From IMG/VR virus record IMGVR_UViG_3300005289_000016, positions 212,033 to 276,032 of that record: a DNA stretch of 64,000 nucleotides; one strand, given 5' to 3'. The position numbers were made by a program, and so were the translations under genes. Below are positions 1 through 64,000 of this stretch, piece by piece. Within the stretch, counting starts at the first letter, position 1; each line of letters opens with the position of its first letter. The notes beneath the pieces were generated by a model, which was not told the DNA's origin, made no database searches, and saw only the letters and a list, made by a program, of their open reading frames with translations.

Positions 1-222
1 GAAGTCACCCTGGCTCGTGCCTCTACCTCCAACTTCGTGACTGAAGACCAGCACACCCAGTTGCTGGCAGCTCGTGAGTCGGCTAAGACCAACAACGAGA
101 CCCAGTCGGCTACCATCATTCGCTTGAGTGATGAACTGGCTCAGAAGAACGCACTGATTGCAGAGCAGGAACTGTTGATCCAGTCCTTGGCTGCACAGAT
201 CCCTTCTACCCCAGCACCATGA
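1..222 (+). CDS. C-terminal part of a hypothetical coiled-coil protein (5' end outside window)
   Basis: Frame 1 is open from base 1 to TGA at 220-222. Heptad-like LSDELAQKNALIAEQELLIQSL; followed by a hairpin. Confidence 0.6.
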   Translation, partial: EVTLARASTSNFVTEDQHTQLLAARESAKTNNETQSATIIRLSDELAQKNALIAEQELLIQSLAAQIPSTPAP

Positions 223-229
223 CACACGG

Positions 230-263
230 CATACAGGGCAGGCCACTTGGCCTGCCCTGTATG
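230..263. terminator. Bidirectional intrinsic terminator-like hairpin
   Basis: Perfect 15-bp stem catacagggcaggcc-actt-ggcctgccctgtatg between convergent genes. Confidence 0.75.
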
Positions 264-266
264 CTG

Positions 267-1850
267 CTATGCCGCCATTGCTTCGTTCATCTCTTCGATG
301 TCGTTCCAAGCCATCCCACCACCTTGGGAGTTTGGTCTGCCACCGATGATCTTGTAGCTCAGGTCCTCCTCCAGATGGTAGTCGTACATCACACCGTACA
401 TTGGGTTCGGGTTGAACTTGAGTACGAAGTACTTGTGCGCTTCTGGCGTAGGCTCCACCACACCCCGGTGTTTGCCCCACAGGTACTCGATGTACGCGCC
501 ATCGTTAACCACTTGCTTGTTGACGTAGAACTCCCAATCCACCTCGGTGTCCAGCTTCTTACACCCTTGGTAGTAACCACCGCCCGGCATGTCCCGAATG
601 AACTTGGTGGGGTTCATCCGCTTCTCTTCCTTGGCTTGGGTCGAGAGTTGGTGTGCCGTGACTTGCAAGATCTTCTCGGCAGACGTGTATTCACGTGTCC
701 GTTTGTACAGGTCTTGCAGGTCGTCGCCGGTAGCCCCTTGTACGCAACCGTCCTTGCTGAACATAGCGAGGTAGTCGACGTACGATGCGCAGACTTCAAA
801 GCCTTTGGCCTTGTACTGCTCCAGGTGCTTGATGTACTTGGCGTAGGTAAACGAGGAACCCTTGATCCGGTGGATCTCAACGAACCAACCACGAGCCTGT
901 AGCTTCTCGATGACGTAGGCGGTAGCTTCTGCTGGGTCGAGACCCTTGACAGAGACAGCCATGCCCAGTTCGAGTTGCTTGAGGATGACGTAGATCTTCT
1001 GAATGATGATCGGTACGTCGTCTTCTGTCGAGTAAAGAAGGCACAGAGGTTTCTTCTCAGGGTCGAACAGGAACGGATCGTTGAACAGACAGGTGCCAAG
1101 GAACAGGTCGAGCAAGGTGCCTGACTTGTTGTTGTGAGGCAAGGCGTTGACCAAACCAAACTCACCCCGGCGTCCACCACCTTGTACACCCATCATGCGG
1201 TTCAGCGCTTTGAAGGGGAACTTGATGATGCCGTCGATGCTAAGGGATTTGTTCATGTCCTCGAACGCGGCAGTTACCGACGTTGGGTCATTGAAGTTGA
1301 CGCTGGTAATGAATGCGGGGTCAATCCGCTCTTCTGTCTCCATGTCGACCGACAAGAGGTCTTGCGCAGTCTGTAGTACGAAGGTGTCCCAGTCTTCAAC
1401 CTCGGCTTCGTTGAACGACAGGGTGTAGGATGCTTTCTTGACAATCTCGTGCAGCTTCTCCCGGTTCTTATAGCGACGCATCTCCCGAGAAATATCGTTG
1501 ATGTGCTTACGTACAACCGACTCATCCGGGTACTTGCGGATGACTTTATCGAGTGCTTTATAAGTCACGTCATCGGACTGGAGATTCATCCGAATACGCT
1601 GCATCAGCATATCCGGCTCATATCTCTGTGAACCACCGCTGTTCAACATCTCCAGAACAGTGGAGCGCAAATTCGACAGGATGTTCCTCCCGTCGCCGAT
1701 GTCGCCGATGTTTTCGGGTAGCTTGATCTCGCTCAACATTGAACGGATCATTGATGCGTTACTCGAACTGTACCCCTCGATTTGACTCTCGAGGTACAAC
1801 AGGGTAACAGACTTGACTAGGAATAACTTGATGTCCATTCTTTGTCCCAA
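267..1850 (-). CDS. dnaB: DnaB-like replicative helicase (phiKZ gp118-like)
   Basis: 527 aa. RRGEFGLVNALPHNNKSG (Walker A region), YSTED, YVDYL, VTAHQLS and KLDTEVDW match SF4 helicase motifs. Lies next to the capsid gene, as in phiKZ-like phages. Confidence 0.85.
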   Translation of the reverse strand: MGQRMDIKLFLVKSVTLLYLESQIEGYSSSNASMIRSMLSEIKLPENIGDIGDGRNILSNLRSTVLEMLNSGGSQRYEPDMLMQRIRMNLQSDDVTYKALDKVIRKYPDESVVRKHINDISREMRRYKNREKLHEIVKKASYTLSFNEAEVEDWDTFVLQTAQDLLSVDMETEERIDPAFITSVNFNDPTSVTAAFEDMNKSLSIDGIIKFPFKALNRMMGVQGGGRRGEFGLVNALPHNNKSGTLLDLFLGTCLFNDPFLFDPEKKPLCLLYSTEDDVPIIIQKIYVILKQLELGMAVSVKGLDPAEATAYVIEKLQARGWFVEIHRIKGSSFTYAKYIKHLEQYKAKGFEVCASYVDYLAMFSKDGCVQGATGDDLQDLYKRTREYTSAEKILQVTAHQLSTQAKEEKRMNPTKFIRDMPGGGYYQGCKKLDTEVDWEFYVNKQVVNDGAYIEYLWGKHRGVVEPTPEAHKYFVLKFNPNPMYGVMYDYHLEEDLSYKIIGGRPNSQGGGMAWNDIEEMNEAMAA

Positions 1851-1864
1851 GAGGGTGAATACTG

Positions 1865-2410
1865 ATGTACAACATCAAACTGGTCATTGTGCCCGCATGG
1901 CTCGACCTCATTATGAAGGAGCTGGGCATCACGAACGATGATCTTGCAGACTGGGAGAAACTTTCAGGCATACTATCGCCGAGAGATCTTTTGATTTACA
2001 AGATGGTCAATTGGAACGCTGGTGAAGTGCTGGCGAAGCTGCCAGGCAGCAACCAGGAAGTGGCTAGCAGGCTCGTTGATGTGCTTGCCGTGGCCACTCC
2101 AGTGCCGACTCTGGAAGAACGTGCCTTCACTGCGAACCAGGAAATTGACACCTGGATCTACGGCGCTACCTGCACTCGTGACAAGGAGCAACAGCTCTAC
2201 GCTGAAGCTTACATGTCGGACAGTGAGGTATTGTGTGTAAGGCTGATTCCGTTCAGCCGTGCTTCTGACACTTTGAAGAATGAAGGCAAGACTCTCTCTG
2301 AGAAGATCGCCCACATTCTTTACAGCCGAGTTGGTTTGCAAGCGGCCGCACAGACCGGTGCTTTCAAACAGTATGTAAAGGAAATTCCTTTTAACTCGGT
2401 ATTGTATTGA
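1865..2410 (+). CDS. Conserved phiKZ-like protein upstream of the capsid gene (gp119-like, probable head protein)
   Basis: 181-aa ORF with upstream GAGGG; position between helicase and MCP. Confidence 0.55.
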   Translation: MYNIKLVIVPAWLDLIMKELGITNDDLADWEKLSGILSPRDLLIYKMVNWNAGEVLAKLPGSNQEVASRLVDVLAVATPVPTLEERAFTANQEIDTWIYGATCTRDKEQQLYAEAYMSDSEVLCVRLIPFSRASDTLKNEGKTLSEKIAHILYSRVGLQAAAQTGAFKQYVKEIPFNSVLY

Positions 2411-2535
2411 GACCCGTGCAGTAAAAAACTGCAATGGTATGCAAAACTTGCGAATGCGCTGAGCGATGATAAAGAGACCTCAGTATGCCTCGCAGTAAAT
2501 CGCAGCGCGCGCTGCATATTCCGCGGAGAAACACA

Positions 2536-4794
2536 ATGAGCGTAGTAGGTAAATCGGCTCGCACCAGTCAGCAAACGCTGAATGCGCAGGCCACAGCCAT
2601 TCAAGAGAAATTCAAGCAGGGCGGCATCGTTGGTAACAGCGCGATTGCCTCCATGGAATCCTTGACCACCCTGGACCACGAAAACCTGTTCGCCTCCATG
2701 GAATCGGCCGTGCTGTCCATCGGCGAAACCGTTTCGATGGAAGCGCTGGGCGACTTCGGCCTGAACGCCGCTGACCTGACCCGTGCTCAGAAAGACGCCA
2801 TGGGCGTGATCGCAATGGCCGCTCTCGAGCCAGGTGACTACGCTCGTCGCGCTCTGGGTGCCAGCGACATGTCGGCTCCGAAGACCGGTACCGTGGTTTC
2901 GGTTGAATCCATGGGCGACTTCGACTTCCAGGAGAAGGCCAACCCTTCGATGGAAGCGTTCGACAACTCGAACCTGACCGACTTCATCGGTCTGTCGATG
3001 GTTTACAACCAGAAAGCGGCCAAGCAGGGCGAGTTCGCTGAAGCGTTCTACCGCACTGTGATCCTGACTCCGGAACAAGGCGGCGCTGACGTCACCATCC
3101 GTAGCCACCTGGTTCTGAACCACTTCCTGCACAACACCCGCGGCGACCACGCCGATTTCAAACAGCGCCGTCTGCTCGAAGCTGCGATCAACTACAAGAT
3201 CCTGGCTGACCAGTCGACTACTCTGGTTCCTGAAATCCACGACGGCAACAAAGACCTCTTCGTCGCTGAAAGCGTCGTTGAGCCACGTTCCGTTGAACTG
3301 GGCAACCGTACCGTCACCACTTCCGCCCTGCTGATCGGCAAGCGCGTGAACCTGGTGGGCCTGGCTCAGAACAGCCTGGTGAAGATCGCTGGTCAAGCGA
3401 ACCAAACCGATGCTCTGGACCGCGCCGTTGGTCTGAAGACCCTGTACGTCCGTAAGGGCGATGCTGACGTTCTGGCATTCGACGTCGAAACCCTGCCTCG
3501 CGCTGCCTTCATCAAAGGCAACCAAGGCCTGGCTCGCGAACTCGAGCTGAACTTCCGTACCAGCTCCTTGCAGCTGAACGCGAACAGCGTCAACTACAAG
3601 GGCGAAGTGCTGACCAACCCGATCCTGAAGCAGATCGTCGACGGTGACTACCGTGTGACTCTGGCTGTTACCGTAACTGGTAACGTGGACACCGAGAAGG
3701 CCAACGCCACCGTCAACGCCGCACCGATCGTTGTCGACAAAATCGTCAACGCTGCTGGTGAAGTGCTGGCTCTGGACAAAGCGGGTCCTGGTAAGGACAT
3801 CGCCGACGCCCTGGCTGACCTGGTCATCATCGGTTGGGAACCGAACGCTCGCCTGTCCAACGCCAACCGTCGTCTGCGCGGTCTGCAACTGAACAGCTCC
3901 GAGTACACCGAGCGTTACCCAGTAATGCTGGGCAGCCCGTTCTCGATCCCGAGCCCGCTGCAAGAAGCTCGTGGCATGGCCGACATCGACCTGCTGGTTA
4001 CCGCTGCGCGTCTGCGTAACGACAACATGGCGATCACCACCCTGCTGCGCTTCACCGACGGCCTGAGCCGCTGGAAGTTCCTGACCGACGCCATCAACTC
4101 TGACGACCTGCTCCCAGAAGTTGAAGGTATCGCTCGCTTCCTGGTCAAGCCATGGTACCGTGAGCGCGACCTCGACCTGCGCAAGCTGGTTGTGTCCCTG
4201 CGTTCGTACGACCGCGTTCAAGACGTTCAGGCTGCTCTGGCCAACGTTCTGCGTAGCGACATCCAGGACTGCATCCTGGAATCCAACTACAAGACCGCGC
4301 TCGATGCGTACACCGGCTACACCGGTGAGAAGGTCCACGTTCTGATCGGTTCCGATCCGAAGACTGCCTCGTACATCATCACCACCGGCGACAGCCGTAC
4401 TCTGGGTGACGACATCACCTTCGAGAAGGTGTCGGCAGTTGACCAGCGTATCCGCAAGCAGATCTTCTGGACCTTCAAGCGTCAAACCGAAGGCCTGGAC
4501 CCTCTGAACTGCGGTACTCACTTCTGGATTCCAGAGCTGATCTCCCACGTGAACGTATCGCGTGACGAGACCCAGATCCGCGAAGCCATGGTTCAGCCGC
4601 GTAACCGTCACGTTAACCACCTGCCGATCTTCGGCAAGATCAACGTGATCGGCCTGGACGAAGTACTGTCGGAGGGCTGGCACATCCCAGTTGCCACATT
4701 TCCAGTTACCGGTGACGACACCACCGGTGGAGAAGGTGGCACTGACCAGCCTGTTGCCCCAGGTGATACCGGCAATGGCACCACCCAGCCTTAA
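2536..4794 (+). CDS. Major capsid protein precursor (phiKZ gp120-like)
   Basis: SD GGAGA precedes ATG 2536 (752 aa). Very strong codon bias. The N-terminal propeptide has repeated S-x-E protease sites (ASMES x2, VSMEA, VSVES, PSMEAF); C-terminal QPRNRHVNHLP. Confidence 0.9.
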   Translation: MSVVGKSARTSQQTLNAQATAIQEKFKQGGIVGNSAIASMESLTTLDHENLFASMESAVLSIGETVSMEALGDFGLNAADLTRAQKDAMGVIAMAALEPGDYARRALGASDMSAPKTGTVVSVESMGDFDFQEKANPSMEAFDNSNLTDFIGLSMVYNQKAAKQGEFAEAFYRTVILTPEQGGADVTIRSHLVLNHFLHNTRGDHADFKQRRLLEAAINYKILADQSTTLVPEIHDGNKDLFVAESVVEPRSVELGNRTVTTSALLIGKRVNLVGLAQNSLVKIAGQANQTDALDRAVGLKTLYVRKGDADVLAFDVETLPRAAFIKGNQGLARELELNFRTSSLQLNANSVNYKGEVLTNPILKQIVDGDYRVTLAVTVTGNVDTEKANATVNAAPIVVDKIVNAAGEVLALDKAGPGKDIADALADLVIIGWEPNARLSNANRRLRGLQLNSSEYTERYPVMLGSPFSIPSPLQEARGMADIDLLVTAARLRNDNMAITTLLRFTDGLSRWKFLTDAINSDDLLPEVEGIARFLVKPWYRERDLDLRKLVVSLRSYDRVQDVQAALANVLRSDIQDCILESNYKTALDAYTGYTGEKVHVLIGSDPKTASYIITTGDSRTLGDDITFEKVSAVDQRIRKQIFWTFKRQTEGLDPLNCGTHFWIPELISHVNVSRDETQIREAMVQPRNRHVNHLPIFGKINVIGLDEVLSEGWHIPVATFPVTGDDTTGGEGGTDQPVAPGDTGNGTTQP

Positions 4795-4846
4795 CCCGTA
4801 AGGGCCAAAGGTAAAGTGGCGTCAGCGCTAGTCGCTGAGCGTTAAA

Positions 4847-4878
4847 CATAAAGGCGGGGCTTCGGCTCCGCCTTTATG
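4847..4878. terminator. Intrinsic terminator after MCP
   Basis: cataaaggcggggc-TTCG-gctccgcctttatg. Confidence 0.85.
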
Positions 4879-4922
4879 CTGTATGTCTGGATGCTGGCTC
4901 GGTGCTATCACGTTGAAGCTGT

Positions 4923-4943
4923 TTTCAGCAATACATTATTTAC
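4923..4943 (+). promoter_or_regulatory. Putative phage (early-type) promoter motif, copy 1
   Basis: TTTCAGCAATACATTAT is identical to 58325-58341 and nearly identical to 24379-24393; intergenic, upstream of a + strand gene. Confidence 0.6.
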
Positions 4944-5001
4944 GTGAGCAAACACGGGTAATAAAATACACGTGTAAATTTTTAATAAAGAGCCAACCTA
5001 T

Positions 5002-6132
5002 ATGGACGAGTTCTCACGTATCGACAGTGCGTATCAGCCGAAGCGTATAGACACCCAGAGACATCACCTAGCTAAGACGGCGCTGCCGTTTCAACATAAG
5101 GCAGCCAGTCGCATTCGGTTGGCAAGTCGTCAGCATGAGAACGGTATCAAAGGTTCACCGATGGTTACGGTGTCGTACTTCAATTACATGGAGCGCGACA
5201 TTATAGTGACCAGTCGGGATGGCTCCAGTGTTGTGGTGCCTCCTGTCGGGAACTTCTCGGCCGATGAGTTCATTGTCTGCGTGACTCACACCATGCCCAA
5301 GGAGTCGATGGAACGGGCACTGGACATTTTAAAGAATCGTGCCAATCCTGATGAGCGAGAATGTCAGTATTGGATTCGTGCCTACGAGGCAGCGCTGTAC
5401 AACAACAAGTCTCATCATGTTGTTGCTGCAAGCGTGGAATACATCATTTACTTCCGGGATATTCAGGACGCCGGTGGGCGTTGCTATATGCCGGATGTCG
5501 ATCTTCTGGTGGAGTGGTTGGCAGAGCACGGGGCTGTGCATCCGTTTGACAAGATCAAGCGCGATGAGGCCACGCTGCAATCCATTGCACCGGGTGTCGG
5601 TGAGGCAACCTTCGTCTTCATGATCAAGGCTGTCGACAACGCACAAAGCGTTCAGCGGGCTACCCGTTACATTAACCTAGGTGGCGATGTCTTTATGATC
5701 CCGATCGAACGGGACCTGAAGTATCAGACTGGCATTCACATCGTCAGTCGGTCACCGATCAAGAATGGTGAAGCGGTGTCCGATGTTGTTCATCGGTCAT
5801 TCACTTTCGAGGAGGCGGACGAGAAACTGAGTCTTCACCGGACCATTGAGGATGCCCACACGGGCGGTCCACTCAATGACATGGCCAAGACAATCATTGA
5901 AAGAGAAACGACCGTTAAGAAAGTCGAAGAAGTAAAGTTACGCAGTGAGCAGCTCGGGGCTGATGCCGAACTCCAGCGCCTGCGTAATGAGGGGGCACTG
6001 ACGAAGGCTCAGCAAGATAAAGATGCCGCAATGCGGCGCAACTATGTCGAGTGGGCCAAGACAACAGTCGCTCTCCTAGGGGCGGCAATAACCATTTATG
6101 GGATATTGTCTAAGCTTAAATCCGATAAGTGA
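5002..6132 (+). CDS. Conserved hypothetical protein with coiled coil and C-terminal hydrophobic helix
   Basis: 376-aa ORF (alternative start 5161). Ends TTVALLGAAITIYGILSKLKSDK; directly upstream of the nvRNAP subunit. Confidence 0.65.
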   Translation: MDEFSRIDSAYQPKRIDTQRHHLAKTALPFQHKAASRIRLASRQHENGIKGSPMVTVSYFNYMERDIIVTSRDGSSVVVPPVGNFSADEFIVCVTHTMPKESMERALDILKNRANPDERECQYWIRAYEAALYNNKSHHVVAASVEYIIYFRDIQDAGGRCYMPDVDLLVEWLAEHGAVHPFDKIKRDEATLQSIAPGVGEATFVFMIKAVDNAQSVQRATRYINLGGDVFMIPIERDLKYQTGIHIVSRSPIKNGEAVSDVVHRSFTFEEADEKLSLHRTIEDAHTGGPLNDMAKTIIERETTVKKVEEVKLRSEQLGADAELQRLRNEGALTKAQQDKDAAMRRNYVEWAKTTVALLGAAITIYGILSKLKSDK

Positions 6133-6142
6133 AGGCGTTCCA

Positions 6143-7795
6143 ATGGACGACAGACTATTCGAATTCTCACACCGCAAGCGTGCACCTGAATTCAATCAGG
6201 ACGTGGTGAAAGGGATTGCCTGCAAGGATGTGCCCGGTGCTCAGCGGTACGTCGATAGCATCATCCGGTGCGGGGAGAAGCAGTATCCCGAGGGGTTCGT
6301 ATATGAGGGCAGTGAGCGCTGTAATCCACTGGAGGAGTACAACGTAATTACCCGCGCACGAGCTGGTAACAACCGGATCTACGATATTGCTCGCAGTTCA
6401 GTGTTTCTGGTGAAGTACAAGTTTTCGTTGCACGGGAAAGACTTGCACCCAATGTACATGTACCTGCCTTTCGTGCATCAGGCAGGCATGCTCTACATCT
6501 CCGGTAAGCAGTTTGCAATTGCTCCGGTGATGGGGGATAGAGCATTTGAGATCGACGAGAACAGTGTGTTCATCCGGATTCCTCGGGCGCCGATCAGCTT
6601 TAACCGTGAAAGCCACACGATCATGATTGATGGTGTTCGTGAAAAGGCTGACGTGGTCTACTCGCAACTGCACAACAAGGGTGGCAAGAAGTCGCGGAAC
6701 CGCAGTGACCTGATTCGTTTGGGCCATGTGCAAAGTTCGCTGCCTCACTACCTGTTCTGCAAGTACGGGATGTACGGGGCGTTCGAGAAGTACACGGGCA
6801 CCCGTCCAATCATCATGAAGAAGGAAGACTACGACGCCGAGAAGTTCCCTTCGGAGCACTGGGTCGTTGTGTCCTCTCACGGCGCGCCACCCGATGGGAT
6901 CAACCCTCGGCGTAAAGGCAGCTACGCCCTCCATGCTACCCAGCTCATCATGCTGGTAGACCGTGGGGCGTGGACCGACATGACCAAGTCGTTCGCTGCG
7001 GGCTTCTTCTATGTAATCGATCACTTCCCTGAGTTCGTAACTGAACCTGCCGAGCTCGATGAGACTTGGTGGTGGTGCGTCTTCATGGCGTTCATCCAGT
7101 GGGGTGAAGGTAACAACTACGGTCGTCTGGTAGAGGATGTCGAAACTCACCTCAAGTCTCTCGACAGCTATGTCGACCAAGAGACGGTCAAGACCTTGCA
7201 AGAGGTCCAGGTGAACTGTAAGGATCTGTACGATCTGATGGCGTACATCATGCGCGAGATGCGCTCGATGCTGGAGAACAACCGGGGCAAAGAAGCCAGC
7301 TTGTACAACAAGCGTCTGGAAGTTCTGCGTTATCTGCTTCGTAACATCAATAACAGCATGTTCGAGTTCTTGTTCAAGATCACCGGCAACAGCAAGAAGG
7401 TCCTTCAGCCGAAAGAGTACGAGGACATTCTGCGGAAGTATTTCAACCCTTGGCTGATTCATGGCATCAGCTCAGCAGCTGAGCATCCAGAAGTCAGTTC
7501 GGTATCCAATCCGAGCGACAATATGTTCTTCAAGGTCACCTCGGTGATCGTCCAGCAGACCGATACACACGGTCGTGGGAAGTCCCAGGATGCCAAGCCG
7601 ATTGGCCCCACCATGTACTTGGACTCTTCCTTTGCCGAAGTAACTGGCTTTGGTGTGTTGCCCAAGTCGACACCGATTGGCAACAACCGGTTCAACCCAT
7701 GTGTGAAGCTTGACCCGGAGACACGCACCACCGTGCCAAGTCCCGAGCACCAACCAGTCCTAGACGGTGTACAACGTCTTATTCAACGCGTTTAA
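6143..7795 (+). CDS. Non-virion RNA polymerase beta-subunit N-terminal fragment (phiKZ gp123-like)
   Basis: About 550 aa with YLPFV, FAIAPVMGD and C-terminal LDSSFAEVTGFGVLPKSTPIGNNRFNP, as recalled for the split nvRNAP subunit; synteny with MCP. Confidence 0.8.
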   Translation: MDDRLFEFSHRKRAPEFNQDVVKGIACKDVPGAQRYVDSIIRCGEKQYPEGFVYEGSERCNPLEEYNVITRARAGNNRIYDIARSSVFLVKYKFSLHGKDLHPMYMYLPFVHQAGMLYISGKQFAIAPVMGDRAFEIDENSVFIRIPRAPISFNRESHTIMIDGVREKADVVYSQLHNKGGKKSRNRSDLIRLGHVQSSLPHYLFCKYGMYGAFEKYTGTRPIIMKKEDYDAEKFPSEHWVVVSSHGAPPDGINPRRKGSYALHATQLIMLVDRGAWTDMTKSFAAGFFYVIDHFPEFVTEPAELDETWWWCVFMAFIQWGEGNNYGRLVEDVETHLKSLDSYVDQETVKTLQEVQVNCKDLYDLMAYIMREMRSMLENNRGKEASLYNKRLEVLRYLLRNINNSMFEFLFKITGNSKKVLQPKEYEDILRKYFNPWLIHGISSAAEHPEVSSVSNPSDNMFFKVTSVIVQQTDTHGRGKSQDAKPIGPTMYLDSSFAEVTGFGVLPKSTPIGNNRFNPCVKLDPETRTTVPSPEHQPVLDGVQRLIQRV

Positions 7796-7813
7796 TATCC
7801 AGCTGGAGTCATC

Positions 7814-9745
7814 ATGAGTAACGATTTCGTCAACTTCATCTACGATCGTACGGTCGATTACATCGAGAACCGTGCGCCGGACAATGAACTGCGTGAAGCC
7901 TACGCAAACTACATGTCCAAGGGCAACTGGAACAACAACGAAATGGCCAACGTCGTGGAGGTGATCGCGGTCATCGCCGAGGACGAGCTGCGTAGTTGCC
8001 GTTCCACCCGTGAGGAAGAAGCGTGCATCCGTGATGTCGTCATGACCTGCGTCGATGCCAACTGCGGTTCCTTCGGTCTGTCTGATCGCCAACTGGCGAA
8101 TGCTGTTCCCGATGAAGTCTACACCGAAATGAAGCGTGCAGATGCCAAGTGGAACGACATTCTCAATCGTCTGTCGGGCAATACCCGTGGTGGTGGCCGT
8201 AACGAGCGCTCTACTTCCCGTAGTTGGGGCGGTGGTAGTGCTGGTGCAAGCCGCAGTGTGTTTGATCGCGGTAACCAGTACGGCGAACGCCGTAGTGCGT
8301 TTGACCGCAGCGAGCCTCGTGAGGAGCGCGCAAGCAACAGCGTGTTCGCAGGCCGTGATGTAGGTGGTCGTAGTCCGGTATTCGATCGTCATCAGGATGA
8401 GCGAGACCGTGCTCAAGCTTCTCCACCACGTTCTGCCTTTGCCCACACCCGTGAGCGCCCACCAGCGCCAGAGCCGGTTCGTCGTGAAGAGCCAGCCCGT
8501 CAACCTGAGCCGGTACGCGAAGCACCGACCCAGGAAGGTCCGGACATGAATCTGGAACGTCCGTACGACGACTTCTGGATGAAGGGCGAGAACTGGCAGA
8601 TCGCTCACCGCTCCAAGTTCGTATGGAGCTGGTCGCCGAAACAACAAACCCGCCGTGCGTACGATCCTGATCAAGAAGTCCGCTTCCTGGTCAAGGGCGT
8701 CGACGGTCAAATCCGAGAGGAGTTCATCGCAATGACCGACGATCTGGTCGAAGAAGCACACGCCATCCGGGCACACCAACGTCCGAACCGGACCCGTACC
8801 ACCACCGAACGCGTAGAAGGCGACGACTTGTTCGAAGGTAAGGATCTGGACGTTGTGGATCTGGACGCGCTGCAAGTAACCAAGCATTACGCTGCCAAAG
8901 AACTGCTGCAAGAGCTGGACATCACCAGCCCGTACATCTCCGAGCAAGCGATCTCCGTCGCAACCCTCGAAGAAGCCGCAGTCCGTGTAGCAGGCGACGC
9001 GACCAAGAACGAAGGTGACGTCACTGCCACCAACAACATCATGTCCGTCCAGTTGGCTGGCGATGCACTGAGCATCAAGGCGCTGGAATCGATCAAGGCC
9101 ATCGGCGTGAACGAAGGCGATCTGCTGCAATTGCAGAAACGTCTGAAGTCGCTGCGCGGCACTCTGGCCGAAAACGTGATGAACTACCTGGACAAGCATT
9201 TCACCCAGGAAGTGAACTCCGCACTGGGTGACCAGTTCGGTCTGGCCAAGCCACGCATCGAAAGCTTCGTCGAGGACTTCGAAGACCTGCTGAACTGCAA
9301 CACGTTCAAGAAGCAAGGTCAGGCGTACGCCAGCCAGTTCCTCAGCCGTACCCGTATCCTCCTGGCTTCCATGCAGTACCTCACCGAGGACGACCTGCGT
9401 GAAGAGTTCCTCGAGTGCACGGATCTGCTGCAACCTGGCGAAAACGATCCTGAGGCCTACACCGAGTTCCGCAAGAACATGGTGGTGCTGTTCAAACCGG
9501 TAGCGATGGTTCACATCAAGCTGCTGGCTGAGCAATTGGGCTACATCGACAATGAAGTACGTGTACCTCGCCGCACTGGCGAAGGCGCTGATCCAACCAT
9601 GGTCGACATCCTGAACGGACTCTACGCCATCGGGCGTAAGACTGCCGGTGCAGGTCGTGTGTACGTGGTGTCTGCGGACAACCTCGTCTTCGAACTGGTG
9701 CCGATCAGTGGCGCACGTGACATCATCGGTATCCGTACCGTTTGA
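7814..9745 (+). CDS. Conserved hypothetical protein with central R/S/G/P/E-rich disordered region
   Basis: 643 aa, SD GGAG, strong codon bias. Confidence 0.75.
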   Translation: MSNDFVNFIYDRTVDYIENRAPDNELREAYANYMSKGNWNNNEMANVVEVIAVIAEDELRSCRSTREEEACIRDVVMTCVDANCGSFGLSDRQLANAVPDEVYTEMKRADAKWNDILNRLSGNTRGGGRNERSTSRSWGGGSAGASRSVFDRGNQYGERRSAFDRSEPREERASNSVFAGRDVGGRSPVFDRHQDERDRAQASPPRSAFAHTRERPPAPEPVRREEPARQPEPVREAPTQEGPDMNLERPYDDFWMKGENWQIAHRSKFVWSWSPKQQTRRAYDPDQEVRFLVKGVDGQIREEFIAMTDDLVEEAHAIRAHQRPNRTRTTTERVEGDDLFEGKDLDVVDLDALQVTKHYAAKELLQELDITSPYISEQAISVATLEEAAVRVAGDATKNEGDVTATNNIMSVQLAGDALSIKALESIKAIGVNEGDLLQLQKRLKSLRGTLAENVMNYLDKHFTQEVNSALGDQFGLAKPRIESFVEDFEDLLNCNTFKKQGQAYASQFLSRTRILLASMQYLTEDDLREEFLECTDLLQPGENDPEAYTEFRKNMVVLFKPVAMVHIKLLAEQLGYIDNEVRVPRRTGEGADPTMVDILNGLYAIGRKTAGAGRVYVVSADNLVFELVPISGARDIIGIRTV

Positions 9746-9761
9746 TGAGCGTTAGGTAGAT

Positions 9762-9789
9762 GGGGGCCTCCGGGCCCTCATTTATTATG
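9762..9789 (+). terminator. Intrinsic terminator
   Basis: gggggcc-tccg-ggccctc followed by atttatt. Confidence 0.6.
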
Positions 9790-9833
9790 ACTCTCTTCAT
9801 TTTTTCTTTTGCTCAAATGCAAGGATACGGATC

Positions 9834-10490
9834 ATGAATGCAAAGACGGTATTGGCAACTGTCCTCAACCCTCCTGTAACCACCTCTCTGGAGGCGTTAG
9901 CCCCTGCTGCCGGGCAGACTGTCAAGGAACGGGAATACGAGATCTACGGACGCGTAGACGACCTTGCAGCGATGCAGGCGGGTGCTCGTGGTAAAGAGTA
10001 CCAAGAACAATGGGGCATGCCGTGCGACTTCGGCAAAGACGCTGGCATCTTCGGCAGCATCCGTGTTCGGATGACTCGTGAAGGTGAGGGCGAAGGTGCG
10101 ACTGTGAAGTACGAGCAGACCATCAAGGAGAAGCAGCCTGATGGTAGCGATGAGAACGAGATCGAGATCGGTGAGGCTACCTTCAACATCTTCTCGCGGC
10201 TGGTGCCCAACGGTTTGGTGAAGACCCGCTACTTCTTCCCGCTGGAAGGCACTGAGCACGAGCTGCAAGTCGATGTCTTCAATGATGCCGACGGTAAGCA
10301 GTGCAATGTGGTGAAGATCGATCTGGAGGTCCCTGAGGGCATCTCCGTCGGTGAGATCAAGATCCCGTTCAAGATCGAGATCACCCGTGTCATCAAACCG
10401 GGCAAGAAATCGGCAGAGGACTCGGAGTACGTGCGTGACTTGTTCGCCAATCACTACGAAATCCCGAACCCGCAGCATAAACGCAAGTGA
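9834..10490 (+). CDS. CYTH / triphosphate-tunnel metalloenzyme family protein
   Basis: N-terminal EREYEIY (ExE motif), then SIRVR, TIKEK, ENEIEI, KTRYFFP, VDVF and IDLEV, the typical CYTH beta-strand series. Confidence 0.75.
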   Translation: MNAKTVLATVLNPPVTTSLEALAPAAGQTVKEREYEIYGRVDDLAAMQAGARGKEYQEQWGMPCDFGKDAGIFGSIRVRMTREGEGEGATVKYEQTIKEKQPDGSDENEIEIGEATFNIFSRLVPNGLVKTRYFFPLEGTEHELQVDVFNDADGKQCNVVKIDLEVPEGISVGEIKIPFKIEITRVIKPGKKSAEDSEYVRDLFANHYEIPNPQHKRK

Positions 10491-10493
10491 CGG

Positions 10494-10537
10494 CATAGAG
10501 ACCCACCAGCCTGTTTAAGGGCTGGTGGGTCTCTATG
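10494..10537. terminator. Bidirectional terminator
   Basis: 18-bp stem catagagacccaccagcc / ggctggtgggtctctatg between convergent genes. Confidence 0.85.
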
Positions 10538-10542
10538 TTGGA

Positions 10543-10755
10543 TCACGCGGTCGGAGACGGCGTATTCATCAGCGAGAGCAACGTATCGAGCAGCTTGTTA
10601 ATCAGCTCGAGGTTGATGCTACGCCCCTCCTTTAACGCAGCGATACACTCCACTGCGAAGGAGCCCACTACCAGTACAAGAATGGCAATGACGATGTAAG
10701 TGGTGAAGCCAGGCTTCTTGACGGCCTGTACCGGGGTGGCGCTTTCTTCGTCCAT
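10543..10755 (-). CDS. Small single-pass membrane protein
   Basis: SD GGAGG before ATG 10755; 70 aa; TM segment YIVIAILVLVVGSFAV. Confidence 0.7.
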   Translation of the reverse strand: MDEESATPVQAVKKPGFTTYIVIAILVLVVGSFAVECIAALKEGRSINLELINKLLDTLLSLMNTPSPTA

Positions 10756-10757
10756 GA

Positions 10758-11222
10758 TTAACCTCCAAGGGAAATGCCGAAGACTTTCCATAGAGCGCTG
10801 AACAACTCGCCCCAATGGAAATCACGATGGGCTGCCAGGTTGGAGATCATGATCGCACCCATTGACAGTGGCAGAACCACCAAGAATGCAGATGTCATGA
10901 ACTGTGGAGTGAGCACAGCACGCCGCAACGCGGCAGTGTCGTCGAGAGTCGCTGACTCCCCTTCATGCTCAATGACCATCCCGCCCCCCGCGGGAGTGGC
11001 CACGCAACGGCGGGTAGGATCGAGCTTAGCCCGAAGTACCAGATCACGTTGTTCAGCAGGGAGAGAATCCAGGGCGGTAGTGACATCCATGCCAGTGGAA
11101 TCTTCCGTGATTCTGTTCGCTTCATCGACGAACAGGTTTACCGTGTCTTTAACGACGCAACCCCATGGGAACGCTTTTAAGGGAGTGTTTCCCAAGACCT
11201 TTATAACGTCAGACATAAGCAT
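10758..11222 (-). CDS. Membrane protein with two C-terminal hydrophobic segments
   Basis: SD GAGGA; 154 aa; FMTSAFLVVLPLSMGAIMI and LFSALWKVFGISLGG. Confidence 0.65.
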   Translation of the reverse strand: MLMSDVIKVLGNTPLKAFPWGCVVKDTVNLFVDEANRITEDSTGMDVTTALDSLPAEQRDLVLRAKLDPTRRCVATPAGGGMVIEHEGESATLDDTAALRRAVLTPQFMTSAFLVVLPLSMGAIMISNLAAHRDFHWGELFSALWKVFGISLGG

Positions 11223-11239
11223 GACGTATTCCTCACAGG

Positions 11240-11836
11240 CTACTTCCTGAGGAACCCGGTCGCTTTTCGAATCGCTTCACCGTGTGCAACTGCTACGGCT
11301 ATGGCATCGTACTCGTGTTCCGTCAGGGTGTGTTTATCAATGTCCTTGTTGTAGCTAATGTTGGTCATGGCAAGGACGCAATCTTTGATCACGACCTTCT
11401 TCATGGTGAACTTTCCCGACTTAGCTGGTTGGACAGCACGCTTAGCTTCGCCTGGAGATACCCTGTAGATGTCCCGCCCCGAATGATCCTCTACCGCTTG
11501 ACGGATGAAGATCATCATCTCAGTCAACGTTTCGAAACTCTGGACACGCCGAGGCATGAAGAACGGAGTCTCTACAGCGACTGCATGTGGGTTATGGTAT
11601 CGCAATTCTCGACGGACACAGTCCTGAAGGGTGTTTTGTCTGGCCCATCTCGCACCATGAGAAACTACGTTCCCTTCGTGACGCGAGATGAGCTTTTCTG
11701 CCACGAACGTGTCTTTCGCCACGACGTGATAGTGACCCAGCCTAAGGTCGAGAAGAACAATCACCATCCCGAGCATGGACGAGCCATTATCGATCGCCAT
11801 GATCTTGTAGATGTATGAATCGTCTTGGTACTTCAT
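11240..11836 (-). CDS. ruvC: RuvC-like Holliday junction resolvase
   Basis: IMAIDNGS (catalytic D), VAVETPF (E), VSPGEAKRAV and EHEYDAIAVA (D). Confidence 0.85.
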   Translation of the reverse strand: MKYQDDSYIYKIMAIDNGSSMLGMVIVLLDLRLGHYHVVAKDTFVAEKLISRHEGNVVSHGARWARQNTLQDCVRRELRYHNPHAVAVETPFFMPRRVQSFETLTEMMIFIRQAVEDHSGRDIYRVSPGEAKRAVQPAKSGKFTMKKVVIKDCVLAMTNISYNKDIDKHTLTEHEYDAIAVAVAHGEAIRKATGFLRK

Positions 11837-11865
11837 TGTCTCACCTTAGGCGTCCGCCATTTAAC

Positions 11866-12780
11866 TTAGACAGCCAGCGACGTACCGGATGGACCGGTCG
11901 AAGCATTACCGCCGAGAAGCGACATGGTTACAGTTGGGATCTGACCTGTTGCCAACAGGGGCTGTACAGCGCCGACTTCAAGGTTGAAGTCAAAACCTTT
12001 GCTGTTGAAGATCAATTCATAGTGGCCGGAGATGATTGCAGTGATCTGCGCACCAATGGCTTCTTTGAACGACACAGTGCCTGCCGAGGTATTGATGGAG
12101 ACGTCAGCCATGACCGCGGTGCAGAAACCGAACTCAGAGATGATCGCCATGCGGCGGTCGCCAAAGAGGATTTCAGCCACGTTGTACATTTCGGCAACGT
12201 CTTGCTCGGTGAATGGCATTGGTACGATGGCCGAGGTGGCCAGGTACTCGTTGCTGGTGGTGACTGCTTCGTTGTTCGGAATCGCTGCCGGTGTAGGCGA
12301 CAGGTTCTGCTCGGTGTAGACGTACTCTTCGATCTCGGTCTGATCGTCGACCACAGTACGCTTGGTCATCTTCGGCACAACGCCGGCCATGCTCAGGCGC
12401 TTACCGTAGTAGGCGTAGTAATTGACGTTGTCGACCGTGATCATTTTGCGCAGGCAGTACTTGGTACGTTCGCCGGCGGTGAGGTCGTCGTTGATCGGAC
12501 GGATCACGAACGGCAGGTGTTTGAACAGACCTGCGTCGCCCGAGCTGTGGTCCAGGATGTCGGACAGCGGGATGTCATTCGGCCCCATGGTGTAGGCGTG
12601 ACCGCCGATACCGATGGTGTAGAACTGAAGCGTTGGGCGCATGCTCGGTTGGAGCACGGCGGACGCCTGAATGTCGAACTTCTGGTTCAGGGTCGTGTTG
12701 TCGAACTTCTCGAAAGCAGTGCCCAAGAAGTTGGACACCTGGAGATAGTTCGACAGCTGTGTCGGGACGATCTTTTGCAT
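11866..12780 (-). CDS. Putative virion structural (baseplate/tail) protein
   Basis: 304 aa; part of the late minus-strand structural block; TATGAA motif upstream. Confidence 0.6.
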   Translation of the reverse strand: MQKIVPTQLSNYLQVSNFLGTAFEKFDNTTLNQKFDIQASAVLQPSMRPTLQFYTIGIGGHAYTMGPNDIPLSDILDHSSGDAGLFKHLPFVIRPINDDLTAGERTKYCLRKMITVDNVNYYAYYGKRLSMAGVVPKMTKRTVVDDQTEIEEYVYTEQNLSPTPAAIPNNEAVTTSNEYLATSAIVPMPFTEQDVAEMYNVAEILFGDRRMAIISEFGFCTAVMADVSINTSAGTVSFKEAIGAQITAIISGHYELIFNSKGFDFNLEVGAVQPLLATGQIPTVTMSLLGGNASTGPSGTSLAV

Positions 12781-12812
12781 GGGACGGCCTTTATGGTCAG
12801 AAAGAAATACGG

Positions 12813-12818
12813 TTCATA
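12813..12818 (-). promoter_or_regulatory. Candidate late promoter core (TATG)
   Basis: TATGAA on the minus strand, 33 nt upstream of the 12780 start. The same hexamer occurs 20-30 nt upstream of four other minus-strand starts. Confidence 0.45.
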
Positions 12819-12833
12819 CGATAGCGTAAGGAA

Positions 12834-13844
12834 TCACTGGTCTTGGATCGGCAGGTTGTCGATCCGCTCACGACGCAGCCACGAGTCACGGTTGTAGTAA
12901 CCGATGATCCATTGCCCGCGGATATTCGAGCAGTACTCGTCAGCGAATTGAACGATCAAGATGTTGGACACCTTCGGATCGTTAATGTAAACCTCGCCCG
13001 TGTTCAAACCGTTGTAAACCACTTTCGTACCGTAGAGGTTGAAAGGGTTCTGGTTCTGCGTGAATACCCAGTCGTCGCCAGTAATGGCCTTCGCCGTGTC
13101 CACGATCCACTTGTCCACCAGATCACCCGGCTTCAGGTTCTTCATGACGTAGTCATGGTCCACGAAGCGGTTGTTAGGGAGGATCATCTCAGCCGGCATC
13201 TTGTGATGCTCCTCTGGACCCAAGTAACGCAGGACTTCCAGAGTGGTCTTGATGTTGCGATCGAGGAACTCAACGGCTTCCCGGATGTAGACGTGGATCT
13301 CACCGACGTAGACCGGATGCTCTGGCTTCATCTTGATGACGAGGTTGTAAGCAATCGGTTGTACGAAGTCGGCGCAGGCGTCGGTTTCCAGGATGGAGCC
13401 CATGTGCGTACGGAACAGTACTTCATTCAGACTCACCTCGAGGAACTCAATGGTAACGAGTTCTTTGTCGAGATAGAGACCATACTGTTCGCTCAAAGCT
13501 TTCAAAATAACTTCGTCGGTTTGGTCGGCGCAGTAGATAACGAAAGGCACGCTGATGAACTGATCCTGAATCACGCGGCGGCGGTACGTCAGCTGTGCTG
13601 ATTTGCGCCAGCCGGATTCAGGGGTCGGAAGGACTTCAATGCCGGTCAGGGTACCTTGGGTAGGCCGGACATTATTGTAGTCGTTCAAGTGTTGCACGTT
13701 GATCTGGGGCTCAGGCTCCGAGACCGGATACGGGAGACCGAACGTCACCTGCCACGGCTCAATGGCCGTTTGGTTCGTGGCGTTCAGGATGTCCAGCATC
13801 AATTGTTTGGCGGGCTTGTTGTACCGCACTGGACGGACGTACAT
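12834..13844 (-). CDS. Putative virion structural protein
   Basis: Start at MYVRP after GAGGT; contains the LTYRRR segment shared with neighbouring paralog-like baseplate proteins. Confidence 0.6.
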   Translation of the reverse strand: MYVRPVRYNKPAKQLMLDILNATNQTAIEPWQVTFGLPYPVSEPEPQINVQHLNDYNNVRPTQGTLTGIEVLPTPESGWRKSAQLTYRRRVIQDQFISVPFVIYCADQTDEVILKALSEQYGLYLDKELVTIEFLEVSLNEVLFRTHMGSILETDACADFVQPIAYNLVIKMKPEHPVYVGEIHVYIREAVEFLDRNIKTTLEVLRYLGPEEHHKMPAEMILPNNRFVDHDYVMKNLKPGDLVDKWIVDTAKAITGDDWVFTQNQNPFNLYGTKVVYNGLNTGEVYINDPKVSNILIVQFADEYCSNIRGQWIIGYYNRDSWLRRERIDNLPIQDQ

Positions 13845-13852
13845 GGTCACCT

Positions 13853-14296
13853 CTAGGCTTTCTGGATGGTCATCTGCCCATACCACCGCAGCGAGTTAGG
13901 AGACGCTCGCAGGATGGCGTTGGTGGGCGTAAGGACCACGGATTCAAAGTCCGACTCATCAAAGACGATGCCGGTGCGTTGCGTGATGTGACGAGCCACG
14001 TCATGACTGACCACCTCACCGAAGTAGTCCATGATGAACGGCCGGGGAAAGATGTCAGCCAAGTTCAAGCGCTTGACGGAGATGTCTCCGCTGCCACTGA
14101 ACCGGTTCTCCTCGGCGTTGGGACGCTGCTCCAGTGCTTTGATGCGAATGGTCAGGTCTGCACCGTTACTGCTCACCACCTGATCGAAACCAACGAACCG
14201 AGGGTTGAGCTGCGTGCCGTGCACATCGTTGAATGCAATCAGCAGTGCCTGATACGGAGGGTACGTGAGAAGCTGGTCAAGGGAGAAGTTCGCCAT
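13853..14296 (-). CDS. Putative virion structural protein
   Basis: 147 aa; ISVKRLNL and SPNSLRWYG, typical of this paralogous baseplate family. Confidence 0.6.
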   Translation of the reverse strand: MANFSLDQLLTYPPYQALLIAFNDVHGTQLNPRFVGFDQVVSSNGADLTIRIKALEQRPNAEENRFSGSGDISVKRLNLADIFPRPFIMDYFGEVVSHDVARHITQRTGIVFDESDFESVVLTPTNAILRASPNSLRWYGQMTIQKA

Positions 14297-14298
14297 AA

Positions 14299-15285
14299 TC
14301 AGATCGCCTTATAGTCGATGGTCAACTCGCCAGTGAAGCGCAGGTTGTCGTCTTTGAAGGTGATCGTCAGTGTCTCTACTTCGCCAACCGGGACGTTCGT
14401 GTAGGTTTGACTGATCACGTCTGCCACGGCTATCGGGAAGCCTGTCTGCAACGCCACCTGCTGCACCATGTACAGCGTGGTTGGCTTCGACGGACCCTCT
14501 ACCAAGAACTGTGCCCCGTTCTGACTCCAACCGAAGTCGTACCGTGTATAAACCAGATCCACCGACCCCAAGTAGTAACCGTCACCTGTAGCAGTGGCGG
14601 TGATCTTGGTATTGTCGTACTGGTAGCCGGAGATCTTCTCAGGCACACCGAACGATGTCAGGGCTGGTTCCAACGGATACAGTAAGGTTGGGCCGTTGTC
14701 CGAAGCCATCTGGTCCAGCAAGCGTGTCTTCGGATCGTTACTGAAGTAGCCAACGGTTCTGAAGCCTACCAAGGTCGTGTCTTTGATGACGTCGACCAAT
14801 TGACGCTGCTTAGGCTTGATGGTGAACGACGTTCCACCGTACAGCAGGAACTGACCCGGGTTGACCGTGATGGTCTGGCTCCCCACGACAGTCACTGGTG
14901 CATCGGCCACTTGCTCCGAACGGTCGTAGAGACCATTGGAGGTCAGGAAGATCTGCATCAACTTGCGAGTGGTGGTGGGCAGGTCCGCACGGATCGTGGT
15001 GCCAAAGCGGGCTTTAAGTGCAGCCATGGCCAGCCGACGATAACGAATGGTTTGCTCACCTGAGTGTGGCCAGAGTGACACGTGAGCTTTATCACGAGCC
15101 ACCTTGACCGGAGTCGTAGCGTACTGAGCGTCTGTGGGGTCCGCCGTGACTGCTCCACGCTCAAAGCCTGACGGATCAACGTCTTTCTTGAGCAGGGTGC
15201 TCAGGAGGCGTTCGAACGCCTCCTGGTCGGACTCCTGAAGCGCAGTCAGGGACAACTGCGTTCCATTAAGGGTTTGTGAAGGCAT
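14299..15285 (-). CDS. Putative virion structural protein (two repeated domains)
   Basis: 328 aa; IRYRRL...LLYGG and LVYTRY...LRFTGEL form two similar halves. Confidence 0.6.
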   Translation of the reverse strand: MPSQTLNGTQLSLTALQESDQEAFERLLSTLLKKDVDPSGFERGAVTADPTDAQYATTPVKVARDKAHVSLWPHSGEQTIRYRRLAMAALKARFGTTIRADLPTTTRKLMQIFLTSNGLYDRSEQVADAPVTVVGSQTITVNPGQFLLYGGTSFTIKPKQRQLVDVIKDTTLVGFRTVGYFSNDPKTRLLDQMASDNGPTLLYPLEPALTSFGVPEKISGYQYDNTKITATATGDGYYLGSVDLVYTRYDFGWSQNGAQFLVEGPSKPTTLYMVQQVALQTGFPIAVADVISQTYTNVPVGEVETLTITFKDDNLRFTGELTIDYKAI

Positions 15286-17455
15286 CGCTTTGAGTCCTGT
15301 CGAATAGATCAGCGATTGGCTTGGTTGGCATGGCTGGGATAGTGATCGACTTGCCATTGAGGCTTGCCAGATCTACACCAGGTTGGGTCACGACGCCGAA
15401 GAGGGTGCCCAATGCTACGCCGTGTTGCAGGAACTGGTTCAGTCCTGACAACTCGAACTTCAAGCCAAGGTCCACGCCCATGTCGTGAGCCGAATGCTGG
15501 TCCATGGTTTGGATGGTTACGCCACTGACATCAATCAGCTTGTGCAGCTTGGCCTTCCCGTAGAGTTCCATTGGGAGCGCTAGGGTGGCCGGGAGCCGCA
15601 TGTCGTGAGCAGTGTGTCCGCCAGTGTTGTGCCAACGGATGTGCCCCCAGTCAAGCATGACCACGGCGTCTTCGTTGATCTGCTGGATGTACTGCACGCT
15701 GTACGAAGACAGTTGCGACATGATGTTCAGCATGGCTTTCTGGATGTCTTGCAAGGTCAGTGAGGTTCTCAACTGCAAGCCAGTGGCCTGGTTGATTACC
15801 GACAGCATGATCTCGTCCAGTTCAGCCGGAGAATACCCTTCGAAACTCAAGCCACGGTCACGCAGCCACGTCGGGTAGTTCTGACCATGGTCCATGTCGA
15901 CTGGCATGTCAGCATAGAAGCGGTTGGTCATCAACTGCATCTCAGCGTACGTCCACAAGTCTTCCCGGAAGACGTACAGATCGCGGTGCAGAAGCATGCG
16001 TTTCTGAATGTCTTGGCAAACCTTGAGGAAAGCATCCACGGAGACATAGCTGGTGATGTCGACGTTGTCCTTCAGAGCGGCTCTGATGAACTTATCGGAC
16101 ACATTGGCCCGGGTGGTCATACTGCGCAGCTCATCGAACTCAGGCAACGGCATGCGCCGCACCCGCTTGGCTCGGATCTGAGGGATCTCCACCATGTCCA
16201 CGCCTAACCGAAGCATGTACAGGTACTGGTAAACGAGGAATGCTTCCTTCATCGACAGCTTGAAGCTCTCTCCGCCGTTCGGAAGCTGTAACGTGAGCAC
16301 CGTTTTATAGATGCCAAGGTCCGCAAAGTAGATCCACTGGTTCAACAACACATCTGCCAGCGTGTAAGGCTCCGATTCCTTCATGTCAAGCACGTTGGAC
16401 TCGAGAACTTTGGTGTCCACTTGAGCACTGAGGCTCCGAACAGCCGCTGCCGGGATGTACTGCTCAGCGTATTCCTCTTCGCCGACGTTGGAACGGGCCA
16501 ACTTGCGCTGAAGGTCCAGCATTTGACGCGTGTTTTTGAGATCGAGACCCAACGCTGATGGGATACCGTTGATCGAGGTCCGCATGTACTGGATCTGCGG
16601 GTCGAAATCAGTGGTCACGTTGCCATCGTTCTGCTGCAAGGTGTATTCAGCGACCGGGAAGTTACGCTCGGTCATCACATTGCCGACTAATTCACGGAAG
16701 ATCTCGTCTTTACCGTTGTTACGCATGATGTAACGGATGTTCCGGTAGAAATAAAGCCGTTGGAACTCGTTCATCTGGGTGTAGTACTGGTCCAGCGGCC
16801 CAAACGACGCCAAGTAGCGACGAATGTGGTAGCTGTGTACCTGAGGTGTGTGGCAGTTCTGAGTCCGGAGGCTTTTAATAGCTCCCGGCATGGCCATAAA
16901 GAGGATACCCAACCGCGCAGCCGTGAAAAGGCTGTTGTTGATGCGGTAATCGTCCTGTGCCCAACGTGTAAACTGTGCTGTGATCCAGTCTTGCAGCTTT
17001 GGAATCAGGTTCGTCTCACGCCCTTCAACCAACGAAGAGTCAAAATAGAGAATACTATGATCCGGCGCGGCAATTGCCGTGGCCATATCCACCGGGCTCA
17101 AAATCCCGTGGATCAACATGTCCTGAGTCGGGTACTTGGTGATCAATTCGGTGTAATACCGAGAGCCGTATTGGTACTCACGCCAAGTGGCTCGGTGGAT
17201 GTCCATATTTTCACGTGTGAAGTCGATTTCCTCATGAGTATCCATGGAGGTGACTTTCATCAACGTATCGGTCGGGTGATACTGACCATTCAGATTGAGG
17301 TAATACTTCCAGGTCTCTGGTGCGTCGTCGAGAACCTCTTTTCCAAGAGCCGACACGCGTCCATTGATGACCTGACAAGTAGCCTCATCTTTCACCACAA
17401 GAGTGGCGGCCAGTTTGGTCACCGACTCGTGATAGATCTGATAAAGATTACTCAT
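15266..17455 (-). CDS. Large virion structural protein (phiKZ gp128-like, baseplate wedge-type)
   Basis: 729 aa; TWKYYLNLNGQYHPTD; divergent from the portal gene, as in phiKZ-like phages. Confidence 0.65.
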   Translation of the reverse strand: MSNLYQIYHESVTKLAATLVVKDEATCQVINGRVSALGKEVLDDAPETWKYYLNLNGQYHPTDTLMKVTSMDTHEEIDFTRENMDIHRATWREYQYGSRYYTELITKYPTQDMLIHGILSPVDMATAIAAPDHSILYFDSSLVEGRETNLIPKLQDWITAQFTRWAQDDYRINNSLFTAARLGILFMAMPGAIKSLRTQNCHTPQVHSYHIRRYLASFGPLDQYYTQMNEFQRLYFYRNIRYIMRNNGKDEIFRELVGNVMTERNFPVAEYTLQQNDGNVTTDFDPQIQYMRTSINGIPSALGLDLKNTRQMLDLQRKLARSNVGEEEYAEQYIPAAAVRSLSAQVDTKVLESNVLDMKESEPYTLADVLLNQWIYFADLGIYKTVLTLQLPNGGESFKLSMKEAFLVYQYLYMLRLGVDMVEIPQIRAKRVRRMPLPEFDELRSMTTRANVSDKFIRAALKDNVDITSYVSVDAFLKVCQDIQKRMLLHRDLYVFREDLWTYAEMQLMTNRFYADMPVDMDHGQNYPTWLRDRGLSFEGYSPAELDEIMLSVINQATGLQLRTSLTLQDIQKAMLNIMSQLSSYSVQYIQQINEDAVVMLDWGHIRWHNTGGHTAHDMRLPATLALPMELYGKAKLHKLIDVSGVTIQTMDQHSAHDMGVDLGLKFELSGLNQFLQHGVALGTLFGVVTQPGVDLASLNGKSITIPAMPTKPIADLFDRTQSDAFTNP

Positions 17456-17489
17456 CGTTCGATTTCCAGACGGATATATAGAGGTAAAC

Positions 17490-20400
17490 ATGACTGACGA
17501 AGTACGGCGGTTTACGAGATTCGCTACGAACCGTTCTATTCCGAACGAGGTCAAGGCAGCTATCTCCAAACTCGGTGCCGATCCCCATGGACCTGGTAAC
17601 CAACGCAAAAACATGCGGCTACCCGATGGTCGTGTGCTGGCTCACGTTGCCAACACGACCATCGGTAACATCCGCGATGCTCGCAACTTGTTCCAAGTCT
17701 TGCCGGACATGGACTATGCGCGACAGATCGTCAACTCGGCAACGATCTCCCCGGGTGACTTGACCGACACCAAGGTTCTGTACACGATCAAAGATGCATC
17801 CATGGATAGCAACCTCTCTGGGCCTCTGCTCAGGAAGGTACAGGAGTTCTTCGATAATTCCTATAGGATTAGGCCGCTGCTGCAACCGATCTTGAACGAT
17901 GTATTGTTCGAGACAGGTAGCTACCCGATCCTCATTATGCCGGAATCCTCGATCGACCGAATCATCAACGCCGACAACTATGGTGGCGTGTCGATGGAAT
18001 CGGCAGTGGAGACTCTGGACGGTCACCTGCGTCAGGAAACTGATGACAAAGGTAACTACGTGCCATGGGGTATCTTGGGTAACTCCGGTAATGCTCCAGC
18101 CAAGGTCGACAGCTACACCGGTGTGTCGTTTGAAAGCCTGTCGTTCGGCCATGACCGTACCATCGGTAACTGGGATGGTGAAGTCAAGGTCTCCAACTTC
18201 AAAGTCAGTCTCGAGCAGTTGCTGGTTGACGTAGAAGAGAACAAGGAAGCCCGAACCAAGCTGACCGAAGCGAGCACCAAGCTGGTCAAACTGGTGGAAG
18301 GTAAAGGTTCGACCATTCAGGTGACAGACAACCTGTCCATCCTGAAGCGTCCGATGGTCGTGGATGCCAAACGCAAGATCGCAGTACGTCGTATCTACGG
18401 TGGTAAGCTGCATCAGCGTGCATCGCTTGAGTCTCGTGCTCAGAGCGGTGATAAAGAAGCCATGCGCAACTTGGCGGCCGTTGAACGCAGCATGTACCAG
18501 AAGCGTCGCTACCAGCACGTTCCGGTGCAGCCGCTGCTGACTCACGCTCAGACTGGCATGGACACCTACGGTCACCCGCTGGTCATGCACCTGCCATCTG
18601 AATCGGTCATCCCGATCCACGTTCCAGGCAACCCGTCTGAGCACGTCGGCTACTACGTCATGCTCGACATCGACGGTAACCCAATCAACATCGCGGACCA
18701 ATCGTCGTACATCGATGACATCCGTTCGCAGATGAACAACGTCGACAGTTATGCTTCTCAGATCATCCAACAAGCCCGCCGGGGCTTCGATGGTTCGGGT
18801 GGCATGCAGAACGAGATCGTTGATGAGCTGGGTAAAGTCTACTCCGATACCGTAGAACGTGATCTGTTGGCACGTCTGCGCAGTGGTGCTCTGTCGGGCA
18901 ACTACGAGCTGGGTAAGACCGAGAACATCAACCGTATGATGTTTGCTCGCCACATGAAAGGTCAGAAGACCGTCATGTTGTTCGTTCCGCCAGAGATGAT
19001 GACCTACATCGCCTTTGACTACAACGAATTCGGCGTTGGTAAGTCGGTGCTGGAAGACGGCAAGATCCTCGGGTCGATCCGTGCTTCGATCATGTTGGCC
19101 AACACCCTGGCTACTCTGAACAACGCTGTCGGTGGCAAGACCATCGAGATCGAGTTGGACCCTGAAGATGAAGACCCAGTGTCGACGGTGGAGTTCATGC
19201 TCTCCGAACACGCTAAGGTTAACAGCCAAGGCTTCAGCAAGATCATCGGCTCTACCCACCCGTTGGGCTTGGCCGATCAGATCCAGAACCATGGTGTGAA
19301 CGTGGTGGTCTCCGGTAACAGCCGGTACCCTGAAACCAAGTTCAACGTCAACCAGCGCGAAGGGCAGAACAAGCCAGTCGATGCTGATTTCGAAGAAACC
19401 ATGCGTCGTCGTCACATCCAGATGTTCGGTCTATCGCCGGAGGTCATGGAAGGTATCAACCAGACTGACTTTGCAACCACGGTGGTTCAGAACAACCTGA
19501 TGCTGTTGAAGCGGGTGATCCAGAACCAAGAGAAGTTCGAGCCGTTCCTGACGGACTTCGTACGCCGTTACGTGTTGAACTCGGGGATCTTCCTGACCGA
19601 GATGCGTCAACTGATTACCGACAACAAGCAGTACCTGCCAGAGCACATCACCCAAGACCCGGCACTCAGCGGGGACGAAGGGCTGCAAGTGGACGCGTTC
19701 CTTTACGAGTTCATCGAAGCACTGTGCGTTGGTCTGCCAGCTCCAGAAGTGGGCGACATCAAGAAGTCCATGGATTCCTTCGATGCCTACTCCGAAGCGT
19801 TGGACAAGGTCATCGACGCCTACCTCAACGAAGAGATGTTTGCTGCGGATACGTCCATCGGCATGGAAGAGCTCATTCCAAACATCAAAGCCGTTGTCAA
19901 GGCGGAGTTCCAACGTCGCTGGCTGCGTCACAACAACGTCATGCCAGAACTCGATGTGTTCAACACGGTCACCGAAGAAGAAGGCTCTCCAGTCTTCGAT
20001 CTGCTGGAGGCTACTGTCGAGCATGTGGACGGTCTCAACAACTCGATCTCCGAGTACGTCAAGCGGGTGGTTAAGGCTGCCAAGCGTCGTGCGAAGGTGC
20101 TGGAGAAGATTGCTACCGAGAAGGCTGACTTGGAAACTGCGAAGAACTCTGCTACTGATGCTGCTACTGGCGGCGATGGTGGTCTGGGCGATGGCACTGA
20201 TCCGACGTTGGATGCAGATCCAAACGCCGATCCTAGCCTGGACGGTGGTGACGGAATGGACTTCGACACTGATCCGAATGCCGACCCAGATGCAGATCCT
20301 GATCTGGCTGATCCAAACGCAGATCCAGATGCCGACCCGAACGCTGACCCAATGGCGGACTTGGATGCCGATCCTGACGCGGACCCGGCAGATCCAGATG

Positions 20401-21395
20401 CTGCTGACCCTAATGCCGATCCGGCAGCAGAGTTGGGTGATGCGTCTGACGTAGCGACCCTTGATGCTCCTGAGGGTGGTGAGGCTGCTGATCCTGCATT
20501 GGCAGACGTTGATGCACCGGTTGACCCAGATGCTGATCCTGACGCGGCTCCAGAGGTTCCTGATCTGGATGCTGAGCCAGGTGAACCTACTGATCCGGAT
20601 CTGGACATTCCAGGACCAGACGCAGAGCCTGCTACTCCAGAGGCACCAGCAGAACCGGATGCTGACGCACCGATCCCTGATGTAGAACCAGATGCTGAAC
20701 CTGCACCTGAAGTCGACCTTGACGCCCCTGAGCCAGAGGCCGATGCAGCCGCTCCTGATGCAGAACCGGTTGATCCGGACACTGCTCCTCAGGATGGTGA
20801 TGTAGAAGCTGTACCTGACACCACGCTGGGCGGTAACAACCTTGATGTAGCGGATCTGGATGCTGCGGACACTGCTGCTGCTGAGGTTGATGCTGAGAAC
20901 CCAGACTTGGCTCCTGAGCCACCTGTGGAAGAGACCGCTGATGCTGAACCTGCGGAGCTGGACATCCCTGACCCAGATGCTGAACCGACCGACCCTGTCG
21001 ATCCAGAAGCGCCTGTAGAAGAGGAACCAGCTGAGGTTGATCCTGATGCCCCAGTGGTAGAAGACACTGATCCGATAGATCCGGATGCAGAGCCTACTGA
21101 CCCCGTTGATCCTGACGTGGACCCAGTAGACCCTGTTGATCCAGTCGATCCTGATGCACCGGTTGAAGAACCAGAGCCTGAGGATGGATCTGATCCAGTA
21201 GAGCCTGCTCCTGAGGTAGATCCGGATGCCGATCCCGATGCTCCAGTAGTTGAGGAGGAAGAGGAGGAATCCGAAGAGGATAAGGAAGCCAGCAAGAATA
21301 AGCGTAAAGCTGATGCGGCTATCAAAGCGCTGAAGCTCCCTAACGAAGGGGGCATTCTTGATGGACTGCCTGACAACCCTGCACCTAAGGTGTAA
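17490..21395 (+). CDS. Portal protein (phiKZ gp129-like) with very long acidic C-terminal extension
   Basis: 1301 aa; LFQVLPDMD, GHPLVMHLPSESVIPIHVPG, IAFDYNEFGVGKSVLE and RRRHIQMFGL match the recalled jumbo-phage portal; S-x-E sites in the N-terminal third. Confidence 0.8.
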   Translation: MTDEVRRFTRFATNRSIPNEVKAAISKLGADPHGPGNQRKNMRLPDGRVLAHVANTTIGNIRDARNLFQVLPDMDYARQIVNSATISPGDLTDTKVLYTIKDASMDSNLSGPLLRKVQEFFDNSYRIRPLLQPILNDVLFETGSYPILIMPESSIDRIINADNYGGVSMESAVETLDGHLRQETDDKGNYVPWGILGNSGNAPAKVDSYTGVSFESLSFGHDRTIGNWDGEVKVSNFKVSLEQLLVDVEENKEARTKLTEASTKLVKLVEGKGSTIQVTDNLSILKRPMVVDAKRKIAVRRIYGGKLHQRASLESRAQSGDKEAMRNLAAVERSMYQKRRYQHVPVQPLLTHAQTGMDTYGHPLVMHLPSESVIPIHVPGNPSEHVGYYVMLDIDGNPINIADQSSYIDDIRSQMNNVDSYASQIIQQARRGFDGSGGMQNEIVDELGKVYSDTVERDLLARLRSGALSGNYELGKTENINRMMFARHMKGQKTVMLFVPPEMMTYIAFDYNEFGVGKSVLEDGKILGSIRASIMLANTLATLNNAVGGKTIEIELDPEDEDPVSTVEFMLSEHAKVNSQGFSKIIGSTHPLGLADQIQNHGVNVVVSGNSRYPETKFNVNQREGQNKPVDADFEETMRRRHIQMFGLSPEVMEGINQTDFATTVVQNNLMLLKRVIQNQEKFEPFLTDFVRRYVLNSGIFLTEMRQLITDNKQYLPEHITQDPALSGDEGLQVDAFLYEFIEALCVGLPAPEVGDIKKSMDSFDAYSEALDKVIDAYLNEEMFAADTSIGMEELIPNIKAVVKAEFQRRWLRHNNVMPELDVFNTVTEEEGSPVFDLLEATVEHVDGLNNSISEYVKRVVKAAKRRAKVLEKIATEKADLETAKNSATDAATGGDGGLGDGTDPTLDADPNADPSLDGGDGMDFDTDPNADPDADPDLADPNADPDADPNADPMADLDADPDADPADPDAADPNADPAAELGDASDVATLDAPEGGEAADPALADVDAPVDPDADPDAAPEVPDLDAEPGEPTDPDLDIPGPDAEPATPEAPAEPDADAPIPDVEPDAEPAPEVDLDAPEPEADAAAPDAEPVDPDTAPQDGDVEAVPDTTLGGNNLDVADLDAADTAAAEVDAENPDLAPEPPVEETADAEPAELDIPDPDAEPTDPVDPEAPVEEEPAEVDPDAPVVEDTDPIDPDAEPTDPVDPDVDPVDPVDPVDPDAPVEEPEPEDGSDPVEPAPEVDPDADPDAPVVEEEEEESEEDKEASKNKRKADAAIKALKLPNEGGILDGLPDNPAPKV
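20151..21290 (+). repeat. Low-complexity coding repeat (DADP/DP/EP-rich)
   Basis: About 380 codons made mostly of D, P, A, E and V with no K or R; gatcc/gatgc microrepeats. Confidence 0.9.
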
Positions 21396-21398
21396 CTG

Positions 21399-21430
21399 AA
21401 TAGGGAGGAGCCTTCGGGCTCCTTCTTATG
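21399..21430 (+). terminator. Intrinsic terminator after portal
   Basis: ggaggagcc-TTCG-ggctccttc followed by ttatg. Confidence 0.8.
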
Positions 21431-21581
21431 TTGTCTCTGTAATTTAATCCGAGTCGTCCTGATCCTCTGAGTAATTTCGAAATGCTATAAAAAGCATTGT
21501 CGGAGTGTAGCGGAGACAATGCGCTAGCGGAGGAGCGAAGCGACGACCTCTCTTATTCTTTATAGTGAACTGGGGACAAGG

Positions 21582-21794
21582 ATGATTAACATCAACATCG
21601 TAGCTGACATCCTGTTACTCATTGCATTGGCCATCAGTGCTGGGTGCAGTGCGTGGGTAGATGGTTACGTCAAACAAAAGAAACTAGAGGCTGTCACCGG
21701 AGCAGCTACCTTTGCCAGCACGTTACAGCTCCTCTTGTGTCTCATGCTCGTTGCCAAGATTGCAGTCCAGTTATCGCAAGGGGGTATCCGATGA
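21582..21794 (+). CDS. Small two-TM membrane protein
   Basis: 70 aa with two hydrophobic helices; ATGA overlap with the next gene. Confidence 0.6.
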   Translation: MININIVADILLLIALAISAGCSAWVDGYVKQKKLEAVTGAATFASTLQLLLCLMLVAKIAVQLSQGGIR

Positions 21795-22006
21795 ACTCTA
21801 TCGGCATGATCATCATGTTGGTATTCTGTTGTCTCATTCATCAGCACTTGGGTCGTTTAATCCGGTTGCTGAACTATACCCACATCCGAGAGGAGATGAG
21901 ACCTCTGCGCGGGATACGGTTGGTGATGGCAGGGTTCATCATTACCTATGCTGTATTGCTGATTAGACGTCATATCGACTTTGTTAACTTGGAATTCCTG
22001 TTATGA
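21791..22006 (+). CDS. Small two-TM membrane protein
   Basis: 71 aa from ATG 21791 (MNSIGMIIMLVFCC); translationally coupled at both ends. Confidence 0.6.
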   Translation: MNSIGMIIMLVFCCLIHQHLGRLIRLLNYTHIREEMRPLRGIRLVMAGFIITYAVLLIRRHIDFVNLEFLL

Positions 22007-22314
22007 GTGAAGCCGTCAAGCAAGAACTGAAGCGCATTGATGCTGAGATCGCTTACATCGACAAGATCATGTTGGCTATCCGTGAAGCGGCTGAAGAGAA
22101 GCGCCGCACCATGCACACCAAGCACCTAGAGTTCTGCCCGGATTCTCATCAACTCATGGAGCGCTTGGAGATCAAACGGGATGGTCTTCGGTCACGGCGT
22201 AGAAAGACTGAGATCTTCGAGGACATGCCTGAACGAAGGGCTGCTCTACGAGGTATCGCCGGCGCCCCTGCTCCAGTAGACGAACCTCCAGCCTCCCATT
22301 TCGTCATTCTTTGA
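22003..22314 (+). CDS. Hypothetical helical protein
   Basis: 103 aa; ATGA coupling. Confidence 0.6.
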   Translation: MSEAVKQELKRIDAEIAYIDKIMLAIREAAEEKRRTMHTKHLEFCPDSHQLMERLEIKRDGLRSRRRKTEIFEDMPERRAALRGIAGAPAPVDEPPASHFVIL

Positions 22315-22566
22315 ATTCTACTCAAAAGAATCTTGGCCCTACATCACTCTAGTGTCAACGATCGTTGCGATGTCTGTTGACACCCACAATGCACAGTAAA
22401 CCGGAGCAAGTGGTAAATAAATACTACGTCAGGTAATGATGTAGGAGAAGGTACCAGTCTCCGAAGGCAGCATCAGGCGCGCGGTCTGGCAATAGCCACC
22501 GCCCCTGACTGCCAATATGCCGTCGTGCAAAATCGTTCCTCTATCAGACACTATGGGAAGACCATT

Positions 22567-22761
22567 ATGGTAAATGCCGTAGAACCACGTCGCCGTAGCA
22601 GTGATCAGATTGTCGACACCATTTATGATGATCACTTGAAAGAAATGGAGATCAATAGCCCCGCAGCCCTCTCCCTTGTAAGACGGCTGTTGCAGGACTC
22701 TGTAGTCTTTCCAGTGACCTCCCCTAACCGTTACGGTAAACCGCTGCAACCAACGACGTAG
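22567..22761 (+). CDS. Possible small hypothetical protein
   Basis: 64 aa MVNAVEPRRR; weak SD. Confidence 0.3.
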   Translation: MVNAVEPRRRSSDQIVDTIYDDHLKEMEINSPAALSLVRRLLQDSVVFPVTSPNRYGKPLQPTT

Positions 22762-22923
22762 GCCCTACCCGTTCTAATCACACGCTAGACTCGTTAACGC
22801 AGTCTCCTTTTAGCGATACCCCAGTCACCTGCCATGTTGCGGGTCTACTCCCCATCTCCTAAAAGAGGATGATGGGGAGTAGGGGTATGTCTCTTTCACC
22901 CACAATAAACTAGGAGTAACACA

Positions 22924-23577
22924 GTGCACGTCAACCTTTATACCGACACGGAGTTCAACAGTGGAGGCGGTAAGCTGCTCTCTGCTGCTATGGTGAGCAG
23001 TCAAGGCCATCGTTGGTACGAGGCGATCCACCTGCCGGAAGATGTGAAGCTGGACTACTGGCCCAAGCATCACGTGATCCCGGTACTGGGCAAGGCACAG
23101 ATCACCCGGGATGCGATGTTGGAATCCCTGCTTCAGTTCCTCTGCCAGTTCGACAGTGTCACACTGGTGATCGACAACAACACTGACGCTAACCACTTCG
23201 CCAAGCTGTTTGAAGAAGTCAAAGCACCTGTGTTGATCGACATGTTGTTTGTTCGTCCTACCAAGGCGGTCAAGCACGTGTCCAAAGTCCCACACAACGC
23301 TCTCAGCGACGCTTACGGCTTGATGGAAGCGGTACTGGGGTCAACGGTGGTCGATCAACGTGGCGTCTCACCACGGGCCGTTTATACGGCTCTTGAACAA
23401 CGTCGTCTGGGTCTCAATGTCATCAACAGCGAATTCAAGTTCGTGGACCTTGATGCCAACGGCGATGTCATCGTAGAAGTCTTCCCTGTGAAGACCAGCA
23501 ACCGCACCACAGTAGATCGTTGGACCGATAACTACAATCACGCTATCGGTTCGATCCTGCTCACCCTACCCGCATAA
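22924..23577 (+). CDS. DEDD-family 3'-5' exonuclease (Rv2179c/DUF5051-like) with C-terminal extension
   Basis: GTG start after AGGAG; YTDTEF (ExoI) and HNALSDA (ExoIII). Confidence 0.75.
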   Translation: MHVNLYTDTEFNSGGGKLLSAAMVSSQGHRWYEAIHLPEDVKLDYWPKHHVIPVLGKAQITRDAMLESLLQFLCQFDSVTLVIDNNTDANHFAKLFEEVKAPVLIDMLFVRPTKAVKHVSKVPHNALSDAYGLMEAVLGSTVVDQRGVSPRAVYTALEQRRLGLNVINSEFKFVDLDANGDVIVEVFPVKTSNRTTVDRWTDNYNHAIGSILLTLPA

Positions 23578-23595
23578 CCACCTCGGAGCACCATC

Positions 23596-24315
23596 ATGCA
23601 AAACCCAGAAGCAATCACCACTCGCGTCGACCTCGTTGCCCAACCACCCTTCAAGAAGCAGCCTCCATCGCTTCCTCGCATTAACTACGACCAGACCCTG
23701 TACTCGCTGCATGTACAGTTCGAATGGCAAGGTTACTGTGTGCGCTTTATCGGCTACCTGTCGCCGGGTACCCAGTACACCAACCAACGCAAACTCGATC
23801 CAGCCATCAACCTGATCCTGACCCGCCTGATCGTCAATGACAAGGCCGGGAAATTCATCGAGGGATTCAATGAAGATGCTCCGCTGATGAAAGCATGGAA
23901 CGGTGACAAGCTGGTGTCAGTCGGTCAGATGTGCGATGAGCTGGGCATCGGTGACGAGCACATCAACATCTTCCTGCAACCGGGCAATCTCAGCGGTTGG
24001 GGTCTGAGCAAAGACTACGAGGACACTCCAGAACACAACGCCTTGGTCGAATTGCATGAGCAGGTAATCCCTCTCATGTTCAAATGCGGTCTGGGTGCAG
24101 TGAAGCTGCGGTGTGAAGACGGGCAGGTGGCGTTACTGGACATGTACCCTCTGGGTCTGTCTCAAGGCGACATGCCAGGGTTCTGCAAAGCCATGGTAAA
24201 GCTGGCGGGTAAACGTAATCTCACCATCCGTGCACATGGCGCTGGTGGTTCGACCTTCAAGCTGAACGAAGGCGAAAACCAGATCGTTCAGACATTCGCA
24301 TCCTTCGCGATGTGA
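23596..24315 (+). CDS. Hypothetical protein
   Basis: 239 aa; SD GGAG; followed by a terminator. Confidence 0.7.
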   Translation: MQNPEAITTRVDLVAQPPFKKQPPSLPRINYDQTLYSLHVQFEWQGYCVRFIGYLSPGTQYTNQRKLDPAINLILTRLIVNDKAGKFIEGFNEDAPLMKAWNGDKLVSVGQMCDELGIGDEHINIFLQPGNLSGWGLSKDYEDTPEHNALVELHEQVIPLMFKCGLGAVKLRCEDGQVALLDMYPLGLSQGDMPGFCKAMVKLAGKRNLTIRAHGAGGSTFKLNEGENQIVQTFASFAM

Positions 24316-24354
24316 CATAAAGGCCTAGGGGTAATCCCCTAGGCTTCTTTTTTC
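24316..24354 (+). terminator. Intrinsic terminator
   Basis: gcctagggg-taat-cccctaggc followed by a T-tract. Confidence 0.85.
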
Positions 24355-24375
24355 TTTGTTTAAATGCGATTCGAA

Positions 24376-24400
24376 TTTATTTCAACAATACATAGTTACA
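24376..24400 (+). promoter_or_regulatory. Putative phage (early-type) promoter motif, copy 2
   Basis: TTTATTTCAACAATACAT matches 58321-58338 with one mismatch; lies immediately after a terminator and before the small-gene island. Confidence 0.6.
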
Positions 24401-24454
24401 GTGAGCAAGGAGAATAATCTACCTGCCAATACTAACCTTGTAAGGAGTTACACC

Positions 24455-25012
24455 ATGGAAGCTAAACAAGCCGCTGTTCTGGGTGCCGGTGCTGTTGCAG
24501 TTGCTGGCCTGGGCTGGATGACCAAGCGCTTCTTGCAGAAGCGTGCAATCAAGAAAGCCATCACTCCTGCGGTAGTAGAGACTGCCAAGGACGCTGTAGA
24601 CATGTCCCGCCTCAATGCAAACAACCAGCTGATCGCTACGCTCAAACAAGCTGCTGCCAAGAAAGCAGCCGACATGAGCCCGCTGGAGAAATGCTTCGAT
24701 GCCTGGTACACCCGTATCGACACCCTGCTGGATTTCGATCCACGCTGGAAGAATGGCACCGGTTACTTCAACGGCGCTATGACTGTCGGTCTGGCCAATG
24801 GCAACATGGCGAAAGCCACTGGTGATTGTGGTCGTCGTCTGATCATGATCGGTACTGAGCACGGCACCGCTGTGTTCTTCGAGCGCTACACTCTGGGCCA
24901 TGGTCCATTCGTAGTCGTTCACAACACTGCCAGTCAGTTCCGGGAAGAACTCCCGAACGGCAGCCTGAGCGTTGAGCAATTCAACGACTTCCTCACCAAG
25001 CACATGAAGTAA
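24455..25012 (+). CDS. Hypothetical protein with N-terminal membrane anchor
   Basis: SD AAGGAG; AAVLGAGAVAVAGLGW followed by KRFLQKR. Confidence 0.75.
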   Translation: MEAKQAAVLGAGAVAVAGLGWMTKRFLQKRAIKKAITPAVVETAKDAVDMSRLNANNQLIATLKQAAAKKAADMSPLEKCFDAWYTRIDTLLDFDPRWKNGTGYFNGAMTVGLANGNMAKATGDCGRRLIMIGTEHGTAVFFERYTLGHGPFVVVHNTASQFREELPNGSLSVEQFNDFLTKHMK

Positions 25013-25021
25013 GGAGAGTTC

Positions 25022-25129
25022 ATGAAGAACATCCTCATCAGTGTGGCAACCATCCTTGCCATCCGGGTTGCAGTAGACGTCTACTGCACTTCCAGCTTCC
25101 GCAAGAAGCTGCTGGCCCGTAACTCTTAA
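25022..25129 (+). CDS. 35-aa single-TM micropeptide (not in ORF track)
   Basis: SD AAGGAGAG; MKNILISVATILAIRVAVDVYCTSSFRKKLLARNS. Confidence 0.65.
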   Translation: MKNILISVATILAIRVAVDVYCTSSFRKKLLARNS

Positions 25130-25171
25130 TAACCTCGGGGGTGGCAACACCCCCAACCCAGGAGAAACAAC

Positions 25172-25288
25172 ATGCGTGAATTTCTTATCGCTGCTGCTGT
25201 AATCGTGACTGTCAAAGTCGTCGTTCATGTATCGCTCAATGCGATCGCCCGCAAGTGCTTCGAAACCCAAGCACCGGCATCCCGCTAG
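25172..25288 (+). CDS. 38-aa single-TM micropeptide (not in ORF track)
   Basis: SD AGGAG; MREFLIAAAVIVTVKVVVHVSLNAIARKCFETQAPASR. Confidence 0.65.
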   Translation: MREFLIAAAVIVTVKVVVHVSLNAIARKCFETQAPASR

Positions 25289-25367
25289 TTGTATCAATCT
25301 GGAGGCTCTTCATCGAGAGCCTCTACATGATCCAATTACCCTACCCAGTATCATCGGAGATACAACC

Positions 25368-25910
25368 ATGAAAGTATTCACCTACAACCCTACCGCTGCA
25401 TGCGTCTCCCTGTCCCGCGTTGGTAAAGTCCGCGGTCTGACCGTGGAGTTCTCCCGGGGTAACGATGTAACCTTCCGTCGTCATGGTGCCGGTTACGAGC
25501 TGACTCGTATCAACCAAGACTACAGCTTCAACCTCTTCATGTTCACCAGCTCTGTTGATGAGTTGACTCATGACGAGAACGTGATGTTGGTTGCAGCGAT
25601 GCTGTGCCTGAACATCCATCAAGTAAAAGTGGGCTCCGAGCTGATCACCCTGGGTTCACCTACTGGTGTCATCCACACGATCATCATCGACAGCCCAACC
25701 CCACAACCAGTGCGTCATGCATCTGGCTGGGACAAGGCTAAAGAGTTCGGCGTAAGCGGTCACCGCAAAGCTGAGTCTCCTCGCCACACCCGTACCGCTG
25801 TAGAACCACTCCCATTGCCGAAGACCAAGAAAGGTTGGTTGGCACTGGGCGCTGTAGCTGCGCTTACTGTGGGTGCAATCGTACTCGCCGCAGCCGTAAC
25901 TGAAGAATAA
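25368..25910 (+). CDS. Hypothetical protein with C-terminal membrane anchor
   Basis: SD GGAG; 180 aa; ends KKGWLALGAVAALTVGAIVLAAAVTEE. Confidence 0.7.
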   Translation: MKVFTYNPTAACVSLSRVGKVRGLTVEFSRGNDVTFRRHGAGYELTRINQDYSFNLFMFTSSVDELTHDENVMLVAAMLCLNIHQVKVGSELITLGSPTGVIHTIIIDSPTPQPVRHASGWDKAKEFGVSGHRKAESPRHTRTAVEPLPLPKTKKGWLALGAVAALTVGAIVLAAAVTEE

Positions 25911-25935
25911 CTAACCCGCACCTAGGAGTCGCAAC

Positions 25936-26316
25936 ATGTCTCAAGTAATGACCGTAAACCAGATCCGCATCCAACTGGCTGTCCGTACCGCATGGGAAGA
26001 CAAGATCCATGGTGGCGTATCGAAATGCATGCAACAGATCAGCGCAAGCTTTGCTCGCAAGATCAAAGGTGAAAGCGACATGACCTTCCGCCATAAGGCG
26101 CTGGGTGAGATCGTCAAACGCCTGAATATCAACAGCATCCCTAAGGACGCCAAGCATGCCTTGGCTGCCCTGGATGTCTGCGACAAGCTGCCACGTGAAA
26201 TCATCGGCAACAAGCTCGATGGTATCGCGTTCAACAGCGACGAGATGGCCATGAAGCTGGCTGACATCGCCTGGGAAGAAGGCGCTAAGCACGGCCTCGA
26301 ACCACACGTCTACTAA
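25936..26316 (+). CDS. Hypothetical protein
   Basis: 126 aa; SD AGGAG. Confidence 0.75.
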   Translation: MSQVMTVNQIRIQLAVRTAWEDKIHGGVSKCMQQISASFARKIKGESDMTFRHKALGEIVKRLNINSIPKDAKHALAALDVCDKLPREIIGNKLDGIAFNSDEMAMKLADIAWEEGAKHGLEPHVY

Positions 26317-26327
26317 GGACTGCCACC

Positions 26328-26540
26328 ATGTGCAACAAATGCAGACCCCCTGTTACTGCCGCGTACTTCATCGACGACAAAGGTAACAAACGCGACATCA
26401 GCGAGCTCTCGCAAGTCATCGACGAGGTGGTGTTCCCTAAGCCGACTCCCGAACAGGCAAAAGCGTTCGAAGAGTTCTACGAGGCCATGAAGGACCATCC
26501 ACCGACACACGTTTACGCGTTGGATATACCCGACGAGTAA
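26328..26540 (+). CDS. Hypothetical protein (N-terminal CxxC)
   Basis: 70 aa; SD AAGGA; MCNKC. Confidence 0.65.
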   Translation: MCNKCRPPVTAAYFIDDKGNKRDISELSQVIDEVVFPKPTPEQAKAFEEFYEAMKDHPPTHVYALDIPDE

Positions 26541-26547
26541 CACCATT

Positions 26548-26579
26548 AAGAAAAGAGCCTTCGGGTTCTTTTCTTTTTC
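26548..26579 (+). terminator. Intrinsic terminator
   Basis: aagaaaagagcc-TTCG-ggttcttttctt plus T-tract. Confidence 0.8.
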
Positions 26580-26596
26580 TAACCAAGGGAATCAAC

Positions 26597-27337
26597 ATGA
26601 AACCAGAACGCTTGATCGTAGAGTGCCGAGGCAATCAAATCGGTCTCGAAGAACGCCTCCTCATGCAGCATGCTGAGGCCCACGACATCCCGGTGAAGAT
26701 CTATTACGAGAAGCACATGGCTCGTAACCAGATCCCACTGTCATCCACTGATCTGGTAGCGGGGAGTGTCCCTTTCATCAAGCATGCATTGCGTCAGTTC
26801 GGAAAGGAATTGCCTCCTGAGGATTCTTACCCTGAATGTTTGCACCATCACCTGCACCGAAAGGTTGCAAAGATGGATACGCTGCGAGATGCAAAGAACC
26901 TGATCGACGATGTCGGCTCGCACTTTGTTAAACCCGTCACCCTGAAACGTTTCACAGGCTTTGTCACCTGCGACTCCATGGACCCTCGATTCAATGGGGC
27001 GTCGGATAAAATGCCAGTGTGGGTAGGTAAGGTAGTTGAGTTCGTCAGCGAATGGCGATGCTACGTGGCTAACGGTTGCCTGCTCGATATACGTTTTGCC
27101 GATCATGGCGGGGATCGTAAGATCAAGCCTAACCGCGGCATCATCCTAGATGCTGTACGTGACCTGACAGAGTGCGCAGCGCCTGCCGGTTACGCGGTGG
27201 ACTTCGGTGTACTGTCTACTGGGCAGACTGCTCTGGTTGAACTCAACGATGGATTCTCCATCGGTGCGTACGATGGCATTGAACCTGGCATCTATTGGGA
27301 AGTCATCCAAGCCCGTTGGCAAGAGCTGATTGGCTAA
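26597..27337 (+). CDS. ATP-grasp domain protein (DUF4343 / R2K-like)
   Basis: FVKP..KRFTG, VEFVSEWRCYV, YAVDFGV and LVELNDGFSIGAY. Confidence 0.75.
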   Translation: MKPERLIVECRGNQIGLEERLLMQHAEAHDIPVKIYYEKHMARNQIPLSSTDLVAGSVPFIKHALRQFGKELPPEDSYPECLHHHLHRKVAKMDTLRDAKNLIDDVGSHFVKPVTLKRFTGFVTCDSMDPRFNGASDKMPVWVGKVVEFVSEWRCYVANGCLLDIRFADHGGDRKIKPNRGIILDAVRDLTECAAPAGYAVDFGVLSTGQTALVELNDGFSIGAYDGIEPGIYWEVIQARWQELIG

Positions 27338-27341
27338 GCGG

Positions 27342-27375
27342 CATAAGAGGGAGCCCTAGGGCTCCCTCTCACGTC
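27342..27375. terminator. Bidirectional terminator
   Basis: gagggagcc-ctag-ggctccctc between convergent genes; T-tract follows. Confidence 0.8.
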
Positions 27376-27390
27376 TTTCTTTTTTCTTTG

Positions 27391-28116
27391 TTACGCCACC
27401 CGAAGGTTGTTCGGGTGCAGGCCGTCCACGTACTTCTGAGCCACCTTGGCAGCAGCTTCAGCTTTGGTGATCAGACCATCGCGGTTGGCATCCAGGCCCT
27501 TGTTCTGAAGGTAGGCCTTGGTCTTGGTGTTCGCTTCACTGAACAGCACGTAGTCTTCAGGCTTGCCCACAGCAGTAGGTAGAAGTATCCTCATGTAGAT
27601 GTCACTGAGGGTCTTCAACTTGCCAGTGTACGGCTTGAAGAAGTTGTAGACGTAGTCGAGTTGTTGCTCGGCAGTCATCTTCAGCAACGCAGGGAGCGAG
27701 GTCTTCGAATCCTTCGCTGCCGCAGCGCCGAACTGAATCAGACCGTAGTACGGAGCACCTGCACCGTTGGCCACGGTAGGACTGAAGGTACCACCGGTCT
27801 CGAACGCCATGCAAGACATCAGCGTATCGGTACCGTCCCATGGCAAGGCCAGATCGGTAGCGATCTTGTTGGTCTTGCGCAGGAACTCATCGGAGACCTT
27901 GGCAGACCACGCAGGAGCCTTGCAGTAAGCGAACAGGGTCGCATTGATACCATCGGCAGCCGTCGATGGCTTCGACATGTTCACGGCCTTACGGCGAGCG
28001 TTCAGGAAGGCACCGTGGGATGCCCCACCCCAGATACCGTCGATGACGCCAGCGTAGAAACCCAGCGCTTTGAGGTTACGCTGAAGTTCCTTCAGTTGTT
28101 CTTTAGTTGCCGCCAT
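27391..28116 (-). CDS. Endolysin/lytic transglycosylase with N-terminal peptidoglycan-binding domain
   Basis: LQRNLKALGFYAGVIDGIWG (PG-binding motif); CMAFETG (catalytic E) and YYGLIQFG; NKGLDANRDGLIT. Confidence 0.85.
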   Translation of the reverse strand: MAATKEQLKELQRNLKALGFYAGVIDGIWGGASHGAFLNARRKAVNMSKPSTAADGINATLFAYCKAPAWSAKVSDEFLRKTNKIATDLALPWDGTDTLMSCMAFETGGTFSPTVANGAGAPYYGLIQFGAAAAKDSKTSLPALLKMTAEQQLDYVYNFFKPYTGKLKTLSDIYMRILLPTAVGKPEDYVLFSEANTKTKAYLQNKGLDANRDGLITKAEAAAKVAQKYVDGLHPNNLRVA

Positions 28117-28750
28117 TGTTGATACCCTCGAGGTAGGCTTGCATGGCCGGGTAGCAGTCCCGGAGTTTGGCGAAGGAGTAGTTGCTCATCTGCGCCTGGA
28201 TCATCTGGTCATCACGACCCGTCAGACGCCAGTCAAAGCGAAGACCTTCTTGCACCAGAGTCAGAGGGGTGTTGGCACCGGCCTCGTACTTGGTGATGTG
28301 GACCGCGTTGGCGTAATCCCACGGCGACTTCTGTAGCAGACGCCATGCCGCAGAGCTGGCCACTTGTTCCGCCGATTCCTGAGCAAAGGACAGCAGGGAC
28401 ATTGGCTCAGCCAGCACCTTGTTGTTCAGGAAGTCGTTGACGATGGCATCTTCAAGGTACAGCAGCTTAGGCGTGATGGTGCCCTTGGTGCGGAAGTACA
28501 GCTTGGTGATACCTGGACGCTGGCGAGGGATGTACGGTTGAACATCACCGCCCAGATGCGGAGCAGGTTGACCTTCTGGCCACCATTCGATGGTGTAGCC
28601 GACGATGGCGTATTGCAGATCGCTCAGGTAGTTGAAGACAGTGGCGTCTTTGATGCGGCAGTTGGCACGCAGTTGCACACCGGAGTTGTCCAGCAGGCGA
28701 ATGGTGCGGAAGTGACCGCGGTCCGGACCTGTGTAGAGTTCGTCAGCCAT
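28103..28750 (-). CDS. Hypothetical protein (last gene of the modification cluster)
   Basis: 215 aa; overlaps the lysin start by 14 nt. Confidence 0.7.
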   Translation of the reverse strand: MADELYTGPDRGHFRTIRLLDNSGVQLRANCRIKDATVFNYLSDLQYAIVGYTIEWWPEGQPAPHLGGDVQPYIPRQRPGITKLYFRTKGTITPKLLYLEDAIVNDFLNNKVLAEPMSLLSFAQESAEQVASSAAWRLLQKSPWDYANAVHITKYEAGANTPLTLVQEGLRFDWRLTGRDDQMIQAQMSNYSFAKLRDCYPAMQAYLEGINNGGN

Positions 28751-28752
28751 GG

Positions 28753-29304
28753 TTACGCCTTGAAGTGGAAGTCATTGATCAGCGACAACCGCAGTTGCGC
28801 AGGGTTAGCAGCAACGCTGTGCTGGATGTAGCTCGGCATCAGCCACAAGTCACCAGCTTTCGGCGAGATGTAGTGTTCGCCGAAGTGCGAGTCACGCACA
28901 GCACGCGGATAACCACGCGATGCATTGAAACGCGGGTCGATTAGCGACATGCCGGCTTGGGAATCTTCCGGGTAGTACACACTGGTCAGGCAGGAGTTGC
29001 CATGTAGGTGTGCACTCAGACCTTCCTGATGATCGAAGGCCTTGCCGAAGGTGTCGATCATGACTTCTTTCGGCATGACGTTGAAGATCTTCTGGATGTA
29101 GTCTTCGGCCACAGGACGCAGGATCACGTCACGGAAGTGAGTCAGGGCCGGGAACATCTCAGGGGTGATTTCCAGCGGAGTCTGCGAGTTCCGAGGGGAC
29201 ATGCAGTGCAGCTGATGGATCTCATCAATGAGGGCCGCGTTATCCACTTGGTCCAGCAGATTGACGTGACCGATCTCGATTTTCCATGGTTGGAAGAGTT
29301 TCAT
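28753..29304 (-). CDS. 2OG-Fe(II) oxygenase, HxH type (copy 3)
   Basis: AHLHGNS...SYIQHSV...RLSLIND; DPRFNASRGYP. Confidence 0.8.
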   Translation of the reverse strand: MKLFQPWKIEIGHVNLLDQVDNAALIDEIHQLHCMSPRNSQTPLEITPEMFPALTHFRDVILRPVAEDYIQKIFNVMPKEVMIDTFGKAFDHQEGLSAHLHGNSCLTSVYYPEDSQAGMSLIDPRFNASRGYPRAVRDSHFGEHYISPKAGDLWLMPSYIQHSVAANPAQLRLSLINDFHFKA

Positions 29305-29318
29305 TGAACGTCCCTATG

Positions 29319-29876
29319 TCAGTTGGGGTCGAGGAAGTAATCGTTGACGAAGGAGAGGCGTAGCTCATCCCGAACGGGGTTAACCGAATGCAGGATGTAA
29401 CTTGGGATGATGTACACATCCCCAGCCTTAGGCTCGATCCGGTAGTTACCGAAGTGTCCACGACTGATGTGGCTTGGATAACCACGAGCAGCATTGCCCC
29501 GCGGGTCAACCAAGACCAGACGTGACGCAGCATCAACCGGATACATCACCACAGTCAGACTCGACATAGCGTGGATGTGATGTTCGAGGTCTGCTCCGTC
29601 CTGGATACATACACATTGCGACAAAATGTCGACATCCGCAGCTTCAAGGCTCAGGTCGAACTCAGTGCGAATGTACTCAAGGACTTTCGGAGTGATGCAG
29701 CGATCACGCAGGTCCACCAGATCCGCTACCTCAGGAGCGTTGGGATCAACGGATACGAAGCTGCCGTTGACTTGCATGCTGTTGGCCAAGATAGCACCAA
29801 CGATGAGATCAAGGTCCACCTGATCAGCAATGTTGAACTTACCGATGGTGGTGGTCCAAGGTTGGATACGTTCCAT
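29319..29876 (-). CDS. 2OG-Fe(II) oxygenase, HxH type (copy 2)
   Basis: HHIHAMS...SYILHSV...RLSFVND; DPRGNAARGYP. Confidence 0.8.
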   Translation of the reverse strand: MERIQPWTTTIGKFNIADQVDLDLIVGAILANSMQVNGSFVSVDPNAPEVADLVDLRDRCITPKVLEYIRTEFDLSLEAADVDILSQCVCIQDGADLEHHIHAMSSLTVVMYPVDAASRLVLVDPRGNAARGYPSHISRGHFGNYRIEPKAGDVYIIPSYILHSVNPVRDELRLSFVNDYFLDPN

Positions 29877-29878
29877 GG

Positions 29879-30442
29879 TCAGAGATCCGTGATGACGTAG
29901 TATTCGTGCAGCAATGAGAGACGGGTAGCCTCGTCGACATTGGGCACACTGTGTTGGACATAGCTCGGGAAGATCAGCACATCGCCCGCTTTCGGACTGA
30001 CTTTGAAGTTGGCAAAGTGCGGGCTATTGCGCATGCGCTTGGGATAGCCACGACAAGCATTGCCTTTCGGGTCGAACATGACCAACGAATTGGTCGAGTC
30101 GCTTGGGTAGCAGATGGCAGAGATCACAGAGCCAGGATGGTAGTGCGGAAACAGACCTTGCCCTTCAGGAATCCACTTGCCGTTGGTGTCGACGTGGAAT
30201 TCATTGATGTTGAACGCAAAGTGTTCCTTGGCGTACTCCATCACCTTGGGTGTAATGATCCGGTCCCGCATCTCGAGGATGATCGGGAAGAGTTCCCTGT
30301 TCTTGATGACCAGTTGACGATCGTCTTCTCCGTCAGTCATTGCAAACAACGACAGGACTTCATCAGCATACGCTGCCATGTCGAACTGATCGGCTACGTT
30401 GAACCGCACCAATGGAACAGACCACAGGTTGAGTGTTTCCAT
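29879..30442 (-). CDS. 2OG-Fe(II) oxygenase, HxH type (copy 1)
   Basis: PHYHPGS...SYVQHSV...RLSLLHE; DPKGNACRGYP. Confidence 0.8.
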   Translation of the reverse strand: METLNLWSVPLVRFNVADQFDMAAYADEVLSLFAMTDGEDDRQLVIKNRELFPIILEMRDRIITPKVMEYAKEHFAFNINEFHVDTNGKWIPEGQGLFPHYHPGSVISAICYPSDSTNSLVMFDPKGNACRGYPKRMRNSPHFANFKVSPKAGDVLIFPSYVQHSVPNVDEATRLSLLHEYYVITDL

Positions 30443-30444
30443 GG

Positions 30445-30876
30445 TTACTCCGTGAGGGATGCGATCCCTTCCTCAGTGCACTCGAGCAGACAGTACTTGA
30501 CCGACTTGGGAGCCCAGCCGCCTTTGATCCAGTCCGGCATGTCTTTCAACCGTTTTAAGATCGCTTCGTACGTTTCTGGATCGCAACTGTACGGGACGAA
30601 GTACGGGTCCTGATTAAGGAACAGGTCCTTGTCGTCGAGGATGGTCCGAACAGGCAGGTTGTAGAGATCACACAGCGTGAAGGCGTAGATGATGGCCACG
30701 GCGTAACTCTTAGCCGGGTACACCAACGGGAATTCAGCCTTCTGGAAGTACGCCAAGGCGTTCTCTACTAGCTCACCACTTTCGACGAACTCCATCAGGG
30801 AGAAATCGTCAGTGTGCTCGGTGACCAGCAGATTATAGAGCTGCTGGTATTCTTTATAAGGGAGAGTGTGCATCAT
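30445..30876 (-). CDS. Hypothetical protein in radical SAM cluster
   Basis: 143 aa; coupled to flanking genes; LVYPAKSYAVAIIYA. Confidence 0.7.
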   Translation of the reverse strand: MMHTLPYKEYQQLYNLLVTEHTDDFSLMEFVESGELVENALAYFQKAEFPLVYPAKSYAVAIIYAFTLCDLYNLPVRTILDDKDLFLNQDPYFVPYSCDPETYEAILKRLKDMPDWIKGGWAPKSVKYCLLECTEEGIASLTE

Positions 30877-31918
30877 GTTCCTCTTTGGTCATCAGATCCC
30901 AGCGGTTCTTCATGTCGATGAGGCATTTTTCAGAACCCGTTTCTTCCATCAGGCGCTGAACGTCACACCGTGAACAACTATCGAGGAAACAGCAGTCGCC
31001 ACACTCAGGATGTGCACTGTATTTCTCAAGGTTACGGTAGTACGCTTCTTGCCGGTCTGCGATCACAGCTTCGGCAGTCCACGGCTTTGCCAGCTTGAAG
31101 TTGTCTTTGTAGATGGTGAGGTTCTCTACCAACACAATGGTCGAATAGAGGGAGCCGCCACGGTAGGTGAATTCATACCCTTCCTTGTTGCCTGGAATCA
31201 ATGGTACAAATTCAACGGTATTCACACGCTCTTTTGCAAAGTCAGCGAATACCTTCAGATCTCGCTTGAACCGCTCGGCATTCATGATGTTGTCGAAGCC
31301 TTGGCGGGCTGCCACAAAGGGGAACTCAATCACCTTGTGGATACCTTCGCCGAAGTCCATGTAGCGGATCTTCTTGAACGCCTCGTCGCTGAAGTGAGCA
31401 AGGTTACCTTCCTCGACGTTGATGGTGGCATACAGGCGACTGAACTCTGCTTTCTTCATCATGCCTTTGAATCGCGCAAGGCGATCCTTGAGGATGGCGA
31501 CGTATTTGTCGTTGCAGATATTCTTCAAGGTGATGGGTGTGCCAACGTTGACATACTTGCCGGGCATCAACTCATCCATCAACTCAGCGACTTCTTCCAG
31601 ATGGCGATCATGGAGCATCGCCATGTTGATCGTCAGCACTTTAAAGTGAGCAGCGATCTTGCGAAACGATGGGTGGCGCAATACCTGAAACCCGTTGTCC
31701 GCACTGGTAATGTCGGTCGGCCCTAACTTGAGTTCCAGCAGACGGAAGTCGTGGGCTTTCAAGTCTTCGAGCAACGCTTCCAAATCAGCCGTGTCTTCAT
31801 CAGACATGTCGAAGGGAGCGAAGTTCTTCTCGACAGTACAGCCGGGGCAGCTATAGCCACACCCCTTGAGGACTTCCAGACCCAAGTTAAAGGTCTGGGA
31901 TACACGTTCACTGAACAT
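30854..31918 (-). CDS. Divergent radical SAM-like protein with Cys-rich C-terminus
   Basis: CGYSCPGC (CxxxCxxC); GPTD in place of GGEP; C-terminal CGDCCFLDSCSRC...C. Confidence 0.75.
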   Translation of the reverse strand: MFSERVSQTFNLGLEVLKGCGYSCPGCTVEKNFAPFDMSDEDTADLEALLEDLKAHDFRLLELKLGPTDITSADNGFQVLRHPSFRKIAAHFKVLTINMAMLHDRHLEEVAELMDELMPGKYVNVGTPITLKNICNDKYVAILKDRLARFKGMMKKAEFSRLYATINVEEGNLAHFSDEAFKKIRYMDFGEGIHKVIEFPFVAARQGFDNIMNAERFKRDLKVFADFAKERVNTVEFVPLIPGNKEGYEFTYRGGSLYSTIVLVENLTIYKDNFKLAKPWTAEAVIADRQEAYYRNLEKYSAHPECGDCCFLDSCSRCDVQRLMEETGSEKCLIDMKNRWDLMTKEEHDAHSPL

Positions 31919-32936
31919 ACTGCAACCCCACTAGGCAGTCTTTGATTGACATGTGTTGCATGATCGCGCTGATGCCCTTCTCAGAGCAGCTACTGATGTA
32001 GGGGCACGTCATACAGGGCGTGTCCTTCAAGTACTCCAGAGACGCATCCAGAGCCTTCTGACGCACTGTCAAGAGGTTCTCCATGGTCCATGGCTTAGGG
32101 ATGGTGAACTCGTCGTCTAGGAACGGGCAATCATCCTTCAAGAAAGGCACCCAGTACAGCTTACCGTCGGTGTACAGCAAGTTGCACATGGTCCCAGTGT
32201 CATAATGCAGGTCTGGGTTACGTCGACGTTCATCCTGACCTTCAAGCTCAGAGTAGTACTGCGTGATGCGGTAACTCATGCGCTTGATCTGCTCACTCAC
32301 CATCAGGGTCTTTTGTTTAACCCGACCGTAAGGGATGTTCAGGATGTCATCTTTGTCCACAGGGAACTCAACGTCAAACCCAGCCCGCATGAACTCCTCG
32401 AACTTGTCGTCCACGGTGTCCTGCGTGCAACTGATAACAAAGCCAGCCTCATTCAAGTACGCCGATTGCATGGTGTTCTTGATGTGGGAAAGCTTCTTAC
32501 CCACCATGTTGCCGAACTTCTCATTGCGGAAGAAGTACGGCGCAGCAGGGATCAGGAAGCGGATAGGCTTACCTGGCACTGATTGATCGATCTCAGCACA
32601 CATACTCGTGTACTTGTCCATGTTCGTCTCAAGGAACGCTGCGTTGAACGTCACCTGATGGAACATCTGAGCCATCTCTTGGAACTCAGGATGGGCCATG
32701 ACCTCATCTTTGTTGCTGGCAGTCATGTAGTCGGTAGGGCCGACACCCAGATCGAACGCCACGTAACCTGCTGTGGTCATTTCCGTCAGCAGGTCCTTCA
32801 GGGCAGCGAGGTCATTGACATCACCGCCCATGGCCTTGTCGATCATGCATCCGGGACAGACGTGTCCGCACCCTCGGAATAGATCAAGCGTGATTTCCAG
32901 CCGCTGTCTGTGCTGGACGAAGTGTGGAGATTCCAT
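31908..32936 (-). CDS. Divergent radical SAM-like protein with Cys-rich C-terminus
   Basis: CGHVCPGC; GPTD; C-terminal CMTCPYISSC...C; paralog of 30854-31918. Confidence 0.75.
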   Translation of the reverse strand: MESPHFVQHRQRLEITLDLFRGCGHVCPGCMIDKAMGGDVNDLAALKDLLTEMTTAGYVAFDLGVGPTDYMTASNKDEVMAHPEFQEMAQMFHQVTFNAAFLETNMDKYTSMCAEIDQSVPGKPIRFLIPAAPYFFRNEKFGNMVGKKLSHIKNTMQSAYLNEAGFVISCTQDTVDDKFEEFMRAGFDVEFPVDKDDILNIPYGRVKQKTLMVSEQIKRMSYRITQYYSELEGQDERRRNPDLHYDTGTMCNLLYTDGKLYWVPFLKDDCPFLDDEFTIPKPWTMENLLTVRQKALDASLEYLKDTPCMTCPYISSCSEKGISAIMQHMSIKDCLVGLQYVQ

Positions 32937-33847
32937 TGGTCAAGTAACCCCTTGAAGCCGTTACAGGAGTGAGTCAGATCTTTCACCTCCCGAAGATGCT
33001 CAGAGAGGCAGTGACCCATGTAGTTACAGGAAGAGCAGTGACCATTGGTCGTGACTGCTTCTTTTTCTTTGGCACACCACGCAAGGTAACCAGCAACGCC
33101 ATCCACATCGAGGAAGAACTCGTTGTCATTGGCATCGAACTCAAGCACAGCCAGAGAGCCCGTCGGTGTGATGTAGAGGTGATCGTCACTGAAGGCATTA
33201 CGCGTACCTTCAGCCGCCTCTTTCACTTGCCGCTCATTCTCAAAGTAGAACTCTCGCTCAGGGTGTTCAATGACAGCCCAGACGAAACGCTCAAACTCAT
33301 CAAACGGCACGTTCTGGGCATTGGCCTGGTTCGTGCTGTAGGGTTTGATCTCGACGTCCTTTGCATTGGCCAGCATGTTCATGGTCTGCACGAACGTATC
33401 GACGCTCACGGTGTCCAGGAACTTGCGAGAGGCCAACGTCAGGATGGTGAAGGGACGCGTCAGCATGAAAAGGTTGTTCAACACCCGGTCATGCATCTCC
33501 CGTGCTTCAAAGTCATACGACACGCTGAGGTCGAAGTCCAAGTCCTCGGTGATCTCGTTGAGCAACGTGAGGTTCGAGACCAACACGATATCATCCAGAC
33601 CGTACCGGTGCAGGATCTCTTTCATCTCCAGCAGGTACTCGGGAGGCAACAGCAGGACTTCCCCACCGTAGATGTCGATGTGCCCAACGTCATAGTGCTC
33701 AAGGATCTCCAGCAGCCTTTCTTCAAAGACGCCCAAGTCCATGCGTGTCCGATCACCCAACTGCTCTGGTGTGAGATAACAGAACTCACAGCGCAGGTTA
33801 CAGTAGTAAGACGGGTTTACGCTGAGGTTGATTTTTGGCTTAGGCAT
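32843..33847 (-). CDS. Radical SAM/SPASM-domain protein
   Basis: CNLRCEFC, YGGEVL and C-terminal CSSCNYMGHC...C; overlaps the next gene by 94 nt. Confidence 0.85.
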   Translation of the reverse strand: MPKPKINLSVNPSYYCNLRCEFCYLTPEQLGDRTRMDLGVFEERLLEILEHYDVGHIDIYGGEVLLLPPEYLLEMKEILHRYGLDDIVLVSNLTLLNEITEDLDFDLSVSYDFEAREMHDRVLNNLFMLTRPFTILTLASRKFLDTVSVDTFVQTMNMLANAKDVEIKPYSTNQANAQNVPFDEFERFVWAVIEHPEREFYFENERQVKEAAEGTRNAFSDDHLYITPTGSLAVLEFDANDNEFFLDVDGVAGYLAWCAKEKEAVTTNGHCSSCNYMGHCLSEHLREVKDLTHSCNGFKGLLDQWNLHTSSSTDSGWKSRLIYSEGADTSVPDA

Positions 33848-34023
33848 TTGATAAGTTCTCGCTGGTAGGGATTCAATGGAACTCCCATGGAATCCTTCAT
33901 TACATCGAGGAAGTCATCCACGTTCTCGGTGCACCGTTTGATGACGACCTTCTTCAAGACCTCAGGGATCTGAAGCTTGAGTTCGTAGCCCGGTGGGAAG
34001 AAAGCCATTTGATCGACGATCAT
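33817..34023 (-). CDS. Small hypothetical protein
   Basis: 68 aa from ATG 34023 after GAGGA. Confidence 0.5.
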   Translation of the reverse strand: MIVDQMAFFPPGYELKLQIPEVLKKVVIKRCTENVDDFLDVMKDSMGVPLNPYQRELIKCLSQKSTSA

Positions 34024-34033
34024 GGTCAAGTCC

Positions 34034-34240
34034 TCAGAGAATCGTGGAACCACTTTCAACTGACTTGGAATGTTTCATAGCCAGTTCATGGATGCTCTTG
34101 CGCAGGTCAACTTCGAAGTCGGCAAAGCCCACCGACGTCATGGTCAGTCCACGAGCCACCAGCTGACGTATGATCGCTTCGCCTTCCCGCTCGAGGGTGG
34201 TGGTAAGTTCTTTCTTCAGTTGTTCATGACCGTATTTCAT
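34034..34240 (-). CDS. Small hypothetical protein
   Basis: 68 aa; starts 2 nt after the stop of the upstream rSAM gene. Confidence 0.6.
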   Translation of the reverse strand: MKYGHEQLKKELTTTLEREGEAIIRQLVARGLTMTSVGFADFEVDLRKSIHELAMKHSKSVESGSTIL

Positions 34241-34242
34241 GG

Positions 34243-35331
34243 TTAGCCTTTCGCGATGAGTTGGACAGATTCGTCCACGTAAGGTGTTGGGATCAGGTAT
34301 TCAGTCTGACCGTTCAATTCAATGATGCGAGGAGCCAGCGTCTTCATCTTCTTGCAATGATGTTCAGCCAGACCCAGTCGTTTAGTGTCAGCCACCGTCT
34401 TACGGCAACCGTTGCACACAGGGAACATCGGACACTCGTTACAGGCGTCCTTCATCGACCACAGTTCTTCCTGATTGCGCAGTGGAGTGAAGAACTCACC
34501 CGCCATCTCTTTCTCGAAGTCGATGGGGTACTTGAGGTCGTCACCAAAGGCTCCACAGGAGAAATACTGGTTGCCCGGTTGCAGACTGCGGATACCGCCA
34601 TCGCAATCACGGGACAGAGGGCAGATGGTGTTCTGCGTCGACAGGCGCTTGACCAATTGCTTGGTGTTGAACTCCCACTGCATGAGACCAGCGTCGTAGA
34701 TTTCAAGGTACTTCTCGTACATGTCAGCCTGAGTGTACATGGTCTCAGCGTTGCCCATGGAGACGCCCTTGTTGAGCACCACAGGACCAGAAGCTACCGC
34801 GTAGTTAACCTTGGCCTCTACGCCCATCCGCTGAGCCAGACGCACCGTGTCAAGGACCGTGTGCTCATTGCTCTTATCGACGACTGCAATGAAGTCAGGA
34901 CGATAGCCAATGCGCTCAAGGAACAGATCACTGACTGCCCAGAACTCTTCTTCAGTGAACGGCGTCTTATCGCCCTTGAGGCGTGCATCGCCGTACTGGA
35001 ACGAGGTCGTCACACCCAGACGTGGATGACGGAACAACTCTTCCCACATCTCAGGCTTCTTGTAGAAAGGCCAGAGGTTGCTGGTGAAGGAGATCGACGC
35101 ATCGGACTCCAGACGGTCTAGGATCGCGATCAGGTCCCAGTAATACTGCACAGGCATCATGAGAGGGTCACCGCCGTTAACGATGATGGTGCGCGTCTCA
35201 GGGTACCGTACGATGAACCGTTCCACATCCTCCAGACTCACGACCTCATTGGCGTCATCGGTCAGGTAGGTGCTGGAGCAAAAGGTGCACTTGAAGTTAC
35301 ACCGCTGCGTCGGCTTTAGGATCAGGTCCAT
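34243..35331 (-). CDS. Radical SAM/SPASM-domain protein
   Basis: LKPTQRCNFKCTFC, NGGDPLM; SPASM-like CPLSRDC...SCG...CNECPMFPVCNGC...C. Confidence 0.9.
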   Translation of the reverse strand: MDLILKPTQRCNFKCTFCSSTYLTDDANEVVSLEDVERFIVRYPETRTIIVNGGDPLMMPVQYYWDLIAILDRLESDASISFTSNLWPFYKKPEMWEELFRHPRLGVTTSFQYGDARLKGDKTPFTEEEFWAVSDLFLERIGYRPDFIAVVDKSNEHTVLDTVRLAQRMGVEAKVNYAVASGPVVLNKGVSMGNAETMYTQADMYEKYLEIYDAGLMQWEFNTKQLVKRLSTQNTICPLSRDCDGGIRSLQPGNQYFSCGAFGDDLKYPIDFEKEMAGEFFTPLRNQEELWSMKDACNECPMFPVCNGCRKTVADTKRLGLAEHHCKKMKTLAPRIIELNGQTEYLIPTPYVDESVQLIAKG

Positions 35332-35512
35332 CGGTGTTCCCCTTGTTCTCGTATTTGCCCGTCCAGACACCAAGGTAATCTCGACGGAATTGTTCGTGCT
35401 CTGGACTACGCGCTTCCTCTAACTTCTTACGAAGCCAGGTATCGTCACCCAGCTTACGAGGGAACCGAGGTACACGTGGTAGGCGACGCATTGGTAGGAT
35501 GGGGTCGGTCAT
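35297..35512 (-). CDS. Small basic hypothetical protein
   Basis: 71 aa MTDPILPMRR; SD GGAG; TATGAA 20 nt upstream. Confidence 0.5.
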   Translation of the reverse strand: MTDPILPMRRLPRVPRFPRKLGDDTWLRKKLEEARSPEHEQFRRDYLGVWTGKYENKGNTDGPDPKADAAV

Positions 35513-35531
35513 GGATAACACTCCAGATATA

Positions 35532-35537
35532 TTCATA
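35532..35537 (-). promoter_or_regulatory. Candidate late promoter core inside the rSAM cluster
   Basis: TATGAA in AT-rich context, just downstream (minus sense) of a hairpin. Confidence 0.45.
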
Positions 35538-35568
35538 GGAATGTTTGAGTGAAGTTTTAAATAGCGGA

Positions 35569-35593
35569 CATAGGGGAGGGACGAGCCCTCCCC
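35569..35593 (-). terminator. Hairpin/terminator inside the rSAM cluster
   Basis: ggggaggg-acgag-ccctcccc immediately after the stop of 35598-36596. Confidence 0.6.
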
Positions 35594-35597
35594 GAGT

Positions 35598-36596
35598 CTA
35601 CAAGACGACTTTGAACATCTCTCGGATAGAGCAGACCTTGGACTTGCTGTCCAAGACCTTGTCGTGCAGGAAACAACGCAGCCCACACCGGGAGTAGTAC
35701 TCGCACTCAAAGCAACCGTAATGTTCCACGAATGCAACCTCAGCAGCGTCCTTGGCAATCAAGCCTTCAGTCTCGTCTAAGATCGCATCCTTACCTGCTT
35801 CAGACCAACAGGTACTGATCACGCCATCCTTGTTGATGATCTTGGTGGAGCGACACGTGGTCTCATTGATCACGTTGTTCTTCCAGTCCTTGATCGGATA
35901 CGAGTTCGGGTACTTGTTGTTCAGCGCAATGTACATCGTGCTGATCAGGTCTTCGTCAGGTTGGTGATGCAGGTACATCTGACTGGGGATGTAATGATCG
36001 AAGTACACATCGTACCGTTCACACATCTCAGCAAACTCCTCGCCTTCTTTACCGTCAAGGAATGTCTGGATGTTCTGTTTGGTGATCACCACGTTGACCG
36101 TCTGGACCAGATCACCCAGCGTCTCGAGGTTCTTGAAGAACAAGGCTCGTTGAGCAGGATTGAATCGACCAGCGGGGTCATAAGACGTGGCCAGCCAGAC
36201 ACGCTCATCAATCACCCGAAGGCGTTCGATAAGGTGCCTGACTCGGTCAGTGTTGTGATAAACGAGGTTCGTGCCAAAGACCAGTTTGATGTGCTTGAAG
36301 TGACTCAAGGCCATCTTGCCGGCTTGGTAGTAAGCTTCGAAGAGTTCGTCGCTCACCTCGTTCATGAACAGTTCACCGCCTGTGAAGTTAACCACCATGG
36401 CTGTGTCTGGATGTGTAGTCGCCAACAACTTAGCAACCTTGTCGATCACTAGATCCCCGTCGAGACCCACTTTGGAATCGTGGTCCTGGTGGCAGAATGA
36501 GCAGCGCATGTTGCACAGCTCGAACAGAATCAGGTGAGCTTCTTTCCACTTACCTTTCTTCTCACGCAGGATGTCTACAACAGGGATCAGGTTCAT
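35598..36596 (-). CDS. Radical SAM/SPASM-domain protein
   Basis: CNMRCSFC, TGGELF; C-terminal CRS...TC...CFECEYYSRCGLRC...C. Confidence 0.85.
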   Translation of the reverse strand: MNLIPVVDILREKKGKWKEAHLILFELCNMRCSFCHQDHDSKVGLDGDLVIDKVAKLLATTHPDTAMVVNFTGGELFMNEVSDELFEAYYQAGKMALSHFKHIKLVFGTNLVYHNTDRVRHLIERLRVIDERVWLATSYDPAGRFNPAQRALFFKNLETLGDLVQTVNVVITKQNIQTFLDGKEGEEFAEMCERYDVYFDHYIPSQMYLHHQPDEDLISTMYIALNNKYPNSYPIKDWKNNVINETTCRSTKIINKDGVISTCWSEAGKDAILDETEGLIAKDAAEVAFVEHYGCFECEYYSRCGLRCFLHDKVLDSKSKVCSIREMFKVVL

Positions 36597-37654
36597 TACC
36601 AGTTCGCTCCCTTGACGCAGTCCTTCAGGACGTCGACTTGTTCCGACAGGATGTACCGCACGAGGTTCTCGTCGTACTTGCCGGAGTCAGCGTTAGGCAG
36701 AGCCAGACGCTTGGCACCTTTGAACATGGTCAGCACCCGCTGCTTCAACACCTCAGGATCAAGGAGGTCTTCATCGGACGTGAGCAACTGATAGACCAGT
36801 CGAGTACGGCCCGCAGTCGGACCCTCGTCGCAATGATCCAACACGGTGATCAGTTCCAGAAGCAGGCCCTTGATCCACACGTCCGTTGGCTTGTTGTCGA
36901 ACAAGTTCGGCTGGAGGAACATGGTGCTGTTCAGGTAGTGGAAGTTCAACGTACCTTCGAACACGCTCTGCCCATTGAGCAGGGTGTTCATGTCAGCACC
37001 GGCGAAGTCCCAGGCTTCCGGGTTGGCGATCTGACGACCCCATACGTCGAGAGCATCGTAGCCGTTGGCCAGCGCGATGCGACGCAGGATGTTCTTCAGA
37101 GTCTTTGGCAGCTTGCCCACACGGTTGTCGGTGAACAGACGCATGATGCGCCATTCCAGCGACAGCGAGTCTGGGTTTTCAGTAACCAGCTCACCGAACA
37201 CTTCCTGATGAGGATCTTCGAACGCGAACAGTTCTTGAACGACCTGCTCGTTGATGGTCACTTCGTTCAGGATGTTGGTGGTCGGCTTGTGCATGTTCAG
37301 CAGCGACACCTGGAAGGTAGCCTTCTTGCAGAGCATGATCCAGCGGAACACGTCGATCGTGACGTTAGGCATTACTGCCTTGACCAACATGGTGTACAGG
37401 CGCAGGTAGGTCTGACCGTCGACGTAGACGAACACCTTGTCGTCTTGGCTGAAGATCTTGTCGAACAGGTCCTTGAACACATCGCCTTCAAGCGCGTCCA
37501 GAGACACCGCATAGCCAAGTTGCTCAGAACTCTCCTCGTACTCCGCCGGGTGATACTCAAAGCCCACACGTGGACTGATGGTGGCGTACGGAATACGCTT
37601 ACGTGAGATACGGGATTCGATCTCGACGTAGATTCGGTCACGCAGATGGTACAT
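36596..37654 (-). CDS. Hypothetical protein in radical SAM cluster
   Basis: 352 aa; SD AAGGAG before ATG 37654; strong codon bias. Confidence 0.75.
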   Translation of the reverse strand: MYHLRDRIYVEIESRISRKRIPYATISPRVGFEYHPAEYEESSEQLGYAVSLDALEGDVFKDLFDKIFSQDDKVFVYVDGQTYLRLYTMLVKAVMPNVTIDVFRWIMLCKKATFQVSLLNMHKPTTNILNEVTINEQVVQELFAFEDPHQEVFGELVTENPDSLSLEWRIMRLFTDNRVGKLPKTLKNILRRIALANGYDALDVWGRQIANPEAWDFAGADMNTLLNGQSVFEGTLNFHYLNSTMFLQPNLFDNKPTDVWIKGLLLELITVLDHCDEGPTAGRTRLVYQLLTSDEDLLDPEVLKQRVLTMFKGAKRLALPNADSGKYDENLVRYILSEQVDVLKDCVKGANW

Positions 37655-38480
37655 GTTCAATCTCCTTGACCGTCTTGTTCATCTGCTCAACAAGAGCATT
37701 GAACTGTTCAGGGACTTCCTGACCGATCAAGGCCATGAAGAAAGGGTTGTTCTGGTGAGCGAAGAACGCAAACAGGTTGGCCCCAGCGAAGCAGTATTCG
37801 TTGAAGAACAACTTGTTCCAGTTCCAATCGCTCTCTTCGATGCCCATGCAGACCAACGGGAAGTTGTCATGAGCAATCAACTTGACGAAGTTCAGACCTA
37901 CGAGGCCTTCTTCTTCATCTTGCGGGTAGTTCAGGACTTCTGACTTGAGGTCTTCTTTGCACTGGAAGGCATAAAGCGGCAACGAGTCCAGACGCCGGAG
38001 CCACAGGTCGACGAGGTCGTAGTTGGCTTCGATGAATGGCACTGGATCGAATGGCAGACTGAACGGTTTCCCGGTAGCCGCCAAGATCACGTTGATGGCC
38101 AACTCTTCCAGATCGCTGATGCTCACCAGTACAGTGGACTTGAGATAAGCCACCAGCAGGTTCTGCATGATCGTCTGGTCACCGAACTTCAACCGTACGG
38201 CGATGTTCAGGTTGGACAGGTACGTGATGAGCGCAGCGTCCTTCAGCCGACTGTTGTCAAGGCTGATGTGGAACTCTACGTTCTCGGTGAATTTGCGTTT
38301 TAAGTCGATGACCGGAATCGGTGCAATGGTCTGGATGACCACCAACCCATCGGGCTGTACGACTACTGTTGATGGCTCTTTGGGCAAGTCGTCAACAGAT
38401 GGTTCTTTGGACATGCGAGATCCTCCCCACATTGGGTTACTACGGCCGGCATTAGCGTGACAGTTAGAATGGCATGACAT
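37638..38480 (-). CDS. Hypothetical protein with two in-frame starts (38480 and 38414); long form begins MSCHSNCH
   Basis: AGGAG 6 nt before ATG 38480 and GGAGGA 6 nt before ATG 38414; same frame, no stop between. Confidence 0.75.
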   Translation of the reverse strand: MSCHSNCHANAGRSNPMWGGSRMSKEPSVDDLPKEPSTVVVQPDGLVVIQTIAPIPVIDLKRKFTENVEFHISLDNSRLKDAALITYLSNLNIAVRLKFGDQTIMQNLLVAYLKSTVLVSISDLEELAINVILAATGKPFSLPFDPVPFIEANYDLVDLWLRRLDSLPLYAFQCKEDLKSEVLNYPQDEEEGLVGLNFVKLIAHDNFPLVCMGIEESDWNWNKLFFNEYCFAGANLFAFFAHQNNPFFMALIGQEVPEQFNALVEQMNKTVKEIEHVPSA

Positions 38481-38570
38481 GACGAACTCCTAATGAACAT
38501 CAATACATACCAAACTAACTAGCAGTGTCTTTTAACGACGACCACGTGCGCAGTGACAGTTAGAATGGCA
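38457..38570. repeat. 18-bp exact direct repeat encoding CHSNCH
   Basis: gtgacagttagaatggca at 38457-38474 and 38553-38570. Confidence 0.95.
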
Positions 38571-39071
38571 ACTGGTGTGGCAGATGACGTTCGATACTGC
38601 CAACGGGCTGGCACGGCAGTAGGCGTTGTAGTAGTTCCACAACTCATCGCAGCTTGACTGGAAGTTACTCAAGTCCAGGATAGCGCCCTTATAAAGGGTC
38701 GACAGCGGCGCCGCCGAAGCAAAGTCACCAACACCGTACGCCGAGTTAGCCACCGCAGTACCGTCGTAGATCAGTTGGTTACCGAGCTGATAGTGCGACC
38801 GGTAGATCAGGATACGCATCAGACGGATGTTACCGAAGACGTTTGCGAAGTTACGCAACACAGCCTTGGCCTGCGCAGCGGCAGGAGCACCCGCTTGGAA
38901 GTTACCAGCCCCTACTGTTTCAGCACGGCCGTTGGTATCGCCGTAGAACCAGCCTGGAATAGATCCGGCTGGGTAGCTGTTGGTACCCCACGAGATACCA
39001 GAATTGCATCGAGCCCGGATACGCGCCATGGCTTCAACGCCCATGCGGTTCCGTGTAAGTACTTCGGCCAT
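38532..39071 (-). CDS. Putative virion/tail protein with C-terminal Cys/His repeat (candidate modification substrate)
   Basis: 179 aa rich in G/A/N/Y; ends ICHTSCHSNCHCARGRR. Confidence 0.7.
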   Translation of the reverse strand: MAEVLTRNRMGVEAMARIRARCNSGISWGTNSYPAGSIPGWFYGDTNGRAETVGAGNFQAGAPAAAQAKAVLRNFANVFGNIRLMRILIYRSHYQLGNQLIYDGTAVANSAYGVGDFASAAPLSTLYKGAILDLSNFQSSCDELWNYYNAYCRASPLAVSNVICHTSCHSNCHCARGRR

Positions 39072-39072
39072 A

Positions 39073-40107
39073 TCACACCTTTAGAATCAGGTTGGATTGT
39101 TGATTGCGACCCGAGAGGTAACGCAAGGTGTTCTTCAGTCCACCGCACCGCCCACTCTGCCATGGCAGACGGTGGCAGTCACCGCCGCACAGGTCAGACA
39201 CGTCGCACGCAAGGCATTCATCTGCCCAAGTCAACTCCTTGGCGATTTGCTCCACACGACCATCGGACTTGAGGAAGACTTCTACCCCCTCATCCATTTT
39301 GGCATGATGCAGTCGAGCAGCCGAATTCGGGCAGCCAGACAAAGAGCCGTCGGAGTTGATGGTCACCAGATTCTGCTCACAGTTGCGGCAGTTGGTGTCC
39401 ACCTTGACTACGTTGTTCTTCAGCTTCTCCTCGATGATGTCGAGGGTCTTGATCTTGTACGTTGGGTTGCGGGCCTTATACCGGTGGTACAGTGCGAGGT
39501 ACCAGTTGTCTTGCTCTTCGTTGTCCGGGAAGATCGACATGTTGACTTCAGCGTTACCGTCAACTGTCAGGCGCTCCAGAGACACGTCATCCACCGCGAA
39601 GCTGTCCAACTGGTCGAGCAGCCAGTCAGGGGTGGACTTGATCAACTCACGGCTCACAGAGACCTTCAGGGCAATGTGCACGCCATGACTGCGGAGCAAC
39701 TCAAGGTTGTTCTTCCACAGGTTGAATTGTTTCTCGTTACTCCATCGAATCCAGTGATCCCAGCTGGTGCCAATAACGCTACCGAAGTAGTCCTTGATGA
39801 AGTCGAGGTGAGCATCCGTGATCTTGAAAGTCAGGTTGCTGTTCGCACACATCGAGACATGCGGGTTGTCGAAGAAGTTATCGGCGTACCGCTTCAGCTT
39901 TTCCAGAGGTACGAGGAACGGCTCACCGCCATGGAACTCCATGTGGTAATGCGTACCCTCAGGGTACTTGGACATGAACTCTTTCACCCAGCCCGCAGTT
40001 GCATCGGGATCGAACTGGGTCTTGTCACCGTTCTTGCCATTGGTAAAGCAATGCTTGCAGTCCAGATTGCAGGAACCAGTGGTTTTGACATAAATGGTTT
40101 TGTTCAT
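39073..40107 (-). CDS. Radical SAM/SPASM-domain protein
   Basis: VKTTGSCNLDCKHC, FHGGEPF; SPASM-like CRNC...GCPN...CLACDVSDLCGGDC...C. Confidence 0.9.
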   Translation of the reverse strand: MNKTIYVKTTGSCNLDCKHCFTNGKNGDKTQFDPDATAGWVKEFMSKYPEGTHYHMEFHGGEPFLVPLEKLKRYADNFFDNPHVSMCANSNLTFKITDAHLDFIKDYFGSVIGTSWDHWIRWSNEKQFNLWKNNLELLRSHGVHIALKVSVSRELIKSTPDWLLDQLDSFAVDDVSLERLTVDGNAEVNMSIFPDNEEQDNWYLALYHRYKARNPTYKIKTLDIIEEKLKNNVVKVDTNCRNCEQNLVTINSDGSLSGCPNSAARLHHAKMDEGVEVFLKSDGRVEQIAKELTWADECLACDVSDLCGGDCHRLPWQSGRCGGLKNTLRYLSGRNQQSNLILKV

Positions 40108-40108
40108 G

Positions 40109-40621
40109 TTAAAGCTTCTTCTCTAGGAACTGCTCCAAGCCAAAACTCAGCATGATGGAGCTGTCAACGTTGATGGCCCGATGGTAGGTACCGCGAGGGA
40201 TGAATAGCGAATCCCCAGCCGACAGTTCTACCTGCCCATCTGGAGACTCAAAGACTTTGCGACCCTGGACCATGTAAATGATCACATCGTCGGGGTCGGT
40301 ATGCATGGTGAAGCTCTTCGAATCCTTGGGGGACAAGAAGAGATGACAGGACACAGGACCGTTGTGGTTAAAATGTCTGCCCAGTCGACGACATTCCTCG
40401 AACATGATGAAGTTCAACCGCTCAAAGCCTTCGACCTTGATGGGTTTGGTTTCACCATGCTCGAGGTAGTCGAGAGGACTCAAGGCCCCGTACGACTTGT
40501 CGTTCTCGATGTACTTGACCAACTGCTGCTCGTACGGATGAGGACTGTCGAAGAAACGGTCGAGTCCCAAGGATGCCTCGGTGATGCCGATAAACTCGTG
40601 ATCGTCCAATCTCTTCAACAT
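40109..40621 (-). CDS. JmjC/cupin_4-type 2OG-Fe(II) oxygenase
   Basis: FTMHTDPDDV (HxD), MVQGRKVF and LSAGDSLFIPRGTYH (distal H). Confidence 0.8.
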   Translation of the reverse strand: MLKRLDDHEFIGITEASLGLDRFFDSPHPYEQQLVKYIENDKSYGALSPLDYLEHGETKPIKVEGFERLNFIMFEECRRLGRHFNHNGPVSCHLFLSPKDSKSFTMHTDPDDVIIYMVQGRKVFESPDGQVELSAGDSLFIPRGTYHRAINVDSSIMLSFGLEQFLEKKL

Positions 40622-40645
40622 GTGAACCTCATCGGTATAAGTCAG

Positions 40646-42091
40646 TTAGTCTTGCCACAGCGCAGGCCATACTTGACGCCACGCACCACCGCCCCAGATG
40701 TAGACCCCAGATCCGTTCCAGTGCACCGAGCAGTCAAAGCCTGCTGCGTTCTTCGGAGCGTAGCGGGCATCGTGGTCAGCCGAGTTCAAGTGATCGAACA
40801 TGGCGCCTGCCGTGAGCAGGTAACCATCGGAGTTGACGGTTCGGCCACGGGTGATGGCGTTAGGGATGTTACTCAGGCCCACTTGTGTTTTAGTCACGTT
40901 GTGCGGGTTGCTGTAGTTCTGGATGTGGCTGTTGAGCAAGGTGCCTGCGATAGCAGTGATCGCGTCCTTGGTTCGAGCCGGCGTCATGAAGCGGTCCGTC
41001 AAGATACCCGCTTCCGCCTCAGCTTTGGTGGCTGTCTGGAAGTTGTCTACCAGACTGAGTCCGACTTGAGCTTTGGTGGTGTTGTGCGGGTTGTTCTTGT
41101 CGTTGACGTGGTTCTGGATCAACGTACCGGCATGCACCATGATTGCTTGGTACACACGCAACGGCGTCATGAACACATCGTTGGCCGTCCCACCTTCCGC
41201 CTGTGCCTGTGTGGCAGTCAGGAAGTTGTCCACGTTACCAAGTCCGACTTGGGCTTTGGTCACGCTGTGTGGGTTGTTCTTCTTGGCTTCGTGAGCATCC
41301 ACGAGTTCCTGAGAGATCCGGTTGGCCAAGATCGACACGAGTGTCGGAGTCATGTAGCGGTTAGCCACCACACCTGCCAGGGCTTCAGCGTTCGACGCGA
41401 TCTGATAGTTCTCAACCAGACCCAAACCGACCTGAGCTTTCGTGGTCTTGTGTGGGTTGTTGAAATCGTTCAGGTGAGCATCGACCTTGTCGTCCACGGC
41501 ATCGATGTTCGCTTGCAGCTGGTCACGGATGATCTGCATCTGCTGACGCAATTCATCGTGAGACGCTTCATCACCTACCAAAATGGCGTTGGTGATCCGC
41601 TCCAGTTGCCACACGACGTATTCCCACCCGTAGGTATCGCCGATGTCGTGGATGTGCGGAGCAGGCGGATAAGCGGTAGGACGACCAATGATCGAACCCC
41701 ACTTGATCGGACGCTCATCGAGGTTAACCTGTTCGAGCAAGTCAGCCAGCGCTGCCAAGTTCCAGGAGTACTCGCCACCCACAACCTGATAGCTGATCTC
41801 GACCGTGATCGGAGCCTGCAACTTGATGACGACCGCACACTGCACGTCCTTACCGCTTCGCAAGGAAGCCTGAGAGAACGGCTGTGCCAGTACAAAGTCA
41901 TCAACCGGTACCAGCGGGAGGCCAGTGTCCACGTTGATGATGGTAAAGGAGCCGGTGTAGAACGGGCCTGCCTTGGGTACGAACACTCGTGCGGTATTCG
42001 TGGTGATTTCCCGTCGCTCACCGACAATCAAGTTCGTCGGTGACGTACCGTCTAGATCAAGAGGGTACTGGATAATCGGTGGTACACTCAT
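40646..42091 (-). CDS. Tail fibre protein with HxxxxxNPHxxTKxQVGL repeats
   Basis: 481 aa; 4 repeats; C-terminal YIWGGGAWRQVW; N-terminus homologous to 42162-44552. Confidence 0.8.
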   Translation of the reverse strand: MSVPPIIQYPLDLDGTSPTNLIVGERREITTNTARVFVPKAGPFYTGSFTIINVDTGLPLVPVDDFVLAQPFSQASLRSGKDVQCAVVIKLQAPITVEISYQVVGGEYSWNLAALADLLEQVNLDERPIKWGSIIGRPTAYPPAPHIHDIGDTYGWEYVVWQLERITNAILVGDEASHDELRQQMQIIRDQLQANIDAVDDKVDAHLNDFNNPHKTTKAQVGLGLVENYQIASNAEALAGVVANRYMTPTLVSILANRISQELVDAHEAKKNNPHSVTKAQVGLGNVDNFLTATQAQAEGGTANDVFMTPLRVYQAIMVHAGTLIQNHVNDKNNPHNTTKAQVGLSLVDNFQTATKAEAEAGILTDRFMTPARTKDAITAIAGTLLNSHIQNYSNPHNVTKTQVGLSNIPNAITRGRTVNSDGYLLTAGAMFDHLNSADHDARYAPKNAAGFDCSVHWNGSGVYIWGGGAWRQVWPALWQD

Positions 42092-42115
42092 GGAGGAACT
42101 CCATCATCCGAAAAG

Positions 42116-42121
42116 TTCATA
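42116..42121 (-). promoter_or_regulatory. Candidate late promoter core
   Basis: TATGAA 25 nt upstream of the tail-fibre start 42091, just after the hairpin 42125-42155. Confidence 0.45.
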
Positions 42122-42124
42122 AAC

Positions 42125-42155
42125 GACACACCACGTGGGTTAGACGTGGTGTGTC
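42125..42155 (-). terminator. Hairpin/terminator between tail-fibre genes
   Basis: gacacaccacgt-gggttag-acgtggtgtgtc. Confidence 0.65.
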
Positions 42156-42161
42156 TCAGGA

Positions 42162-44552
42162 TCAGGCGAACAACGGCATGGAGGCGTCGATGACTGTGAT
42201 CAGTTCGTCGCACATCTTGCCAATGGAGTCGTCCACCTTGGCCGTGGTAGAGGCCGGCGTCATGATCAGGTTGGTTGCAGTACCGGTAATCGCTTGAGCG
42301 TTGGTCGCCGCCGCGTAGTTCGGCACACTGCCCAACCCTACTTGCGCCTTGGTCACGGCCTGAGGGTTATCGCGACGAGCGTCGAATGCCTTCAGTGCAG
42401 CAATTTCAGTCGCAGGGTCGGTGACGACCGCCGGGTAGACGATGTTGGCCGGTTGAACCGTAATGAGGTCAGACACCTCATCCCACACTGGGAACGTCGC
42501 CGCTACAAATTTCTTGTAGGTCAGCTCCGTGATGCACAGGCGGTTACGGGTACCGGTTGCCTTCAGCCAGATTTCCATCTTAGCCGAGGTATCCGTCCCT
42601 ACCGACACGACACCGATCTCGATCGGCTTGTCGCCCTTGGACAATTGGGTTACCCGCATGCCTTTAGGAATCATCAAGAACGGACCAGCTCCGTCGATGT
42701 TGTCATACACCGCACCAATCTCAACCAAGAGCGTGTGGTGCTGGAACTCGCCCAGTGCTTCGTCATCACGACCGCCAGTGATCATCAACGTGACGTCAGC
42801 GGTTTGATCGGATGCCGAGTGAGACAGTTCACCCAACTTGACCCAATGAGTCGGAGGCAGAACCTCAGTCCCCGAGCCGTTGTCGAGCATCGGCATTGGA
42901 GGGACGTCTGTCTGGATCGACGCACCAGAGACCGCACTGTTAATGTCAGCCTTTACTTCAGGGTAGGTCTTGCCATCGAACTTATCGGTGTCAGCTGCCT
43001 TACCACTGAGGATGTCGGCTTTGGCTTGCGGGTAGTTCTTACCGTCGAACTTCAGCGCGTTACCGGCGTCGATGGTCGCGATCCAAGCCTGCAATTGAGC
43101 CTGGGTCAGGTTGTAGACACGGCTGGAGTTAGCCGCAGTGCCATTGACATCCAAGCGCCCGTTGATCAGATCATCGATCTCTTGTTCGGTGTACGTGCCC
43201 ACCTGCGCCGCAGTAACATGGTGCGGGTTGGTGTAGTCCGTGACGTGCGCGTTGGAGCTGTCACCCACCAGTTCGTTGATCGCGTACCGGACAGCCAGAG
43301 GCGTCATGTAACGATCGTTGGCCGTAGCCGCACGAGACTCAGCTTCAGTAGCCACCGCGTAGTTCTGGACAGAGCCCAGTCCGACTTGGGACTTAGTCAC
43401 GCTGTGTGGGTTGTTGAAGTCCTGAACGTGGTCCTGAACTCCCGAACCGACAGTCTGGCTCAATACGTAAGCCAGCAGACGAGGTGTGATCACACCCGAG
43501 TCGTCCACACCAGACAAGGCTGCCGGGTTGGTCGCGATGCCGATGTTCACCACGTTACCCAGACCGACTTGGGCCTTGGTTGTTTGGTGAGGGTTGTTCT
43601 TGTCCGCGATGTGGTTATCGAGTTCGACCCCGACAATCGCTTCGATCGCTTCACGAGTCCGCAGGGGAGTCATGTAACGGGCGTTGGACGAACCAGCCTC
43701 TGCTTCAGCCTGAGTGGCCAATGCAAAGTTCTGCACACTGCCAAGGCCGACTTGAGCCTTAGTGGTCTGGTGCGGGTTGTTCATGTCCGCCAAGTGCAGA
43801 TTAAGCGCTGCGGTGGACACGGCGTCAATCAACTGCTTAGTACGCAGAGGCGTCATAAAGCGGTTGTTAGCCACACCAGCCTGAGCTTCACCAACGGTAG
43901 CCGTCGGGAAGTTATCGACCAGTCCCAGCCCTACCTGAGCCTTGTTGACTTCGTGTGGGTTAGCTTTGTTGGCGATGTGGTCTGCCAAGCCCCCGGCGTT
44001 CTTTTGAAGGATCGCCTTTTCGATGTCATCCAGCTCGTCGACCACTTCCGACATGCCGACGAAGTCGTCAATGTTGAAGTCGTGGTTGACCACCGGGAAT
44101 TCACGAGGCAGTTCGACCACCTGTTCCCAGTTCGCAATGCGCGGGTTGAACGCCACGTTAAGCAGAAGCTCGTTGAACTTCTGATCGTCCAATACCCAAT
44201 CGTCACCGATGGTCTGGTACTCCATGCGGAGTTGACCTTCAAGGTTACGATCGTAGAACGTAATGGCGCCGTAGACCGGCAAACCAATGGTATGAGACGC
44301 GTAAGCGAAGTGATAGCCGAAGTTGAAGTGCTCGCCCTCATTGAGGGGAGTACCCAAGGCTGGGTTGTTGACGTTGGCACCCTGCGGATACAGTCGCAGT
44401 TTCACGCTGTCAGCATAAAACGGACCGCTACGCGGAATGATGTAATAGTGATCGAACGTACCTCTCGAACGAATCGATTGGGTTTCGGTCACCTTGTTTG
44501 TTGCCGCGACACCCGTCGGATCGAAAGGGTATTGTGGAAGGACAGTACTCAT
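42162..44552 (-). CDS. Tail fibre protein with NPHxxTKxQVGL repeats
   Basis: 796 aa; 6 repeats plus short A-N/D-x-x-K-F-D-G-K fibre repeats. Confidence 0.8.
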   Translation of the reverse strand: MSTVLPQYPFDPTGVAATNKVTETQSIRSRGTFDHYYIIPRSGPFYADSVKLRLYPQGANVNNPALGTPLNEGEHFNFGYHFAYASHTIGLPVYGAITFYDRNLEGQLRMEYQTIGDDWVLDDQKFNELLLNVAFNPRIANWEQVVELPREFPVVNHDFNIDDFVGMSEVVDELDDIEKAILQKNAGGLADHIANKANPHEVNKAQVGLGLVDNFPTATVGEAQAGVANNRFMTPLRTKQLIDAVSTAALNLHLADMNNPHQTTKAQVGLGSVQNFALATQAEAEAGSSNARYMTPLRTREAIEAIVGVELDNHIADKNNPHQTTKAQVGLGNVVNIGIATNPAALSGVDDSGVITPRLLAYVLSQTVGSGVQDHVQDFNNPHSVTKSQVGLGSVQNYAVATEAESRAATANDRYMTPLAVRYAINELVGDSSNAHVTDYTNPHHVTAAQVGTYTEQEIDDLINGRLDVNGTAANSSRVYNLTQAQLQAWIATIDAGNALKFDGKNYPQAKADILSGKAADTDKFDGKTYPEVKADINSAVSGASIQTDVPPMPMLDNGSGTEVLPPTHWVKLGELSHSASDQTADVTLMITGGRDDEALGEFQHHTLLVEIGAVYDNIDGAGPFLMIPKGMRVTQLSKGDKPIEIGVVSVGTDTSAKMEIWLKATGTRNRLCITELTYKKFVAATFPVWDEVSDLITVQPANIVYPAVVTDPATEIAALKAFDARRDNPQAVTKAQVGLGSVPNYAAATNAQAITGTATNLIMTPASTTAKVDDSIGKMCDELITVIDASMPLFA

Positions 44553-44696
44553 TTATGCTCTCCGTGGGATCTCCATCGGTTCAGGTGCCGCTTGGAAAAG
44601 GGACCGTGAATTCTTTGAGTCATTACTTAAAAACAAAGCTTGTCTTATATTGAATATCAGACAACTGGCATACCATTATCGTGGGAGACTCGATAA

Positions 44697-45992
44697 ATGT
44701 ACGAATACCAAGGCGCTTTGGTCAAACACCGAAAGCCTGACGTGAAATTCGAGGAAATGAACGTCAGCTCTATCTCGATAAAGTCGCTGATGCGCATTTA
44801 TGCCGAAGTCTACTTGATCCTCACTCACCCGGTCTTGGGTGTGAAGCACACCCTCAAGTTGTCGGACGTAGCGCCTCAGTTGGCCACCGTGCTCGACACC
44901 GTGACTGTGGGACAATGGCTTGTCAGTAACGGCAACTTGACTCTGCCTACGGTGGAAGGTGTGCCCAAGGCCACTACCCATACCGCCTTGGCTCGAGATG
45001 CTTGGCAGGCAGGTTACAAGCTGGACCTCGCCCTGCCGATCGGGTCTCCGTTCAACGATGCATTGGATTCGGATAAGACCGACATCTGGTTGCGTCGTGA
45101 CCTCGAAGCAGATGCCGCCCAAGAGATCGACATTGACTACGTCGATCTGCAACGTCATTGCTTGGCCACTGTGAACGGGCTTGTGCACCGGATGGATGCG
45201 GATAAGGACGGGGCGTACATCAAGGATGGCGGGACTACCTTCCGTCGTTCTCAGGACGCCATGGTTGGTTTGATCAGCTTCAAGAACTTGGGCCGAGTGC
45301 ATACTGCCTCGATCACCCCGGACATGATCTACCAGCCAGACAACACGAAGCTGTATTCCAACAACTTCTACGTCAAGGTTCCGTTCGACACCAGTGACAA
45401 GGTGATGGGCATTGTCATTGGCGGTTATCTGCATCTGTCCTCGAGTGACCTCAAGGTCATCGGCAGCAACTCGATGAAAGTCGACATGCGCCGTATCCCG
45501 TTCCTTGAGCGGTACATGGTGTCTCGCTACCTGATGGACCAGACGAACATGGAACGGTTCCATGAAGCGTCCCCCAACAGTACGCTGGACTACGACCTGC
45601 AAGGGTTCTACAGTAACGAGTGCATGCTTGAACTGTTGACTCAGAGCCAGTCGTTCATTGTGGGCATTGAAGTCGATCATCTGGTGACCAACATCATCAC
45701 CACGGGTCGCACTCACTTGCCAGGACGGTTCTACCTTGACGAGCGGCCACTGTGGCCACTGCGTACGGAACTGGGTCTGATGCCTTCTTACCTGCAAGAG
45801 GAAGAGAACGGCATCTGGGTCCTCCGGGTCAACAACAACCTGCATCAACACCGGTTCATGAATACCCGCGATTACACCTTGCAACCCAAGGTAGATGAAA
45901 AACGGGTTTCGTCTGAACCACAAACCTTTGCTCGTGGTGACCTGGTCCAATGGAGCACGTCCACCGTCGAAATCAAAGTGCCGGTTGAGTGA
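44697..45992 (+). CDS. Conserved virion structural protein
   Basis: 431 aa; SD GGGAG; adjacent to spike genes. Confidence 0.6.
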   Translation: MYEYQGALVKHRKPDVKFEEMNVSSISIKSLMRIYAEVYLILTHPVLGVKHTLKLSDVAPQLATVLDTVTVGQWLVSNGNLTLPTVEGVPKATTHTALARDAWQAGYKLDLALPIGSPFNDALDSDKTDIWLRRDLEADAAQEIDIDYVDLQRHCLATVNGLVHRMDADKDGAYIKDGGTTFRRSQDAMVGLISFKNLGRVHTASITPDMIYQPDNTKLYSNNFYVKVPFDTSDKVMGIVIGGYLHLSSSDLKVIGSNSMKVDMRRIPFLERYMVSRYLMDQTNMERFHEASPNSTLDYDLQGFYSNECMLELLTQSQSFIVGIEVDHLVTNIITTGRTHLPGRFYLDERPLWPLRTELGLMPSYLQEEENGIWVLRVNNNLHQHRFMNTRDYTLQPKVDEKRVSSEPQTFARGDLVQWSTSTVEIKVPVE

Positions 45993-45995
45993 CAA

Positions 45996-46029
45996 CATAG
46001 AGGAGGAGGGATGCCCTCCTCCTCTTATG
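45996..46029. terminator. Bidirectional terminator
   Basis: catagaggaggaggg-atg-ccctcctcctcttatg. Confidence 0.8.
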
Positions 46030-46034
46030 CCGGA

Positions 46035-46301
46035 TCACGGGATGTACATGTCTGCCGAACCAGAAGCATCATCGTTACAGGTGGCTTTGCTGGTAGCGCG
46101 TGTGACAGGAATACCGTCAATCTTGAACCAAGGACTGCCGTTGGCAATTGCTGGTCCAGCATGAGCTCCTGCACCATGTCCTGCGACACCATCACCCACT
46201 ACGGACATCGCCCTGCCATTCCATGTCCAGTTGGGTTTCCCCGGACCTGTGATGACACCGCCTGCCGTATCGACACCAACCAATGAGACTTTGTTACCCA
46301 T
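46035..46301 (-). CDS. PAAR-like spike tip protein
   Basis: 88 aa; MSVVGDGVAGH...H, IDGIPVTRA and ATC (His/Cys metal ligands); coupled to the spike gene. Confidence 0.8.
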   Translation of the reverse strand: MGNKVSLVGVDTAGGVITGPGKPNWTWNGRAMSVVGDGVAGHGAGAHAGPAIANGSPWFKIDGIPVTRATSKATCNDDASGSADMYIP

Positions 46302-47098
46302 TAGCTACCTCCATCGAAGCGAGGAGTTTTGAGGGTCGTGCCTCCGCCCTGTAGCGTGAAGATACTGCCACCCCCATTGAGGGTGATCTTCTTGGCTTTG
46401 ACATCGACGTTCGCATCAGCGGTCAAGCCGATGTTCTTCGGAGCGTACCCATTGATGTCCTGCTTGTTCAGCTCAAGGAACGCACCCAGCATGTTCTTGA
46501 GAAGGATGTGGGTGTTCTTGGTATCAAACAGGATGTGGTTACCTTTGTCGTCTTGGATAACGATCTTGCCAGATGCCATGTCGAACTGTACGTCGTACGT
46601 GCAGAACTCACCATTCTTCTTGCTGGTGCTCAGGGTGATCATCTTCTTGTGAGAGGACCACTCAATGAAGTACATGTTCTCTGGATCGTTACCGTCCTGC
46701 CCTTCGTTAGGGTTGGCGTTGATCCCAAAGACCACCGTTTCCAAACGACGCAGGTGATCATCCAGACCAAAGACCCGCCAGTAGTACTTTTCGTTACTGC
46801 CGAACTGGTAGATCTTGATCCGTTCACCACGGCGGATGTTCGGTGGGGTTTTACGGTTGCTGTCGGGTATCCATGTTGCTGGATGGTTACCGGACACGAA
46901 GGCTACACCACTGCTTTCTTTACCGTCACTGTTCTGGTGATCGTATTCCATGGCATCGACGCGATCCACGGTCTCACCGTCTTGAAAGCCAAGTTTCTCA
47001 TGGGGGTTCACCATCAATTCGACGGACCCCAACTTGAGGTTTTCAGCCGCGGTGCCAACGGCCACCAAACGGAACATACTGGCGGAGTTATCCTGCAT
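46301..47098 (-). CDS. Baseplate central spike (gpV/gp5-like)
   Basis: N-terminal OB-like domain (TPPNIRRGERIKIY) and C-terminal beta-helix repeats (IVIQDDKGNHILFD); upstream of PAAR. Confidence 0.75.
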   Translation of the reverse strand: MQDNSASMFRLVAVGTAAENLKLGSVELMVNPHEKLGFQDGETVDRVDAMEYDHQNSDGKESSGVAFVSGNHPATWIPDSNRKTPPNIRRGERIKIYQFGSNEKYYWRVFGLDDHLRRLETVVFGINANPNEGQDGNDPENMYFIEWSSHKKMITLSTSKKNGEFCTYDVQFDMASGKIVIQDDKGNHILFDTKNTHILLKNMLGAFLELNKQDINGYAPKNIGLTADANVDVKAKKITLNGGGSIFTLQGGGTTLKTPRFDGGS

Positions 47099-47163
47099 AG
47101 ACACCTCTTGTTAAAATGAAACACTGCGACCTATCCTACAGAATTAGGGGAAGGACCTAGCTA

Positions 47164-49647
47164 ATGTTTATTTCTGAATTGGTCTTACACCGCTGTAAGC
47201 GTTTTTATCTAAAGGGGATTGACACCCTAAGGATCAACCCAAGCCTCAAGACCCAGATCATCCTGGGTACTAACGGTTCGGGTAAGTCGAGTCTGCTCAA
47301 GGTAGGGTTCAGTGTCCTACCGGGCGATAAGGACGACTTTGAGAAGGGTGGCTACAAGTACATCAAGGTGCTGAACAACGGTCGGGTCTATGAGTTGCGT
47401 AGTGATTACTCAGGCAAGGCCATGTCGCACAGTTTCAAGGTTTGGATCAACGATGAAGAGTTCGAAGAGCTGAACGAGGGCCACACCGGTGCCGTCCAAC
47501 GTGAACTGGTGCGTGAACACTTCGGCATGACCAGTGATCTGCACAGTGTCCTGACCGGGCAACTGAAGTTCACTGAGATGACAGCTATCCAACGTCGTGA
47601 GTGGATCACTCTGCTCTCCTCTGCGGACTTCGATTACGTCATCAAGCTGCACGGTCGTATCAAACGTGCCGTACGGGACACCGCAGCCGTCATCAAGCAC
47701 CTCTCTGGTCGTCTGGTTAGTGAGACAGTCAAGAAGATTGACGATGTAACCTTCCAGAACCTGCGTCAGCAGTCGGCAGACGTGTACAACAAGCTGATGA
47801 AGCTCCATCAGCACTCCAAGCGTGACGGGTTGGCTCCAAGCTTTGCCCATTACGAGCGTGAGTACCATGAATTGCTGTCGGACATCGACGGTCTCTTGCA
47901 ACGAACCAAGTATCTGAAGGGTTCTGCTCCAGGGATCGTCAAGGACGTCGACAACGAGGCTGTCGTCCAACTCAAGGATAGCCTCAAGTCTCGTGTGCAA
48001 ATGCTTGAGGCGGCCTTACAGGAGGTCTCAGAGCGTCATCACGAGATCGACAAGCAACTTCATGACATGTCCGAGCTGGAGGAGATCAATCCGAAGGAAT
48101 TGGCGGACATGATCACTGCTCTCTGCGACCAGAGACAGGAACTGATCGCTAAATTCCGTCTGGTTAAGGAAGGGCATCGCATCCCGGTCAGTGAGTACTG
48201 CTTCCCGATCATCAATGAAGTGATGAACCTGCTCCATGGGGTCAACATTCAAGATGACACGTACCTTGACCGTACCGTGTACGCCGCCAAGCAGCGCGAA
48301 TTGGCCGAACATCAGAACAACATGATGAAAGGGCAGTCACGGATCGGGGAATTGGAGTATCGCCTCGAACATATCCGCAACTGCAAGTCCACTCAGTGCC
48401 CGAACTGCAACCATTCCTTCAAGGAAGGGGTCAATGCCAGTGAGGAAGACGAGATTAAAGCCTCGTTGTCCAAGGGTTACTCCTTCCGCACCTCGGTGCA
48501 GGAGAAGATTGACGACATCGTCAAGTGGATCAATGAAGCGAATGCCGCTGGTGAGGGATTATACGCTCTCCAACAGATCCGTGATCGCAATCCTGACCTC
48601 GATGAGCTGTGGCAAGTCATCAACATCAACGGTGGCTTCCGTTTAGGGCGTGCACAGATCCCGTTGTGTACCCAGTTCATGGGTGACGTACGGACCAACA
48701 TGGCCATTGCGGACCTTGAGCGGGAATTGCACCCGCTGCGGGAACGTGAAGCAGCTTTGGCGAAGATGGACAAGTCGGGTCACCTGCGTGAAGTGGCCAA
48801 CTCCTTGGGTGATCGGGTCATTGACCTCAAGACTCACCTCATGGATGCTCGTGAGACCTTGAAAGAGGTAGAGCAATTCCATGCCCGCATGACCGAGGCA
48901 CGTGAAATCAGCAAGACCATCGAGATGGGCATGACTCGCCTCGATGAATTGATGACCAACATGACCAAGTTCGTGGCGGTGGAGGAAGTAGAGGCACAAG
49001 TCAAGCGTCACCAAGTGCAGTTGGGCATGCTGGAACAGTCGTTGGCTGAGGCTGAAGTCCAGATGGGCATCATCAATGACCTGAACCGGTCGCTGGACGA
49101 TGCTCGTGCTGAAGAGGAAGCGCTGATTCAGTTGGAGAAACTCCTGTCTCCTAAAGACGGGATCATTGCCGAGCAGATCATGGTGTTCATTAACACCTTT
49201 ATTGCTGGGATCAACGACGTCATTGCTAAGGTATGGGGTTACAACCTTGCGTTGGACACCTGCAACCTTGAAGGCGGTGAGCTGGACTACAAGTTTCCCA
49301 TCTACGTTCACTCCTCGGACAACACCATCCCGGACATCAAGTACGGGTCGGACAGTCAGGTCGACATTGTCAACCAGGCATTCATCTTGGTGGTGTACAA
49401 GTTCCTTGAATTGCAGCACTTCCCGCTGTACCTCGATGAACTGGGACGGACGTTCGATGAAGTCCACCGTCTGAACCTCACTCTGGCCATCAAAGAACTG
49501 ATTGACGACGACACCTACTCACAGGTGTTCTTCATCAGTCACTCCTTCGAGAGTCAGAACAGCTACCCTAACAGCCAGCTTGTGGTCATTGATGATTCAC
49601 ACGTCTCGCTGAAGAGGTCGTACAACGAGCATGTGGAGATTACGTGA
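47164..49647 (+). CDS. sbcC: SbcC/Rad50-like SMC ATPase
   Basis: Walker A GTNGSGKSS; central zinc-hook CPNC within coiled coil; YGSDSQ signature; Walker B YLDELG; ISH. Confidence 0.85.
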   Translation: MFISELVLHRCKRFYLKGIDTLRINPSLKTQIILGTNGSGKSSLLKVGFSVLPGDKDDFEKGGYKYIKVLNNGRVYELRSDYSGKAMSHSFKVWINDEEFEELNEGHTGAVQRELVREHFGMTSDLHSVLTGQLKFTEMTAIQRREWITLLSSADFDYVIKLHGRIKRAVRDTAAVIKHLSGRLVSETVKKIDDVTFQNLRQQSADVYNKLMKLHQHSKRDGLAPSFAHYEREYHELLSDIDGLLQRTKYLKGSAPGIVKDVDNEAVVQLKDSLKSRVQMLEAALQEVSERHHEIDKQLHDMSELEEINPKELADMITALCDQRQELIAKFRLVKEGHRIPVSEYCFPIINEVMNLLHGVNIQDDTYLDRTVYAAKQRELAEHQNNMMKGQSRIGELEYRLEHIRNCKSTQCPNCNHSFKEGVNASEEDEIKASLSKGYSFRTSVQEKIDDIVKWINEANAAGEGLYALQQIRDRNPDLDELWQVININGGFRLGRAQIPLCTQFMGDVRTNMAIADLERELHPLREREAALAKMDKSGHLREVANSLGDRVIDLKTHLMDARETLKEVEQFHARMTEAREISKTIEMGMTRLDELMTNMTKFVAVEEVEAQVKRHQVQLGMLEQSLAEAEVQMGIINDLNRSLDDARAEEEALIQLEKLLSPKDGIIAEQIMVFINTFIAGINDVIAKVWGYNLALDTCNLEGGELDYKFPIYVHSSDNTIPDIKYGSDSQVDIVNQAFILVVYKFLELQHFPLYLDELGRTFDEVHRLNLTLAIKELIDDDTYSQVFFISHSFESQNSYPNSQLVVIDDSHVSLKRSYNEHVEIT

Positions 49648-49988
49648 TGAAGATTCACGAACACACGGTGCAGTTCTTCATCGGGGCTGCCACCATGGGA
49701 GAGGGCACAGGTAAGTGGTCTGCTCCAGGGCGTGACTTGACTTACCTGTACCGTCGGCAGTGGGCACCGGGCCGTTGCTGCTCCATTGAACCCAGTGTAG
49801 CCGAGTGGATACAGTTCGGCTGCATGGTCGGTTACGTGGAAGGGCAAGGCATGCGCTTGATGCACGTGAAAGACTTCGCCCAACACTTCGGTGAAGGTCG
49901 ATTGGTCAAACTCCTGTCCAGTTCTCCAGGTACCTACCTGAAAGAATCCAAGGATGAGATCCTCGACACGTTAGGCTGTCCACGGTGA
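49647..49988 (+). CDS. Hypothetical protein
   Basis: 113 aa; coupled to the sbcC stop. Confidence 0.6.
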   Translation: MKIHEHTVQFFIGAATMGEGTGKWSAPGRDLTYLYRRQWAPGRCCSIEPSVAEWIQFGCMVGYVEGQGMRLMHVKDFAQHFGEGRLVKLLSSSPGTYLKESKDEILDTLGCPR

Positions 49989-49993
49989 TGCGA

Positions 49994-50025
49994 CATAGAG
50001 AGCGGGCCTAGGCCCGCTCTCTATG
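49994..50025. terminator. Perfect 32-bp palindrome / bidirectional terminator
   Basis: catagagagcgggcctaggcccgctctctatg is its own reverse complement. Confidence 0.85.
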
Positions 50026-50028
50026 CTG

Positions 50029-51384
50029 TCAGTCCAGCGTTGGCTCGCCGGTGCTGTTGCCTTCCAGGGTTGCATCGGTCGCAGAGTACTTCGACGCCAC
50101 GATCAACTGGAACCGGTCCACGGTGCAGGAGACGTACAGCACGCCTTCACGTACCAGACGCGAGAACTTCACTGGGATGGCCGAGTCCGGAGTCATGTCT
50201 TCTGCCACTGCCAACATCTCAGCGAGGGTCAGAACGAAACGACGGGTCTCAGGGTTCATCCGCATGAAGTCGAGGCTGGTCGAGTCCACGTTGATGTAGT
50301 CGTAGAACCGTTGGTCGAAGCTGATGATACCGTCACGGTTGTGAGGTCCGCCAGTCACGGCCACGCTGATTGCCTTGTGGCTTGCGCCGAAGACTGTCGC
50401 GTTACCATCGATGTAGGTGTCGGTGTAACCTTCACCACGCACCAGACGGATCAGCTCTGCCTTGCCGTAGTTGAAGTTCACGTACGAGGCGTACAGGCCC
50501 GACTCCAGTTCCCGGTTGGGGATGGAGTACTTGTTCCACATCGGCACGAACACGAATTCGGTCGAGGTGAAGATCTCTGGGAAGATCGCAGCCCATTCGT
50601 CCTTGGTATGGGTCGAGTGAGCCAGGATGTAATCGCGCAGGGCTTCCTTGATGGCGTCGACGTTGTTACCGGCGATACCATAGACCATCGGGGTCCAGTA
50701 GGTAGCAATGCGACGAGTCTTGTCCGCAGGATCAACCGGGTCGAACCACTCGTACATTGGACCACTGATGAAGGACTCAGGGTACTTCTCACGAATCGCC
50801 TGAACCTTCTCCATCTTGAGGTCGTGGGTCTCAGCAGCGAGTGCAGAGATCACAGCTGTACGGCCCAAGAAGAACACGTCCAACTCTTCAACAGGCGGCA
50901 CCACTTCGATGTGGTACTCGTCGTATTGTTGCTCGAACACGTCAGACGAGAACCACAGCTTGTACTGGAGTTCGTCGTTGGCAATGTCACGGATCTCGAT
51001 CACCGTCGGCATCCAGATGCCCGGAGTCGCTTGAACCATGGCGCCAGTGGTGTAGATCGAGTACTTGGCATTCCAGCGCTGCACAAAGGCTACGCGGAAG
51101 GATTCGCTGCTCGAGTTGAACTTGTTGGCCAGTGCCGATTCGTAGGCCCACTTACAGACAGCCAGCAGGTCCTGAGCCACGATGCCATTGACTTGTTCTT
51201 CTACGTTGTCACGCTTGCTCGAGAAGGCAATCAAGGTGTAGCCCGGGGAGGCTGCCGAGTTCAACTTCTCTTTGTTTCGCCCGTAGGTAAAGCCACGATC
51301 AGACAGTTCCCCGATCGGTGCCACGATGTCGACCGTGTTGTCAATCAACGCGGCGATTTGGCAAAATGCCTTGAGTTTATACAT
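50029..51384 (-). CDS. Conserved virion structural protein
   Basis: 451 aa from ATG 51384 after GGAG; strong codon bias. Confidence 0.65.
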   Translation of the reverse strand: MYKLKAFCQIAALIDNTVDIVAPIGELSDRGFTYGRNKEKLNSAASPGYTLIAFSSKRDNVEEQVNGIVAQDLLAVCKWAYESALANKFNSSSESFRVAFVQRWNAKYSIYTTGAMVQATPGIWMPTVIEIRDIANDELQYKLWFSSDVFEQQYDEYHIEVVPPVEELDVFFLGRTAVISALAAETHDLKMEKVQAIREKYPESFISGPMYEWFDPVDPADKTRRIATYWTPMVYGIAGNNVDAIKEALRDYILAHSTHTKDEWAAIFPEIFTSTEFVFVPMWNKYSIPNRELESGLYASYVNFNYGKAELIRLVRGEGYTDTYIDGNATVFGASHKAISVAVTGGPHNRDGIISFDQRFYDYINVDSTSLDFMRMNPETRRFVLTLAEMLAVAEDMTPDSAIPVKFSRLVREGVLYVSCTVDRFQLIVASKYSATDATLEGNSTGEPTLD

Positions 51385-51467
51385 GTCTATCTCCGTGCTG
51401 ATTGCCACGTACACTATGACAATCGTTAAATAAAACTCGGAACGTCCATACCATTTTAGGGAATAAG

Positions 51468-51905
51468 ATGATAACGCTCTTTAAGGTGCTCAAAGCGCTC
51501 TTCCGCTTCATCCGGGAGATTTGGTTGCGCGATCGTACCTTCCGGCAGTTTGTCCGAGAGAACCTTTCCTTAATCGTTACGACTGTAGGTTTCGTGATCA
51601 TGACCCTCATGTTCATTCACGTTTACTTCATCGTGACGGATCAAGAAGATGTGATCGCTGAGCACGAACGTGCCCAGGCTGCCATGAAGAAGGAGATAGA
51701 GGAACAAATCCCGTTCCTCACCGAACGCATGAACTGGTACCGGGATCGGTATTACGAACTCAAATCCAAACCTCCTGCACAACCTGCCACCACGGGGCCA
51801 CCAGTGCCCCAGAAACCTCAACCAAAACCGCCGGAAGAAAAGCCGGCTGTGATCCGCCCGCCAAACAACGATCTCACCGAACGTTGGAAGCGGCTTAGCC
51901 AATAG
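51468..51905 (+). CDS. Putative inner-membrane spanin (i-spanin, Rz-like)
   Basis: Single N-terminal TM (LIVTTVGFVIMTLMFIHVYFIV), coiled coil and Pro-rich linker; precedes a lipoprotein. Confidence 0.55.
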   Translation: MITLFKVLKALFRFIREIWLRDRTFRQFVRENLSLIVTTVGFVIMTLMFIHVYFIVTDQEDVIAEHERAQAAMKKEIEEQIPFLTERMNWYRDRYYELKSKPPAQPATTGPPVPQKPQPKPPEEKPAVIRPPNNDLTERWKRLSQ

Positions 51906-51913
51906 GTTCAACC

Positions 51914-52285
51914 ATGATGATTGCTGATTTAGTGAAGGGAAGCAAGATTTTCCATCTGGGCTGGATTTGCGTGTTCCTTGGATCGTGCACGTACATACAG
52001 ACAACAGACAACCGCACTATGATGTTCTCGTTTGAGTTGCCCGCTGACGAGGCCAAACCTACCTGCGGTGAGTTCAAACGCACGGTCTACCTGCAACACG
52101 TTCGCCCTGCATTCCCCAAGGTAGACATCTCCAAGCTCACCCCGGAAGAGGTCAATGACGTCCTGCTGGCTCATGCTGAGAAAGTCAAGGCGTACATGGA
52201 CCATGAAGAACAGTATCTGCGGGAAGACATCTCGCGGCACAATACCAGATGTGCTCGAAATACCAGCAATGTTTTTCAGAAATAA
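51914..52285 (+). CDS. Putative outer-membrane spanin lipoprotein (o-spanin, Rz1-like)
   Basis: Signal peptide with lipobox LGS-C; two further Cys residues. Confidence 0.55.
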   Translation: MMIADLVKGSKIFHLGWICVFLGSCTYIQTTDNRTMMFSFELPADEAKPTCGEFKRTVYLQHVRPAFPKVDISKLTPEEVNDVLLAHAEKVKAYMDHEEQYLREDISRHNTRCARNTSNVFQK

Positions 52286-52343
52286 TCCGGTGTATAACAT
52301 GAGCACTGTGACGAGTGCCAACATTACTACAAGGGTGCAGTAA

Positions 52344-53843
52344 ATGACGGATGTTAAGGAAAGCCCAGCATCCGTCGGGTACAATGGGGTTCTGTACGCC
52401 GACGGTGGGTTTTATAGCAATGAACGCGCTGGGGGGTGGGGTTTACACGGTTACGTGTACACAGCGGACTCGTTGCCGGATAAAGCCCGTGGAAGTGGTG
52501 TGCCTGGTTCGACACCAACGGCCAATGGCTACTCCGACACGAAGGATGAGCAAAAGGCCGTCAATATCCTCAATTACATCGACAGCTTCGGTGGGGTGCC
52601 TAAAGCAGGCAGCAACAACCACACTGAGCTTCTTGCCGCTAAGGAGGCACTGACTTACGTCCTTGAGAAGGGACTGAATGAAACGATCATCTACTCGGAC
52701 TCCGAGTACGTGGTCAAAGGCGTGAACAAGTATCTCGACACCTGGAAGAAGGCTGGGTTCAGAAAGCCAGATGGTGAAGAGCGGGCTAACAAAGCCGATT
52801 GGTTGGCTGTGGACTCGTTACTGACCCAATTGCGGGACAGGAACAACAAAGTCACCCTAGCGTGGATCAAAGGTCACAACGGCCACACTGGGAATGAGAA
52901 GGCAGACGGTTGGGCTGGTAAAGGCAACAGTCTGGGCCTCAACGGTTACAACCTGACGTACAAGTTGGAAAACCAGCCGGAAGGGTATTGGAAGGCAACC
53001 AGTACTTACAACCGGATGTTTGATCAGCCCAAGTGGTATTTCAGTTCCGATGCAATGGAGCGCCGTGTCTCAAAGGACGGTCGCCACGTTTACTGGACTG
53101 GTCAGCATGGTGATGATGAAGACATCGCCAAACCACAATCCGACTCCAGCAACGCCGTCCTCTATCTCAAAGAGGAAGTCGAAGTCCTGGAAAAGGTACG
53201 TGGACACTTCGTGAAGATGGACAGCAGTCAAGTAGGGCATCTGTTCGTAGGCGCCCTGCGCAACATCCTGAACGCCGGTACCACCGAAGACATCATGCGC
53301 TTCGGCATGGACGTGCTCAGGCGTAACAAGGCCAACTGGAGTCTCCAGACCGAGAAGAAGATGCCGGTCATTCACCACGTCACGCCTACTGGGCTGTCCT
53401 ACTACAACGTAGACAACCTGGAATGTATGACCGTGATCCTCGACCAGTTCATGGAAGGGGATAAGTCGGTGATCTGCACCGATTTGACCGACCTACTATA
53501 TGAAGCCGTGGAAAAGAAGGCAGTGGTCACGCGCAAGTTGCGCAAGGAAATCACCTCAGCGGTGAAACACCTTGATGTGAACGTGGATTACAACACTGGC
53601 TTCGCCCGCGAGCTGAGGGCGATGGACGAGGTCCCGACGACGAAGACGAAAGTCCGACTCATCGTGGGTTCCGACATCATTGGTCGAAATGCGCTGTCGG
53701 CGCTCGCAGATGTAGTCAAGCGAGTGGTGGCCTTGACCTGGCGTGAATCTGATTCGGTGATCCGTTACGCAACTATTATCGAGACAGAGCACGACATTGG
53801 AATCTGGGCCAACCCGTTCGGCAATTTCAAACTTGTGAACTAA
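52344..53843 (+). CDS. rnhA: Ribonuclease HI with C-terminal extension (phiKZ gp155-like)
   Basis: YADGG, NNHTEL, YSDSEYV and WIKGHNGHTGNEKAD. Confidence 0.9.
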   Translation: MTDVKESPASVGYNGVLYADGGFYSNERAGGWGLHGYVYTADSLPDKARGSGVPGSTPTANGYSDTKDEQKAVNILNYIDSFGGVPKAGSNNHTELLAAKEALTYVLEKGLNETIIYSDSEYVVKGVNKYLDTWKKAGFRKPDGEERANKADWLAVDSLLTQLRDRNNKVTLAWIKGHNGHTGNEKADGWAGKGNSLGLNGYNLTYKLENQPEGYWKATSTYNRMFDQPKWYFSSDAMERRVSKDGRHVYWTGQHGDDEDIAKPQSDSSNAVLYLKEEVEVLEKVRGHFVKMDSSQVGHLFVGALRNILNAGTTEDIMRFGMDVLRRNKANWSLQTEKKMPVIHHVTPTGLSYYNVDNLECMTVILDQFMEGDKSVICTDLTDLLYEAVEKKAVVTRKLRKEITSAVKHLDVNVDYNTGFARELRAMDEVPTTKTKVRLIVGSDIIGRNALSALADVVKRVVALTWRESDSVIRYATIIETEHDIGIWANPFGNFKLVN

Positions 53844-53853
53844 GGGCTCGGCT

Positions 53854-54234
53854 ATGTACCGATCTGTTGCGATAAACCAATCACACGGATTTTGGGTCTC
53901 TATCAAGCGGACATTGTTCGTGGTGAGTCTCTACTTCCGTCTGATTCGGAACTACGACCCTGACGATTCCCTACTCGCAGAGTTCAACAAGCTTTTCTAC
54001 CTGGTCAATGACCCGCGGTCCCTTTCCTTCCCAGCCATGGCGGCTCGGGTGCTTTGGAAAGGACCAAAGATCGATCAGGTAGTGAAGTGCTGCGATGACG
54101 GTGATTACAAACAGGCGGTGGAACTGGTGTATGGAACAATGCCCAAGTGGTTACGCTACCTGGACAGGGAAACCATGTGCCGCGACGTTGAACGCGTTCT
54201 TCGTCAATCGCAGCACCACGAAAGATTGGCATGA
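53854..54234 (+). CDS. Hypothetical protein
   Basis: 126 aa; followed by a terminator. Confidence 0.6.
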   Translation: MYRSVAINQSHGFWVSIKRTLFVVSLYFRLIRNYDPDDSLLAEFNKLFYLVNDPRSLSFPAMAARVLWKGPKIDQVVKCCDDGDYKQAVELVYGTMPKWLRYLDRETMCRDVERVLRQSQHHERLA

Positions 54235-54239
54235 CGCAG

Positions 54240-54280
54240 CATAGATGGGAGGGACTCGTGCCCTCCCATCGACCTTTATG
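54240..54280. terminator. Bidirectional terminator
   Basis: gatgggaggg-actcgtg-ccctcccatc flanked by cata and tttatg. Confidence 0.75.
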
Positions 54281-54287
54281 CGCGGTG

Positions 54288-55124
54288 TTATTTTTTCAGT
54301 TCTTTGACGCTGTCTTTCAGTGCTTCGGAGAACTGACGGATACGGAACAACAGCACGCCGTAGGATTCCATTTCCTTGGCGATCTGTAGAGTGATGTCGA
54401 TCAGCTCTTGAACGCCGGCCTTCGAGACGCGGGCATTGCTTTCAACGTACGGCATGAGCTTCTCGGACAGCTCCATGGAGCGCTGTACCGCTGCCAGCGA
54501 CTTGGCCGCAGGGTGGGCTTTGTCCTTGGCGATCGCGTCGTTGATGTTGTTGTGCACGGCGCGGATGTCAGCACCACGTTCTACCACAGCACCGAGGGTG
54601 CGGGTGATGTTGTTGCTGTTACCGTCGAAGTAGTTCTTGCCGATGTCGACCATGGTGCTGGTGAGCCCCAGATCGGTCGGACCGCTGTAACCAATGCCGG
54701 AGGCCGATTCCAAGAGCACTGGATCGTTTGCCAACTGGCCCAAGGTCTCGTTGAAGCAACGGATCATGTATTCGGTTTTAACCGCACGACCCATGGCATC
54801 GTTCAGCAATGCCGAGTAAGGCAGCCACAGACCGATGAAGCCTTCAGGAACGATCACGTTCTTGTTAGCAGCATCGACGAAGCCGACCTTGCCTACGAAC
54901 GAATCCATGTCACTGGAGAACAGCTTGACGCCGGCCAGGAATGGCAACTTCATAGCGTTGAAGAAGGTACCGGCACGTTTGAAGAACTGACCGAAGCGTT
55001 GCTTCGAGTCAATGGTGAAGGTGGGTGCGGAGGCGTGTTCCATGGAGATGACACGTGCAAGGTTCTGCAAGTCTTCCATGGAAACGGTGTCGAGGGCGGT
55101 TTGGTAGTCGGTGGTCATCCACAT
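54288..55124 (-). CDS. Putative internal head protein with S-M-E propeptide sites
   Basis: VSMED and ISMEH near the N-terminus; TATGAA 27 nt upstream. Confidence 0.6.
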   Translation of the reverse strand: MWMTTDYQTALDTVSMEDLQNLARVISMEHASAPTFTIDSKQRFGQFFKRAGTFFNAMKLPFLAGVKLFSSDMDSFVGKVGFVDAANKNVIVPEGFIGLWLPYSALLNDAMGRAVKTEYMIRCFNETLGQLANDPVLLESASGIGYSGPTDLGLTSTMVDIGKNYFDGNSNNITRTLGAVVERGADIRAVHNNINDAIAKDKAHPAAKSLAAVQRSMELSEKLMPYVESNARVSKAGVQELIDITLQIAKEMESYGVLLFRIRQFSEALKDSVKELKK

Positions 55125-55199
55125 GGCTCCGTGTTAAAAGAAAGTAGTTTTTCATATCGTTTGCGCACAACCGAACCTCTTTCAGATGGAAATGAGTCA

Positions 55200-56765
55200 A
55201 TGTCTAACAACCCTTTTGCCATGTTCAAGAAGGCTCCGTCGATTCGTCCCATGTGGAACATCGGCGCGCTCTTCGACATCCAGACCGGTAAGTATTACAA
55301 GGGCAAGCACGGCGAGTCGATCCTGTGTGGTGGTCTCAACCACTTCACCGGCGTAGCTGGCTTGCCCAACATGTTCAAAACGGTGATCTCGCTGTTCCAG
55401 CAAGGTTCCGTAATGAACAGGGTCTCACTGGCCATTATGATGGCGCATGACTCAGAGAATACGCTGTCACCCGGCCGTATCATGAACGTATTCCGTCAGT
55501 TCCCTGAACTGTTCGGTATCGATCTGGTCGAGAGTGGCCGTCTCCTGTTCACCGACGCAACCGTGTACAACGGTAACGAATGGTGGAACGTCATGCGCGA
55601 GTACGGTGAAAGCCGTCGCAAAGACAAGTCGATCCTGATCACCACCCCGTTCGTTGACGAGAGTAGTGGCGAACTGATCAAGATCCCAAGTCCTACCCTG
55701 TCGTTCCTCGACTCCTTGTCTGGTCTCCAGACTGAAGGTGTCATGAACATGTACGACAAGGGCGACATCGGTAACAAAGAGCTGAACATGGTGGCCATGA
55801 AGGCTGCCGGTGCAAAGAGCCAGCTCATCGACCAAGTGACGTCGGTGACCAGTGGCTCCGGTCTTCTGCTGACCATGACTGCGCACGTTGGTCAAGAATA
55901 CCAGCTCGACATGTACAAGCCGAACGTGAAGCGCCTGAAGTTCCTCAAGGGCGACTTGAAGATGAAGAAGGTCCCAGAGAACTTCTCCTTCCTCACGGCC
56001 AACTGCTGGTACTGCGTGTCCCTCCAGCCTCTTCTGGATGGCGACAAGCAGCCTGAATACCCACGCGATGACGAAGACGATCTGAAAGGCGATACCGACC
56101 TGATCTGCATCACGTTGGTGAACCTGCGTGGCAAGTCCGGTCCATCCGGCATTCCGTTCGAAGTGGTGGTGTCTCAGTCCGAAGGCCTCAAGCCAGAGCT
56201 GACTGAGTTCAGCTACTGCAAAGGCTTCGAGTACTTCGGTATCTCGGACAAGGACGGTAACAAGGCGAAGGGTAAACCGAACTTCCGCCTTGATCTGTAC
56301 CCGCAACAGAACCTGACCCGTAAAACGGTCCGTACCCTGCTGGAAACCGATTCTCGTCTGGCTCGCGCCATGAACATCACAGCCGAGATGTGCATGATGC
56401 GTAACCTGTGGCACGATCTGGAAGAGGGCCTGCTGTGCACTCCGAAAGAACTGTACGACGACATCGTCAAAGCAGGCTACGACTGGGATCTGCTGTTGGA
56501 CAGCCGTGGCTTCTGGCTGCCGTTGGAAGAGAAAGGTACCTACGCCGACTTGCCGTTCCTGTCGACCATGGACCTGCTCAACATGCGTGCGGGCACTTAC
56601 CGTCCGTACTGGTACGATGCAGCCGTCAAGGCCAAGGGCATCGCTACCAAGGCTGTAGAAGTTGCTGCCGGTAAACCTTCGGAACAGCCTGATCTTCCGA
56701 AGCCGGTAACTGGTGCCGATCTGTTGAAGAAGATCGCTGCCCGTCAGGAAGCGAAAGTTTCCTAA
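55200..56765 (+). CDS. uvsX: UvsX/RecA-like recombinase (phiKZ gp152-like)
   Basis: 521 aa from ATG 55200; GVAGLPNMFKT (Walker A), HDSE, FLDSLS and MTAHVG. Confidence 0.8.
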   Translation: MSNNPFAMFKKAPSIRPMWNIGALFDIQTGKYYKGKHGESILCGGLNHFTGVAGLPNMFKTVISLFQQGSVMNRVSLAIMMAHDSENTLSPGRIMNVFRQFPELFGIDLVESGRLLFTDATVYNGNEWWNVMREYGESRRKDKSILITTPFVDESSGELIKIPSPTLSFLDSLSGLQTEGVMNMYDKGDIGNKELNMVAMKAAGAKSQLIDQVTSVTSGSGLLLTMTAHVGQEYQLDMYKPNVKRLKFLKGDLKMKKVPENFSFLTANCWYCVSLQPLLDGDKQPEYPRDDEDDLKGDTDLICITLVNLRGKSGPSGIPFEVVVSQSEGLKPELTEFSYCKGFEYFGISDKDGNKAKGKPNFRLDLYPQQNLTRKTVRTLLETDSRLARAMNITAEMCMMRNLWHDLEEGLLCTPKELYDDIVKAGYDWDLLLDSRGFWLPLEEKGTYADLPFLSTMDLLNMRAGTYRPYWYDAAVKAKGIATKAVEVAAGKPSEQPDLPKPVTGADLLKKIAARQEAKVS

Positions 56766-56827
56766 TCATCTGAGGCCGGTGTGCGCAAGCCGCCGGCCTC
56801 TATCCCACAATCCTTGGAGACACTCTC

Positions 56828-57112
56828 ATGAGCAACTCGATTGTGTCCGCCGTCGTTGACATGCTGGCGGACCGTAACCCTAATGCAGCCACTCGTTTCG
56901 CCCGTGACTTCACTGTCCGTGCTGATGACGAGCGCGCTGAAGTGCGTGAGCTGAATCGCTACTGGCGTAATCAGCTGACCCGTCTTCATTCCAGCACCAT
57001 CTCGGCACGCACCTGCCTGGTGGACGACATCATGCCACGTGATTGGCTGCGCCATTTCGAACAACTGGTGCTGCCAACGATCGTCTCGCACGATCTCCCT
57101 ACTGTTCACTGA
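56828..57112 (+). CDS. Conserved hypothetical protein
   Basis: 94 aa; SD GGAG. Confidence 0.65.
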   Translation: MSNSIVSAVVDMLADRNPNAATRFARDFTVRADDERAEVRELNRYWRNQLTRLHSSTISARTCLVDDIMPRDWLRHFEQLVLPTIVSHDLPTVH

Positions 57113-57122
57113 GGAAAGCTAG

Positions 57123-57824
57123 ATGGCCAGTCGTCAAGAAGTCACCGCGTTCATCGTAGGCTCCATTGCGGAGATTATTCCGGGTGACACCTACAATAGC
57201 GACCTGACCAAGAAACGCCTGGACGCGATGTCGGATGAAGAGTTCGATGAGTACGTTCGCGCTCTGGCGAAGCCAACGACTGAAGAAGGGATTGCGACGC
57301 AGGAAATCCTGCCGTTCTACTCTCCTAACCTGAAAGATCCACGGATCACAATGCCTAACCTCTTGAAGGTGGCAGACCTGATCGGCTTTGAGTTCTTTGA
57401 ACAGCTCTGGCTGACAGACCCGCAAACAGGTCGGGTTTTCCTTACCCCACAGAAGTATCTGGTTATTGACATGACCGTACGGCGTCAGGCTCAGATGCTC
57501 ACCAAGAAGTCTTCGATCCCAGAGAACTCCCGCCACGTCGATGAGATGTCAGGCCAGGTGACCGGTAAATCGAAAGGCTCCAAAATTTCGTTCCCTGAAC
57601 TACAGGCACAGCTCGCCCAAGGGCTTGAGCACACCCTGATCGAAGAGATCAAGGTGCGAGGCGGTGACCGTGCCGCACAGGTAGAGTTCGATCGTCAGTT
57701 GATCGAGCACGGGGAAGCCAGCATCGTCGATGTGACAGCAGGCGGTGGTGTTACCAAATCGACTTCGACCGTCGGCATCCTCTTGCGGGGCATGATGATC
57801 GATACAGACATTGACGAGGTTTAA
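57123..57824 (+). CDS. Virion RNA polymerase beta-subunit C-terminal fragment (phiKZ gp149-like)
   Basis: RRQAQMLTKK...DEMSGQVTGKSKGSKISFPE corresponds to the beta C-terminal switch/GQRFGEME region; EEIKVRGGD. Confidence 0.8.
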   Translation: MASRQEVTAFIVGSIAEIIPGDTYNSDLTKKRLDAMSDEEFDEYVRALAKPTTEEGIATQEILPFYSPNLKDPRITMPNLLKVADLIGFEFFEQLWLTDPQTGRVFLTPQKYLVIDMTVRRQAQMLTKKSSIPENSRHVDEMSGQVTGKSKGSKISFPELQAQLAQGLEHTLIEEIKVRGGDRAAQVEFDRQLIEHGEASIVDVTAGGGVTKSTSTVGILLRGMMIDTDIDEV

Positions 57825-57829
57825 GCAAG

Positions 57830-58318
57830 ATGGCAACAAGCGCTGAAACAGACCGCAGTACTCTGGAAGGGTTGAATGAAGCCTTGCGTAAGTGGGCGTC
57901 CCTACAGTTCAACGATCCCACCAACTCGATTCTTGGGTTGAAGGAACATATCCTGGGCAACGATCTGCCGCAGTTGCGGCGTGTGCGGTGGTACGCCATG
58001 CACGATGAGGTCCATGCTACGGAACTGTGGATGCGCTACATGGAGAACGAGGAGCTGGAAGGCGAAGTGCGAGAAACAGTGTTCGACTTCTACGTGACAG
58101 GCTCCTCGTTCATCTGGCTGAACAACCCAGTAGCCACTGCGCAGTACGAAGCGTTCATCACGCACCTGTCCACCAACCTCTCGTGGATGGCTCGTTGCAC
58201 GCTGGTGCCTACTGACATTCGTCAGCACGTTGCCAAACAGGAGCAGATCGAAACATTCCTCAAGGGCAATCACTGGGCAGTGTTCCTGATCCTGCTTTCG
58301 ATGCTGGATCTCCAGTAG
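57830..58318 (+). CDS. Conserved hypothetical protein
   Basis: 162 aa; hydrophobic C-terminus. Confidence 0.6.
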   Translation: MATSAETDRSTLEGLNEALRKWASLQFNDPTNSILGLKEHILGNDLPQLRRVRWYAMHDEVHATELWMRYMENEELEGEVRETVFDFYVTGSSFIWLNNPVATAQYEAFITHLSTNLSWMARCTLVPTDIRQHVAKQEQIETFLKGNHWAVFLILLSMLDLQ

Positions 58319-58320
58319 TC

Positions 58321-58341
58321 TTTATTTCAGCAATACATTAT
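58321..58341 (+). promoter_or_regulatory. Putative phage (early-type) promoter motif, copy 3
   Basis: TTTATTTCAGCAATACATTAT, 15 nt before ATG 58357. Confidence 0.6.
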
Positions 58342-58356
58342 CATTGAGACAATACC

Positions 58357-59175
58357 ATGCAATCATCCAGTGCCTTCAACCTCATGTTCGATGCGGACGC
58401 GATGTTTGACACGCGCATGGCGACGTTGCTGAGAATGCGGGAAGACATACCCAAAATCCTCCCGCTGCAAGCCTACCGCAAACGCACGATGGACGATTGG
58501 GAAACCCTCACCGGTGGACTGATTACCAACGAGGCGTTCAAAGAGCGTTATGCCCAGCGCGACATCTTCACCCTTCGTCGCAGCATCATCACAGGGATGG
58601 TGCCGGTCTTGATGAACTATATCGACAGCCTGAAGGAGCGATTCTTCCGGGGTGTCGATATCAGCTCTATCTCGGTCGACATCAATACCTGGCCGTACAC
58701 TCTCCCGGGCCCGATTGCAGATTCTGTCCAGAACTGCTTGAGGGTCTTGCTCCCGGCTTATGTCAAGATCAACATCATGCACATGGAGCCTGCCCGCATA
58801 ACGCCAACATTCATGAAGGCGCACTATAACGGCTGGGTCACCTACGACCTCGACGCTTGGATGAAACTCCATGAGGAAGAGCTCTTAGGTGTGCCGGTGA
58901 ACGAACTTGCGGTCATAACCCCCAAGCTCTTTTTGAAAGAGCCTGGGAGTTTTGAATTGGGCGAGGGCGAAGTGTTCAGCGGGATGGACAAACACGGGCT
59001 GCTCGAGTTGATCATGGAGGACTACCTCCACATCGAGCACGTTCCCGTGTCTGACTTTTGTTTCCTGTTGCCGAGGACTTACAAGCTGCCTGATGAGGAA
59101 GAAGATGAACCTGATCCTCAGATGTCGTCTTCTTTCTCTTCGCGGAAAGCACGTTCGGAAGCTTCCACAGACTGA
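58357..59175 (+). CDS. Conserved hypothetical protein (possible HAD-like N-terminal DxD)
   Basis: 272 aa; LMFDADAMFDT; acidic C-terminus. Confidence 0.6.
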   Translation: MQSSSAFNLMFDADAMFDTRMATLLRMREDIPKILPLQAYRKRTMDDWETLTGGLITNEAFKERYAQRDIFTLRRSIITGMVPVLMNYIDSLKERFFRGVDISSISVDINTWPYTLPGPIADSVQNCLRVLLPAYVKINIMHMEPARITPTFMKAHYNGWVTYDLDAWMKLHEEELLGVPVNELAVITPKLFLKEPGSFELGEGEVFSGMDKHGLLELIMEDYLHIEHVPVSDFCFLLPRTYKLPDEEEDEPDPQMSSSFSSRKARSEASTD

Positions 59176-59660
59176 ACGAAGTCGTCGTAGTTGACAGGCT
59201 GAGTGCCTTGGGTGGTGAGGTCTGGAACCAACTGCACTTCCGGCAACACCGGAATGGCACGCTGAGTGATAGGGGCCATGCTGGCCACTTCCACAGCAAA
59301 CGGATTCTTGCCACCCAACATGCGCAGCAGTTCGTTGCTGGCGTTGGCGAGTCGTTCCGATTCGTTGATAGCCGATTCTTCCACGTCGATCTTCCGCGTG
59401 GTGAGTGCGGCTTGGTCAAGGTCACGCAACAGTTGCATGTTCAGGCTGAGTTCTTTGTCGTCTTCAGGAATACCCTTAGCGAACCGACTCTTGAGGATTC
59501 TCAAGCGGATGCCTTGGGTAGTCTTGATCACTTCACTGGGATCTACAGACTGATTGATATGGATAGGGGAACGGTCGGGTCCCAGATATTCCCCGTCTTT
59601 AACAGGGTCCATATCGTCTCTAGCGAGGAATTCGCCTTCGAGCGGATTGATAGAGTTCAT
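59118..59660 (-). CDS. Conserved hypothetical protein
   Basis: 180 aa; SD GGAG; TATGAA 30 nt upstream; overlaps the convergent gene by 58 nt. Confidence 0.65.
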   Translation of the reverse strand: MNSINPLEGEFLARDDMDPVKDGEYLGPDRSPIHINQSVDPSEVIKTTQGIRLRILKSRFAKGIPEDDKELSLNMQLLRDLDQAALTTRKIDVEESAINESERLANASNELLRMLGGKNPFAVEVASMAPITQRAIPVLPEVQLVPDLTTQGTQPVNYDDFVQSVEASERAFREEKEDDI

Positions 59661-59724
59661 AGCTCCACTCCGTTAGGAAAAGGTATAGGTTCATAGGATC
59701 AGTGGTGCGAATAAGGGCCCACGC

Positions 59725-60204
59725 ATGCTCAAGCAATTTATCGCCTGGTGTCGGCGTAAAGAACCAGAGCCTCTAGAAGGCGAAAACATCTACGAAACCC
59801 TCCTCAACCAACTGGAAGACATCCATGAAATAGCCAAACGAGAGTTCAACCTACCCAAGACACGTTCCGTGCTTTTACAGACGGCTACAGTCAACCTAGA
59901 GGACCTGTCCGACTACTTGATCGACGCATCCGTAACCATTACCAAAGGCGATTCGCTTTCCGGTAGATGGGCCACACGGGAATTTCGGTACGAGTTAGGC
60001 ACCCTCGAATCATTTATATCTGAGGCTAATGCACTGGTCCATCCAATCGATTGGGTGATCCACCATAAGCTGTACATCGTGAAGTTGCTGGATGCGTTCC
60101 TGAAAATGGATAGCGCTGATCGTGACTACTACCAACGTAAATGCAACTTCGTAGTCGAAGACCTTCTTGCCTTGCTGAAAGCTAGTCGGGAGTGCCTGAG
60201 ATAA
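59725..60204 (+). CDS. Hypothetical protein
   Basis: 159-aa ORF. Confidence 0.6.
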   Translation: MLKQFIAWCRRKEPEPLEGENIYETLLNQLEDIHEIAKREFNLPKTRSVLLQTATVNLEDLSDYLIDASVTITKGDSLSGRWATREFRYELGTLESFISEANALVHPIDWVIHHKLYIVKLLDAFLKMDSADRDYYQRKCNFVVEDLLALLKASRECLR

Positions 60205-60222
60205 CCACCCAGGAATCACATC

Positions 60223-60819
60223 ATGAGTAAAGAACAAGTTCGCATGATGAACGACGACGATAAACTGATCAAGGAAGCGGGAAACCCGCTCACCAATCTG
60301 TTTCGTCGTGTTCTGAAGGAGATGCGTGTTGAAACCCAGTCGTGGAACCGGCGACTGACAACGTTCCTTCAGAGCCCTCTTTCCCGTGTCCCCAAGAACG
60401 CTAAGGACATTGGCCAAGAGCGCAATAACTTCAACCGAGCTATTGCGAAACGTCACATCACGTTCAAGACCTTCCAGAAAGCCATCCAGATTTTGGGCCC
60501 GCTCAAGTATTCTATGAGCATTACCATGATCATGCGCGATGGTAAAGAGGTAACAGTGTCGACCGGGATGATCAACAACCCTTATTCGCAGATCGATTCG
60601 CTTAACGCGGTCGTGACAGGAAAAGGATTGAGTCCGGAACACGACAACGTCAATTACGACGAAGACACTGATGCCGACATCACTGACGAAGCTGTTGATG
60701 AAATGATTCATCAGATTCCAAGTCCGGTGTATCCAACTCGCAGCCCCGAACAACGTGCGCGCCTTTCCCGAGTCTTCTCGAGCGCATCCAGCACGAAACA
60801 ACCACCAGTCGAAGACTAG
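60223..60819 (+). CDS. Conserved hypothetical protein
   Basis: 198 aa; SD AGGA. Confidence 0.65.
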   Translation: MSKEQVRMMNDDDKLIKEAGNPLTNLFRRVLKEMRVETQSWNRRLTTFLQSPLSRVPKNAKDIGQERNNFNRAIAKRHITFKTFQKAIQILGPLKYSMSITMIMRDGKEVTVSTGMINNPYSQIDSLNAVVTGKGLSPEHDNVNYDEDTDADITDEAVDEMIHQIPSPVYPTRSPEQRARLSRVFSSASSTKQPPVED

Positions 60820-60860
60820 CGGTTCTCGGTCGTCTACCTAGTTATAACAGGAACAGTGCC

Positions 60861-61430
60861 ATGTCTACTGACACCCCAGCGAAAACTCAGAGCAACCTCC
60901 CCTACAAGCCGGAGGACGATGGTGTAACTCACATCAACGTCTACACTCGCGGTGCGACCACTTTGGGTCGAGGTCTGAGCAACCTCTCCGAATGCAACAT
61001 TGACCACCCGTACTTTGGCCACTTCCGCACACTGGAAGGCCTGTGGTTCTACATGAAGACCAATTTCAAGGACGACCAGTTCCGCATCCTTAAAGGCGTT
61101 GCTGCACGAGATCTCGGCAAGCAGATGCCAACGGAACCGTATCCACTGTTCAACAAGATGTTCAAGTTGGGCATGTTGGTGAAACTGGAGCGCAACCCTG
61201 CCCTTCAGCAAGAGCTGATCGCCAACGATAAACCGCTGGCCCACTACTACTCGTACGGTGGTGGCAAGAAGATCATGCAACTGGATCGTCACCAGTGGCA
61301 GCTCGACTTCTGGATTCTGCTGCGCAGCACCTTGATCAACACCGGCTCGCTTGACTTGATTCGTCAGGAGCTGGAAGAGTCGATCAAGTACCACCTCGAC
61401 AACCCGAAGAGTCCAAAGGTTGCTGAGTGA
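60861..61430 (+). CDS. NADAR (YbiA / T4 gp30.3-like) family protein
   Basis: INVYT...LSN, FRTLEGLW...K, AARDLGK and KLERNPALQQEL align by eye to YbiA INFYS...FSN, WPTSEHY...K, AARMGR and KFEQHAELRALL. Confidence 0.7.
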   Translation: MSTDTPAKTQSNLPYKPEDDGVTHINVYTRGATTLGRGLSNLSECNIDHPYFGHFRTLEGLWFYMKTNFKDDQFRILKGVAARDLGKQMPTEPYPLFNKMFKLGMLVKLERNPALQQELIANDKPLAHYYSYGGGKKIMQLDRHQWQLDFWILLRSTLINTGSLDLIRQELEESIKYHLDNPKSPKVAE

Positions 61431-61437
61431 TTGACCG

Positions 61438-61480
61438 CATGAGGGCCTTCGGGTCCTCATGACATCCACTTTCTTTTTTC
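61438..61480 (+). terminator. Intrinsic terminator
   Basis: catgagggcc-TTCG-ggtcctcatg, with a T-tract downstream. Confidence 0.7.
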
Positions 61481-61496
61481 TTTGTCCGAGGCTGAC

Positions 61497-62504
61497 ATGT
61501 CTTTGATCTCTACTCCGTTTTTCAAGACGGACAAAACCGAGAAGCTGGAGGCGGTTGACTCCTACGACATCTCGAACACACGCCCCATCAACAAGGTCTA
61601 CGATGCAGCCAAAGACGGGGCAAAGAAGCTCTACGATCAGGTAGGCGGTCGTCAAGGTCTGGCCAACGGGATTCAGAACCTCGTCAGTGCTAAGGTCTCC
61701 GGAGCTACGGGCAAACAAATGCTCGAGGCTGGTCTGGGGATGTTTGGCACCAGCACCATGGGGATTCTCAAAACGGCGGGTAACGGCATCTTTGATAAGG
61801 CTGCCGAATTCATCGACATGAACCCTGAGACGGTCAGCAAGATCAAGGGCACGGGTGAGCAACTGTTCAACCGCCTTGAATATGGTGATCCGTCTGACCT
61901 GTCCAACTACGGTGAGCTGGCTACGCTCATTGGTGGACTGACGGGCCAAGAGCAGTTTGCTGAATACGCCAACATGGGTATCGAGTCGGCAGTCTGGGGT
62001 TCTGCAATCTCTAGGACCATCGAGTACGGTCAGTACAACTACATTGGTGACGTCAAGGAATACATTGACCCAGCCGTCTACCAACAGGCGCTGGTATACA
62101 GCGTTCCCATGGTGGCCAGCAGTGGGTCATTGGAAGCCCTGAAAGAACTGATGAAGCAGATGACGCCTGACGTCATCATCTCGACCAAGCCTGACTTCAT
62201 CAAGACCTTCATGGGACAGTTCAAAGTCCCAGCAGAACTGACAGTGACCCGTGAAGCCTACGCGGTTGATCTGGTCGATACGCTGACTAGCCTTCAACCT
62301 GGCTGGTACACGTACCAACGTCAAGCCGATGAGTCCATCGTGGATCTCTCCTGCCTCTCTGTGGGCACTGCTGACGCCTTGAACCTGCTTCAGCTTCATC
62401 CAGTGTTGAGTCGGTATGCAATTGCTGCTCCGTACGCTCAGGAACTCACTGTGGAAGATGTCATCCGCAAACAGTTCCCCTTGATGGTCATGAACCTGTC
62501 CTAG
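61497..62504 (+). CDS. Putative virion structural protein
   Basis: 335 aa from ATG after GAGG. Confidence 0.6.
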   Translation: MSLISTPFFKTDKTEKLEAVDSYDISNTRPINKVYDAAKDGAKKLYDQVGGRQGLANGIQNLVSAKVSGATGKQMLEAGLGMFGTSTMGILKTAGNGIFDKAAEFIDMNPETVSKIKGTGEQLFNRLEYGDPSDLSNYGELATLIGGLTGQEQFAEYANMGIESAVWGSAISRTIEYGQYNYIGDVKEYIDPAVYQQALVYSVPMVASSGSLEALKELMKQMTPDVIISTKPDFIKTFMGQFKVPAELTVTREAYAVDLVDTLTSLQPGWYTYQRQADESIVDLSCLSVGTADALNLLQLHPVLSRYAIAAPYAQELTVEDVIRKQFPLMVMNLS

Positions 62505-62508
62505 CGAA

Positions 62509-62540
62509 CATAGAGCCCGGGGAATTCCCCGGGCTCTTTT
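62509..62540. terminator. Bidirectional terminator (palindrome)
   Basis: agagcccgggg-aatt-ccccgggctct followed by ttt. Confidence 0.85.
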
Positions 62541-62546
62541 GCCGTG

Positions 62547-64000
62547 TCACTGACGATCGGTAGCTTGACCGAAGGCTTTCCAGACTTCGCCCGTCATACC
62601 AGACATTGCCCACATGGCGCCACGTTCTGGCGACACGGAGTCGTCGAACGCTGCCTGTTGGCGTGCCAATCGAACAGCCCACTTACGCAGGGCGTTGATC
62701 TCAGCTTCCAGCGGAATGCCTGCCAAGATGGCCAAGTAGTCCGTGTAGTTGTTATCGTCGTCGTACGTCGAACCCAGCATGGCTGAGGAGACCGCTACGC
62801 CGGTTTCACCACCTGTGGAGGCTGTCCCACCGCCCAGCCACGAAACGCCTGCACCGACGCCGTAGCCTGCGGCTTGGATGATACGGTCAGAGATCTCGAA
62901 CGCAGGGTTCAACGGCATGTTCACCGCAGTGGACAAGTCAAGCAAGCCCAACTGGATGTCGATGCCCAAGAAACCACCGGTGTTGTTCCAGCCCACGTCA
63001 CCCACACCACGCGTAATGGTCAGGCTGTCGACAATTGCCAATCGAGAGTGAGCCCGCCCTTGAGCGAAGTACTCAACCAGGAATGGAGAGGTGTGCGACT
63101 GCTTACCAGTGGACAGTGGTACCGACATTGCGAACAGACAACACATCGGCAAGATCAGGTTCTGCAAGCGCGACAGTGGATCACCGTACGGCGAACGCAG
63201 TGGGATGTTCAGAGAGAGTTTGTTGAACTCAGCACTGGAGCTGTCCCAGACCTTCGGGATGTCGACGTAAGCAGAACCTGCCAACTGTGCCAACCCTTGG
63301 ATACCGATGCCTTGACCGACGCCTGTAGCAAAGTCTTTCACCGCGCTCAATGCACCGGCCACGATACCCGAGCCTTCAATGTTGCCGTCGAACATACTGA
63401 ACCGCGTCTCACGTGCCGAAGCCGAGATGCTGTTGATCTGCCCTTGGATCGAAGGTTCTTTGGTGCCGTTGCTGAACGATTCGGTTTGAGTGCCAGTGTG
63501 GTCAACACGGAAGCTGACGAACTCGGAGGCCATCTGGGATTCCGACTTGAAAGCGCTTTTGGTTCGAGCCCACAGGCCTTCATCCATACGCCCAGTCTTC
63601 TCCACGACCGCTTCGTTCTTGGTGTCTGCCTCGGAGATCTGACCCATCATCTCAGAGTTCTTCCAGATGTCCACGTAGGCTTCGTAACTGGTGTCGATCT
63701 TGTTGACGATGGCGTACACATCACCCATGTCTTCGCCGTAGAGCCGCTTCTTGAACACCTCACGCATTTCTGCTTTGTTGGTGATCTTGTTGAGCTGCTT
63801 GTCCAGCAACTGACGACGGTGATTGACCAGCTTCTGTCCACGCTGAGCCACGGCGAACACGTCGATACCACCGTTTGCGCGGTAGATAGACGGGATCAAC
63901 TTGTGGTACGCATCGACGTCCAACTGATCCATCCCGTTCTCCTTCTCGTAGAGCGCCTTAGCGCCCTCGTAGATAGGTCGAGGGATGATGCCCATGTTCG
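62547..64000 (-). CDS. Virion structural protein, baseplate-hub type (phiKZ gp139-like), 5' truncated by window
   Basis: Open to the window end; VWDSSSAE, LRSPYGD and TRGVGDVGW motifs recalled from the phiKZ baseplate paralog family. Confidence 0.65.
   Translation of the reverse strand, partial: NMGIIPRPIYEGAKALYEKENGMDQLDVDAYHKLIPSIYRANGGIDVFAVAQRGQKLVNHRRQLLDKQLNKITNKAEMREVFKKRLYGEDMGDVYAIVNKIDTSYEAYVDIWKNSEMMGQISEADTKNEAVVEKTGRMDEGLWARTKSAFKSESQMASEFVSFRVDHTGTQTESFSNGTKEPSIQGQINSISASARETRFSMFDGNIEGSGIVAGALSAVKDFATGVGQGIGIQGLAQLAGSAYVDIPKVWDSSSAEFNKLSLNIPLRSPYGDPLSRLQNLILPMCCLFAMSVPLSTGKQSHTSPFLVEYFAQGRAHSRLAIVDSLTITRGVGDVGWNNTGGFLGIDIQLGLLDLSTAVNMPLNPAFEISDRIIQAAGYGVGAGVSWLGGGTASTGGETGVAVSSAMLGSTYDDDNNYTDYLAILAGIPLEAEINALRKWAVRLARQQAAFDDSVSPERGAMWAMSGMTGEVWKAFGQATDRQ

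What the first reader, a model, noticed from the sequence alone, without database searches (positions are those of the whole stretch)
28753..30442. Three tandem paralogous HxH-type 2OG-Fe(II) oxygenases with a shared DPxxNAxRGYP...HF insert
Seen: three ORFs of about 185 aa with H-x-H...H triads and terminal R-x-S. All share DP(R/K)(G/F)NA(A/C/S)RGYP and PKAGD. Known: this fold uses 2-oxoglutarate, and HxH replacing HxD marks a distinct, poorly characterised subfamily. Inference: triplication with divergence suggests site-specific sequential oxidations (e.g. of different His/Asn residues) or a hetero-oligomer.
Basis: partly seen in the sequence, partly recalled or inferred. Interest (0 to 1): 0.6.

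Follow-up and report, generated by a model that had tools for sequence, protein, structure and literature searches.

The report
Three phage iron oxygenase paralogues
Three neighbouring, intact copies of a little-studied iron oxygenase sit at the end of a conserved jumbo-phage gene cassette of radical SAM enzymes, and most likely add hydroxyl groups to a protein with an invariant Cys-His-rich tail encoded in that cassette.

Summary
Three minus-strand genes (A 28753-29304, B 29319-29876, C 29879-30442) are about 36% identical paralogues. All score above the Pfam PF13759 cut-off, and all keep HxH...H plus RxS.

- **HxH is the family norm.** Both solved PF13759 structures have it.
- **The DPxxNAxRGYP stretch is not an insert.** The loop is about as long in 2rg4. 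Its sequence marks a subfamily tied to this cassette.
- **The triplication is old.** Each copy has orthologues in other phages, and the number of oxygenase-like genes per locus runs from 1 to 4.

All three copies are under strong purifying selection (dN/dS 0.03-0.10). The model of C is closest to 2rg4, then to protein prolyl hydroxylases.

Among 55 loci of at least 12 kb found by oxygenase similarity alone:
- 53 carry at least two radical SAM genes of the cassette.
- 44 carry a protein ending in (CHxx)3-RGRR.

Best reading: these are accessory tailoring hydroxylases of an undescribed protein-maturation cassette. The substrate is inferred, not shown. I found no paper on the cassette.

The parts
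29879..30442 (-). Oxygenase C (187 aa). It belongs to the most widely distributed clade. Motifs: H100-x-H102, H164, R174-x-S176, loop DPKGNACRGYP at residues 124-134.
   Evidence: PF13759 49.5 bits. AF2 pLDDT 93. Z 18.2 to 2rg4. C clade of 67 of 101 rows. dN/dS 0.038.
29319..29876 (-). Oxygenase B (185 aa), from the rarest clade. Motifs: H100-x-H102, H163, R173-x-S175.
   Evidence: PF13759 34.6 bits. B clade of 11 rows. Orthologue in L010 at 63% identity. In L089 a B-clade gene takes the slot after p143. dN/dS 0.103.
28753..29304 (-). Oxygenase A (183 aa). Motifs: H99-x-H101, H162, R172-x-S174.
   Evidence: PF13759 41 bits. A clade of 22 rows. Orthologues at 73-76% identity in L019, L022 and L040. 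dN/dS 0.030.
30445..30876 (-). p143, a 143-aa acidic protein of unknown function (phrog_20737). It is a core cassette member, usually placed just before the first full-length oxygenase.
   Evidence: Present in 53 of 55 loci and in the Bdellovibrionota cassettes.
30854..33847 (-). Radical SAM paralogues rSAM6 (30854-31918), rSAM5 (31908-32936) and rSAM4 (32843-33847). Each has CX3CX2C and a C-terminal CxxCx5C motif.
34243..36596 (-). Radical SAM paralogues rSAM3 (34243-35373) and rSAM2 (35598-36596).
36596..38480 (-). u354 (36596-37660) and u280 (37638-38480; the real start is probably the ATG at 38414). Both are conserved cassette proteins of unknown function.
38532..39071 (-). u179, the candidate substrate. 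It is a basic 179-aa protein: a folded domain of unknown fold followed by an invariant tail of three CHxx units and RGRR.
   Evidence: Alignment A3 has invariant C164, H165, C168, H169, C172, R176, R178 and R179. AF2 pLDDT 90, with the tail at 53-72. Best PDB Z is 4.0.
39073..40107 (-). rSAM1, a radical SAM/SPASM maturase. Its weak best hits, all far below the curated cut-offs, are to the anaerobic sulfatase maturase, YhhB, AmcB and PapB models.
   Evidence: phrog_1802 at 1.2e-51.
40109..40621 (-). Cupin/JmjC-like protein with HxD...H. It is a fourth predicted iron oxygenase of the cassette.
   Evidence: Cupin_2 38.3 bits and JmjC_2 37.9 bits. Sequence.
27391..28750 (-). [quoted passage not shown] These close the gene row.

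Best explanation
A, B and C are three functional, anciently diverged paralogues of one subfamily of PF13759. This subfamily has the double-stranded beta-helix fold, an all-histidine iron site (HxH...H) and the usual Arg-x-Ser that holds 2-oxoglutarate.

They are accessory tailoring enzymes of a conserved late-gene cassette. Its core is four radical SAM/SPASM maturases, the proteins u280 and p143, and u179. u179 is a folded protein whose flexible C-terminal tail is invariant: three CHxx units followed by RGRR.

The most likely mechanism is that each oxygenase uses Fe(II), O2 and 2-oxoglutarate to hydroxylate a side chain of a protein substrate. The most probable substrate is the u179 tail, before or after the radical SAM steps. 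The three paralogues would differ in site or in the state of the substrate they accept.

- **Shown:** paralogy, intact catalytic motifs, fold, purifying selection, and tight, deep gene linkage to the cassette.
- **Inferred:** 2OG dependence, hydroxylation chemistry, the identity of the substrate, and the division of labour among the three.
For: **Family and fold**
- PF13759 above cut-off for all three.
- The model of C has pLDDT 93. Its nearest structures are 2rg4 (Z 18.2, rmsd 2.5, 177 aligned), then protein prolyl hydroxylases: PHD2 at 15.3, Trichoplax PHD at 15.2, the P. putida EF-Tu hydroxylase at 14.2 and the PBCV-1 collagen P4H at 14.0. AlkB and TET-type enzymes score about 11.

**Catalytic residues**
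- H, H, H and R are invariant, and S nearly so, in 101 homologues.
- They are also kept in all full-length copies across 32 loci.

**Selection**
- dN/dS is 0.03-0.10.

**Linkage**
- Loci were fetched by oxygenase similarity alone. Of the 55 that are at least 12 kb long, 53 hold two or more cassette radical SAM genes, 53 hold p143 and 44 hold the CH-tail protein.
- The linkage persists at 24-33% oxygenase identity. In those loci the oxygenase often lies between rSAM3 and rSAM4.
- It also holds in the isolates Ralstonia phage RSF1 and Pseudomonas phage pPa_SNUABM_DT01.

**Divergence between paralogues**
- Clade-specific residues lie directly after HxH (positions 103-104) and after RxS (177-181), next to the active site.

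**Candidate substrate**
- u179 is the only basic protein of the cassette (pI 9.2), while the enzymes are acidic.
Against: - No direct evidence exists for any substrate.
- Oxygenase copy number (1-4) does not follow the number of CHxx units or the variable tail residues.
- The cassette core occurs in Bdellovibrionota genomes with the same tail but with no oxygenase of this family, or only a very divergent one. The oxygenases are therefore dispensable for the core chemistry.
- An all-His iron site has no characterised 2OG-dependent precedent that I know of, so 2OG use itself is unproven.
- Oxygen-dependent enzymes working beside oxygen-sensitive radical SAM enzymes need temporal or substrate ordering that is unknown here.
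Confidence: 0.5

Rival explanations
1. The oxygenases hydroxylate other proteins: the tail fibres encoded just upstream, other virion proteins, or a host protein as the Pseudomonas prolyl hydroxylase does with EF-Tu. On this view the linkage to the radical SAM cassette reflects shared late expression, not a shared substrate.
For: - The fold is closest to protein prolyl hydroxylases, including the EF-Tu hydroxylase.
- The cassette lies between tail-fibre-like genes (phrog_2163) and the lysin.
- Copy number is uncoupled from tail composition.
- The u179 tail has no proline.
Against: - The linkage survives rearrangement. In the reduced cassettes the oxygenase sits between rSAM3 and rSAM4.
- It holds across very distant phages.
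- I did not check whether tail-fibre genes accompany those reduced cassettes.
Confidence: 0.2
2. A, B and C form an obligate hetero-oligomer. This could be one catalytic subunit plus scaffolds, or three active sites in a single complex.
For: - The genes are tightly packed and so probably co-translated.
- A heterodimeric 2OG oxygenase (TlxIJ, 7vbq) is among the structural matches.
Against: - All three keep every catalytic residue.
- Many cassettes carry only one full-length oxygenase (L005, L014, L020, DT01). Others carry C+A, C+B or B+A.
- Each paralogue is conserved on its own.
Confidence: 0.1
3. The all-histidine iron site works without 2-oxoglutarate, as in the thiol dioxygenases (cysteine dioxygenase, ADO, plant cysteine oxidases). 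It would oxidise the invariant cysteines of the tail.
For: - The 3-His triad is the hallmark of thiol dioxygenases (my own knowledge, not tested here).
- The candidate substrate has three invariant cysteines.
Against: - RxS is conserved ten residues after the distal His, the usual 2OG-binding position.
- No thiol dioxygenase appears among the top 50 structural matches, whereas 2OG oxygenases fill the list.
Confidence: 0.08
4. They act on nucleic acid (phage DNA base modification or repair) or on a free metabolite, as is often assumed for phage '2OG-Fe(II) oxygenase' auxiliary genes.
For: - The phrog_81 label is 'auxiliary metabolic gene'.
- AlkB and TET-like enzymes and small-molecule oxygenases match at Z 10-13.
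- The PF13759 gene of cyanophage S-CAM1 sits among metabolic genes, not in a cassette.
Against: - This subfamily is almost always inside the radical SAM/SPASM cassette, and the best hits of those enzymes are peptide and protein maturases.
- Structural similarity is clearly higher to protein hydroxylases.
Confidence: 0.1

Closest known systems
PF13759 (2OG-FeII_Oxy_5), with the solved but uncharacterised members 2rg4 and 3bvc
   Same: - HMM match above cut-off.
- Same fold (Z 18.2).
- Same HxH...H, DPR, PxxGD and RxS motifs.
- Same loop length.
   Different: - About 24% identity.
- The NAxRGYP signature is specific to this subfamily.
- These proteins fall below the TIGR02466 cut-off.
- This subfamily is tied to a radical SAM cassette, unlike the PF13759 gene of cyanophage S-CAM1.
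Protein prolyl 4-hydroxylases (PHD2, the Pseudomonas EF-Tu hydroxylase PPHD, the PBCV-1 collagen P4H)
   Same: - Double-stranded beta-helix core with Z 14-15.
- Distal His followed by a basic residue that holds 2OG.
- Protein or peptide substrates.
   Different: - HxH instead of HxD.
- 10-18% identity.
- The candidate substrate tail has no proline.
Tailoring Fe(II)/2OG hydroxylases of modified-peptide pathways that also use radical SAM enzymes (PoyI of the polytheonamides; the thioamitide His hydroxylase ThoJ, PDB 6zyk)
   Same: - An accessory oxygenase encoded beside radical SAM maturases and a precursor with a long N-terminal part.
- ThoJ appears among the structural matches.

The role of PoyI is from my own knowledge.
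   Different: - No sequence kinship beyond the superfamily.
- The 'precursor' here is a folded 160-aa domain with a 16-residue tail.
- The host is a phage.
- There are up to four oxygenase paralogues.
The bacterial HXS anti-phage system, in which HxsA with His-x-Ser repeats is matured by the radical SAM enzymes HxsB and HxsC (PMC13128918)
   Same: - A protein with His-x-Ser-type repeats is matured by paired radical SAM enzymes.
- rSAM1-3 hit the HxsB and HxsC models weakly.
   Different: - Scores are far below cut-off (18-27 bits against 268-370).
- The repeats here are CHxx with invariant Cys.
- u179 has no peptidoglycan-binding domain.
- HXS has no oxygenase.
- This cassette is carried by phages and by Bdellovibrionota genomes.

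Membership tests
PF13759 (2OG-FeII_Oxy_5) | Whole-protein score above Pfam's gathering cut-off of 27 bits | tested here: met
   A 41, B 34.6 and C 49.5 bits. Three matches over the cut-off in the phage genome and none elsewhere in it.
PF13759 (2OG-FeII_Oxy_5) | Double-stranded beta-helix fold like the solved members 2rg4 and 3bvc | tested here: met
   Model of C: Z 18.2, rmsd 2.5 and 177 of 187 residues aligned to 2rg4. Foldseek E 2e-11 to 3bvc. A and B were not modelled.
PF13759 (2OG-FeII_Oxy_5) | HxH...H metal motif with RxS after the distal His | tested here: met
   Present in A, B and C, in 2rg4 and 3bvc, and invariant in 101 homologues.
TIGR02466 (NCBIfam subfamily) | Score above the curated cut-off of 62.5 bits | tested here: not met
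   26.2, 17.3 and 35.9 bits. These are related to the subfamily but are not members.
Fe(II)/2-oxoglutarate-dependent oxygenases (functional class) | Fe(II) binding and 2OG decarboxylation coupled to substrate oxidation | not testable with these tools
   Only the motifs and the fold are seen. The acidic ligand of the usual HxD/E triad is replaced by His.
Prolyl 4-hydroxylases | HxD...H triad and a proline-containing substrate | tested here: not met
   HxH in all copies. The conserved tail of the candidate substrate has no proline. These proteins may work like a P4H but are not members.
HXS system (HxsA-D) | [quoted passage not shown] | tested here: not met
   HxsB and HxsC hits of 18-27 bits against cut-offs of 268-370. 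u179 has no family hit at all.

The most novel reading that the evidence does not exclude
The three genes are all-histidine Fe(II)/2OG hydroxylases. They decorate His, Arg, Ser or Asn residues of a radical-SAM-crosslinked (CHxx)3-RGRR tail on a protein of unknown fold. They belong to an undescribed protein-maturation system shared by jumbo and other phages and by predatory Bdellovibrionota. If so, they would give PF13759 its first substrate and would be the first 2OG oxygenase with a 3-His triad to be characterised.
Probability: 0.3. Interest if true: 0.8.

Novelty: new variant of a known kind. Interest (0 to 1): 0.6.

Why it matters
PF13759 oxygenases are common in phages, including cyanophages, and in some bacteria, yet no member has a known substrate. 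This subfamily now has a concrete, testable candidate: the invariant tail of u179, encoded a few genes away.

The surrounding cassette has four to six radical SAM/SPASM enzymes, a JmjC-like cupin and one to four oxygenases. It is conserved from Pseudomonas-type and Ralstonia/Burkholderia jumbo phages to many uncultured phages and to Bdellovibrionota. It does not appear in the literature I could search.

It may be a new kind of protein maturation, used by two kinds of predators of Gram-negative cells. An all-His 2OG oxygenase would also interest enzymologists.

Tried and rejected
- **Co-fold of oxygenase C, Fe and u179 residues 135-179.** Score 0.25, below the mark of 0.34, so no verdict. This is not evidence either way.
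- **ESM Atlas look-ups for p143 and u179.** No usable hit.
- **Fold search of the u179 model.** No solved relative (best Z 4.0), and only uncharacterised phage proteins in BFVD.
- **PADLOC scan of ten cassette proteins.** Only weak generic 2OG and viperin-type hits.
- **Literature searches.** The terms covered PF13759 and TIGR02466, radical SAM in jumbo phages, and phage-encoded modified peptides. I found genome-annotation mentions only.
- **Virion proteomics tables of the Ralstonia phages RP12 and RP31.** Those phages carry a different radical SAM cluster, so the tables do not help.
- **Correlation of oxygenase copy number with the number or make-up of CHxx units.** None seen.
- **Idea that the result explains cyanophage PF13759 genes.** Rejected, because the S-CAM1 copy is not in such a cassette.
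- **Order of the duplications.** The midpoint-rooted tree pairs A with B, while outgroup-rooted trees pair A with C. I treat the order as only moderately supported.
- **Not used.** The large representative-protein search was not needed. No reads tools were used. No alternative genetic code was used. No contig looked human.

Full report
**Where the window lies**

The window is the last 64 kb of a 276,032-bp virus record rated complete. The nearest isolate is Pseudomonas jumbo phage pPa_SNUABM_DT01 (76% DNA identity over part of the region). Its oxygenase is 61% identical to C.

**Observation**

Three adjacent minus-strand ORFs lie exactly at the reported coordinates: A 28753-29304, B 29319-29876 and C 29879-30442.

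- They are about 36% identical to each other, with E about 1e-40.
- Each passes the PF13759 cut-off.
- Each has HxH, a distal His, RxS ten residues later, the DP(R/K)xNAxRGYP loop and PKAGD.
- The phage genome has only these three PF13759 genes.
- A close relative (L088) has the same C-B-A order. Against it, dN/dS is 0.038, 0.103 and 0.030, like the neighbouring radical SAM genes.

All three are therefore maintained genes.

**What is special and what is not**

- **HxH is the family norm.** Both solved PF13759 proteins (2rg4, 3bvc; deposited as 'uncharacterized') show HxH, DPR, PxxGD and RxS.
- **The loop is not an insertion.** It spans 26 residues here and 28 in 2rg4.
- **Its NAxRGYP sequence is a subfamily signature.** It is nearly invariant in 101 homologues. 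It is absent from 2rg4 and 3bvc. The loop is deleted in a fourth, short clade of oxygenase-like paralogues (144-184 aa), which still keep HxH...H...RxS. Many related phages have this short clade; the window does not.
- **The proteins miss the TIGR02466 cut-off**.

**Fold**

The AlphaFold2 model of C (pLDDT 93) is a double-stranded beta-helix.

| Match | Z |
|---|---|
| 2rg4 | 18.2 |
| PHD2 | 15.3 |
| Trichoplax PHD | 15.2 |
| Dictyostelium PHD | 14.8 |
| P. putida EF-Tu hydroxylase | 14.2 |
| PBCV-1 collagen P4H | 14.0 |
| AlkB and TET-type enzymes, most small-molecule oxygenases | 10-13 |

The fold points to a protein or peptide substrate but does not prove one.

**History of the paralogues**

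A tree of 101 homologues resolves three clades: C with 67 rows, A with 22 and B with 11. Adding the oxygenases of the reduced cassettes as outgroup puts all three inside the jumbo-phage lineage. B branches first and A and C are sisters, with SH-aLRT 88-93. The midpoint-rooted tree instead pairs A with B, so the order is only moderately supported.

The arrangements seen after the p143 gene are:

- C alone
- short copy + C
- C + B
- C + A
- short copy + C + A
- C + B + A (the window, L088, L026)
- B + A
- one locus with four copies

The window therefore shows one state of a variable oxygenase set, not a fresh triplication. Residues that are conserved within each clade but differ between clades lie directly after HxH (positions 103-104: PG, AM or GN) and after RxS (177-181). 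This fits a difference in specificity.

**Context**

On the minus strand the genes run in this order:

1. a baseplate gene
2. tail-fibre-like genes
3. a JmjC-like cupin with HxD...H
4. rSAM1
5. u179, u280, u354
6. rSAM2, rSAM3
7. two small ORFs
8. rSAM4, rSAM5, rSAM6
9. p143
10. oxygenases C, B, A
11. u215

All six radical SAM proteins have CX3CX2C and a C-terminal Cys motif of the SPASM/twitch kind. The best NCBIfam hits of rSAM1 are peptide and protein maturases.

u179 is the striking member.

- It ends in three CHxx units followed by RGRR.
- In 41 orthologues averaging 33% identity, the residues C164, H165, C168, H169, C172, R176, R178 and R179 are invariant.
- Some orthologues carry eight or more CHxx units.
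- Its body is a confidently modelled domain (pLDDT 90) with no solved relative (best Z 4.0).
- The tail is flexible.

This looks more like a protein with a matured tail than a classical leader and core peptide.

**Linkage**

I fetched viral loci by oxygenase similarity only. Among the 55 loci of at least 12 kb:

| Feature | Loci |
|---|---|
| two or more cassette radical SAM genes | 53 |
| p143 | 53 |
| the CH-tail protein | 44 |
| the cupin | 40 |

The number of oxygenase-like genes per locus is 1 in 24 loci, 2 in 18, 3 in 12 and 4 in one.

- The linkage persists at 24-33% oxygenase identity. These loci carry a reduced cassette with four radical SAM genes, and the oxygenase often lies between rSAM3 and rSAM4.
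- It holds in Ralstonia phage RSF1, whose ORF071 ends in the same tail.
- The same annotations (cupin, radical SAM, two oxygenases) are listed for Burkholderia phage S13.
- The core (rSAM1-4, u179, u280, p143) also occurs in Bdellovibrionota genomes, including Mb-sized contigs. There it comes with no PF13759 gene or only a very divergent one.

The oxygenases are thus accessory to a core radical SAM pathway. By contrast, the PF13759 gene of cyanophage S-CAM1 is not in such a cassette. The inference applies to this subfamily, not to the whole family.

**Mechanism proposed**

Fe(II) would be bound by H100, H102 and H164 (numbering of C). 2-Oxoglutarate would be held by R174 and S176. Oxidative decarboxylation would give a ferryl species that hydroxylates a side chain of a protein substrate.

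The best candidate substrate is the u179 tail, whose invariant residues are Cys, His and Arg. The three paralogues would take different sites or different intermediate states.

- **Shown:** motifs, fold, selection and linkage.
- **Inferred:** cofactor use, chemistry, substrate and division of labour.

Points against are that copy number does not follow tail composition, that the core works without oxygenases in Bdellovibrionota, and that I know of no characterised all-His 2OG oxygenase.

The rivals are set out in their own section:

- other protein substrates
- an obligate hetero-oligomer
- 2OG-independent thiol oxidation
- nucleic acid or metabolite substrates

**Comparison with known systems**

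These proteins are members of PF13759. They work most like protein hydroxylases of the P4H type but are not members of that family (HxH, and no proline in the candidate substrate).

The cassette resembles modified-peptide pathways that combine radical SAM enzymes with a tailoring 2OG hydroxylase. It also resembles the bacterial HXS defence system, in which radical SAM enzymes mature a protein with His-x-Ser repeats. It fails the membership tests for HXS.

I found no paper on the cassette. Phage genome papers only list the annotations.

**Verdict**

The genes themselves are a new variant of a known, uncharacterised family. Their value lies in the context, which gives a concrete and testable substrate hypothesis.

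Noticed in passing
window 38532-39071 (-): u179 is a basic 179-aa protein. It has a confidently folded domain of unknown fold and an invariant C-terminal tail of three CHxx units plus RGRR. Orthologues occur in dozens of phages and in Bdellovibrionota. It deserves a finding of its own.
   Followed up: yes
window about 38459-38476 (-), in the spacer between u179 and u280: An exact 18-nt copy of the tail-coding DNA (it reads CHSNCH) lies after the u179 stop codon, behind a second stop. It makes ORF listing start u280 too early, at 38480. The likely start is the ATG at 38414, behind GGAGGA. It may be a relic of a tail-repeat expansion.
   Followed up: partly
L008, L009, L027, L030, L090 (u179 orthologues): Some orthologues have eight or more CHxx units, separated by short NV(P)V linkers, instead of three. 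This shows no matching rise in oxygenase number.
   Followed up: partly
window 40109-40621 (-): A cupin with HxD...H matches JmjC_2 (PF08007) and Cupin_2. It is a fourth likely iron oxygenase of the cassette. To my knowledge PF08007 includes ribosomal His and Arg hydroxylases, and His and Arg are the invariant tail residues.
   Followed up: partly
window 30854-40107 (-): Six radical SAM paralogues each carry CX3CX2C and a C-terminal SPASM/twitch-like Cys motif. rSAM5 and rSAM6 get no Pfam hit but carry the motifs.
   Followed up: partly
L091, L092, L095, L096, L100, L101 (Bdellovibrionota genome contigs): The core cassette (rSAM1-4, u179 with the same tail, u280, p143) occurs in genomes of predatory bacteria, two of them on contigs over 2.4 Mb. 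So it is shared by phages and by cellular predators of Gram-negative bacteria.
   Followed up: partly
L013:9153, L016:9154, L019:9138, L089:6980 and others; absent from the window: A fourth clade of short oxygenase-like proteins (144-184 aa) keeps HxH...H...RxS but lacks the DPR...RGYP loop. It usually lies just before p143.
   Followed up: partly
window 26597-27337 (+): An ATP-grasp protein of the R2K clade (PF18299, 100.6 bits) converges on the lysin gene. It is conserved at the same place in pPa_SNUABM_DT01.
   Followed up: no
window 44676-45998 (-) and 44697-45992 (+): Two full-length overlapping ORFs lie on opposite strands, and neither has a family hit. The minus-strand product has an odd composition, so the plus-strand ORF may be the real gene.
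   Followed up: no
window 27300-47200: Sigma-70-like promoter sites are depleted: 2 found against 10.9 expected from shuffles. This fits transcription by a phage-encoded polymerase, as in phiKZ-like phages.
   Followed up: no

What the first reader, a model, noticed from the sequence alone, without database searches (positions are those of the whole stretch)
38415..38570. The CHSNCH motif is duplicated as an optional N-terminal extension of the next gene
Seen: an 18-bp exact direct repeat (38457-38474 and 38553-38570). The second copy is read as MSCHSNCHANAGRSNPMWGGSR, in frame with the downstream 258-aa ORF. Both ATG 38480 (AGGAG, 6-nt spacer) and ATG 38414 (GGAGGA, 6-nt spacer) have good SDs, and a TATG lies about 26 nt upstream of 38480. 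Inference: two isoforms, one carrying a substrate-like or decoy copy of the motif (second substrate, autoinhibitory pseudosubstrate, or metal-sensing leader). It could also be a remnant of a local duplication.
Basis: partly seen in the sequence, partly recalled or inferred. Interest (0 to 1): 0.72.

Follow-up and report, generated by a model that had tools for sequence, protein, structure and literature searches.

The report
Tail-motif copy heading the neighbour gene
A jumbo phage gene carries, at its very start, a conserved 22-codon copy of the Cys-His tail motif of the gene before it, behind an RNA hairpin and followed by a second start site. It probably makes the protein in a long form carrying the motif and a short form without it, which gives a handle on an unstudied radical-SAM gene cassette common in phages.

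Summary
Gene A (38532-39071) ends ...CHTSCHSNCHCARGRR. Gene B can start at ATG 38480 (MSCHSNCH...) or at ATG 38412-38414.

- **Repeat:** the 18-bp repeat is exact and not expected by chance.
- **Not a recent neutral duplicate:** eight distinct relatives (B 71-94% identical) keep the extension in frame and stop-free. They show synonymous changes, only in-frame length changes, and both Shine-Dalgarno sites.
- **Origin:** these relatives form one clade. Its sister, L132, lacks the insert and uses the first Shine-Dalgarno site directly.
- **Independent case:** a second B clade (L006 group) starts M-x-C-H-S-S constitutively.
- **New element:** spacer bases 38506-38521 pair with extension codons 2-7 (38461-38476), enclosing the first Shine-Dalgarno site and ATG. 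The hairpin covaries and is absent in L132.
- **Context:** A's tail, (CHxS)3-RGRR, is invariant in a large phage family. That family always sits in an oxygenase-rSAM-A-B-C-rSAM cassette beside tail-fibre genes.

My best reading is a translated, hairpin-gated long isoform. It would present a copy of A's tail to whatever recognises that tail. The function is untested. The closest analogues are the lambda S107/S105 dual start and the bacterial HXS and triceptide rSAM systems. Membership of the latter two was tested and not met.

The parts
38532..39071 (-). Gene A, 179 aa. A globular domain followed by a flexible C-terminal tail. It belongs to a large phage family that ends (CHxS)3-RGRR-COOH.
   Evidence: ORF. 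The alignment of 40 homologues has C164, H165, C168, H169, C172, H173, R176, R178 and R179 invariant. The AF2 model has pLDDT 89.1 with the last ~15 residues at low confidence. The profile finds 816 cluster representatives.
38535..38582 (-). A's tail motif, CHTSCHSNCHCARGRR. The stop codon is at 38532-38534.
38553..38570 (-). Repeat copy 1 (TGCCATTCTAACTGTCAC, encoding CHSNCH), inside A's tail.
38481..38531 (-). 51-nt non-coding spacer between A and B. It is homologous to the spacer of L132.
   Evidence: Two in-frame stops. A 1-nt indel among relatives occurs only here, at 38494. Alignment.
38506..38521 (-). 5' arm of the RNA hairpin (TAGTTAG-TT-TGGTATG).
38487..38491 (-). First Shine-Dalgarno site (AGGAG). 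It is the ancestral ribosome-binding site of B and lies in the apical loop of the hairpin.
   Evidence: Conserved in all relatives. In L132 it directly serves the core start.
38415..38480 (-). The 22-codon N-terminal extension of B, MSCHSNCHANAGRSNPMWGGSR. ATG1 is 38478-38480.
38457..38474 (-). Repeat copy 2 (CHSNCH), codons 3-8 of the extension.
38461..38476 (-). 3' arm of the RNA hairpin (CATGCCA-TT-CTAACTG), covering extension codons 2-7.
   Evidence: 14 pairs, 95.9% of cells paired. Three pairs changed on both sides, and 0 of 500 shuffles reached the covariation score. It is the minimum-free-energy structure in WIN, L128, L125 and L124, with z from -2.6 to -3.4.
38421..38426 (-). Second Shine-Dalgarno site (GGAGGA), inside the extension and 6 nt before ATG2.
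   Evidence: A GGAG or GAGG is kept 7-10 nt before ATG2 in all four linker versions, although the amino acids differ.
37638..38414 (-). B core, 258 aa from ATG2 at 38412-38414. It matches phrog_20767 and always follows A.
   Evidence: PHROG hit maps residues 32-253 of the long form. Synteny holds in more than 80 loci. AF2 pLDDT is 87.9 with no known fold match.
39073..40107 (-). Radical SAM enzyme with a SPASM-like domain, directly upstream of A.
   Evidence: Pfam Radical_SAM, phrog_1802, and weak NCBIfam hits.
40109..40621 (-). Cupin / JmjC-like oxygenase, the first gene of the cassette.
36596..37660 (-). Gene C, about 352 aa, with no known family. It overlaps B's end and is a conserved cassette member.
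32843..36596 (-). Three further radical SAM paralogues (35598-36596, 34243-35373, 32843-33847) plus two small ORFs.

Best explanation
**What it is.** The 22 codons at 38415-38480 are a real, translated, optional N-terminal extension of protein B.

**Origin (inferred).** In one ancestor of this phage clade, the end of gene A was copied in frame onto B's start codon. The copied piece was A's last ~13 codons plus a short junction with its own Shine-Dalgarno site and ATG. The copied stop codon was then lost.

**Layout (shown).** The result is two in-frame starts.
- ATG1 (38480) keeps B's ancestral Shine-Dalgarno site. It would give a long form that begins M-S-C-H-S-N-C-H, followed by a variable, probably flexible linker.
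- ATG2 (38414) has its own conserved Shine-Dalgarno site. It would give the core protein, as in phages without the insert.
- A conserved RNA hairpin (38506-38521 paired with 38461-38476) encloses the first Shine-Dalgarno site and ATG1.

**Regulation (inferred).** The hairpin makes the short form the default. The long form would be made at a lower or conditional level, for instance when ribosomes finishing A, 10 nt upstream of the hairpin, open the stem.

**Function (inferred).** The long form presents a copy of A's Cys-His tail unit. A's tail is the invariant, flexible (CHxS)3-RGRR end of a probable fibre-associated protein encoded among several radical SAM enzymes. Whatever recognises A's tail would therefore also recognise the copy on B. 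The most likely candidates are the cassette's radical SAM maturases. B would then become a second substrate in cis, or a tethered mimic.
For: **Retention.**
- The extension is in frame and stop-free in 8 distinct relatives with B 71-94% identical.
- These relatives form one clade (support 100/98). Its sister L132 lacks the insert but has the same spacer and first Shine-Dalgarno site.

**Coding constraint.**
- 8 of 12 variable sites are third codon positions (p=0.019). Outside the hairpin arm the count is 5 of 7 (p=0.045).
- Length variants are 22, 20, 20 and 17 codons, all in frame.
- In metagenome contigs the only frameshifting indel lies in the spacer, not in the extension.
- The motif codons differ from A's copy at synonymous sites in relatives (14-16 of 18 identical). 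Gene conversion is therefore not what keeps them alike.
- The first 8 codons are conserved while the linker varies.

**Both starts.** AGGAG before ATG1 and a GGAG/GAGG 7-10 nt before ATG2 are kept in every version.

**Hairpin.**
- 14 pairs with 95.9% of cells paired; compensatory changes at 3 pairs; slid controls pair at only 28-58%.
- z-scores run from -2.6 to -3.4 in four relatives, against +0.5 in L132.
- In relatives the spacer complements the extension copy, not A's copy.

**Independent recurrence.**
- The L006 clade starts MTCHSSSNRRF / MNCHSS / MSFHST directly after A's stop and a strong Shine-Dalgarno site. One member has no alternative Met.
- P0047 carries QCHANG at residues 11-16.

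**Specificity and context.**
- Among real genes, CHxxCH occurs only in A and B in the whole genome.
- The A-B pair and the rSAM cassette are conserved in more than 80 loci and in isolated jumbo phages.
Against: - There is no transcript, ribosome or peptide evidence. Only DNA metagenome runs hold relatives.
- The hairpin sequesters ATG1, so the long form could be rare or absent.
- Two gene callers chose ATG2 (P0002 and P0005).
- The statistics rest on few, related sequences, with p values of 0.02-0.05. Part of the conservation in codons 2-7 can be explained by the RNA pairing alone. In L128 the second CH is lost while the pairing is kept.
- The A+B complex prediction gave no answer.
- A and B have no recognisable fold relatives. 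Nothing shows that B or the rSAM enzymes touch A's tail.
- Most of the wider family lacks any extension, so it is dispensable for the cassette's basic function.
Confidence: 0.45

Rival explanations
1. The feature is selected at the RNA level only. The hairpin acts as a 5'-UTR or intercistronic structure for mRNA stability, processing or coupling to A's translation. B is made only from ATG2, and the open frame with the CH peptide is incidental to the duplication that supplied the 3' arm.
For: The hairpin has covariation and significant stability in every extension-bearing relative and is absent in L132. In L128 the second CH codons changed while the spacer changed with them to keep pairing. ATG1 is flanked by stems. 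Gene callers picked ATG2 in two assemblies.
Against: Codons 8-22 lie outside the hairpin. They still show third-position bias and only in-frame length changes, with no stops. ATG1 and its Shine-Dalgarno site are strictly kept, although one point mutation would remove an unwanted start. The L006 clade has the same peptide with no second start and no such spacer.
Confidence: 0.2
2. It is a neutral remnant of a local duplication that has simply not yet decayed. Neither the peptide nor the structure has a function.
For: The order of elements is tail, stop, spacer, SD, ATG, then tail', ex-stop, short spacer', SD', ATG'. That is exactly what a tandem duplication of the A-B junction would leave. The extension is absent in most of the family. 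The L121 insert occurs in only two near-identical sequences, and its sisters lack it.
Against: The extension has survived B-core branch lengths of up to 0.27 changes per site, and core divergence to 71% identity, with no frameshift or stop in any of 8 lineages. The spacer acquired at least 5 changes towards complementarity with the extension relative to L132. Synonymous-site divergence with a conserved peptide is seen both here and in the L006 clade.
Confidence: 0.12
3. The extension is translated but acts as a metal ligand, not as an enzyme substrate. A's (CH)3 tails would form a metal-binding tip in a trimeric fibre-like assembly, and B's N-terminal CH units would supply extra ligands that dock B onto that tip, as a chaperone or adaptor.
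For: One A-family member carries a Peptidase_S74 tail-fibre intramolecular chaperone right after four CHxS units. Another is fused to a Gly_rich_2 domain. The cassette always lies next to tail-fibre genes. B follows A as assembly chaperones follow fibre genes. From my own knowledge, His-based metal sites are known in T4 fibre tips. The reference list of PMC2938197 cites the solved T4 short tail fibre structure under a title describing a trimeric metal-binding fold.
Against: It does not explain why up to seven radical SAM enzymes and oxygenases are always co-encoded with A. The B gene is still present beside the S74-bearing A. No complex was predicted. No structural similarity to fibre tips was found.
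Confidence: 0.18

Closest known systems
Lambda S gene dual-start motif (S107 antiholin / S105 holin, with the upstream sdi RNA stem-loop). Recalled from my own knowledge, not tested here.
   Same: Both have two in-frame start codons in a phage gene, each with its own ribosome access. In both, an RNA stem-loop at the first start sets the ratio, and the longer product differs only by an N-terminal extension that changes its behaviour.
   Different: The extension here is 17-22 residues, against 2 in lambda. It is a copy of the neighbouring protein's tail motif, and the hairpin's 3' arm is the motif-coding sequence itself. B is not a holin, and nothing shows that the long form opposes the short one.
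Bacterial HXS anti-phage system, HxsA-D (Nat Commun 2026, PMC13128918)
   Same: Both have a protein with tandem His-x-Ser units encoded together with paralogous radical SAM enzymes and a non-enzymatic partner. In HXS the HxS motif is covalently modified and basic residues flank the repeats.
   Different: Here the unit is C-H-x-S, repeated three times at the extreme C-terminus and followed by RGRR. The cassette is phage-encoded and sits beside tail-fibre genes. There is no peptidoglycan-binding domain. The HxsA and HxsD models do not match, and HxsB and HxsC match at 18-27 bits against cut-offs of 268-370.
Triceptide (three-residue cyclophane) RiPPs made by rSAM/SPASM synthases such as YhhB, HaaB and HtkB (PMC11499958)
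   Same: Both have repeated His-x-x units beside an rSAM enzyme with a SPASM-type domain. YhhB, AmcB and FxsB are among the best NCBIfam hits of the rSAM next to A. In triceptides the known chemistry links His-C2 to the C-beta of the third residue.
   Different: The hits are far below family cut-offs (50 bits against 445). The putative substrate is the tail of a folded 179-aa protein, not a leader-core peptide. An invariant Cys precedes each His. No chemistry is known for this system.
Phage tail-fibre gene followed by its assembly chaperone (for example T4 gp37-gp38 or lambda stf-tfa). Recalled from my own knowledge.
   Same: B always lies immediately after A, usually overlapping or a few nucleotides away, in the host-recognition region. 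One A relative carries a fibre-type intramolecular chaperone domain.
   Different: There is no sequence or fold similarity of A to fibres or of B to known chaperones. The B gene persists beside the S74-bearing A.

Membership tests
HXS system (HxsA/B/C/D) | HxsA effector: His-Xaa-Ser repeat protein (TIGR03979) with a peptidoglycan-binding domain | tested here: not met
   A has no NCBIfam or Pfam hit, even at E<=10. HxS-like units are present, but as C-H-x-S repeated three times at the C-terminus.
HXS system (HxsA/B/C/D) | Paired rSAM maturases HxsB (TIGR03978) and HxsC (TIGR03977) scoring above the curated cut-offs | tested here: not met
   The best hits are 26.6 bits against a cut-off of 370 (HxsB) and 23.5 bits against 267.9 (HxsC).
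HXS system (HxsA/B/C/D) | HxsD partner protein (TIGR03976) | tested here: not met
   Neither B nor gene C has an NCBIfam hit.
Triceptide / cyclophane-forming rSAM RiPP systems | rSAM/SPASM synthase of the YhhB, Xye, Grr or Fxs families | tested here: not met
   YhhB scores 50.5 bits against a cut-off of 445, AmcB 43.8 against 425, and FxsB 40.2 against 370. The SPASM domain scores 25.7 against 27. This is general rSAM/SPASM-like similarity only.
Triceptide / cyclophane-forming rSAM RiPP systems | Substrate with repeated aromatic/His-x-x motifs | tested here: met
   A's tail has H-T-S, H-S-N and H-C-A. The family consensus is H-x-S three times. The extension has H-S-N and H-A-N.
Triceptide / cyclophane-forming rSAM RiPP systems | A C-C cross-link between ring carbon and C-beta of residue 3 | not testable with these tools
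   Needs mass spectrometry or NMR of co-expressed proteins.
Dual-start phage genes (lambda S type) | Two in-frame start codons, each with a ribosome-binding site, conserved among relatives | tested here: met
   ATG1 with AGGAG and ATG2 with GGAG/GAGG are present in all 8 relatives.
Dual-start phage genes (lambda S type) | An RNA structure at the first start that can set the ratio | tested here: met
   The hairpin encloses the first Shine-Dalgarno site and ATG1. It shows covariation, and its z-scores run from -2.6 to -3.4. Its effect on initiation is inferred.
Dual-start phage genes (lambda S type) | Both products made, with different activities | not testable with these tools
   No RNA or protein data are available.
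Tail-fibre protein plus downstream chaperone | Physical A-B complex through A's C-terminal end | tested here: inconclusive
   The complex prediction scored 0.00, and the tool's verdict was 'no answer'.
Tail-fibre protein plus downstream chaperone | Fibre-type domains in A | tested here: inconclusive
   The window's A has none. The relative P0200 carries Peptidase_S74 at 44.8 bits against a cut-off of 22.

The most novel reading that the evidence does not exclude
The phage (CHxS)n-RGRR tail proteins, matured by phage radical SAM enzymes, would be the viral counterpart of the bacterial HXS defence effector. Both would be HxS peptides acting at the cell envelope or during DNA entry. B's hairpin-gated N-terminal copy of the motif would then be a built-in mimic: a cis-substrate, decoy or antidote that tunes or protects this machinery. 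If so, this locus is a natural experiment showing which residues the maturases recognise.
Probability: 0.1. Interest if true: 0.9.

Novelty: new variant of a known kind. Interest (0 to 1): 0.62.

Why it matters
The A-B-rSAM cassette is common. The A profile finds 816 cluster representatives, the motif occurs in more than 119 viral contigs, and isolated Pseudomonas, Ralstonia, Burkholderia, Agrobacterium and Sinorhizobium jumbo phages carry it. Every record I saw annotates A, B and gene C as 'hypothetical', with only generic labels (radical SAM, cupin, oxygenase) on the neighbouring genes. It sits in the host-recognition region of these genomes.

Its one invariant feature is the Cys-His tail. 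Evolution has copied that tail onto the neighbouring protein at least twice and kept it there. That points to the minimal recognised unit, roughly S/T-C-H-S-N/S, and gives a short natural peptide to test with the rSAM enzymes.

The hairpin with two starts is also a compact case of isoform control that can be tested directly with reporters.

The 2026 finding that bacteria use an rSAM-matured HxS-repeat protein to block phage DNA entry makes a phage-borne HxS-like system timely.

Tried and rejected
- **A+B complex prediction:** no answer, so not used as evidence.
- **Fold searches for A and B:** only their own uncharacterised families matched (PDB Foldseek, AFDB clusters, VIA wide, Atlas). B's N-terminal half is weakly STAS-like at TM of 0.25 or less, which I do not rely on.
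- **Atlas feature lead 'tSAM_targ_Cxxx_rpt':** score 0.40 and no Pfam hit at E<=10, so dropped.
- **TATG as a phiKZ-type late promoter:** TATG occurs 48 times in 261 upstream regions, against my rough estimate of about 78 expected from sequence length alone. It shows no positional peak. No sigma-70-like promoter or intrinsic terminator lies between A and B.
- **The spacer pairing with A's own copy as an alternative switch:** rejected. In relatives the spacer complements the extension copy and mismatches A's copy.
- **Gene conversion keeping the two copies identical:** rejected. Relatives have 14-16 of 18 identical, so the window's 18 of 18 is one combination of synonymous choices.
- **ATCUN-type N-terminal metal site (X-X-His after Met removal):** unlikely, because several relatives have Asn at position 2, which should retain the Met (my own knowledge).
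- **RNA data:** only DNA metagenome contigs hold relatives.
- **Metagenome scan with the broad B alignment:** failed because no stretch was conserved enough. The narrower alignment gave 5 loci.
- **L121 insert (MTCHATRSWR...):** left as ambiguous. It occurs in only two near-identical sequences, contains a 10-bp palindrome, and its sisters lack it.
Full report
**1. The observation**

All genes here are on the minus strand.
- Gene A (38532-39071, 179 aa) ends ...ICHTSCHSNCHCARGRR*.
- A 51-nt spacer follows, with two in-frame stops.
- Then comes AGGAG, 6 nt, and ATG at 38480. This opens MSCHSNCHANAGRSNPMWGGSR.
- That runs without a stop into GGAGGA, 6 nt, and ATG at 38414 (MSKEPSV...), the 258-aa core of gene B.

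The 18-nt repeat (38457-38474 and 38553-38570) is exact. It is not expected by chance: the expected count is 0.06 even allowing three mismatches, and 0 of 100 shuffles reached two copies. In the whole 276-kb phage record, the peptide pattern CHxxCH occurs only in A's tail and B's extension among real genes.

**2. What A and B are**

The window is the last 64 kb of an IMG/VR jumbo-phage record. Read along the minus strand, the local order is:
- two tail-fibre-like genes
- a cupin/JmjC oxygenase
- a radical SAM enzyme with a SPASM-like domain
- A
- B (phrog_20767)
- an unknown 352-aa gene C
- three more radical SAM paralogues

The same cassette is present in several isolated phages: Pseudomonas phage pPa_SNUABM_DT01, Agrobacterium phage Atu_ph07, Sinorhizobium phage Phosso, Ralstonia phage RSF1 and Burkholderia phage SURPRISE13. 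In those records A, B and C are all 'hypothetical'.

A's C-terminal motif is remarkably constant.
- In an alignment of 40 diverse A proteins, the only invariant columns are the three Cys-His pairs and three Arg of the tail.
- A profile of the family finds 816 cluster representatives in the 1.84-billion-protein library.

Both proteins fold confidently. A has pLDDT 89 with the last ~15 residues at low confidence, meaning a flexible tail. B has pLDDT 88. Neither resembles any solved or named fold.

Three A-family variants are informative:
- one has 13 CHxS units;
- one has four units followed by a Peptidase_S74 tail-fibre intramolecular chaperone;
- one is fused to a glycine-rich domain.

The locus of the S74 variant still has the full oxygenase-rSAM-A-B-C-rSAM set beside tail-fibre genes. 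A published survey of pelagimyophages noted rSAM cassettes in the host-recognition cluster without assigning a function (PMC7029224).

**3. Is the extension kept in relatives?**

Yes. A protein search found close relatives of B, and I fetched their contigs. Eight distinct sequences, with B 71-94% identical to the window's, all carry an in-frame, stop-free extension:

| Relatives | Extension, then core start |
|---|---|
| Window | MSCHSNCHANAGRSNPMWGGSR / MSKEP |
| L138 | MSCHSNCHVNAGRSNPMWGGSR / MSKEP |
| L124 | MNCHSNCHLNAGRSKPMWGGSR / MPKEP |
| L129 | MNCHSNCHVNAGRSNPMWGGSR / MPTNP |
| L127 and L130 | MSCHSNCHASAGNNPMWRNR / MP(S or N)NP |
| L125 (L126 and L136 have the same junction) | MSCHSNCHASQGPQWLRKPS / MPDNP |
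| L128 | MSCHSNTALRPGWSQKE / MTDTPEV |

On a maximum-likelihood tree of B cores, these eight form one clade (100/98). L132 is its sister (99/94). L132 has the homologous spacer and AAGGAG, but its ATG is followed directly by TDTPEA, which matches the second start of L128.

So the extension is an in-frame insertion of 17-22 codons at the ancestral start codon. The first Shine-Dalgarno site is B's original one.

The order of elements fits a tandem duplication of the A-B junction followed by loss of the copied stop:
- first unit: tail, stop, spacer, SD, ATG;
- second unit: tail', former stop, short spacer', SD', ATG'.

Beyond the 18 identical bases, the copy still reads GGN-CGT-NGT against A's GGT-CGT-CGT.

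**4. Is the extension translated?**

Several indirect lines say probably.
- Among the four closest sequences, 8 of 12 variable sites are third codon positions (p=0.019). Outside the hairpin arm the count is 5 of 7 (p=0.045).
- All length variants are multiples of three.
- In metagenome contigs laid on the region, the only 1-nt indel lies in the spacer (38494), and none lies in the extension.
- The motif codons differ from A's copy at synonymous sites in relatives (14-16 of 18). The likeness is therefore held at the peptide level, or by the RNA pairing described below, and not by gene conversion.
- ATG1 and its Shine-Dalgarno site are invariant, although one mutation would abolish an unwanted start.
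- A GGAG or GAGG stays 7-10 nt before ATG2 in all four linker versions, even though the encoded residues differ (WGGSR, WRNR, LRKPS, WSQKE). This argues that ATG2 is used too.

**5. Independent recurrence**

In a distant B clade (L006 group), B starts directly after A's stop and a strong AGGAG. The starts read MTCHSSSNRRF..., MNCHSSRYF... or MSFHSTS..., and A's tail in that clade ends SCHSSRGRR.
- The Ser codons differ in family between the two copies (AGC against TCT).
- One member has no internal Met.
- The first 15 codons are nearly identical between members that are 84% identical overall, while the linker after them diverges.

In that clade the extension is constitutive. P0047 has QCHANG at residues 11-16. 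A third case, L121 (MTCHATRSWR...), is ambiguous. Most of the wider family has no extension: B starts 6-10 residues before the conserved TAPI motif.

**6. A new element: an RNA hairpin**

Folding the junction shows that spacer bases 38506-38521 (TAGTTAG-TT-TGGTATG) pair with 38461-38476 (CATGCCA-TT-CTAACTG, extension codons 2-7). The first Shine-Dalgarno site and ATG1 lie in the enclosed 29 nt.
- It is the minimum-free-energy structure in the window, L128, L125 and L124, with z-scores from -2.6 to -3.4. At most 3 of 200 shuffles folded as well. It is absent in L132 (z=+0.5).
- Across seven sequences, 95.9% of cells pair and three pairs change on both sides. These are A-U to G-C in L124, L129 and L128, plus two more in L128, where codons 7-8 changed. 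The covariation score exceeds all 500 shuffles, and slid controls pair at only 28-58%.
- The sample is small and related, so this is good but not final evidence.
- In relatives the spacer matches the extension copy and mismatches A's copy, so the pairing is downstream.
- Relative to L132, the spacer has moved by at least five substitutions towards complementarity.

**7. Mechanism**

*Shown:* the two starts, both Shine-Dalgarno sites, the conserved open frame, the hairpin, and the copy of A's tail unit.

*Inferred:* the hairpin limits initiation at ATG1, so the core protein from ATG2 is the default. The long form would be made at a lower or conditional level. Ribosomes terminating on A, 10 nt upstream of the 5' arm, may open the stem. 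The long form would carry a tail-like S-C-H-S-N-C-H peptide on a flexible linker, presenting it to whatever recognises A's tail.

The most likely candidates are the co-encoded rSAM enzymes. Their best named relatives are anaerobic sulfatase maturase, the cyclophane-forming YhhB, AmcB and FxsB, and PapB, all far below family cut-offs. His-x-x units are the substrates of His-modifying triceptide synthases (PMC11499958). HxS repeats are matured by rSAM enzymes in the bacterial HXS defence (PMC13128918). Membership of either system was tested with the curated models and not met, so the resemblance is one of logic only.

A metal-ligand role at a fibre-like tip is a serious rival. So is an RNA-only role for the insert.

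**8. Verdict**

The feature is a new variant of the dual-start theme, of which lambda S107/S105 is the classic case (my own knowledge). It sits inside a widespread, uncharacterised phage rSAM cassette that deserves study in its own right.

Noticed in passing
window 38535-38582 (-), and loci L005-L123: A's tail, (CHxS)3-RGRR-COOH, defines a very large phage protein family: 816 cluster representatives and more than 119 viral contigs. The Cys-His pairs and the Arg residues are the only invariant columns. Many marine contigs carry two tandem ~128-aa copies.
   Followed up: partly
P0086, P0200 (locus L146:6001-6948), P0105: Three A-family variants stand out. One has 13 CHxS units. One has four units followed by a Peptidase_S74 tail-fibre intramolecular chaperone, and its locus keeps the whole cassette including B. 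One is fused to a Gly_rich_2 domain.
   Followed up: partly
window 32843-40621 (-): The cassette holds a cupin/JmjC oxygenase, four radical SAM paralogues of phrog_1802 and an unknown 352-aa gene C. It is conserved from T4-like marine phages to soil jumbo phages. RSF1-like phages add DHFR-like and 2OG oxygenase genes.
   Followed up: partly
junction region in L124, L129, L138 and the window (38461-38531): The spacer plus the first extension codons group the window with L138, and L124 with L129. The B core groups the window with L129, and L124 with L138. The junction module has therefore been exchanged by recombination.
   Followed up: no
L121:780-860 (-): The A-B spacer of L121 holds an in-frame MTCHATRSWR... 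reading and a perfect 10-bp palindrome, GGAGCTGGCG-CA-CGCCAGCTCC. Its sister lineages (L145, L107) lack the insert.
   Followed up: partly
window 40646-42091 and 42162-44552 (-): These are two tail-fibre-like proteins with many repeats of an NNPH..TKAQVGLG..N unit, directly upstream of the cassette.
   Followed up: no
window 37654-37660 (-): Gene C is listed from a TTG at 37660. By comparison with relatives of 351-352 aa, it probably starts at the ATG two codons later, overlapping B's end by 17 nt as in the relatives.
   Followed up: no
window 38506-38509 (-): The TATG 26 nt before ATG1 is conserved in all relatives, including L132. It lies inside the hairpin's 5' arm. TATG is not enriched upstream of genes in this genome.
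   Followed up: yes
window 38430-38432 (-): A third in-frame ATG (codon 17, in P-M-W) is conserved in most relatives but has no Shine-Dalgarno site.
   Followed up: no

What the first reader, a model, noticed from the sequence alone, without database searches (positions are those of the whole stretch)
38532..39071. Candidate substrate: 179-aa protein with C-terminal (CHxx)n repeat CHTSCHSNCHCARGRR
Seen: four Cys and three His in 11 residues at the extreme C-terminus (38532-38582), with Cys every fourth residue, followed by a basic tail. The gene lies directly downstream of the first rSAM gene. Known: CXXX-repeat and His-Xaa-Ser repeat peptides are described targets of rSAM-SPASM systems, and the H-T-S triad fits a three-residue cyclophane-type site. 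Inference: this is a core peptide fused to a folded G/N/Y-rich carrier, possibly a fibre-tip protein. Alternatively it is a trimeric metal-binding site.
Basis: partly seen in the sequence, partly recalled or inferred. Interest (0 to 1): 0.82.

Follow-up and report, generated by a model that had tools for sequence, protein, structure and literature searches.

The report
Phage fibre-module protein with invariant Cys-His tail
A small protein of a giant soil phage ends in an almost perfectly conserved Cys-His-x-Ser repeat. Hundreds of related phages carry the same tail, always next to tail-fibre genes and several radical-SAM enzymes, so it is probably the enzymes' target on a virion protein, a kind of viral protein modification not yet described.

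Summary
ORF 38532-39071 (minus strand, 179 aa) ends in ICHTSCHSNCHCARGRR-stop. This is not a chance motif.

- **Family size:** a profile search found 505 cluster representatives.
- **Tail conservation:** 234 of 261 unique family sequences end exactly C-H-x-S-C-H-x-[S/N]-C-H-x-[S/A/N]-R-G-R-R-COOH, while the body falls to about 20% identity.
- **Structure:** AlphaFold gives a confident folded domain with no PDB relative and a flexible tail.
- **Distribution:** the family is essentially restricted to phages and has no Pfam or NCBIfam model and no literature.
- **Gene context:** it sits in a conserved module after tail-fibre genes, with usually three SPASM-type radical-SAM enzymes, a cupin or 2OG oxygenase, and two unknown proteins (p280, p354). 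78 of 79 loci have a radical-SAM-like gene within 6 kb.
- **Variants:** some fuse the domain to a glycine-rich fibre-type domain. Others replace RGRR with an endosialidase-type intramolecular chaperone, and those loci lack the second radical-SAM gene.

Best reading (about 0.5): a trimeric fibre-associated protein whose tail is the protein-borne substrate of these maturases. The chemistry is unresolved. The main rival is an unmodified metal-binding clasp. No modification has been shown.

The parts
38532..39071 (-). CH179: a 179-aa protein made of a folded alpha/beta domain (residues 1-163) and a flexible C-terminal tail. It is the member in this window of a large, phage-restricted, unannotated family.
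   Evidence: ORF and sequence. 36 close and 505 profile-level relatives. AF2 pLDDT 88.8, with the tail at 73 falling to 47. No PDB fold match. No Pfam or NCBIfam hit.
38535..38582 (-). Invariant tail: three C-H-x-S/N units plus R-G-R-R-COOH (here CHTS CHSN CHCA RGRR).
   Evidence: In two of three alignments the only invariant columns besides M1 lie in the tail; in the 36 closest relatives nine body columns are also invariant. 234 of 261 unique sequences keep the exact register. Close relatives differ here only by synonymous changes.
39073..40107 (-). rSAM1: a radical-SAM enzyme with a full SPASM domain, directly upstream and translationally coupled to CH179.
   Evidence: Pfam Radical_SAM. Alignment A4 shows CxxxCxHC, GGEP, C-x10-G-x4-C and CxxCx5CxxxC...C all invariant. 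Best PDB profile hits are TigE 8VPO, anSME 4K36-39, CteB 5WGG, ChlB and YydG.
40109..40621 (-). Cupin / JmjC-like Fe(II) oxygenase.
   Evidence: Pfam Cupin_2 and JmjC_2. The H107-x-D109...H147 triad is conserved in 46 orthologues. It is syntenic in most jumbo-type loci.
37638..38480 (-). p280: the universal partner protein (phrog_20767), fold unknown. In this subclade its disordered N-terminus carries a second CHSNCH copy.
   Evidence: PHROG hit. Present in 75 of 79 loci. AF2 pLDDT 90.8 with no PDB match. No conserved Cys or His.
38457..38474 (-). Exact 18-nt repeat of 38553-38570. It encodes C-H-S-N-C-H at residues 3-8 of p280.
   Evidence: Conserved with synonymous changes in L007, L009 and L010.
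36596..37660 (-). p354: a conserved partner of unknown function.
   Evidence: Syntenic in jumbo-type loci. No family hit. Only D81 and E169 are conserved.
35598..36596 (-). rSAM2: a SPASM-type radical-SAM paralogue. It is present with RGRR-type tails and absent from the chaperone-type loci.
   Evidence: Conserved C28/C32/C35 plus seven C-terminal Cys. Co-variation.
34243..35373 (-). rSAM3: a SPASM-type radical-SAM paralogue.
   Evidence: Pfam Radical_SAM at 1.1e-11. Conserved Cys pattern. Syntenic.
30854..33847 (-). Three further radical-SAM-like ORFs: 32843-33847, 31908-32936 and 30854-31918.
   Evidence: Pfam hit for the first. CxxxCxxC near the N-terminus and Cys-rich C-termini in all three. 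The DT01 orthologues are annotated as radical SAM.
28753..30442 (-). Three tandem 2OG-Fe(II) oxygenase genes (PF13759).
40646..44552 (-). Two tail-fibre-like structural genes (481 aa and 796 aa) directly upstream of the module.
   Evidence: PHROG virion structural / tail / tail fibre families for the 481-aa protein. Repeated NPH..TKAQVGLG motifs are visible in both translations.

Best explanation
CH179 is a small accessory protein of the phage tail-fibre module. It has a folded domain that probably sits in a trimer at or near the distal end of a fibre. From this domain hangs a flexible, invariant tail of three Cys-His-x-Ser/Asn units ending in Arg-Gly-Arg-Arg-COOH.

The tail is most likely the protein-borne substrate of the co-encoded SPASM-type radical-SAM enzymes, of which there are three conserved paralogues and six in this phage. 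The inferred steps are:
1. Each enzyme generates a 5'-deoxyadenosyl radical.
2. The radical abstracts a hydrogen from a side-chain or alpha carbon in a CHxS unit.
3. A covalent cross-link forms. Candidates are His (or Tyr) ring to Ser/Asn C-beta, as in three-residue cyclophanes, or Cys sulfur to a carbon, as in sacti- and ranthipeptides.
4. The reaction is repeated unit by unit.
5. The JmjC-like cupin and the 2OG oxygenases possibly add hydroxylations.

The RGRR-COOH end would act as a recognition handle. The product would be a rigid, protease-resistant clasp on a virion protein that may also bind metal.

Shown here: the motif, its conservation, the fold and flexible tail, the operon, the SPASM features and the fibre context. 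Inferred: that the tail is modified, which enzyme acts on it, the chemistry, trimer formation and virion location.
For: 1. The tail is extremely and specifically conserved while the body diverges to 20-25% identity. In the broad alignments the invariant columns (apart from M1) are C164, H165, S167, C168, H169, C172, H173, R176, R178 and R179; the closest 36 relatives share further body columns. 234 of 261 unique sequences keep the exact register, including the non-ligand positions: S 221/234, S/N 228/234, S/A/N 234/234, and G 198/234 in RGRR.
2. The tail is unstructured in a confident model.
3. The gene is translationally coupled to rSAM1. 78 of 79 loci have a radical-SAM-like ORF within 6 kb, 67 have one adjacent, and the mode is three per locus. 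This holds across two different gene orders and deep divergence.
4. rSAM1, rSAM2 and rSAM3 all keep complete SPASM cysteine sets. The nearest characterised relatives of rSAM1 are all peptide or protein maturases. Among them, TigE acts on a repeating motif, and the others include anSME, CteB, YhhB, AmcB, PapB, FxsB and DynA.
5. Natural variants keep H-x-S/N units without the Cys. They replace the third His by Tyr, and they amplify the unit to 13 copies with an unchanged enzyme set. This is the behaviour of an iteratively processed repeat.
6. rSAM2 is present in all RGRR-type loci that have enough flank. It is absent from the loci where RGRR is replaced by an intramolecular chaperone.
7. The fibre context is consistent. 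The gene follows fibre genes with gaps of 0-5 nt in the small-type loci. There are fusions to Gly_rich_2 and to Peptidase_S74.
8. The HXS system is a precedent: radical-SAM enzymes mature a folded protein at an S-H-R-S-S unit of His-x-Ser repeats (PMC13128918).
Against: - No mass-spectrometric, proteomic or expression data exist for any member. No RNA run holds the locus.
- All radical-SAM hits are far below curated family cutoffs, so the chemistry cannot be assigned.
- Synteny is partly inherited, so the locus counts are not independent.
- The rSAM2/RGRR co-variation rests on two related lineages, possibly a single event.
- Cys and His are classic metal ligands.
- The chaperone-bearing variants place the repeats exactly where trimeric fibres fold, which an unmodified metal site would also explain.
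- RSL2 ORF068 is annotated only as hypothetical, whereas the neighbouring ORF065 is annotated as a virion structural protein.
Confidence: 0.5

Rival explanations
1. The tail is an unmodified metal-binding clasp. Three chains bring nine Cys and nine His together along a three-fold axis and bind Zn, Fe or an Fe-S cluster, stabilising the end of a trimeric fibre protein. The radical-SAM enzymes would then act on something else, such as the fibres, p280, p354 or a small molecule.
For: - Cys and His are the only residues invariant across all tail variants.
- In P0155 and P0173 the repeats lie immediately before a Peptidase_S74 intramolecular chaperone, which folds trimeric fibre ends.
- The 4-residue spacing would put Cys and His on one face of a helix (inference).
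- From my own knowledge, not tested here: T4 gp37 (His-x-His iron sites), T4 gp12 (zinc), P2/phi92 spike tips (iron) and lambda gpL (4Fe-4S) show that metal sites are common in phage fibres and tips.
Against: - A metal site does not explain the near-invariance of Ser/Asn at the fourth position, of Gly in RGRR, or of the exact C-terminal placement.
- It does not explain the His-to-Tyr variants or the Cys-less H-S-N variants.
- It leaves three to six SPASM maturases in the operon without a candidate substrate. p280 and p354 have almost no invariant residues.
Confidence: 0.25
2. The modification is anSME-like. A tail Cys (or Ser) is oxidised to formylglycine or another carbonyl or dehydro residue rather than cross-linked, giving a reactive group on the fibre.
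For: - The best NCBIfam hit of rSAM1 is the anaerobic sulfatase maturase, aligned over nearly its full length, and anSME structures are the second-best PDB profile hit.
- The last unit, C-H-x-[S/A/N]-R, has the same Cys-to-Arg spacing as the sulfatase C-x-P/A-x-R motif.
- anSME acts on whole proteins without a leader (own knowledge).
Against: - The score is 51 bits against a cutoff of 349.
- Position 3 is never Pro and is Ala in only 9 of 234 sequences.
- There is no sulfatase domain.
- It does not explain three repeated units or the invariant His.
Confidence: 0.08
3. CH179 is a metallochaperone or Fe-S donor that supplies clusters to the six phage radical-SAM enzymes. It would be neither a substrate nor a structural protein.
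For: - C-terminal Cys/His-rich flexible tails are typical of metallochaperones (own knowledge).
- The phage encodes many Fe-S enzymes.
- Marine phage genomes with many radical-SAM genes also carry Fe-S assembly genes (PMC5332604).
Against: - Chaperone tails are usually variable in length and sequence, whereas this one is invariant in register.
- Fusions to a fibre-type glycine-rich domain and to an intramolecular chaperone point to a structural protein, as do tandem copies directly after giant fibre genes.
- No similarity to IscU, NfuA or A-type carriers was found.
Confidence: 0.07
4. The protein is a phage-side mimic or counter-measure related to the bacterial HXS defence, whose effector HxsA carries radical-SAM-matured basic His-x-Ser repeats that block DNA entry.
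For: There is a motif-level resemblance between [S/C]-H-x-S-[S/C] units followed by basic residues and the modified S-H-R-S-S unit of HxsA. Both depend on paired radical-SAM enzymes.
Against: - No NCBIfam hit to HxsA. The HxsB and HxsC scores are 27 and 24 bits against cutoffs of 370 and 268.
- There is no peptidoglycan-binding domain.
- The fibre-module context and fusions point to a structural role.
Confidence: 0.03

Closest known systems
HXS antiphage system (HxsA with His-x-Ser repeats matured by radical-SAM enzymes HxsB/HxsC plus HxsD; PMC13128918)
   Same: - A folded protein, not a short peptide, carries tandem His-x-Ser units next to basic residues.
- Two or more radical-SAM enzymes are encoded alongside.
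- A site-specific modification maps to an S-H-R-S-S unit, which is close to the C-H-x-S-C unit here.
   Different: - HXS is bacterial and defensive; this module is phage-encoded and sits in a fibre module.
- There is no HxsA, HxsB, HxsC or HxsD family membership.
- Here the repeats sit at the extreme C-terminus with Cys in every unit.
- The enzymes here are SPASM-type.
- No signal peptide or peptidoglycan-binding domain was detected.
Triceptides / three-residue cyclophane-forming radical-SAM systems (Xye, Grr, Fxs, and His-containing motifs such as HtkB's His-C2 to Lys-C-beta link, PMC11499958)
   Same: - The repeated aromatic-x-small/polar triad (H-x-S/N, with occasional Y-x-A/S) is present.
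- As in FXSXX-COOH, the motif is at the C-terminus.
- The maturases are SPASM radical-SAM enzymes.
- Repeats are processed iteratively.
   Different: - The substrate is a 160-aa folded domain, not a leader-core peptide.
- Every unit carries an invariant Cys.
- There are three to six maturase paralogues.
- All family scores are far below cutoffs (FxsB 40/370, YhhB 50/445, AmcB 44/425, GrrM 21/310).
- No cross-link has been shown.
RS-SPASM enzymes acting on short tandem repeats (TigE/TvgB cyclopropyl synthases on TIGSVS/TVGG; PapB on C-x3-D; CXXX-repeat systems)
   Same: - TigE (8VPO) is the best solved-structure profile hit of rSAM1.
- The substrates are tandem 4-6-residue repeats.
- Cys recurs every fourth residue, as in CXXX and C-x3-D repeats.
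   Different: - The match covers the radical-SAM core only (E 8e-12).
- The motifs share no residues.
- There is no Pfam hit to the CXXX-repeat target family; the only link is an Atlas lead at 0.41.
Anaerobic sulfatase-maturating enzyme and its C/S-x-P/A-x-R target
   Same: - It is the best NCBIfam hit of rSAM1 and the second-best PDB profile hit.
- It acts on a whole protein without a leader.
- The last unit, C-H-x-S/A-R, has the same Cys-to-Arg spacing.
   Different: - The score is 51 bits against a cutoff of 349.
- There is no Pro at position 3.
- There is no sulfatase domain.
- The target here is three repeated units with invariant His.
Metal-binding sites of phage fibres and spikes (T4 gp37 His-x-His iron sites, gp12 zinc, P2/phi92 spike iron, lambda gpL Fe-S; recalled, not tested)
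   Same: A short repeated ligand motif sits at the distal or C-terminal end of a probably trimeric fibre-module protein.
   Different: - Those sites are embedded in folded beta-structure.
- They are not accompanied by radical-SAM genes.
- They do not show conserved Ser/Asn and RGRR-COOH positions.

Membership tests
SPASM-domain radical-SAM maturases (the enzymes next to the finding) | CxxxCxxC radical-SAM cluster motif and a SAM-binding GGE motif | tested here: met
   C13/C17/C20 and HGGEPF are invariant in 23 rSAM1 orthologues. The same motifs are conserved in rSAM2 and rSAM3. Pfam Radical_SAM hits.
SPASM-domain radical-SAM maturases (the enzymes next to the finding) | Seven-Cys SPASM motif: C-x9-15-G-x4-C ... 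C-x2-C-x5-C-x3-C ... C | tested here: met
   C243-x10-G254-x4-C259, C298-x2-C301-x5-C307-x3-C311 and C321 are all invariant. The TIGR04085 HMM scores 25.7, just under its cutoff of 27.
HXS system (HxsABCD) | Effector belongs to the HxsA His-x-Ser repeat family | tested here: not met
   H-x-S units are present, but CH179 has no NCBIfam hit at E<=0.1 and no peptidoglycan-binding domain.
HXS system (HxsABCD) | Maturases are HxsB and HxsC equivalogs | tested here: not met
   HxsB scores 26.6 bits against a cutoff of 370. HxsC scores 23.5 bits against 267.9.
HXS system (HxsABCD) | HxsD partner protein | tested here: not met
   p280 and p354 have no NCBIfam hit.
Triceptides (three-residue cyclophane RiPPs) | Aromatic-x-x3 motif in the core | tested here: met
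   H-x-S, H-x-S/N and H-x-S/A/N units are present. There are rare Tyr substitutions and Cys-less H-S-N units. This is a sequence-level match only.
Triceptides (three-residue cyclophane RiPPs) | Maturase is a member of a curated cyclophane-forming family (FxsB, GrrM/OscB, YhhB, AmcB) | tested here: not met
   Scores are 40.2/370, 20.7/310, 50.5/445 and 43.8/425 bits against the cutoffs.
Triceptides (three-residue cyclophane RiPPs) | Short ribosomal precursor with a leader and a core | tested here: not met
   Residues 1-163 form a confidently folded domain, pLDDT 88.8.
Triceptides (three-residue cyclophane RiPPs) | C-C bond between the aromatic ring and C-beta of the third residue | not testable with these tools
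   This needs MS/MS and NMR on co-expressed or native protein.
Anaerobic sulfatase maturase / sulfatase pair | Enzyme passes TIGR03942 | tested here: not met
   51.4 bits against a cutoff of 349.45.
Anaerobic sulfatase maturase / sulfatase pair | Target motif C/S-x-P/A-x-R inside a sulfatase domain | tested here: not met
   The last unit is C-H-[G/S/C/T/N]-[S/A/N]-R, never with Pro and with Ala at position 3 in 9 of 234 sequences. No sulfatase Pfam domain was found.
CXXX-repeat radical-SAM target peptides | Cys every fourth residue in tandem repeats, and membership of the curated target family | tested here: inconclusive
   The spacing is met. There is no Pfam or NCBIfam hit. The Atlas feature search lists PF27846 only at score 0.41, which is a lead and not a match.
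Phage tail-fibre / fibre-tip accessory proteins | Encoded within the fibre module and structurally linked to fibre domains | tested here: met
   The module is downstream of PHROG tail / virion structural proteins. The gap to giant fibre-like genes in small-type loci is 0-5 nt. There are fusions to Gly_rich_2 and Peptidase_S74.
Phage tail-fibre / fibre-tip accessory proteins | Presence in the virion | not testable with these tools
   No proteomic data were found. RSL2 ORF068 and DT01 gp065 are annotated as hypothetical.

The most novel reading that the evidence does not exclude
Many large phages covalently mature a tail-fibre-associated virion protein with their own set of radical-SAM/SPASM enzymes, installing repeated cross-links in an invariant (Cys-His-x-Ser)n tail. 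The phages concerned include jumbo phages of Pseudomonas, Ralstonia and Burkholderia, as well as uncultured aquatic and soil phages.

This would be the first radical-SAM post-translational modification of a viral structural protein. It would also explain the unexplained multi-radical-SAM gene clusters of jumbo phages.
Probability: 0.4. Interest if true: 0.85.

Novelty: new variant of a known kind. Interest (0 to 1): 0.72.

Why it matters
Jumbo phage papers list clusters of three to six radical-SAM genes and guess at DNA repair or host metabolism (PMC8541153). Marine viral genomes carry up to twelve such genes (PMC5332604). This finding offers a concrete, testable substrate for them: a conserved 16-residue tail on a fibre-module protein.

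If the tail is modified, three things follow:
- RiPP-like radical chemistry extends to virus structural proteins.
- A new repeat motif and several uncharacterised SPASM enzyme clades become available for enzymology.
- Cultivable models already exist: DT01 on Pseudomonas aeruginosa, and RSL2, FLC and S13 on Ralstonia and Burkholderia.

If the tail instead binds metal unmodified, it is still a new, very widespread fibre motif. The parallel with the HXS defence effector raises the question of whether host and phage use related chemistry at the cell envelope.

Tried and rejected
- **Pfam, NCBIfam and PHROGs on CH179:** nothing beyond a weak unknown-function PHROG.
- **Foldseek of the CH179 and p280 models against PDB:** no match. 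BFVD returned only uncharacterised phage proteins.
- **ESM Atlas for CH179, p280 and p354:** scores of 0.4-0.7, which are leads only.
- **phmmer of rSAM1 against PDB:** nothing. The profile search was needed.
- **tblastn of the small-type proteins against isolate phages:** no match.
- **Literature search by motif strings:** returned German-language noise. Searches on phage radical-SAM/RiPP, Atu_ph07 and DT01 gave no functional information.
- **Sequencing-run search:** only DNA metagenomes from soil, compost and wetland, with no RNA.
- **Read-through joining CH179 to p280:** the two genes are in the same frame, but this was rejected because two to three in-frame stops separate them in all relatives.
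- **Looking for tail-less homologues to test tail/enzyme co-variation:** the apparent tail-less members (P0155, P0173) turned out to carry the repeats internally, so only the RGRR/rSAM2 co-variation could be scored.
- **Multimer modelling:** not available with these tools.
Full report
**What is there.** The window is part of a jumbo phage genome. It is identical to IMG/VR contig UViG_3300005289_000016 (276 kb). Its relatives are Pseudomonas phage pPa_SNUABM_DT01 and, more distantly, the Ralstonia/Burkholderia RSL2-FLC-S13 group. Similar DNA occurs in soil, compost and wetland metagenomes.

ORF 38532-39071 on the minus strand encodes 179 aa ending ICHTSCHSNCHCARGRR-stop. Its ATG lies one base after the stop of a radical-SAM gene at 39073-40107. 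A six-frame scan finds CH..CH elsewhere in the window at two places. One is the start of the next gene; the other is a non-coding frame.

**The motif is the most conserved part of a large family.**
- The word-indexed search gave 36 relatives at 32-88% identity.
- A profile search of 1.8 billion cluster representatives gave 505 hits at E<=1e-3 and 176 at E<=1e-10.
- In alignments that include DT01 and RSL2 or 105 diverse members, the invariant columns are the initiator Met (in the first alignment only) plus C164, H165, C168, H169, C172, H173, R176, R178 and R179. S167 is invariant or nearly so. Mean column identity in the broad alignment is only 21%. Among the 36 closest relatives some body columns are invariant too.
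- Anchored at the C-terminus, 248 of 261 unique sequences end in RR.
- 234 have the exact register [V/I]-C-H-x-S-C-H-x-[S/N]-C-H-x-[S/A/N]-R-G-R-R.
- Close relatives differ in this stretch only by synonymous changes.

**Structure.** With the 36-sequence alignment, AlphaFold2 gives a confident alpha/beta domain (mean pLDDT 88.8, pTM 0.82). Confidence falls from residue 165 onward, from 73 to 47. Foldseek finds nothing in the PDB; the best E-value is 0.4. In BFVD it finds only uncharacterised phage proteins, some of them much longer. There is no Pfam or NCBIfam model and only a weak unknown-function PHROG. The picture is a new folded domain carrying a flexible 16-residue tail.

**Context.** In the window the order on the minus strand is as follows.

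| Genes | Coordinates | Evidence |
|---|---|---|
| Two tail-fibre-like genes | 42162-44552, 40646-42091 | PHROG tail / virion structural hits for the 481-aa protein; shared fibre-type repeat motif in both |
| JmjC-like cupin | 40109-40621 | |
| rSAM1 | 39073-40107 | |
| CH179 | 38532-39071 | |
| p280 | 37638-38480 | |
| p354 | 36596-37660 | |
| rSAM2 | 35598-36596 | |
| rSAM3 | 34243-35373 | |
| Three more radical-SAM-like ORFs | 30854-33847 | |
| Three 2OG-Fe(II) oxygenases | 28753-30442 | |

A scan of IMG/VR returned 80 loci. I called ORFs in all of them and labelled the ORFs with phmmer and iterated HMMs.

- The jumbo-type order (fibre, fibre, cupin, rSAM1, CH, p280, p354, rSAM2, rSAM3) is kept down to about 25% identity of the CH protein.
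- A second, small type exists. It has CH proteins of 120-144 aa, usually as a tandem pair.
- In the small type these genes start 0-5 nt after giant fibre-like genes of up to 1842 aa, some with collagen-like repeats and one with a weak intramolecular-chaperone hit.
- In the small type the CH genes are followed by three divergent radical-SAM-like ORFs, a roughly 365-aa protein and p280.

Overall, 78 of 79 CH-bearing loci have a radical-SAM-like ORF within 6 kb, and the single exception is a truncated locus. 67 loci have one adjacent and 75 have p280. In the 63 loci with enough flank the number of radical-SAM-like ORFs is 2-5, with a mode of 3.

A scan of one genome per 185,579 prokaryotic species found only four loci, three of them metagenome-derived assemblies. 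The family is therefore essentially phage-restricted.

**The enzymes.**
- rSAM1 orthologues keep CxxxCxHC, GGEP and the complete SPASM cysteine pattern. rSAM2 and rSAM3 do so as well.
- rSAM1 has no N-terminal extension that could be an RRE domain. Its cluster motif starts at residue 13.
- The NCBIfam hits of rSAM1 are all peptide or protein maturases: anSME 51 bits, YhhB 50, AmcB 44, PapB 43, FxsB 40 and DynA 37. All are far below the cutoffs.
- A profile of rSAM1 finds TigE (8VPO, a cyclopropyl synthase acting on TIGSVS repeats; PMC10878394), then anSME, CteB, ChlB and YydG in the PDB.
- The cupin keeps an H-x-D...H triad and partially matches JmjC_2. That Pfam family includes ribosomal His and Arg hydroxylases (my own knowledge). 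A role on the invariant His or Arg residues is only an inference.
- p280 gives a confident model with no PDB match and has no conserved Cys or His. p354 has only two conserved acidic residues.

**Informative variants.**
- Some members keep H-S-N units without the Cys, or have Tyr in place of the third His.
- P0038 and L031 amplify the unit to 13 copies while the enzyme set is unchanged.
- P0152 and P0181 fuse the domain to a Pfam Gly_rich_2 domain.
- P0155 and P0173 have four CHxS units followed by GD(S/G)PG and a Peptidase_S74 endosialidase-type intramolecular chaperone. Such chaperones fold the C-terminal ends of trimeric fibres and are then cleaved off (own knowledge).
- A sister group ends ...CHGDGPGGGGGV, which is what that cleavage would roughly leave.
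- In the chaperone-type loci rSAM1, p280, p354 and rSAM3 remain, but rSAM2 is absent within 10 kb. It is present in all RGRR-type loci with enough flank. This co-variation is suggestive, but it rests on two related lineages.

**Interpretation.** Three facts need one explanation.
1. A flexible tail is invariant at ligand and non-ligand positions alike.
2. It is obligately associated with several SPASM maturases.
3. It sits in a fibre-module context that is probably trimeric.

I think the best account is a fibre-associated protein whose tail is the protein-borne substrate of the maturases, processed unit by unit, with RGRR-COOH as a handle. I put this at about 0.5.

The chemistry cannot be decided from sequence. 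The H-x-S/N triad and the His-to-Tyr substitution fit three-residue cyclophanes; His-containing examples are known, such as HtkB (PMC11499958). The Cys spacing fits thioether formation. The last unit loosely resembles the sulfatase motif.

The nearest functional precedent is the bacterial HXS defence. There, two radical-SAM enzymes mature a folded protein at an S-H-R-S-S unit of basic His-x-Ser repeats (PMC13128918). Membership of that system is excluded by the family scores.

The main rival, at about 0.25, is an unmodified metal clasp at a trimer axis. The chaperone-bearing variants and the known metal sites of phage fibres make this plausible. It does not account for the conserved Ser/Asn, Gly and terminal positions, and it leaves the maturases without a target. 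The two readings are not exclusive: a cross-linked tail could also bind metal.

**Side observation.** The first eight codons of p280 (M-S-C-H-S-N-C-H) contain an exact 18-nt copy of the tail-coding sequence, with a good Shine-Dalgarno site upstream.
- The copy is kept with synonymous changes in the closest relatives. Remnants (M-T-C-H) occur in further relatives. It is absent in DT01 and more distant members.
- It lies on the disordered N-terminus of p280.
- A downstream ATG with its own Shine-Dalgarno-like site exists, so the true start is uncertain.
- This may be a duplicated second substrate site or a relic.

**Limits.** No experiment or proteome bears on any member. DT01 and RSL2 annotate the gene as hypothetical, and the papers on these phages only list the radical-SAM genes. 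Multimer modelling was not available. Locus counts are not phylogenetically independent.

**Verdict.** The feature is a previously undescribed, widespread phage family and a new variant of radical-SAM substrate-enzyme modules, and it can be tested in cultivable phages.

Noticed in passing
window 38457-38474 (-) versus 38553-38570 (-): An exact 18-nt direct repeat places C-H-S-N-C-H at residues 3-8 of the next gene (p280), after a good Shine-Dalgarno site. It is conserved with synonymous changes in L007, L009 and L010, and remnants (M-T-C-H) occur in L014, L016, L027 and L030. It is absent in DT01, L004 and L005. The region is disordered in the p280 model. An alternative downstream start exists.
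   Followed up: partly
window 28753-40621 (-): About 12 kb holds six radical-SAM-like ORFs, three tandem 2OG-Fe(II) oxygenases (PF13759) and one cupin. The two most distal radical-SAM-like ORFs have CxxxCPGC motifs, like those of the small-type loci.
   Followed up: partly
L096-L099 and L050 (proteins P0155, P0173): Family members in which RGRR is replaced by a GD(S/G)PG linker and a Peptidase_S74 intramolecular chaperone domain. They have four CHxS units, and their loci lack the rSAM2 paralogue but keep rSAM1 and rSAM3.
   Followed up: yes
L031:5992-6675 and protein P0038: The tail is amplified to about 13 CHxS units in blocks ending SNV(P/V), with the usual enzyme set next to it.
   Followed up: partly
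L057-L090 (for example L070:1111-1874, L084:5267-6084): A second architecture: tandem pairs of 120-144-aa CH proteins start 0-5 nt after giant fibre-like genes (up to 1842 aa, some collagen-like). Three divergent radical-SAM-like ORFs and p280 follow. There is no counterpart among isolate phages.
   Followed up: partly
proteins P0152, P0181: The CH domain and tail are fused to an N-terminal Pfam Gly_rich_2 glycine-rich domain (453 aa and 436 aa).
   Followed up: partly
L004 (GCA_024105335.1, contig JAHLJO010000090, 241 kb): A contig filed under Streptomyces sp. CHB9.2 carries the whole fibre/radical-SAM/CH module and is probably a jumbo phage genome inside a bacterial assembly.
   Followed up: no
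window 26597-27337 (+): An ATP-grasp protein of the R2K clade (Pfam R2K_2 at 9e-29) lies on the opposite strand, just beyond the oxygenase genes and a putative peptidoglycan-binding protein at 27391-28116.
   Followed up: no
window 46301-47104 (-) and 47164-49647 (+): A spike-like protein with a weak DUF2345 (VgrG C-terminal) hit and an 827-aa protein with a weak SMC_N hit. In the close relative L007 a PAAR protein lies nearby. This places the module next to baseplate and spike genes.
   Followed up: no
proteins P0150, P0154, P0157, P0165, P0170: A subgroup ends ...Y-C-H-S-S-C-H-x-S-C-H-G-S-[I/L] with no RGRR. Their contigs are too short to show the neighbourhood.
   Followed up: partly
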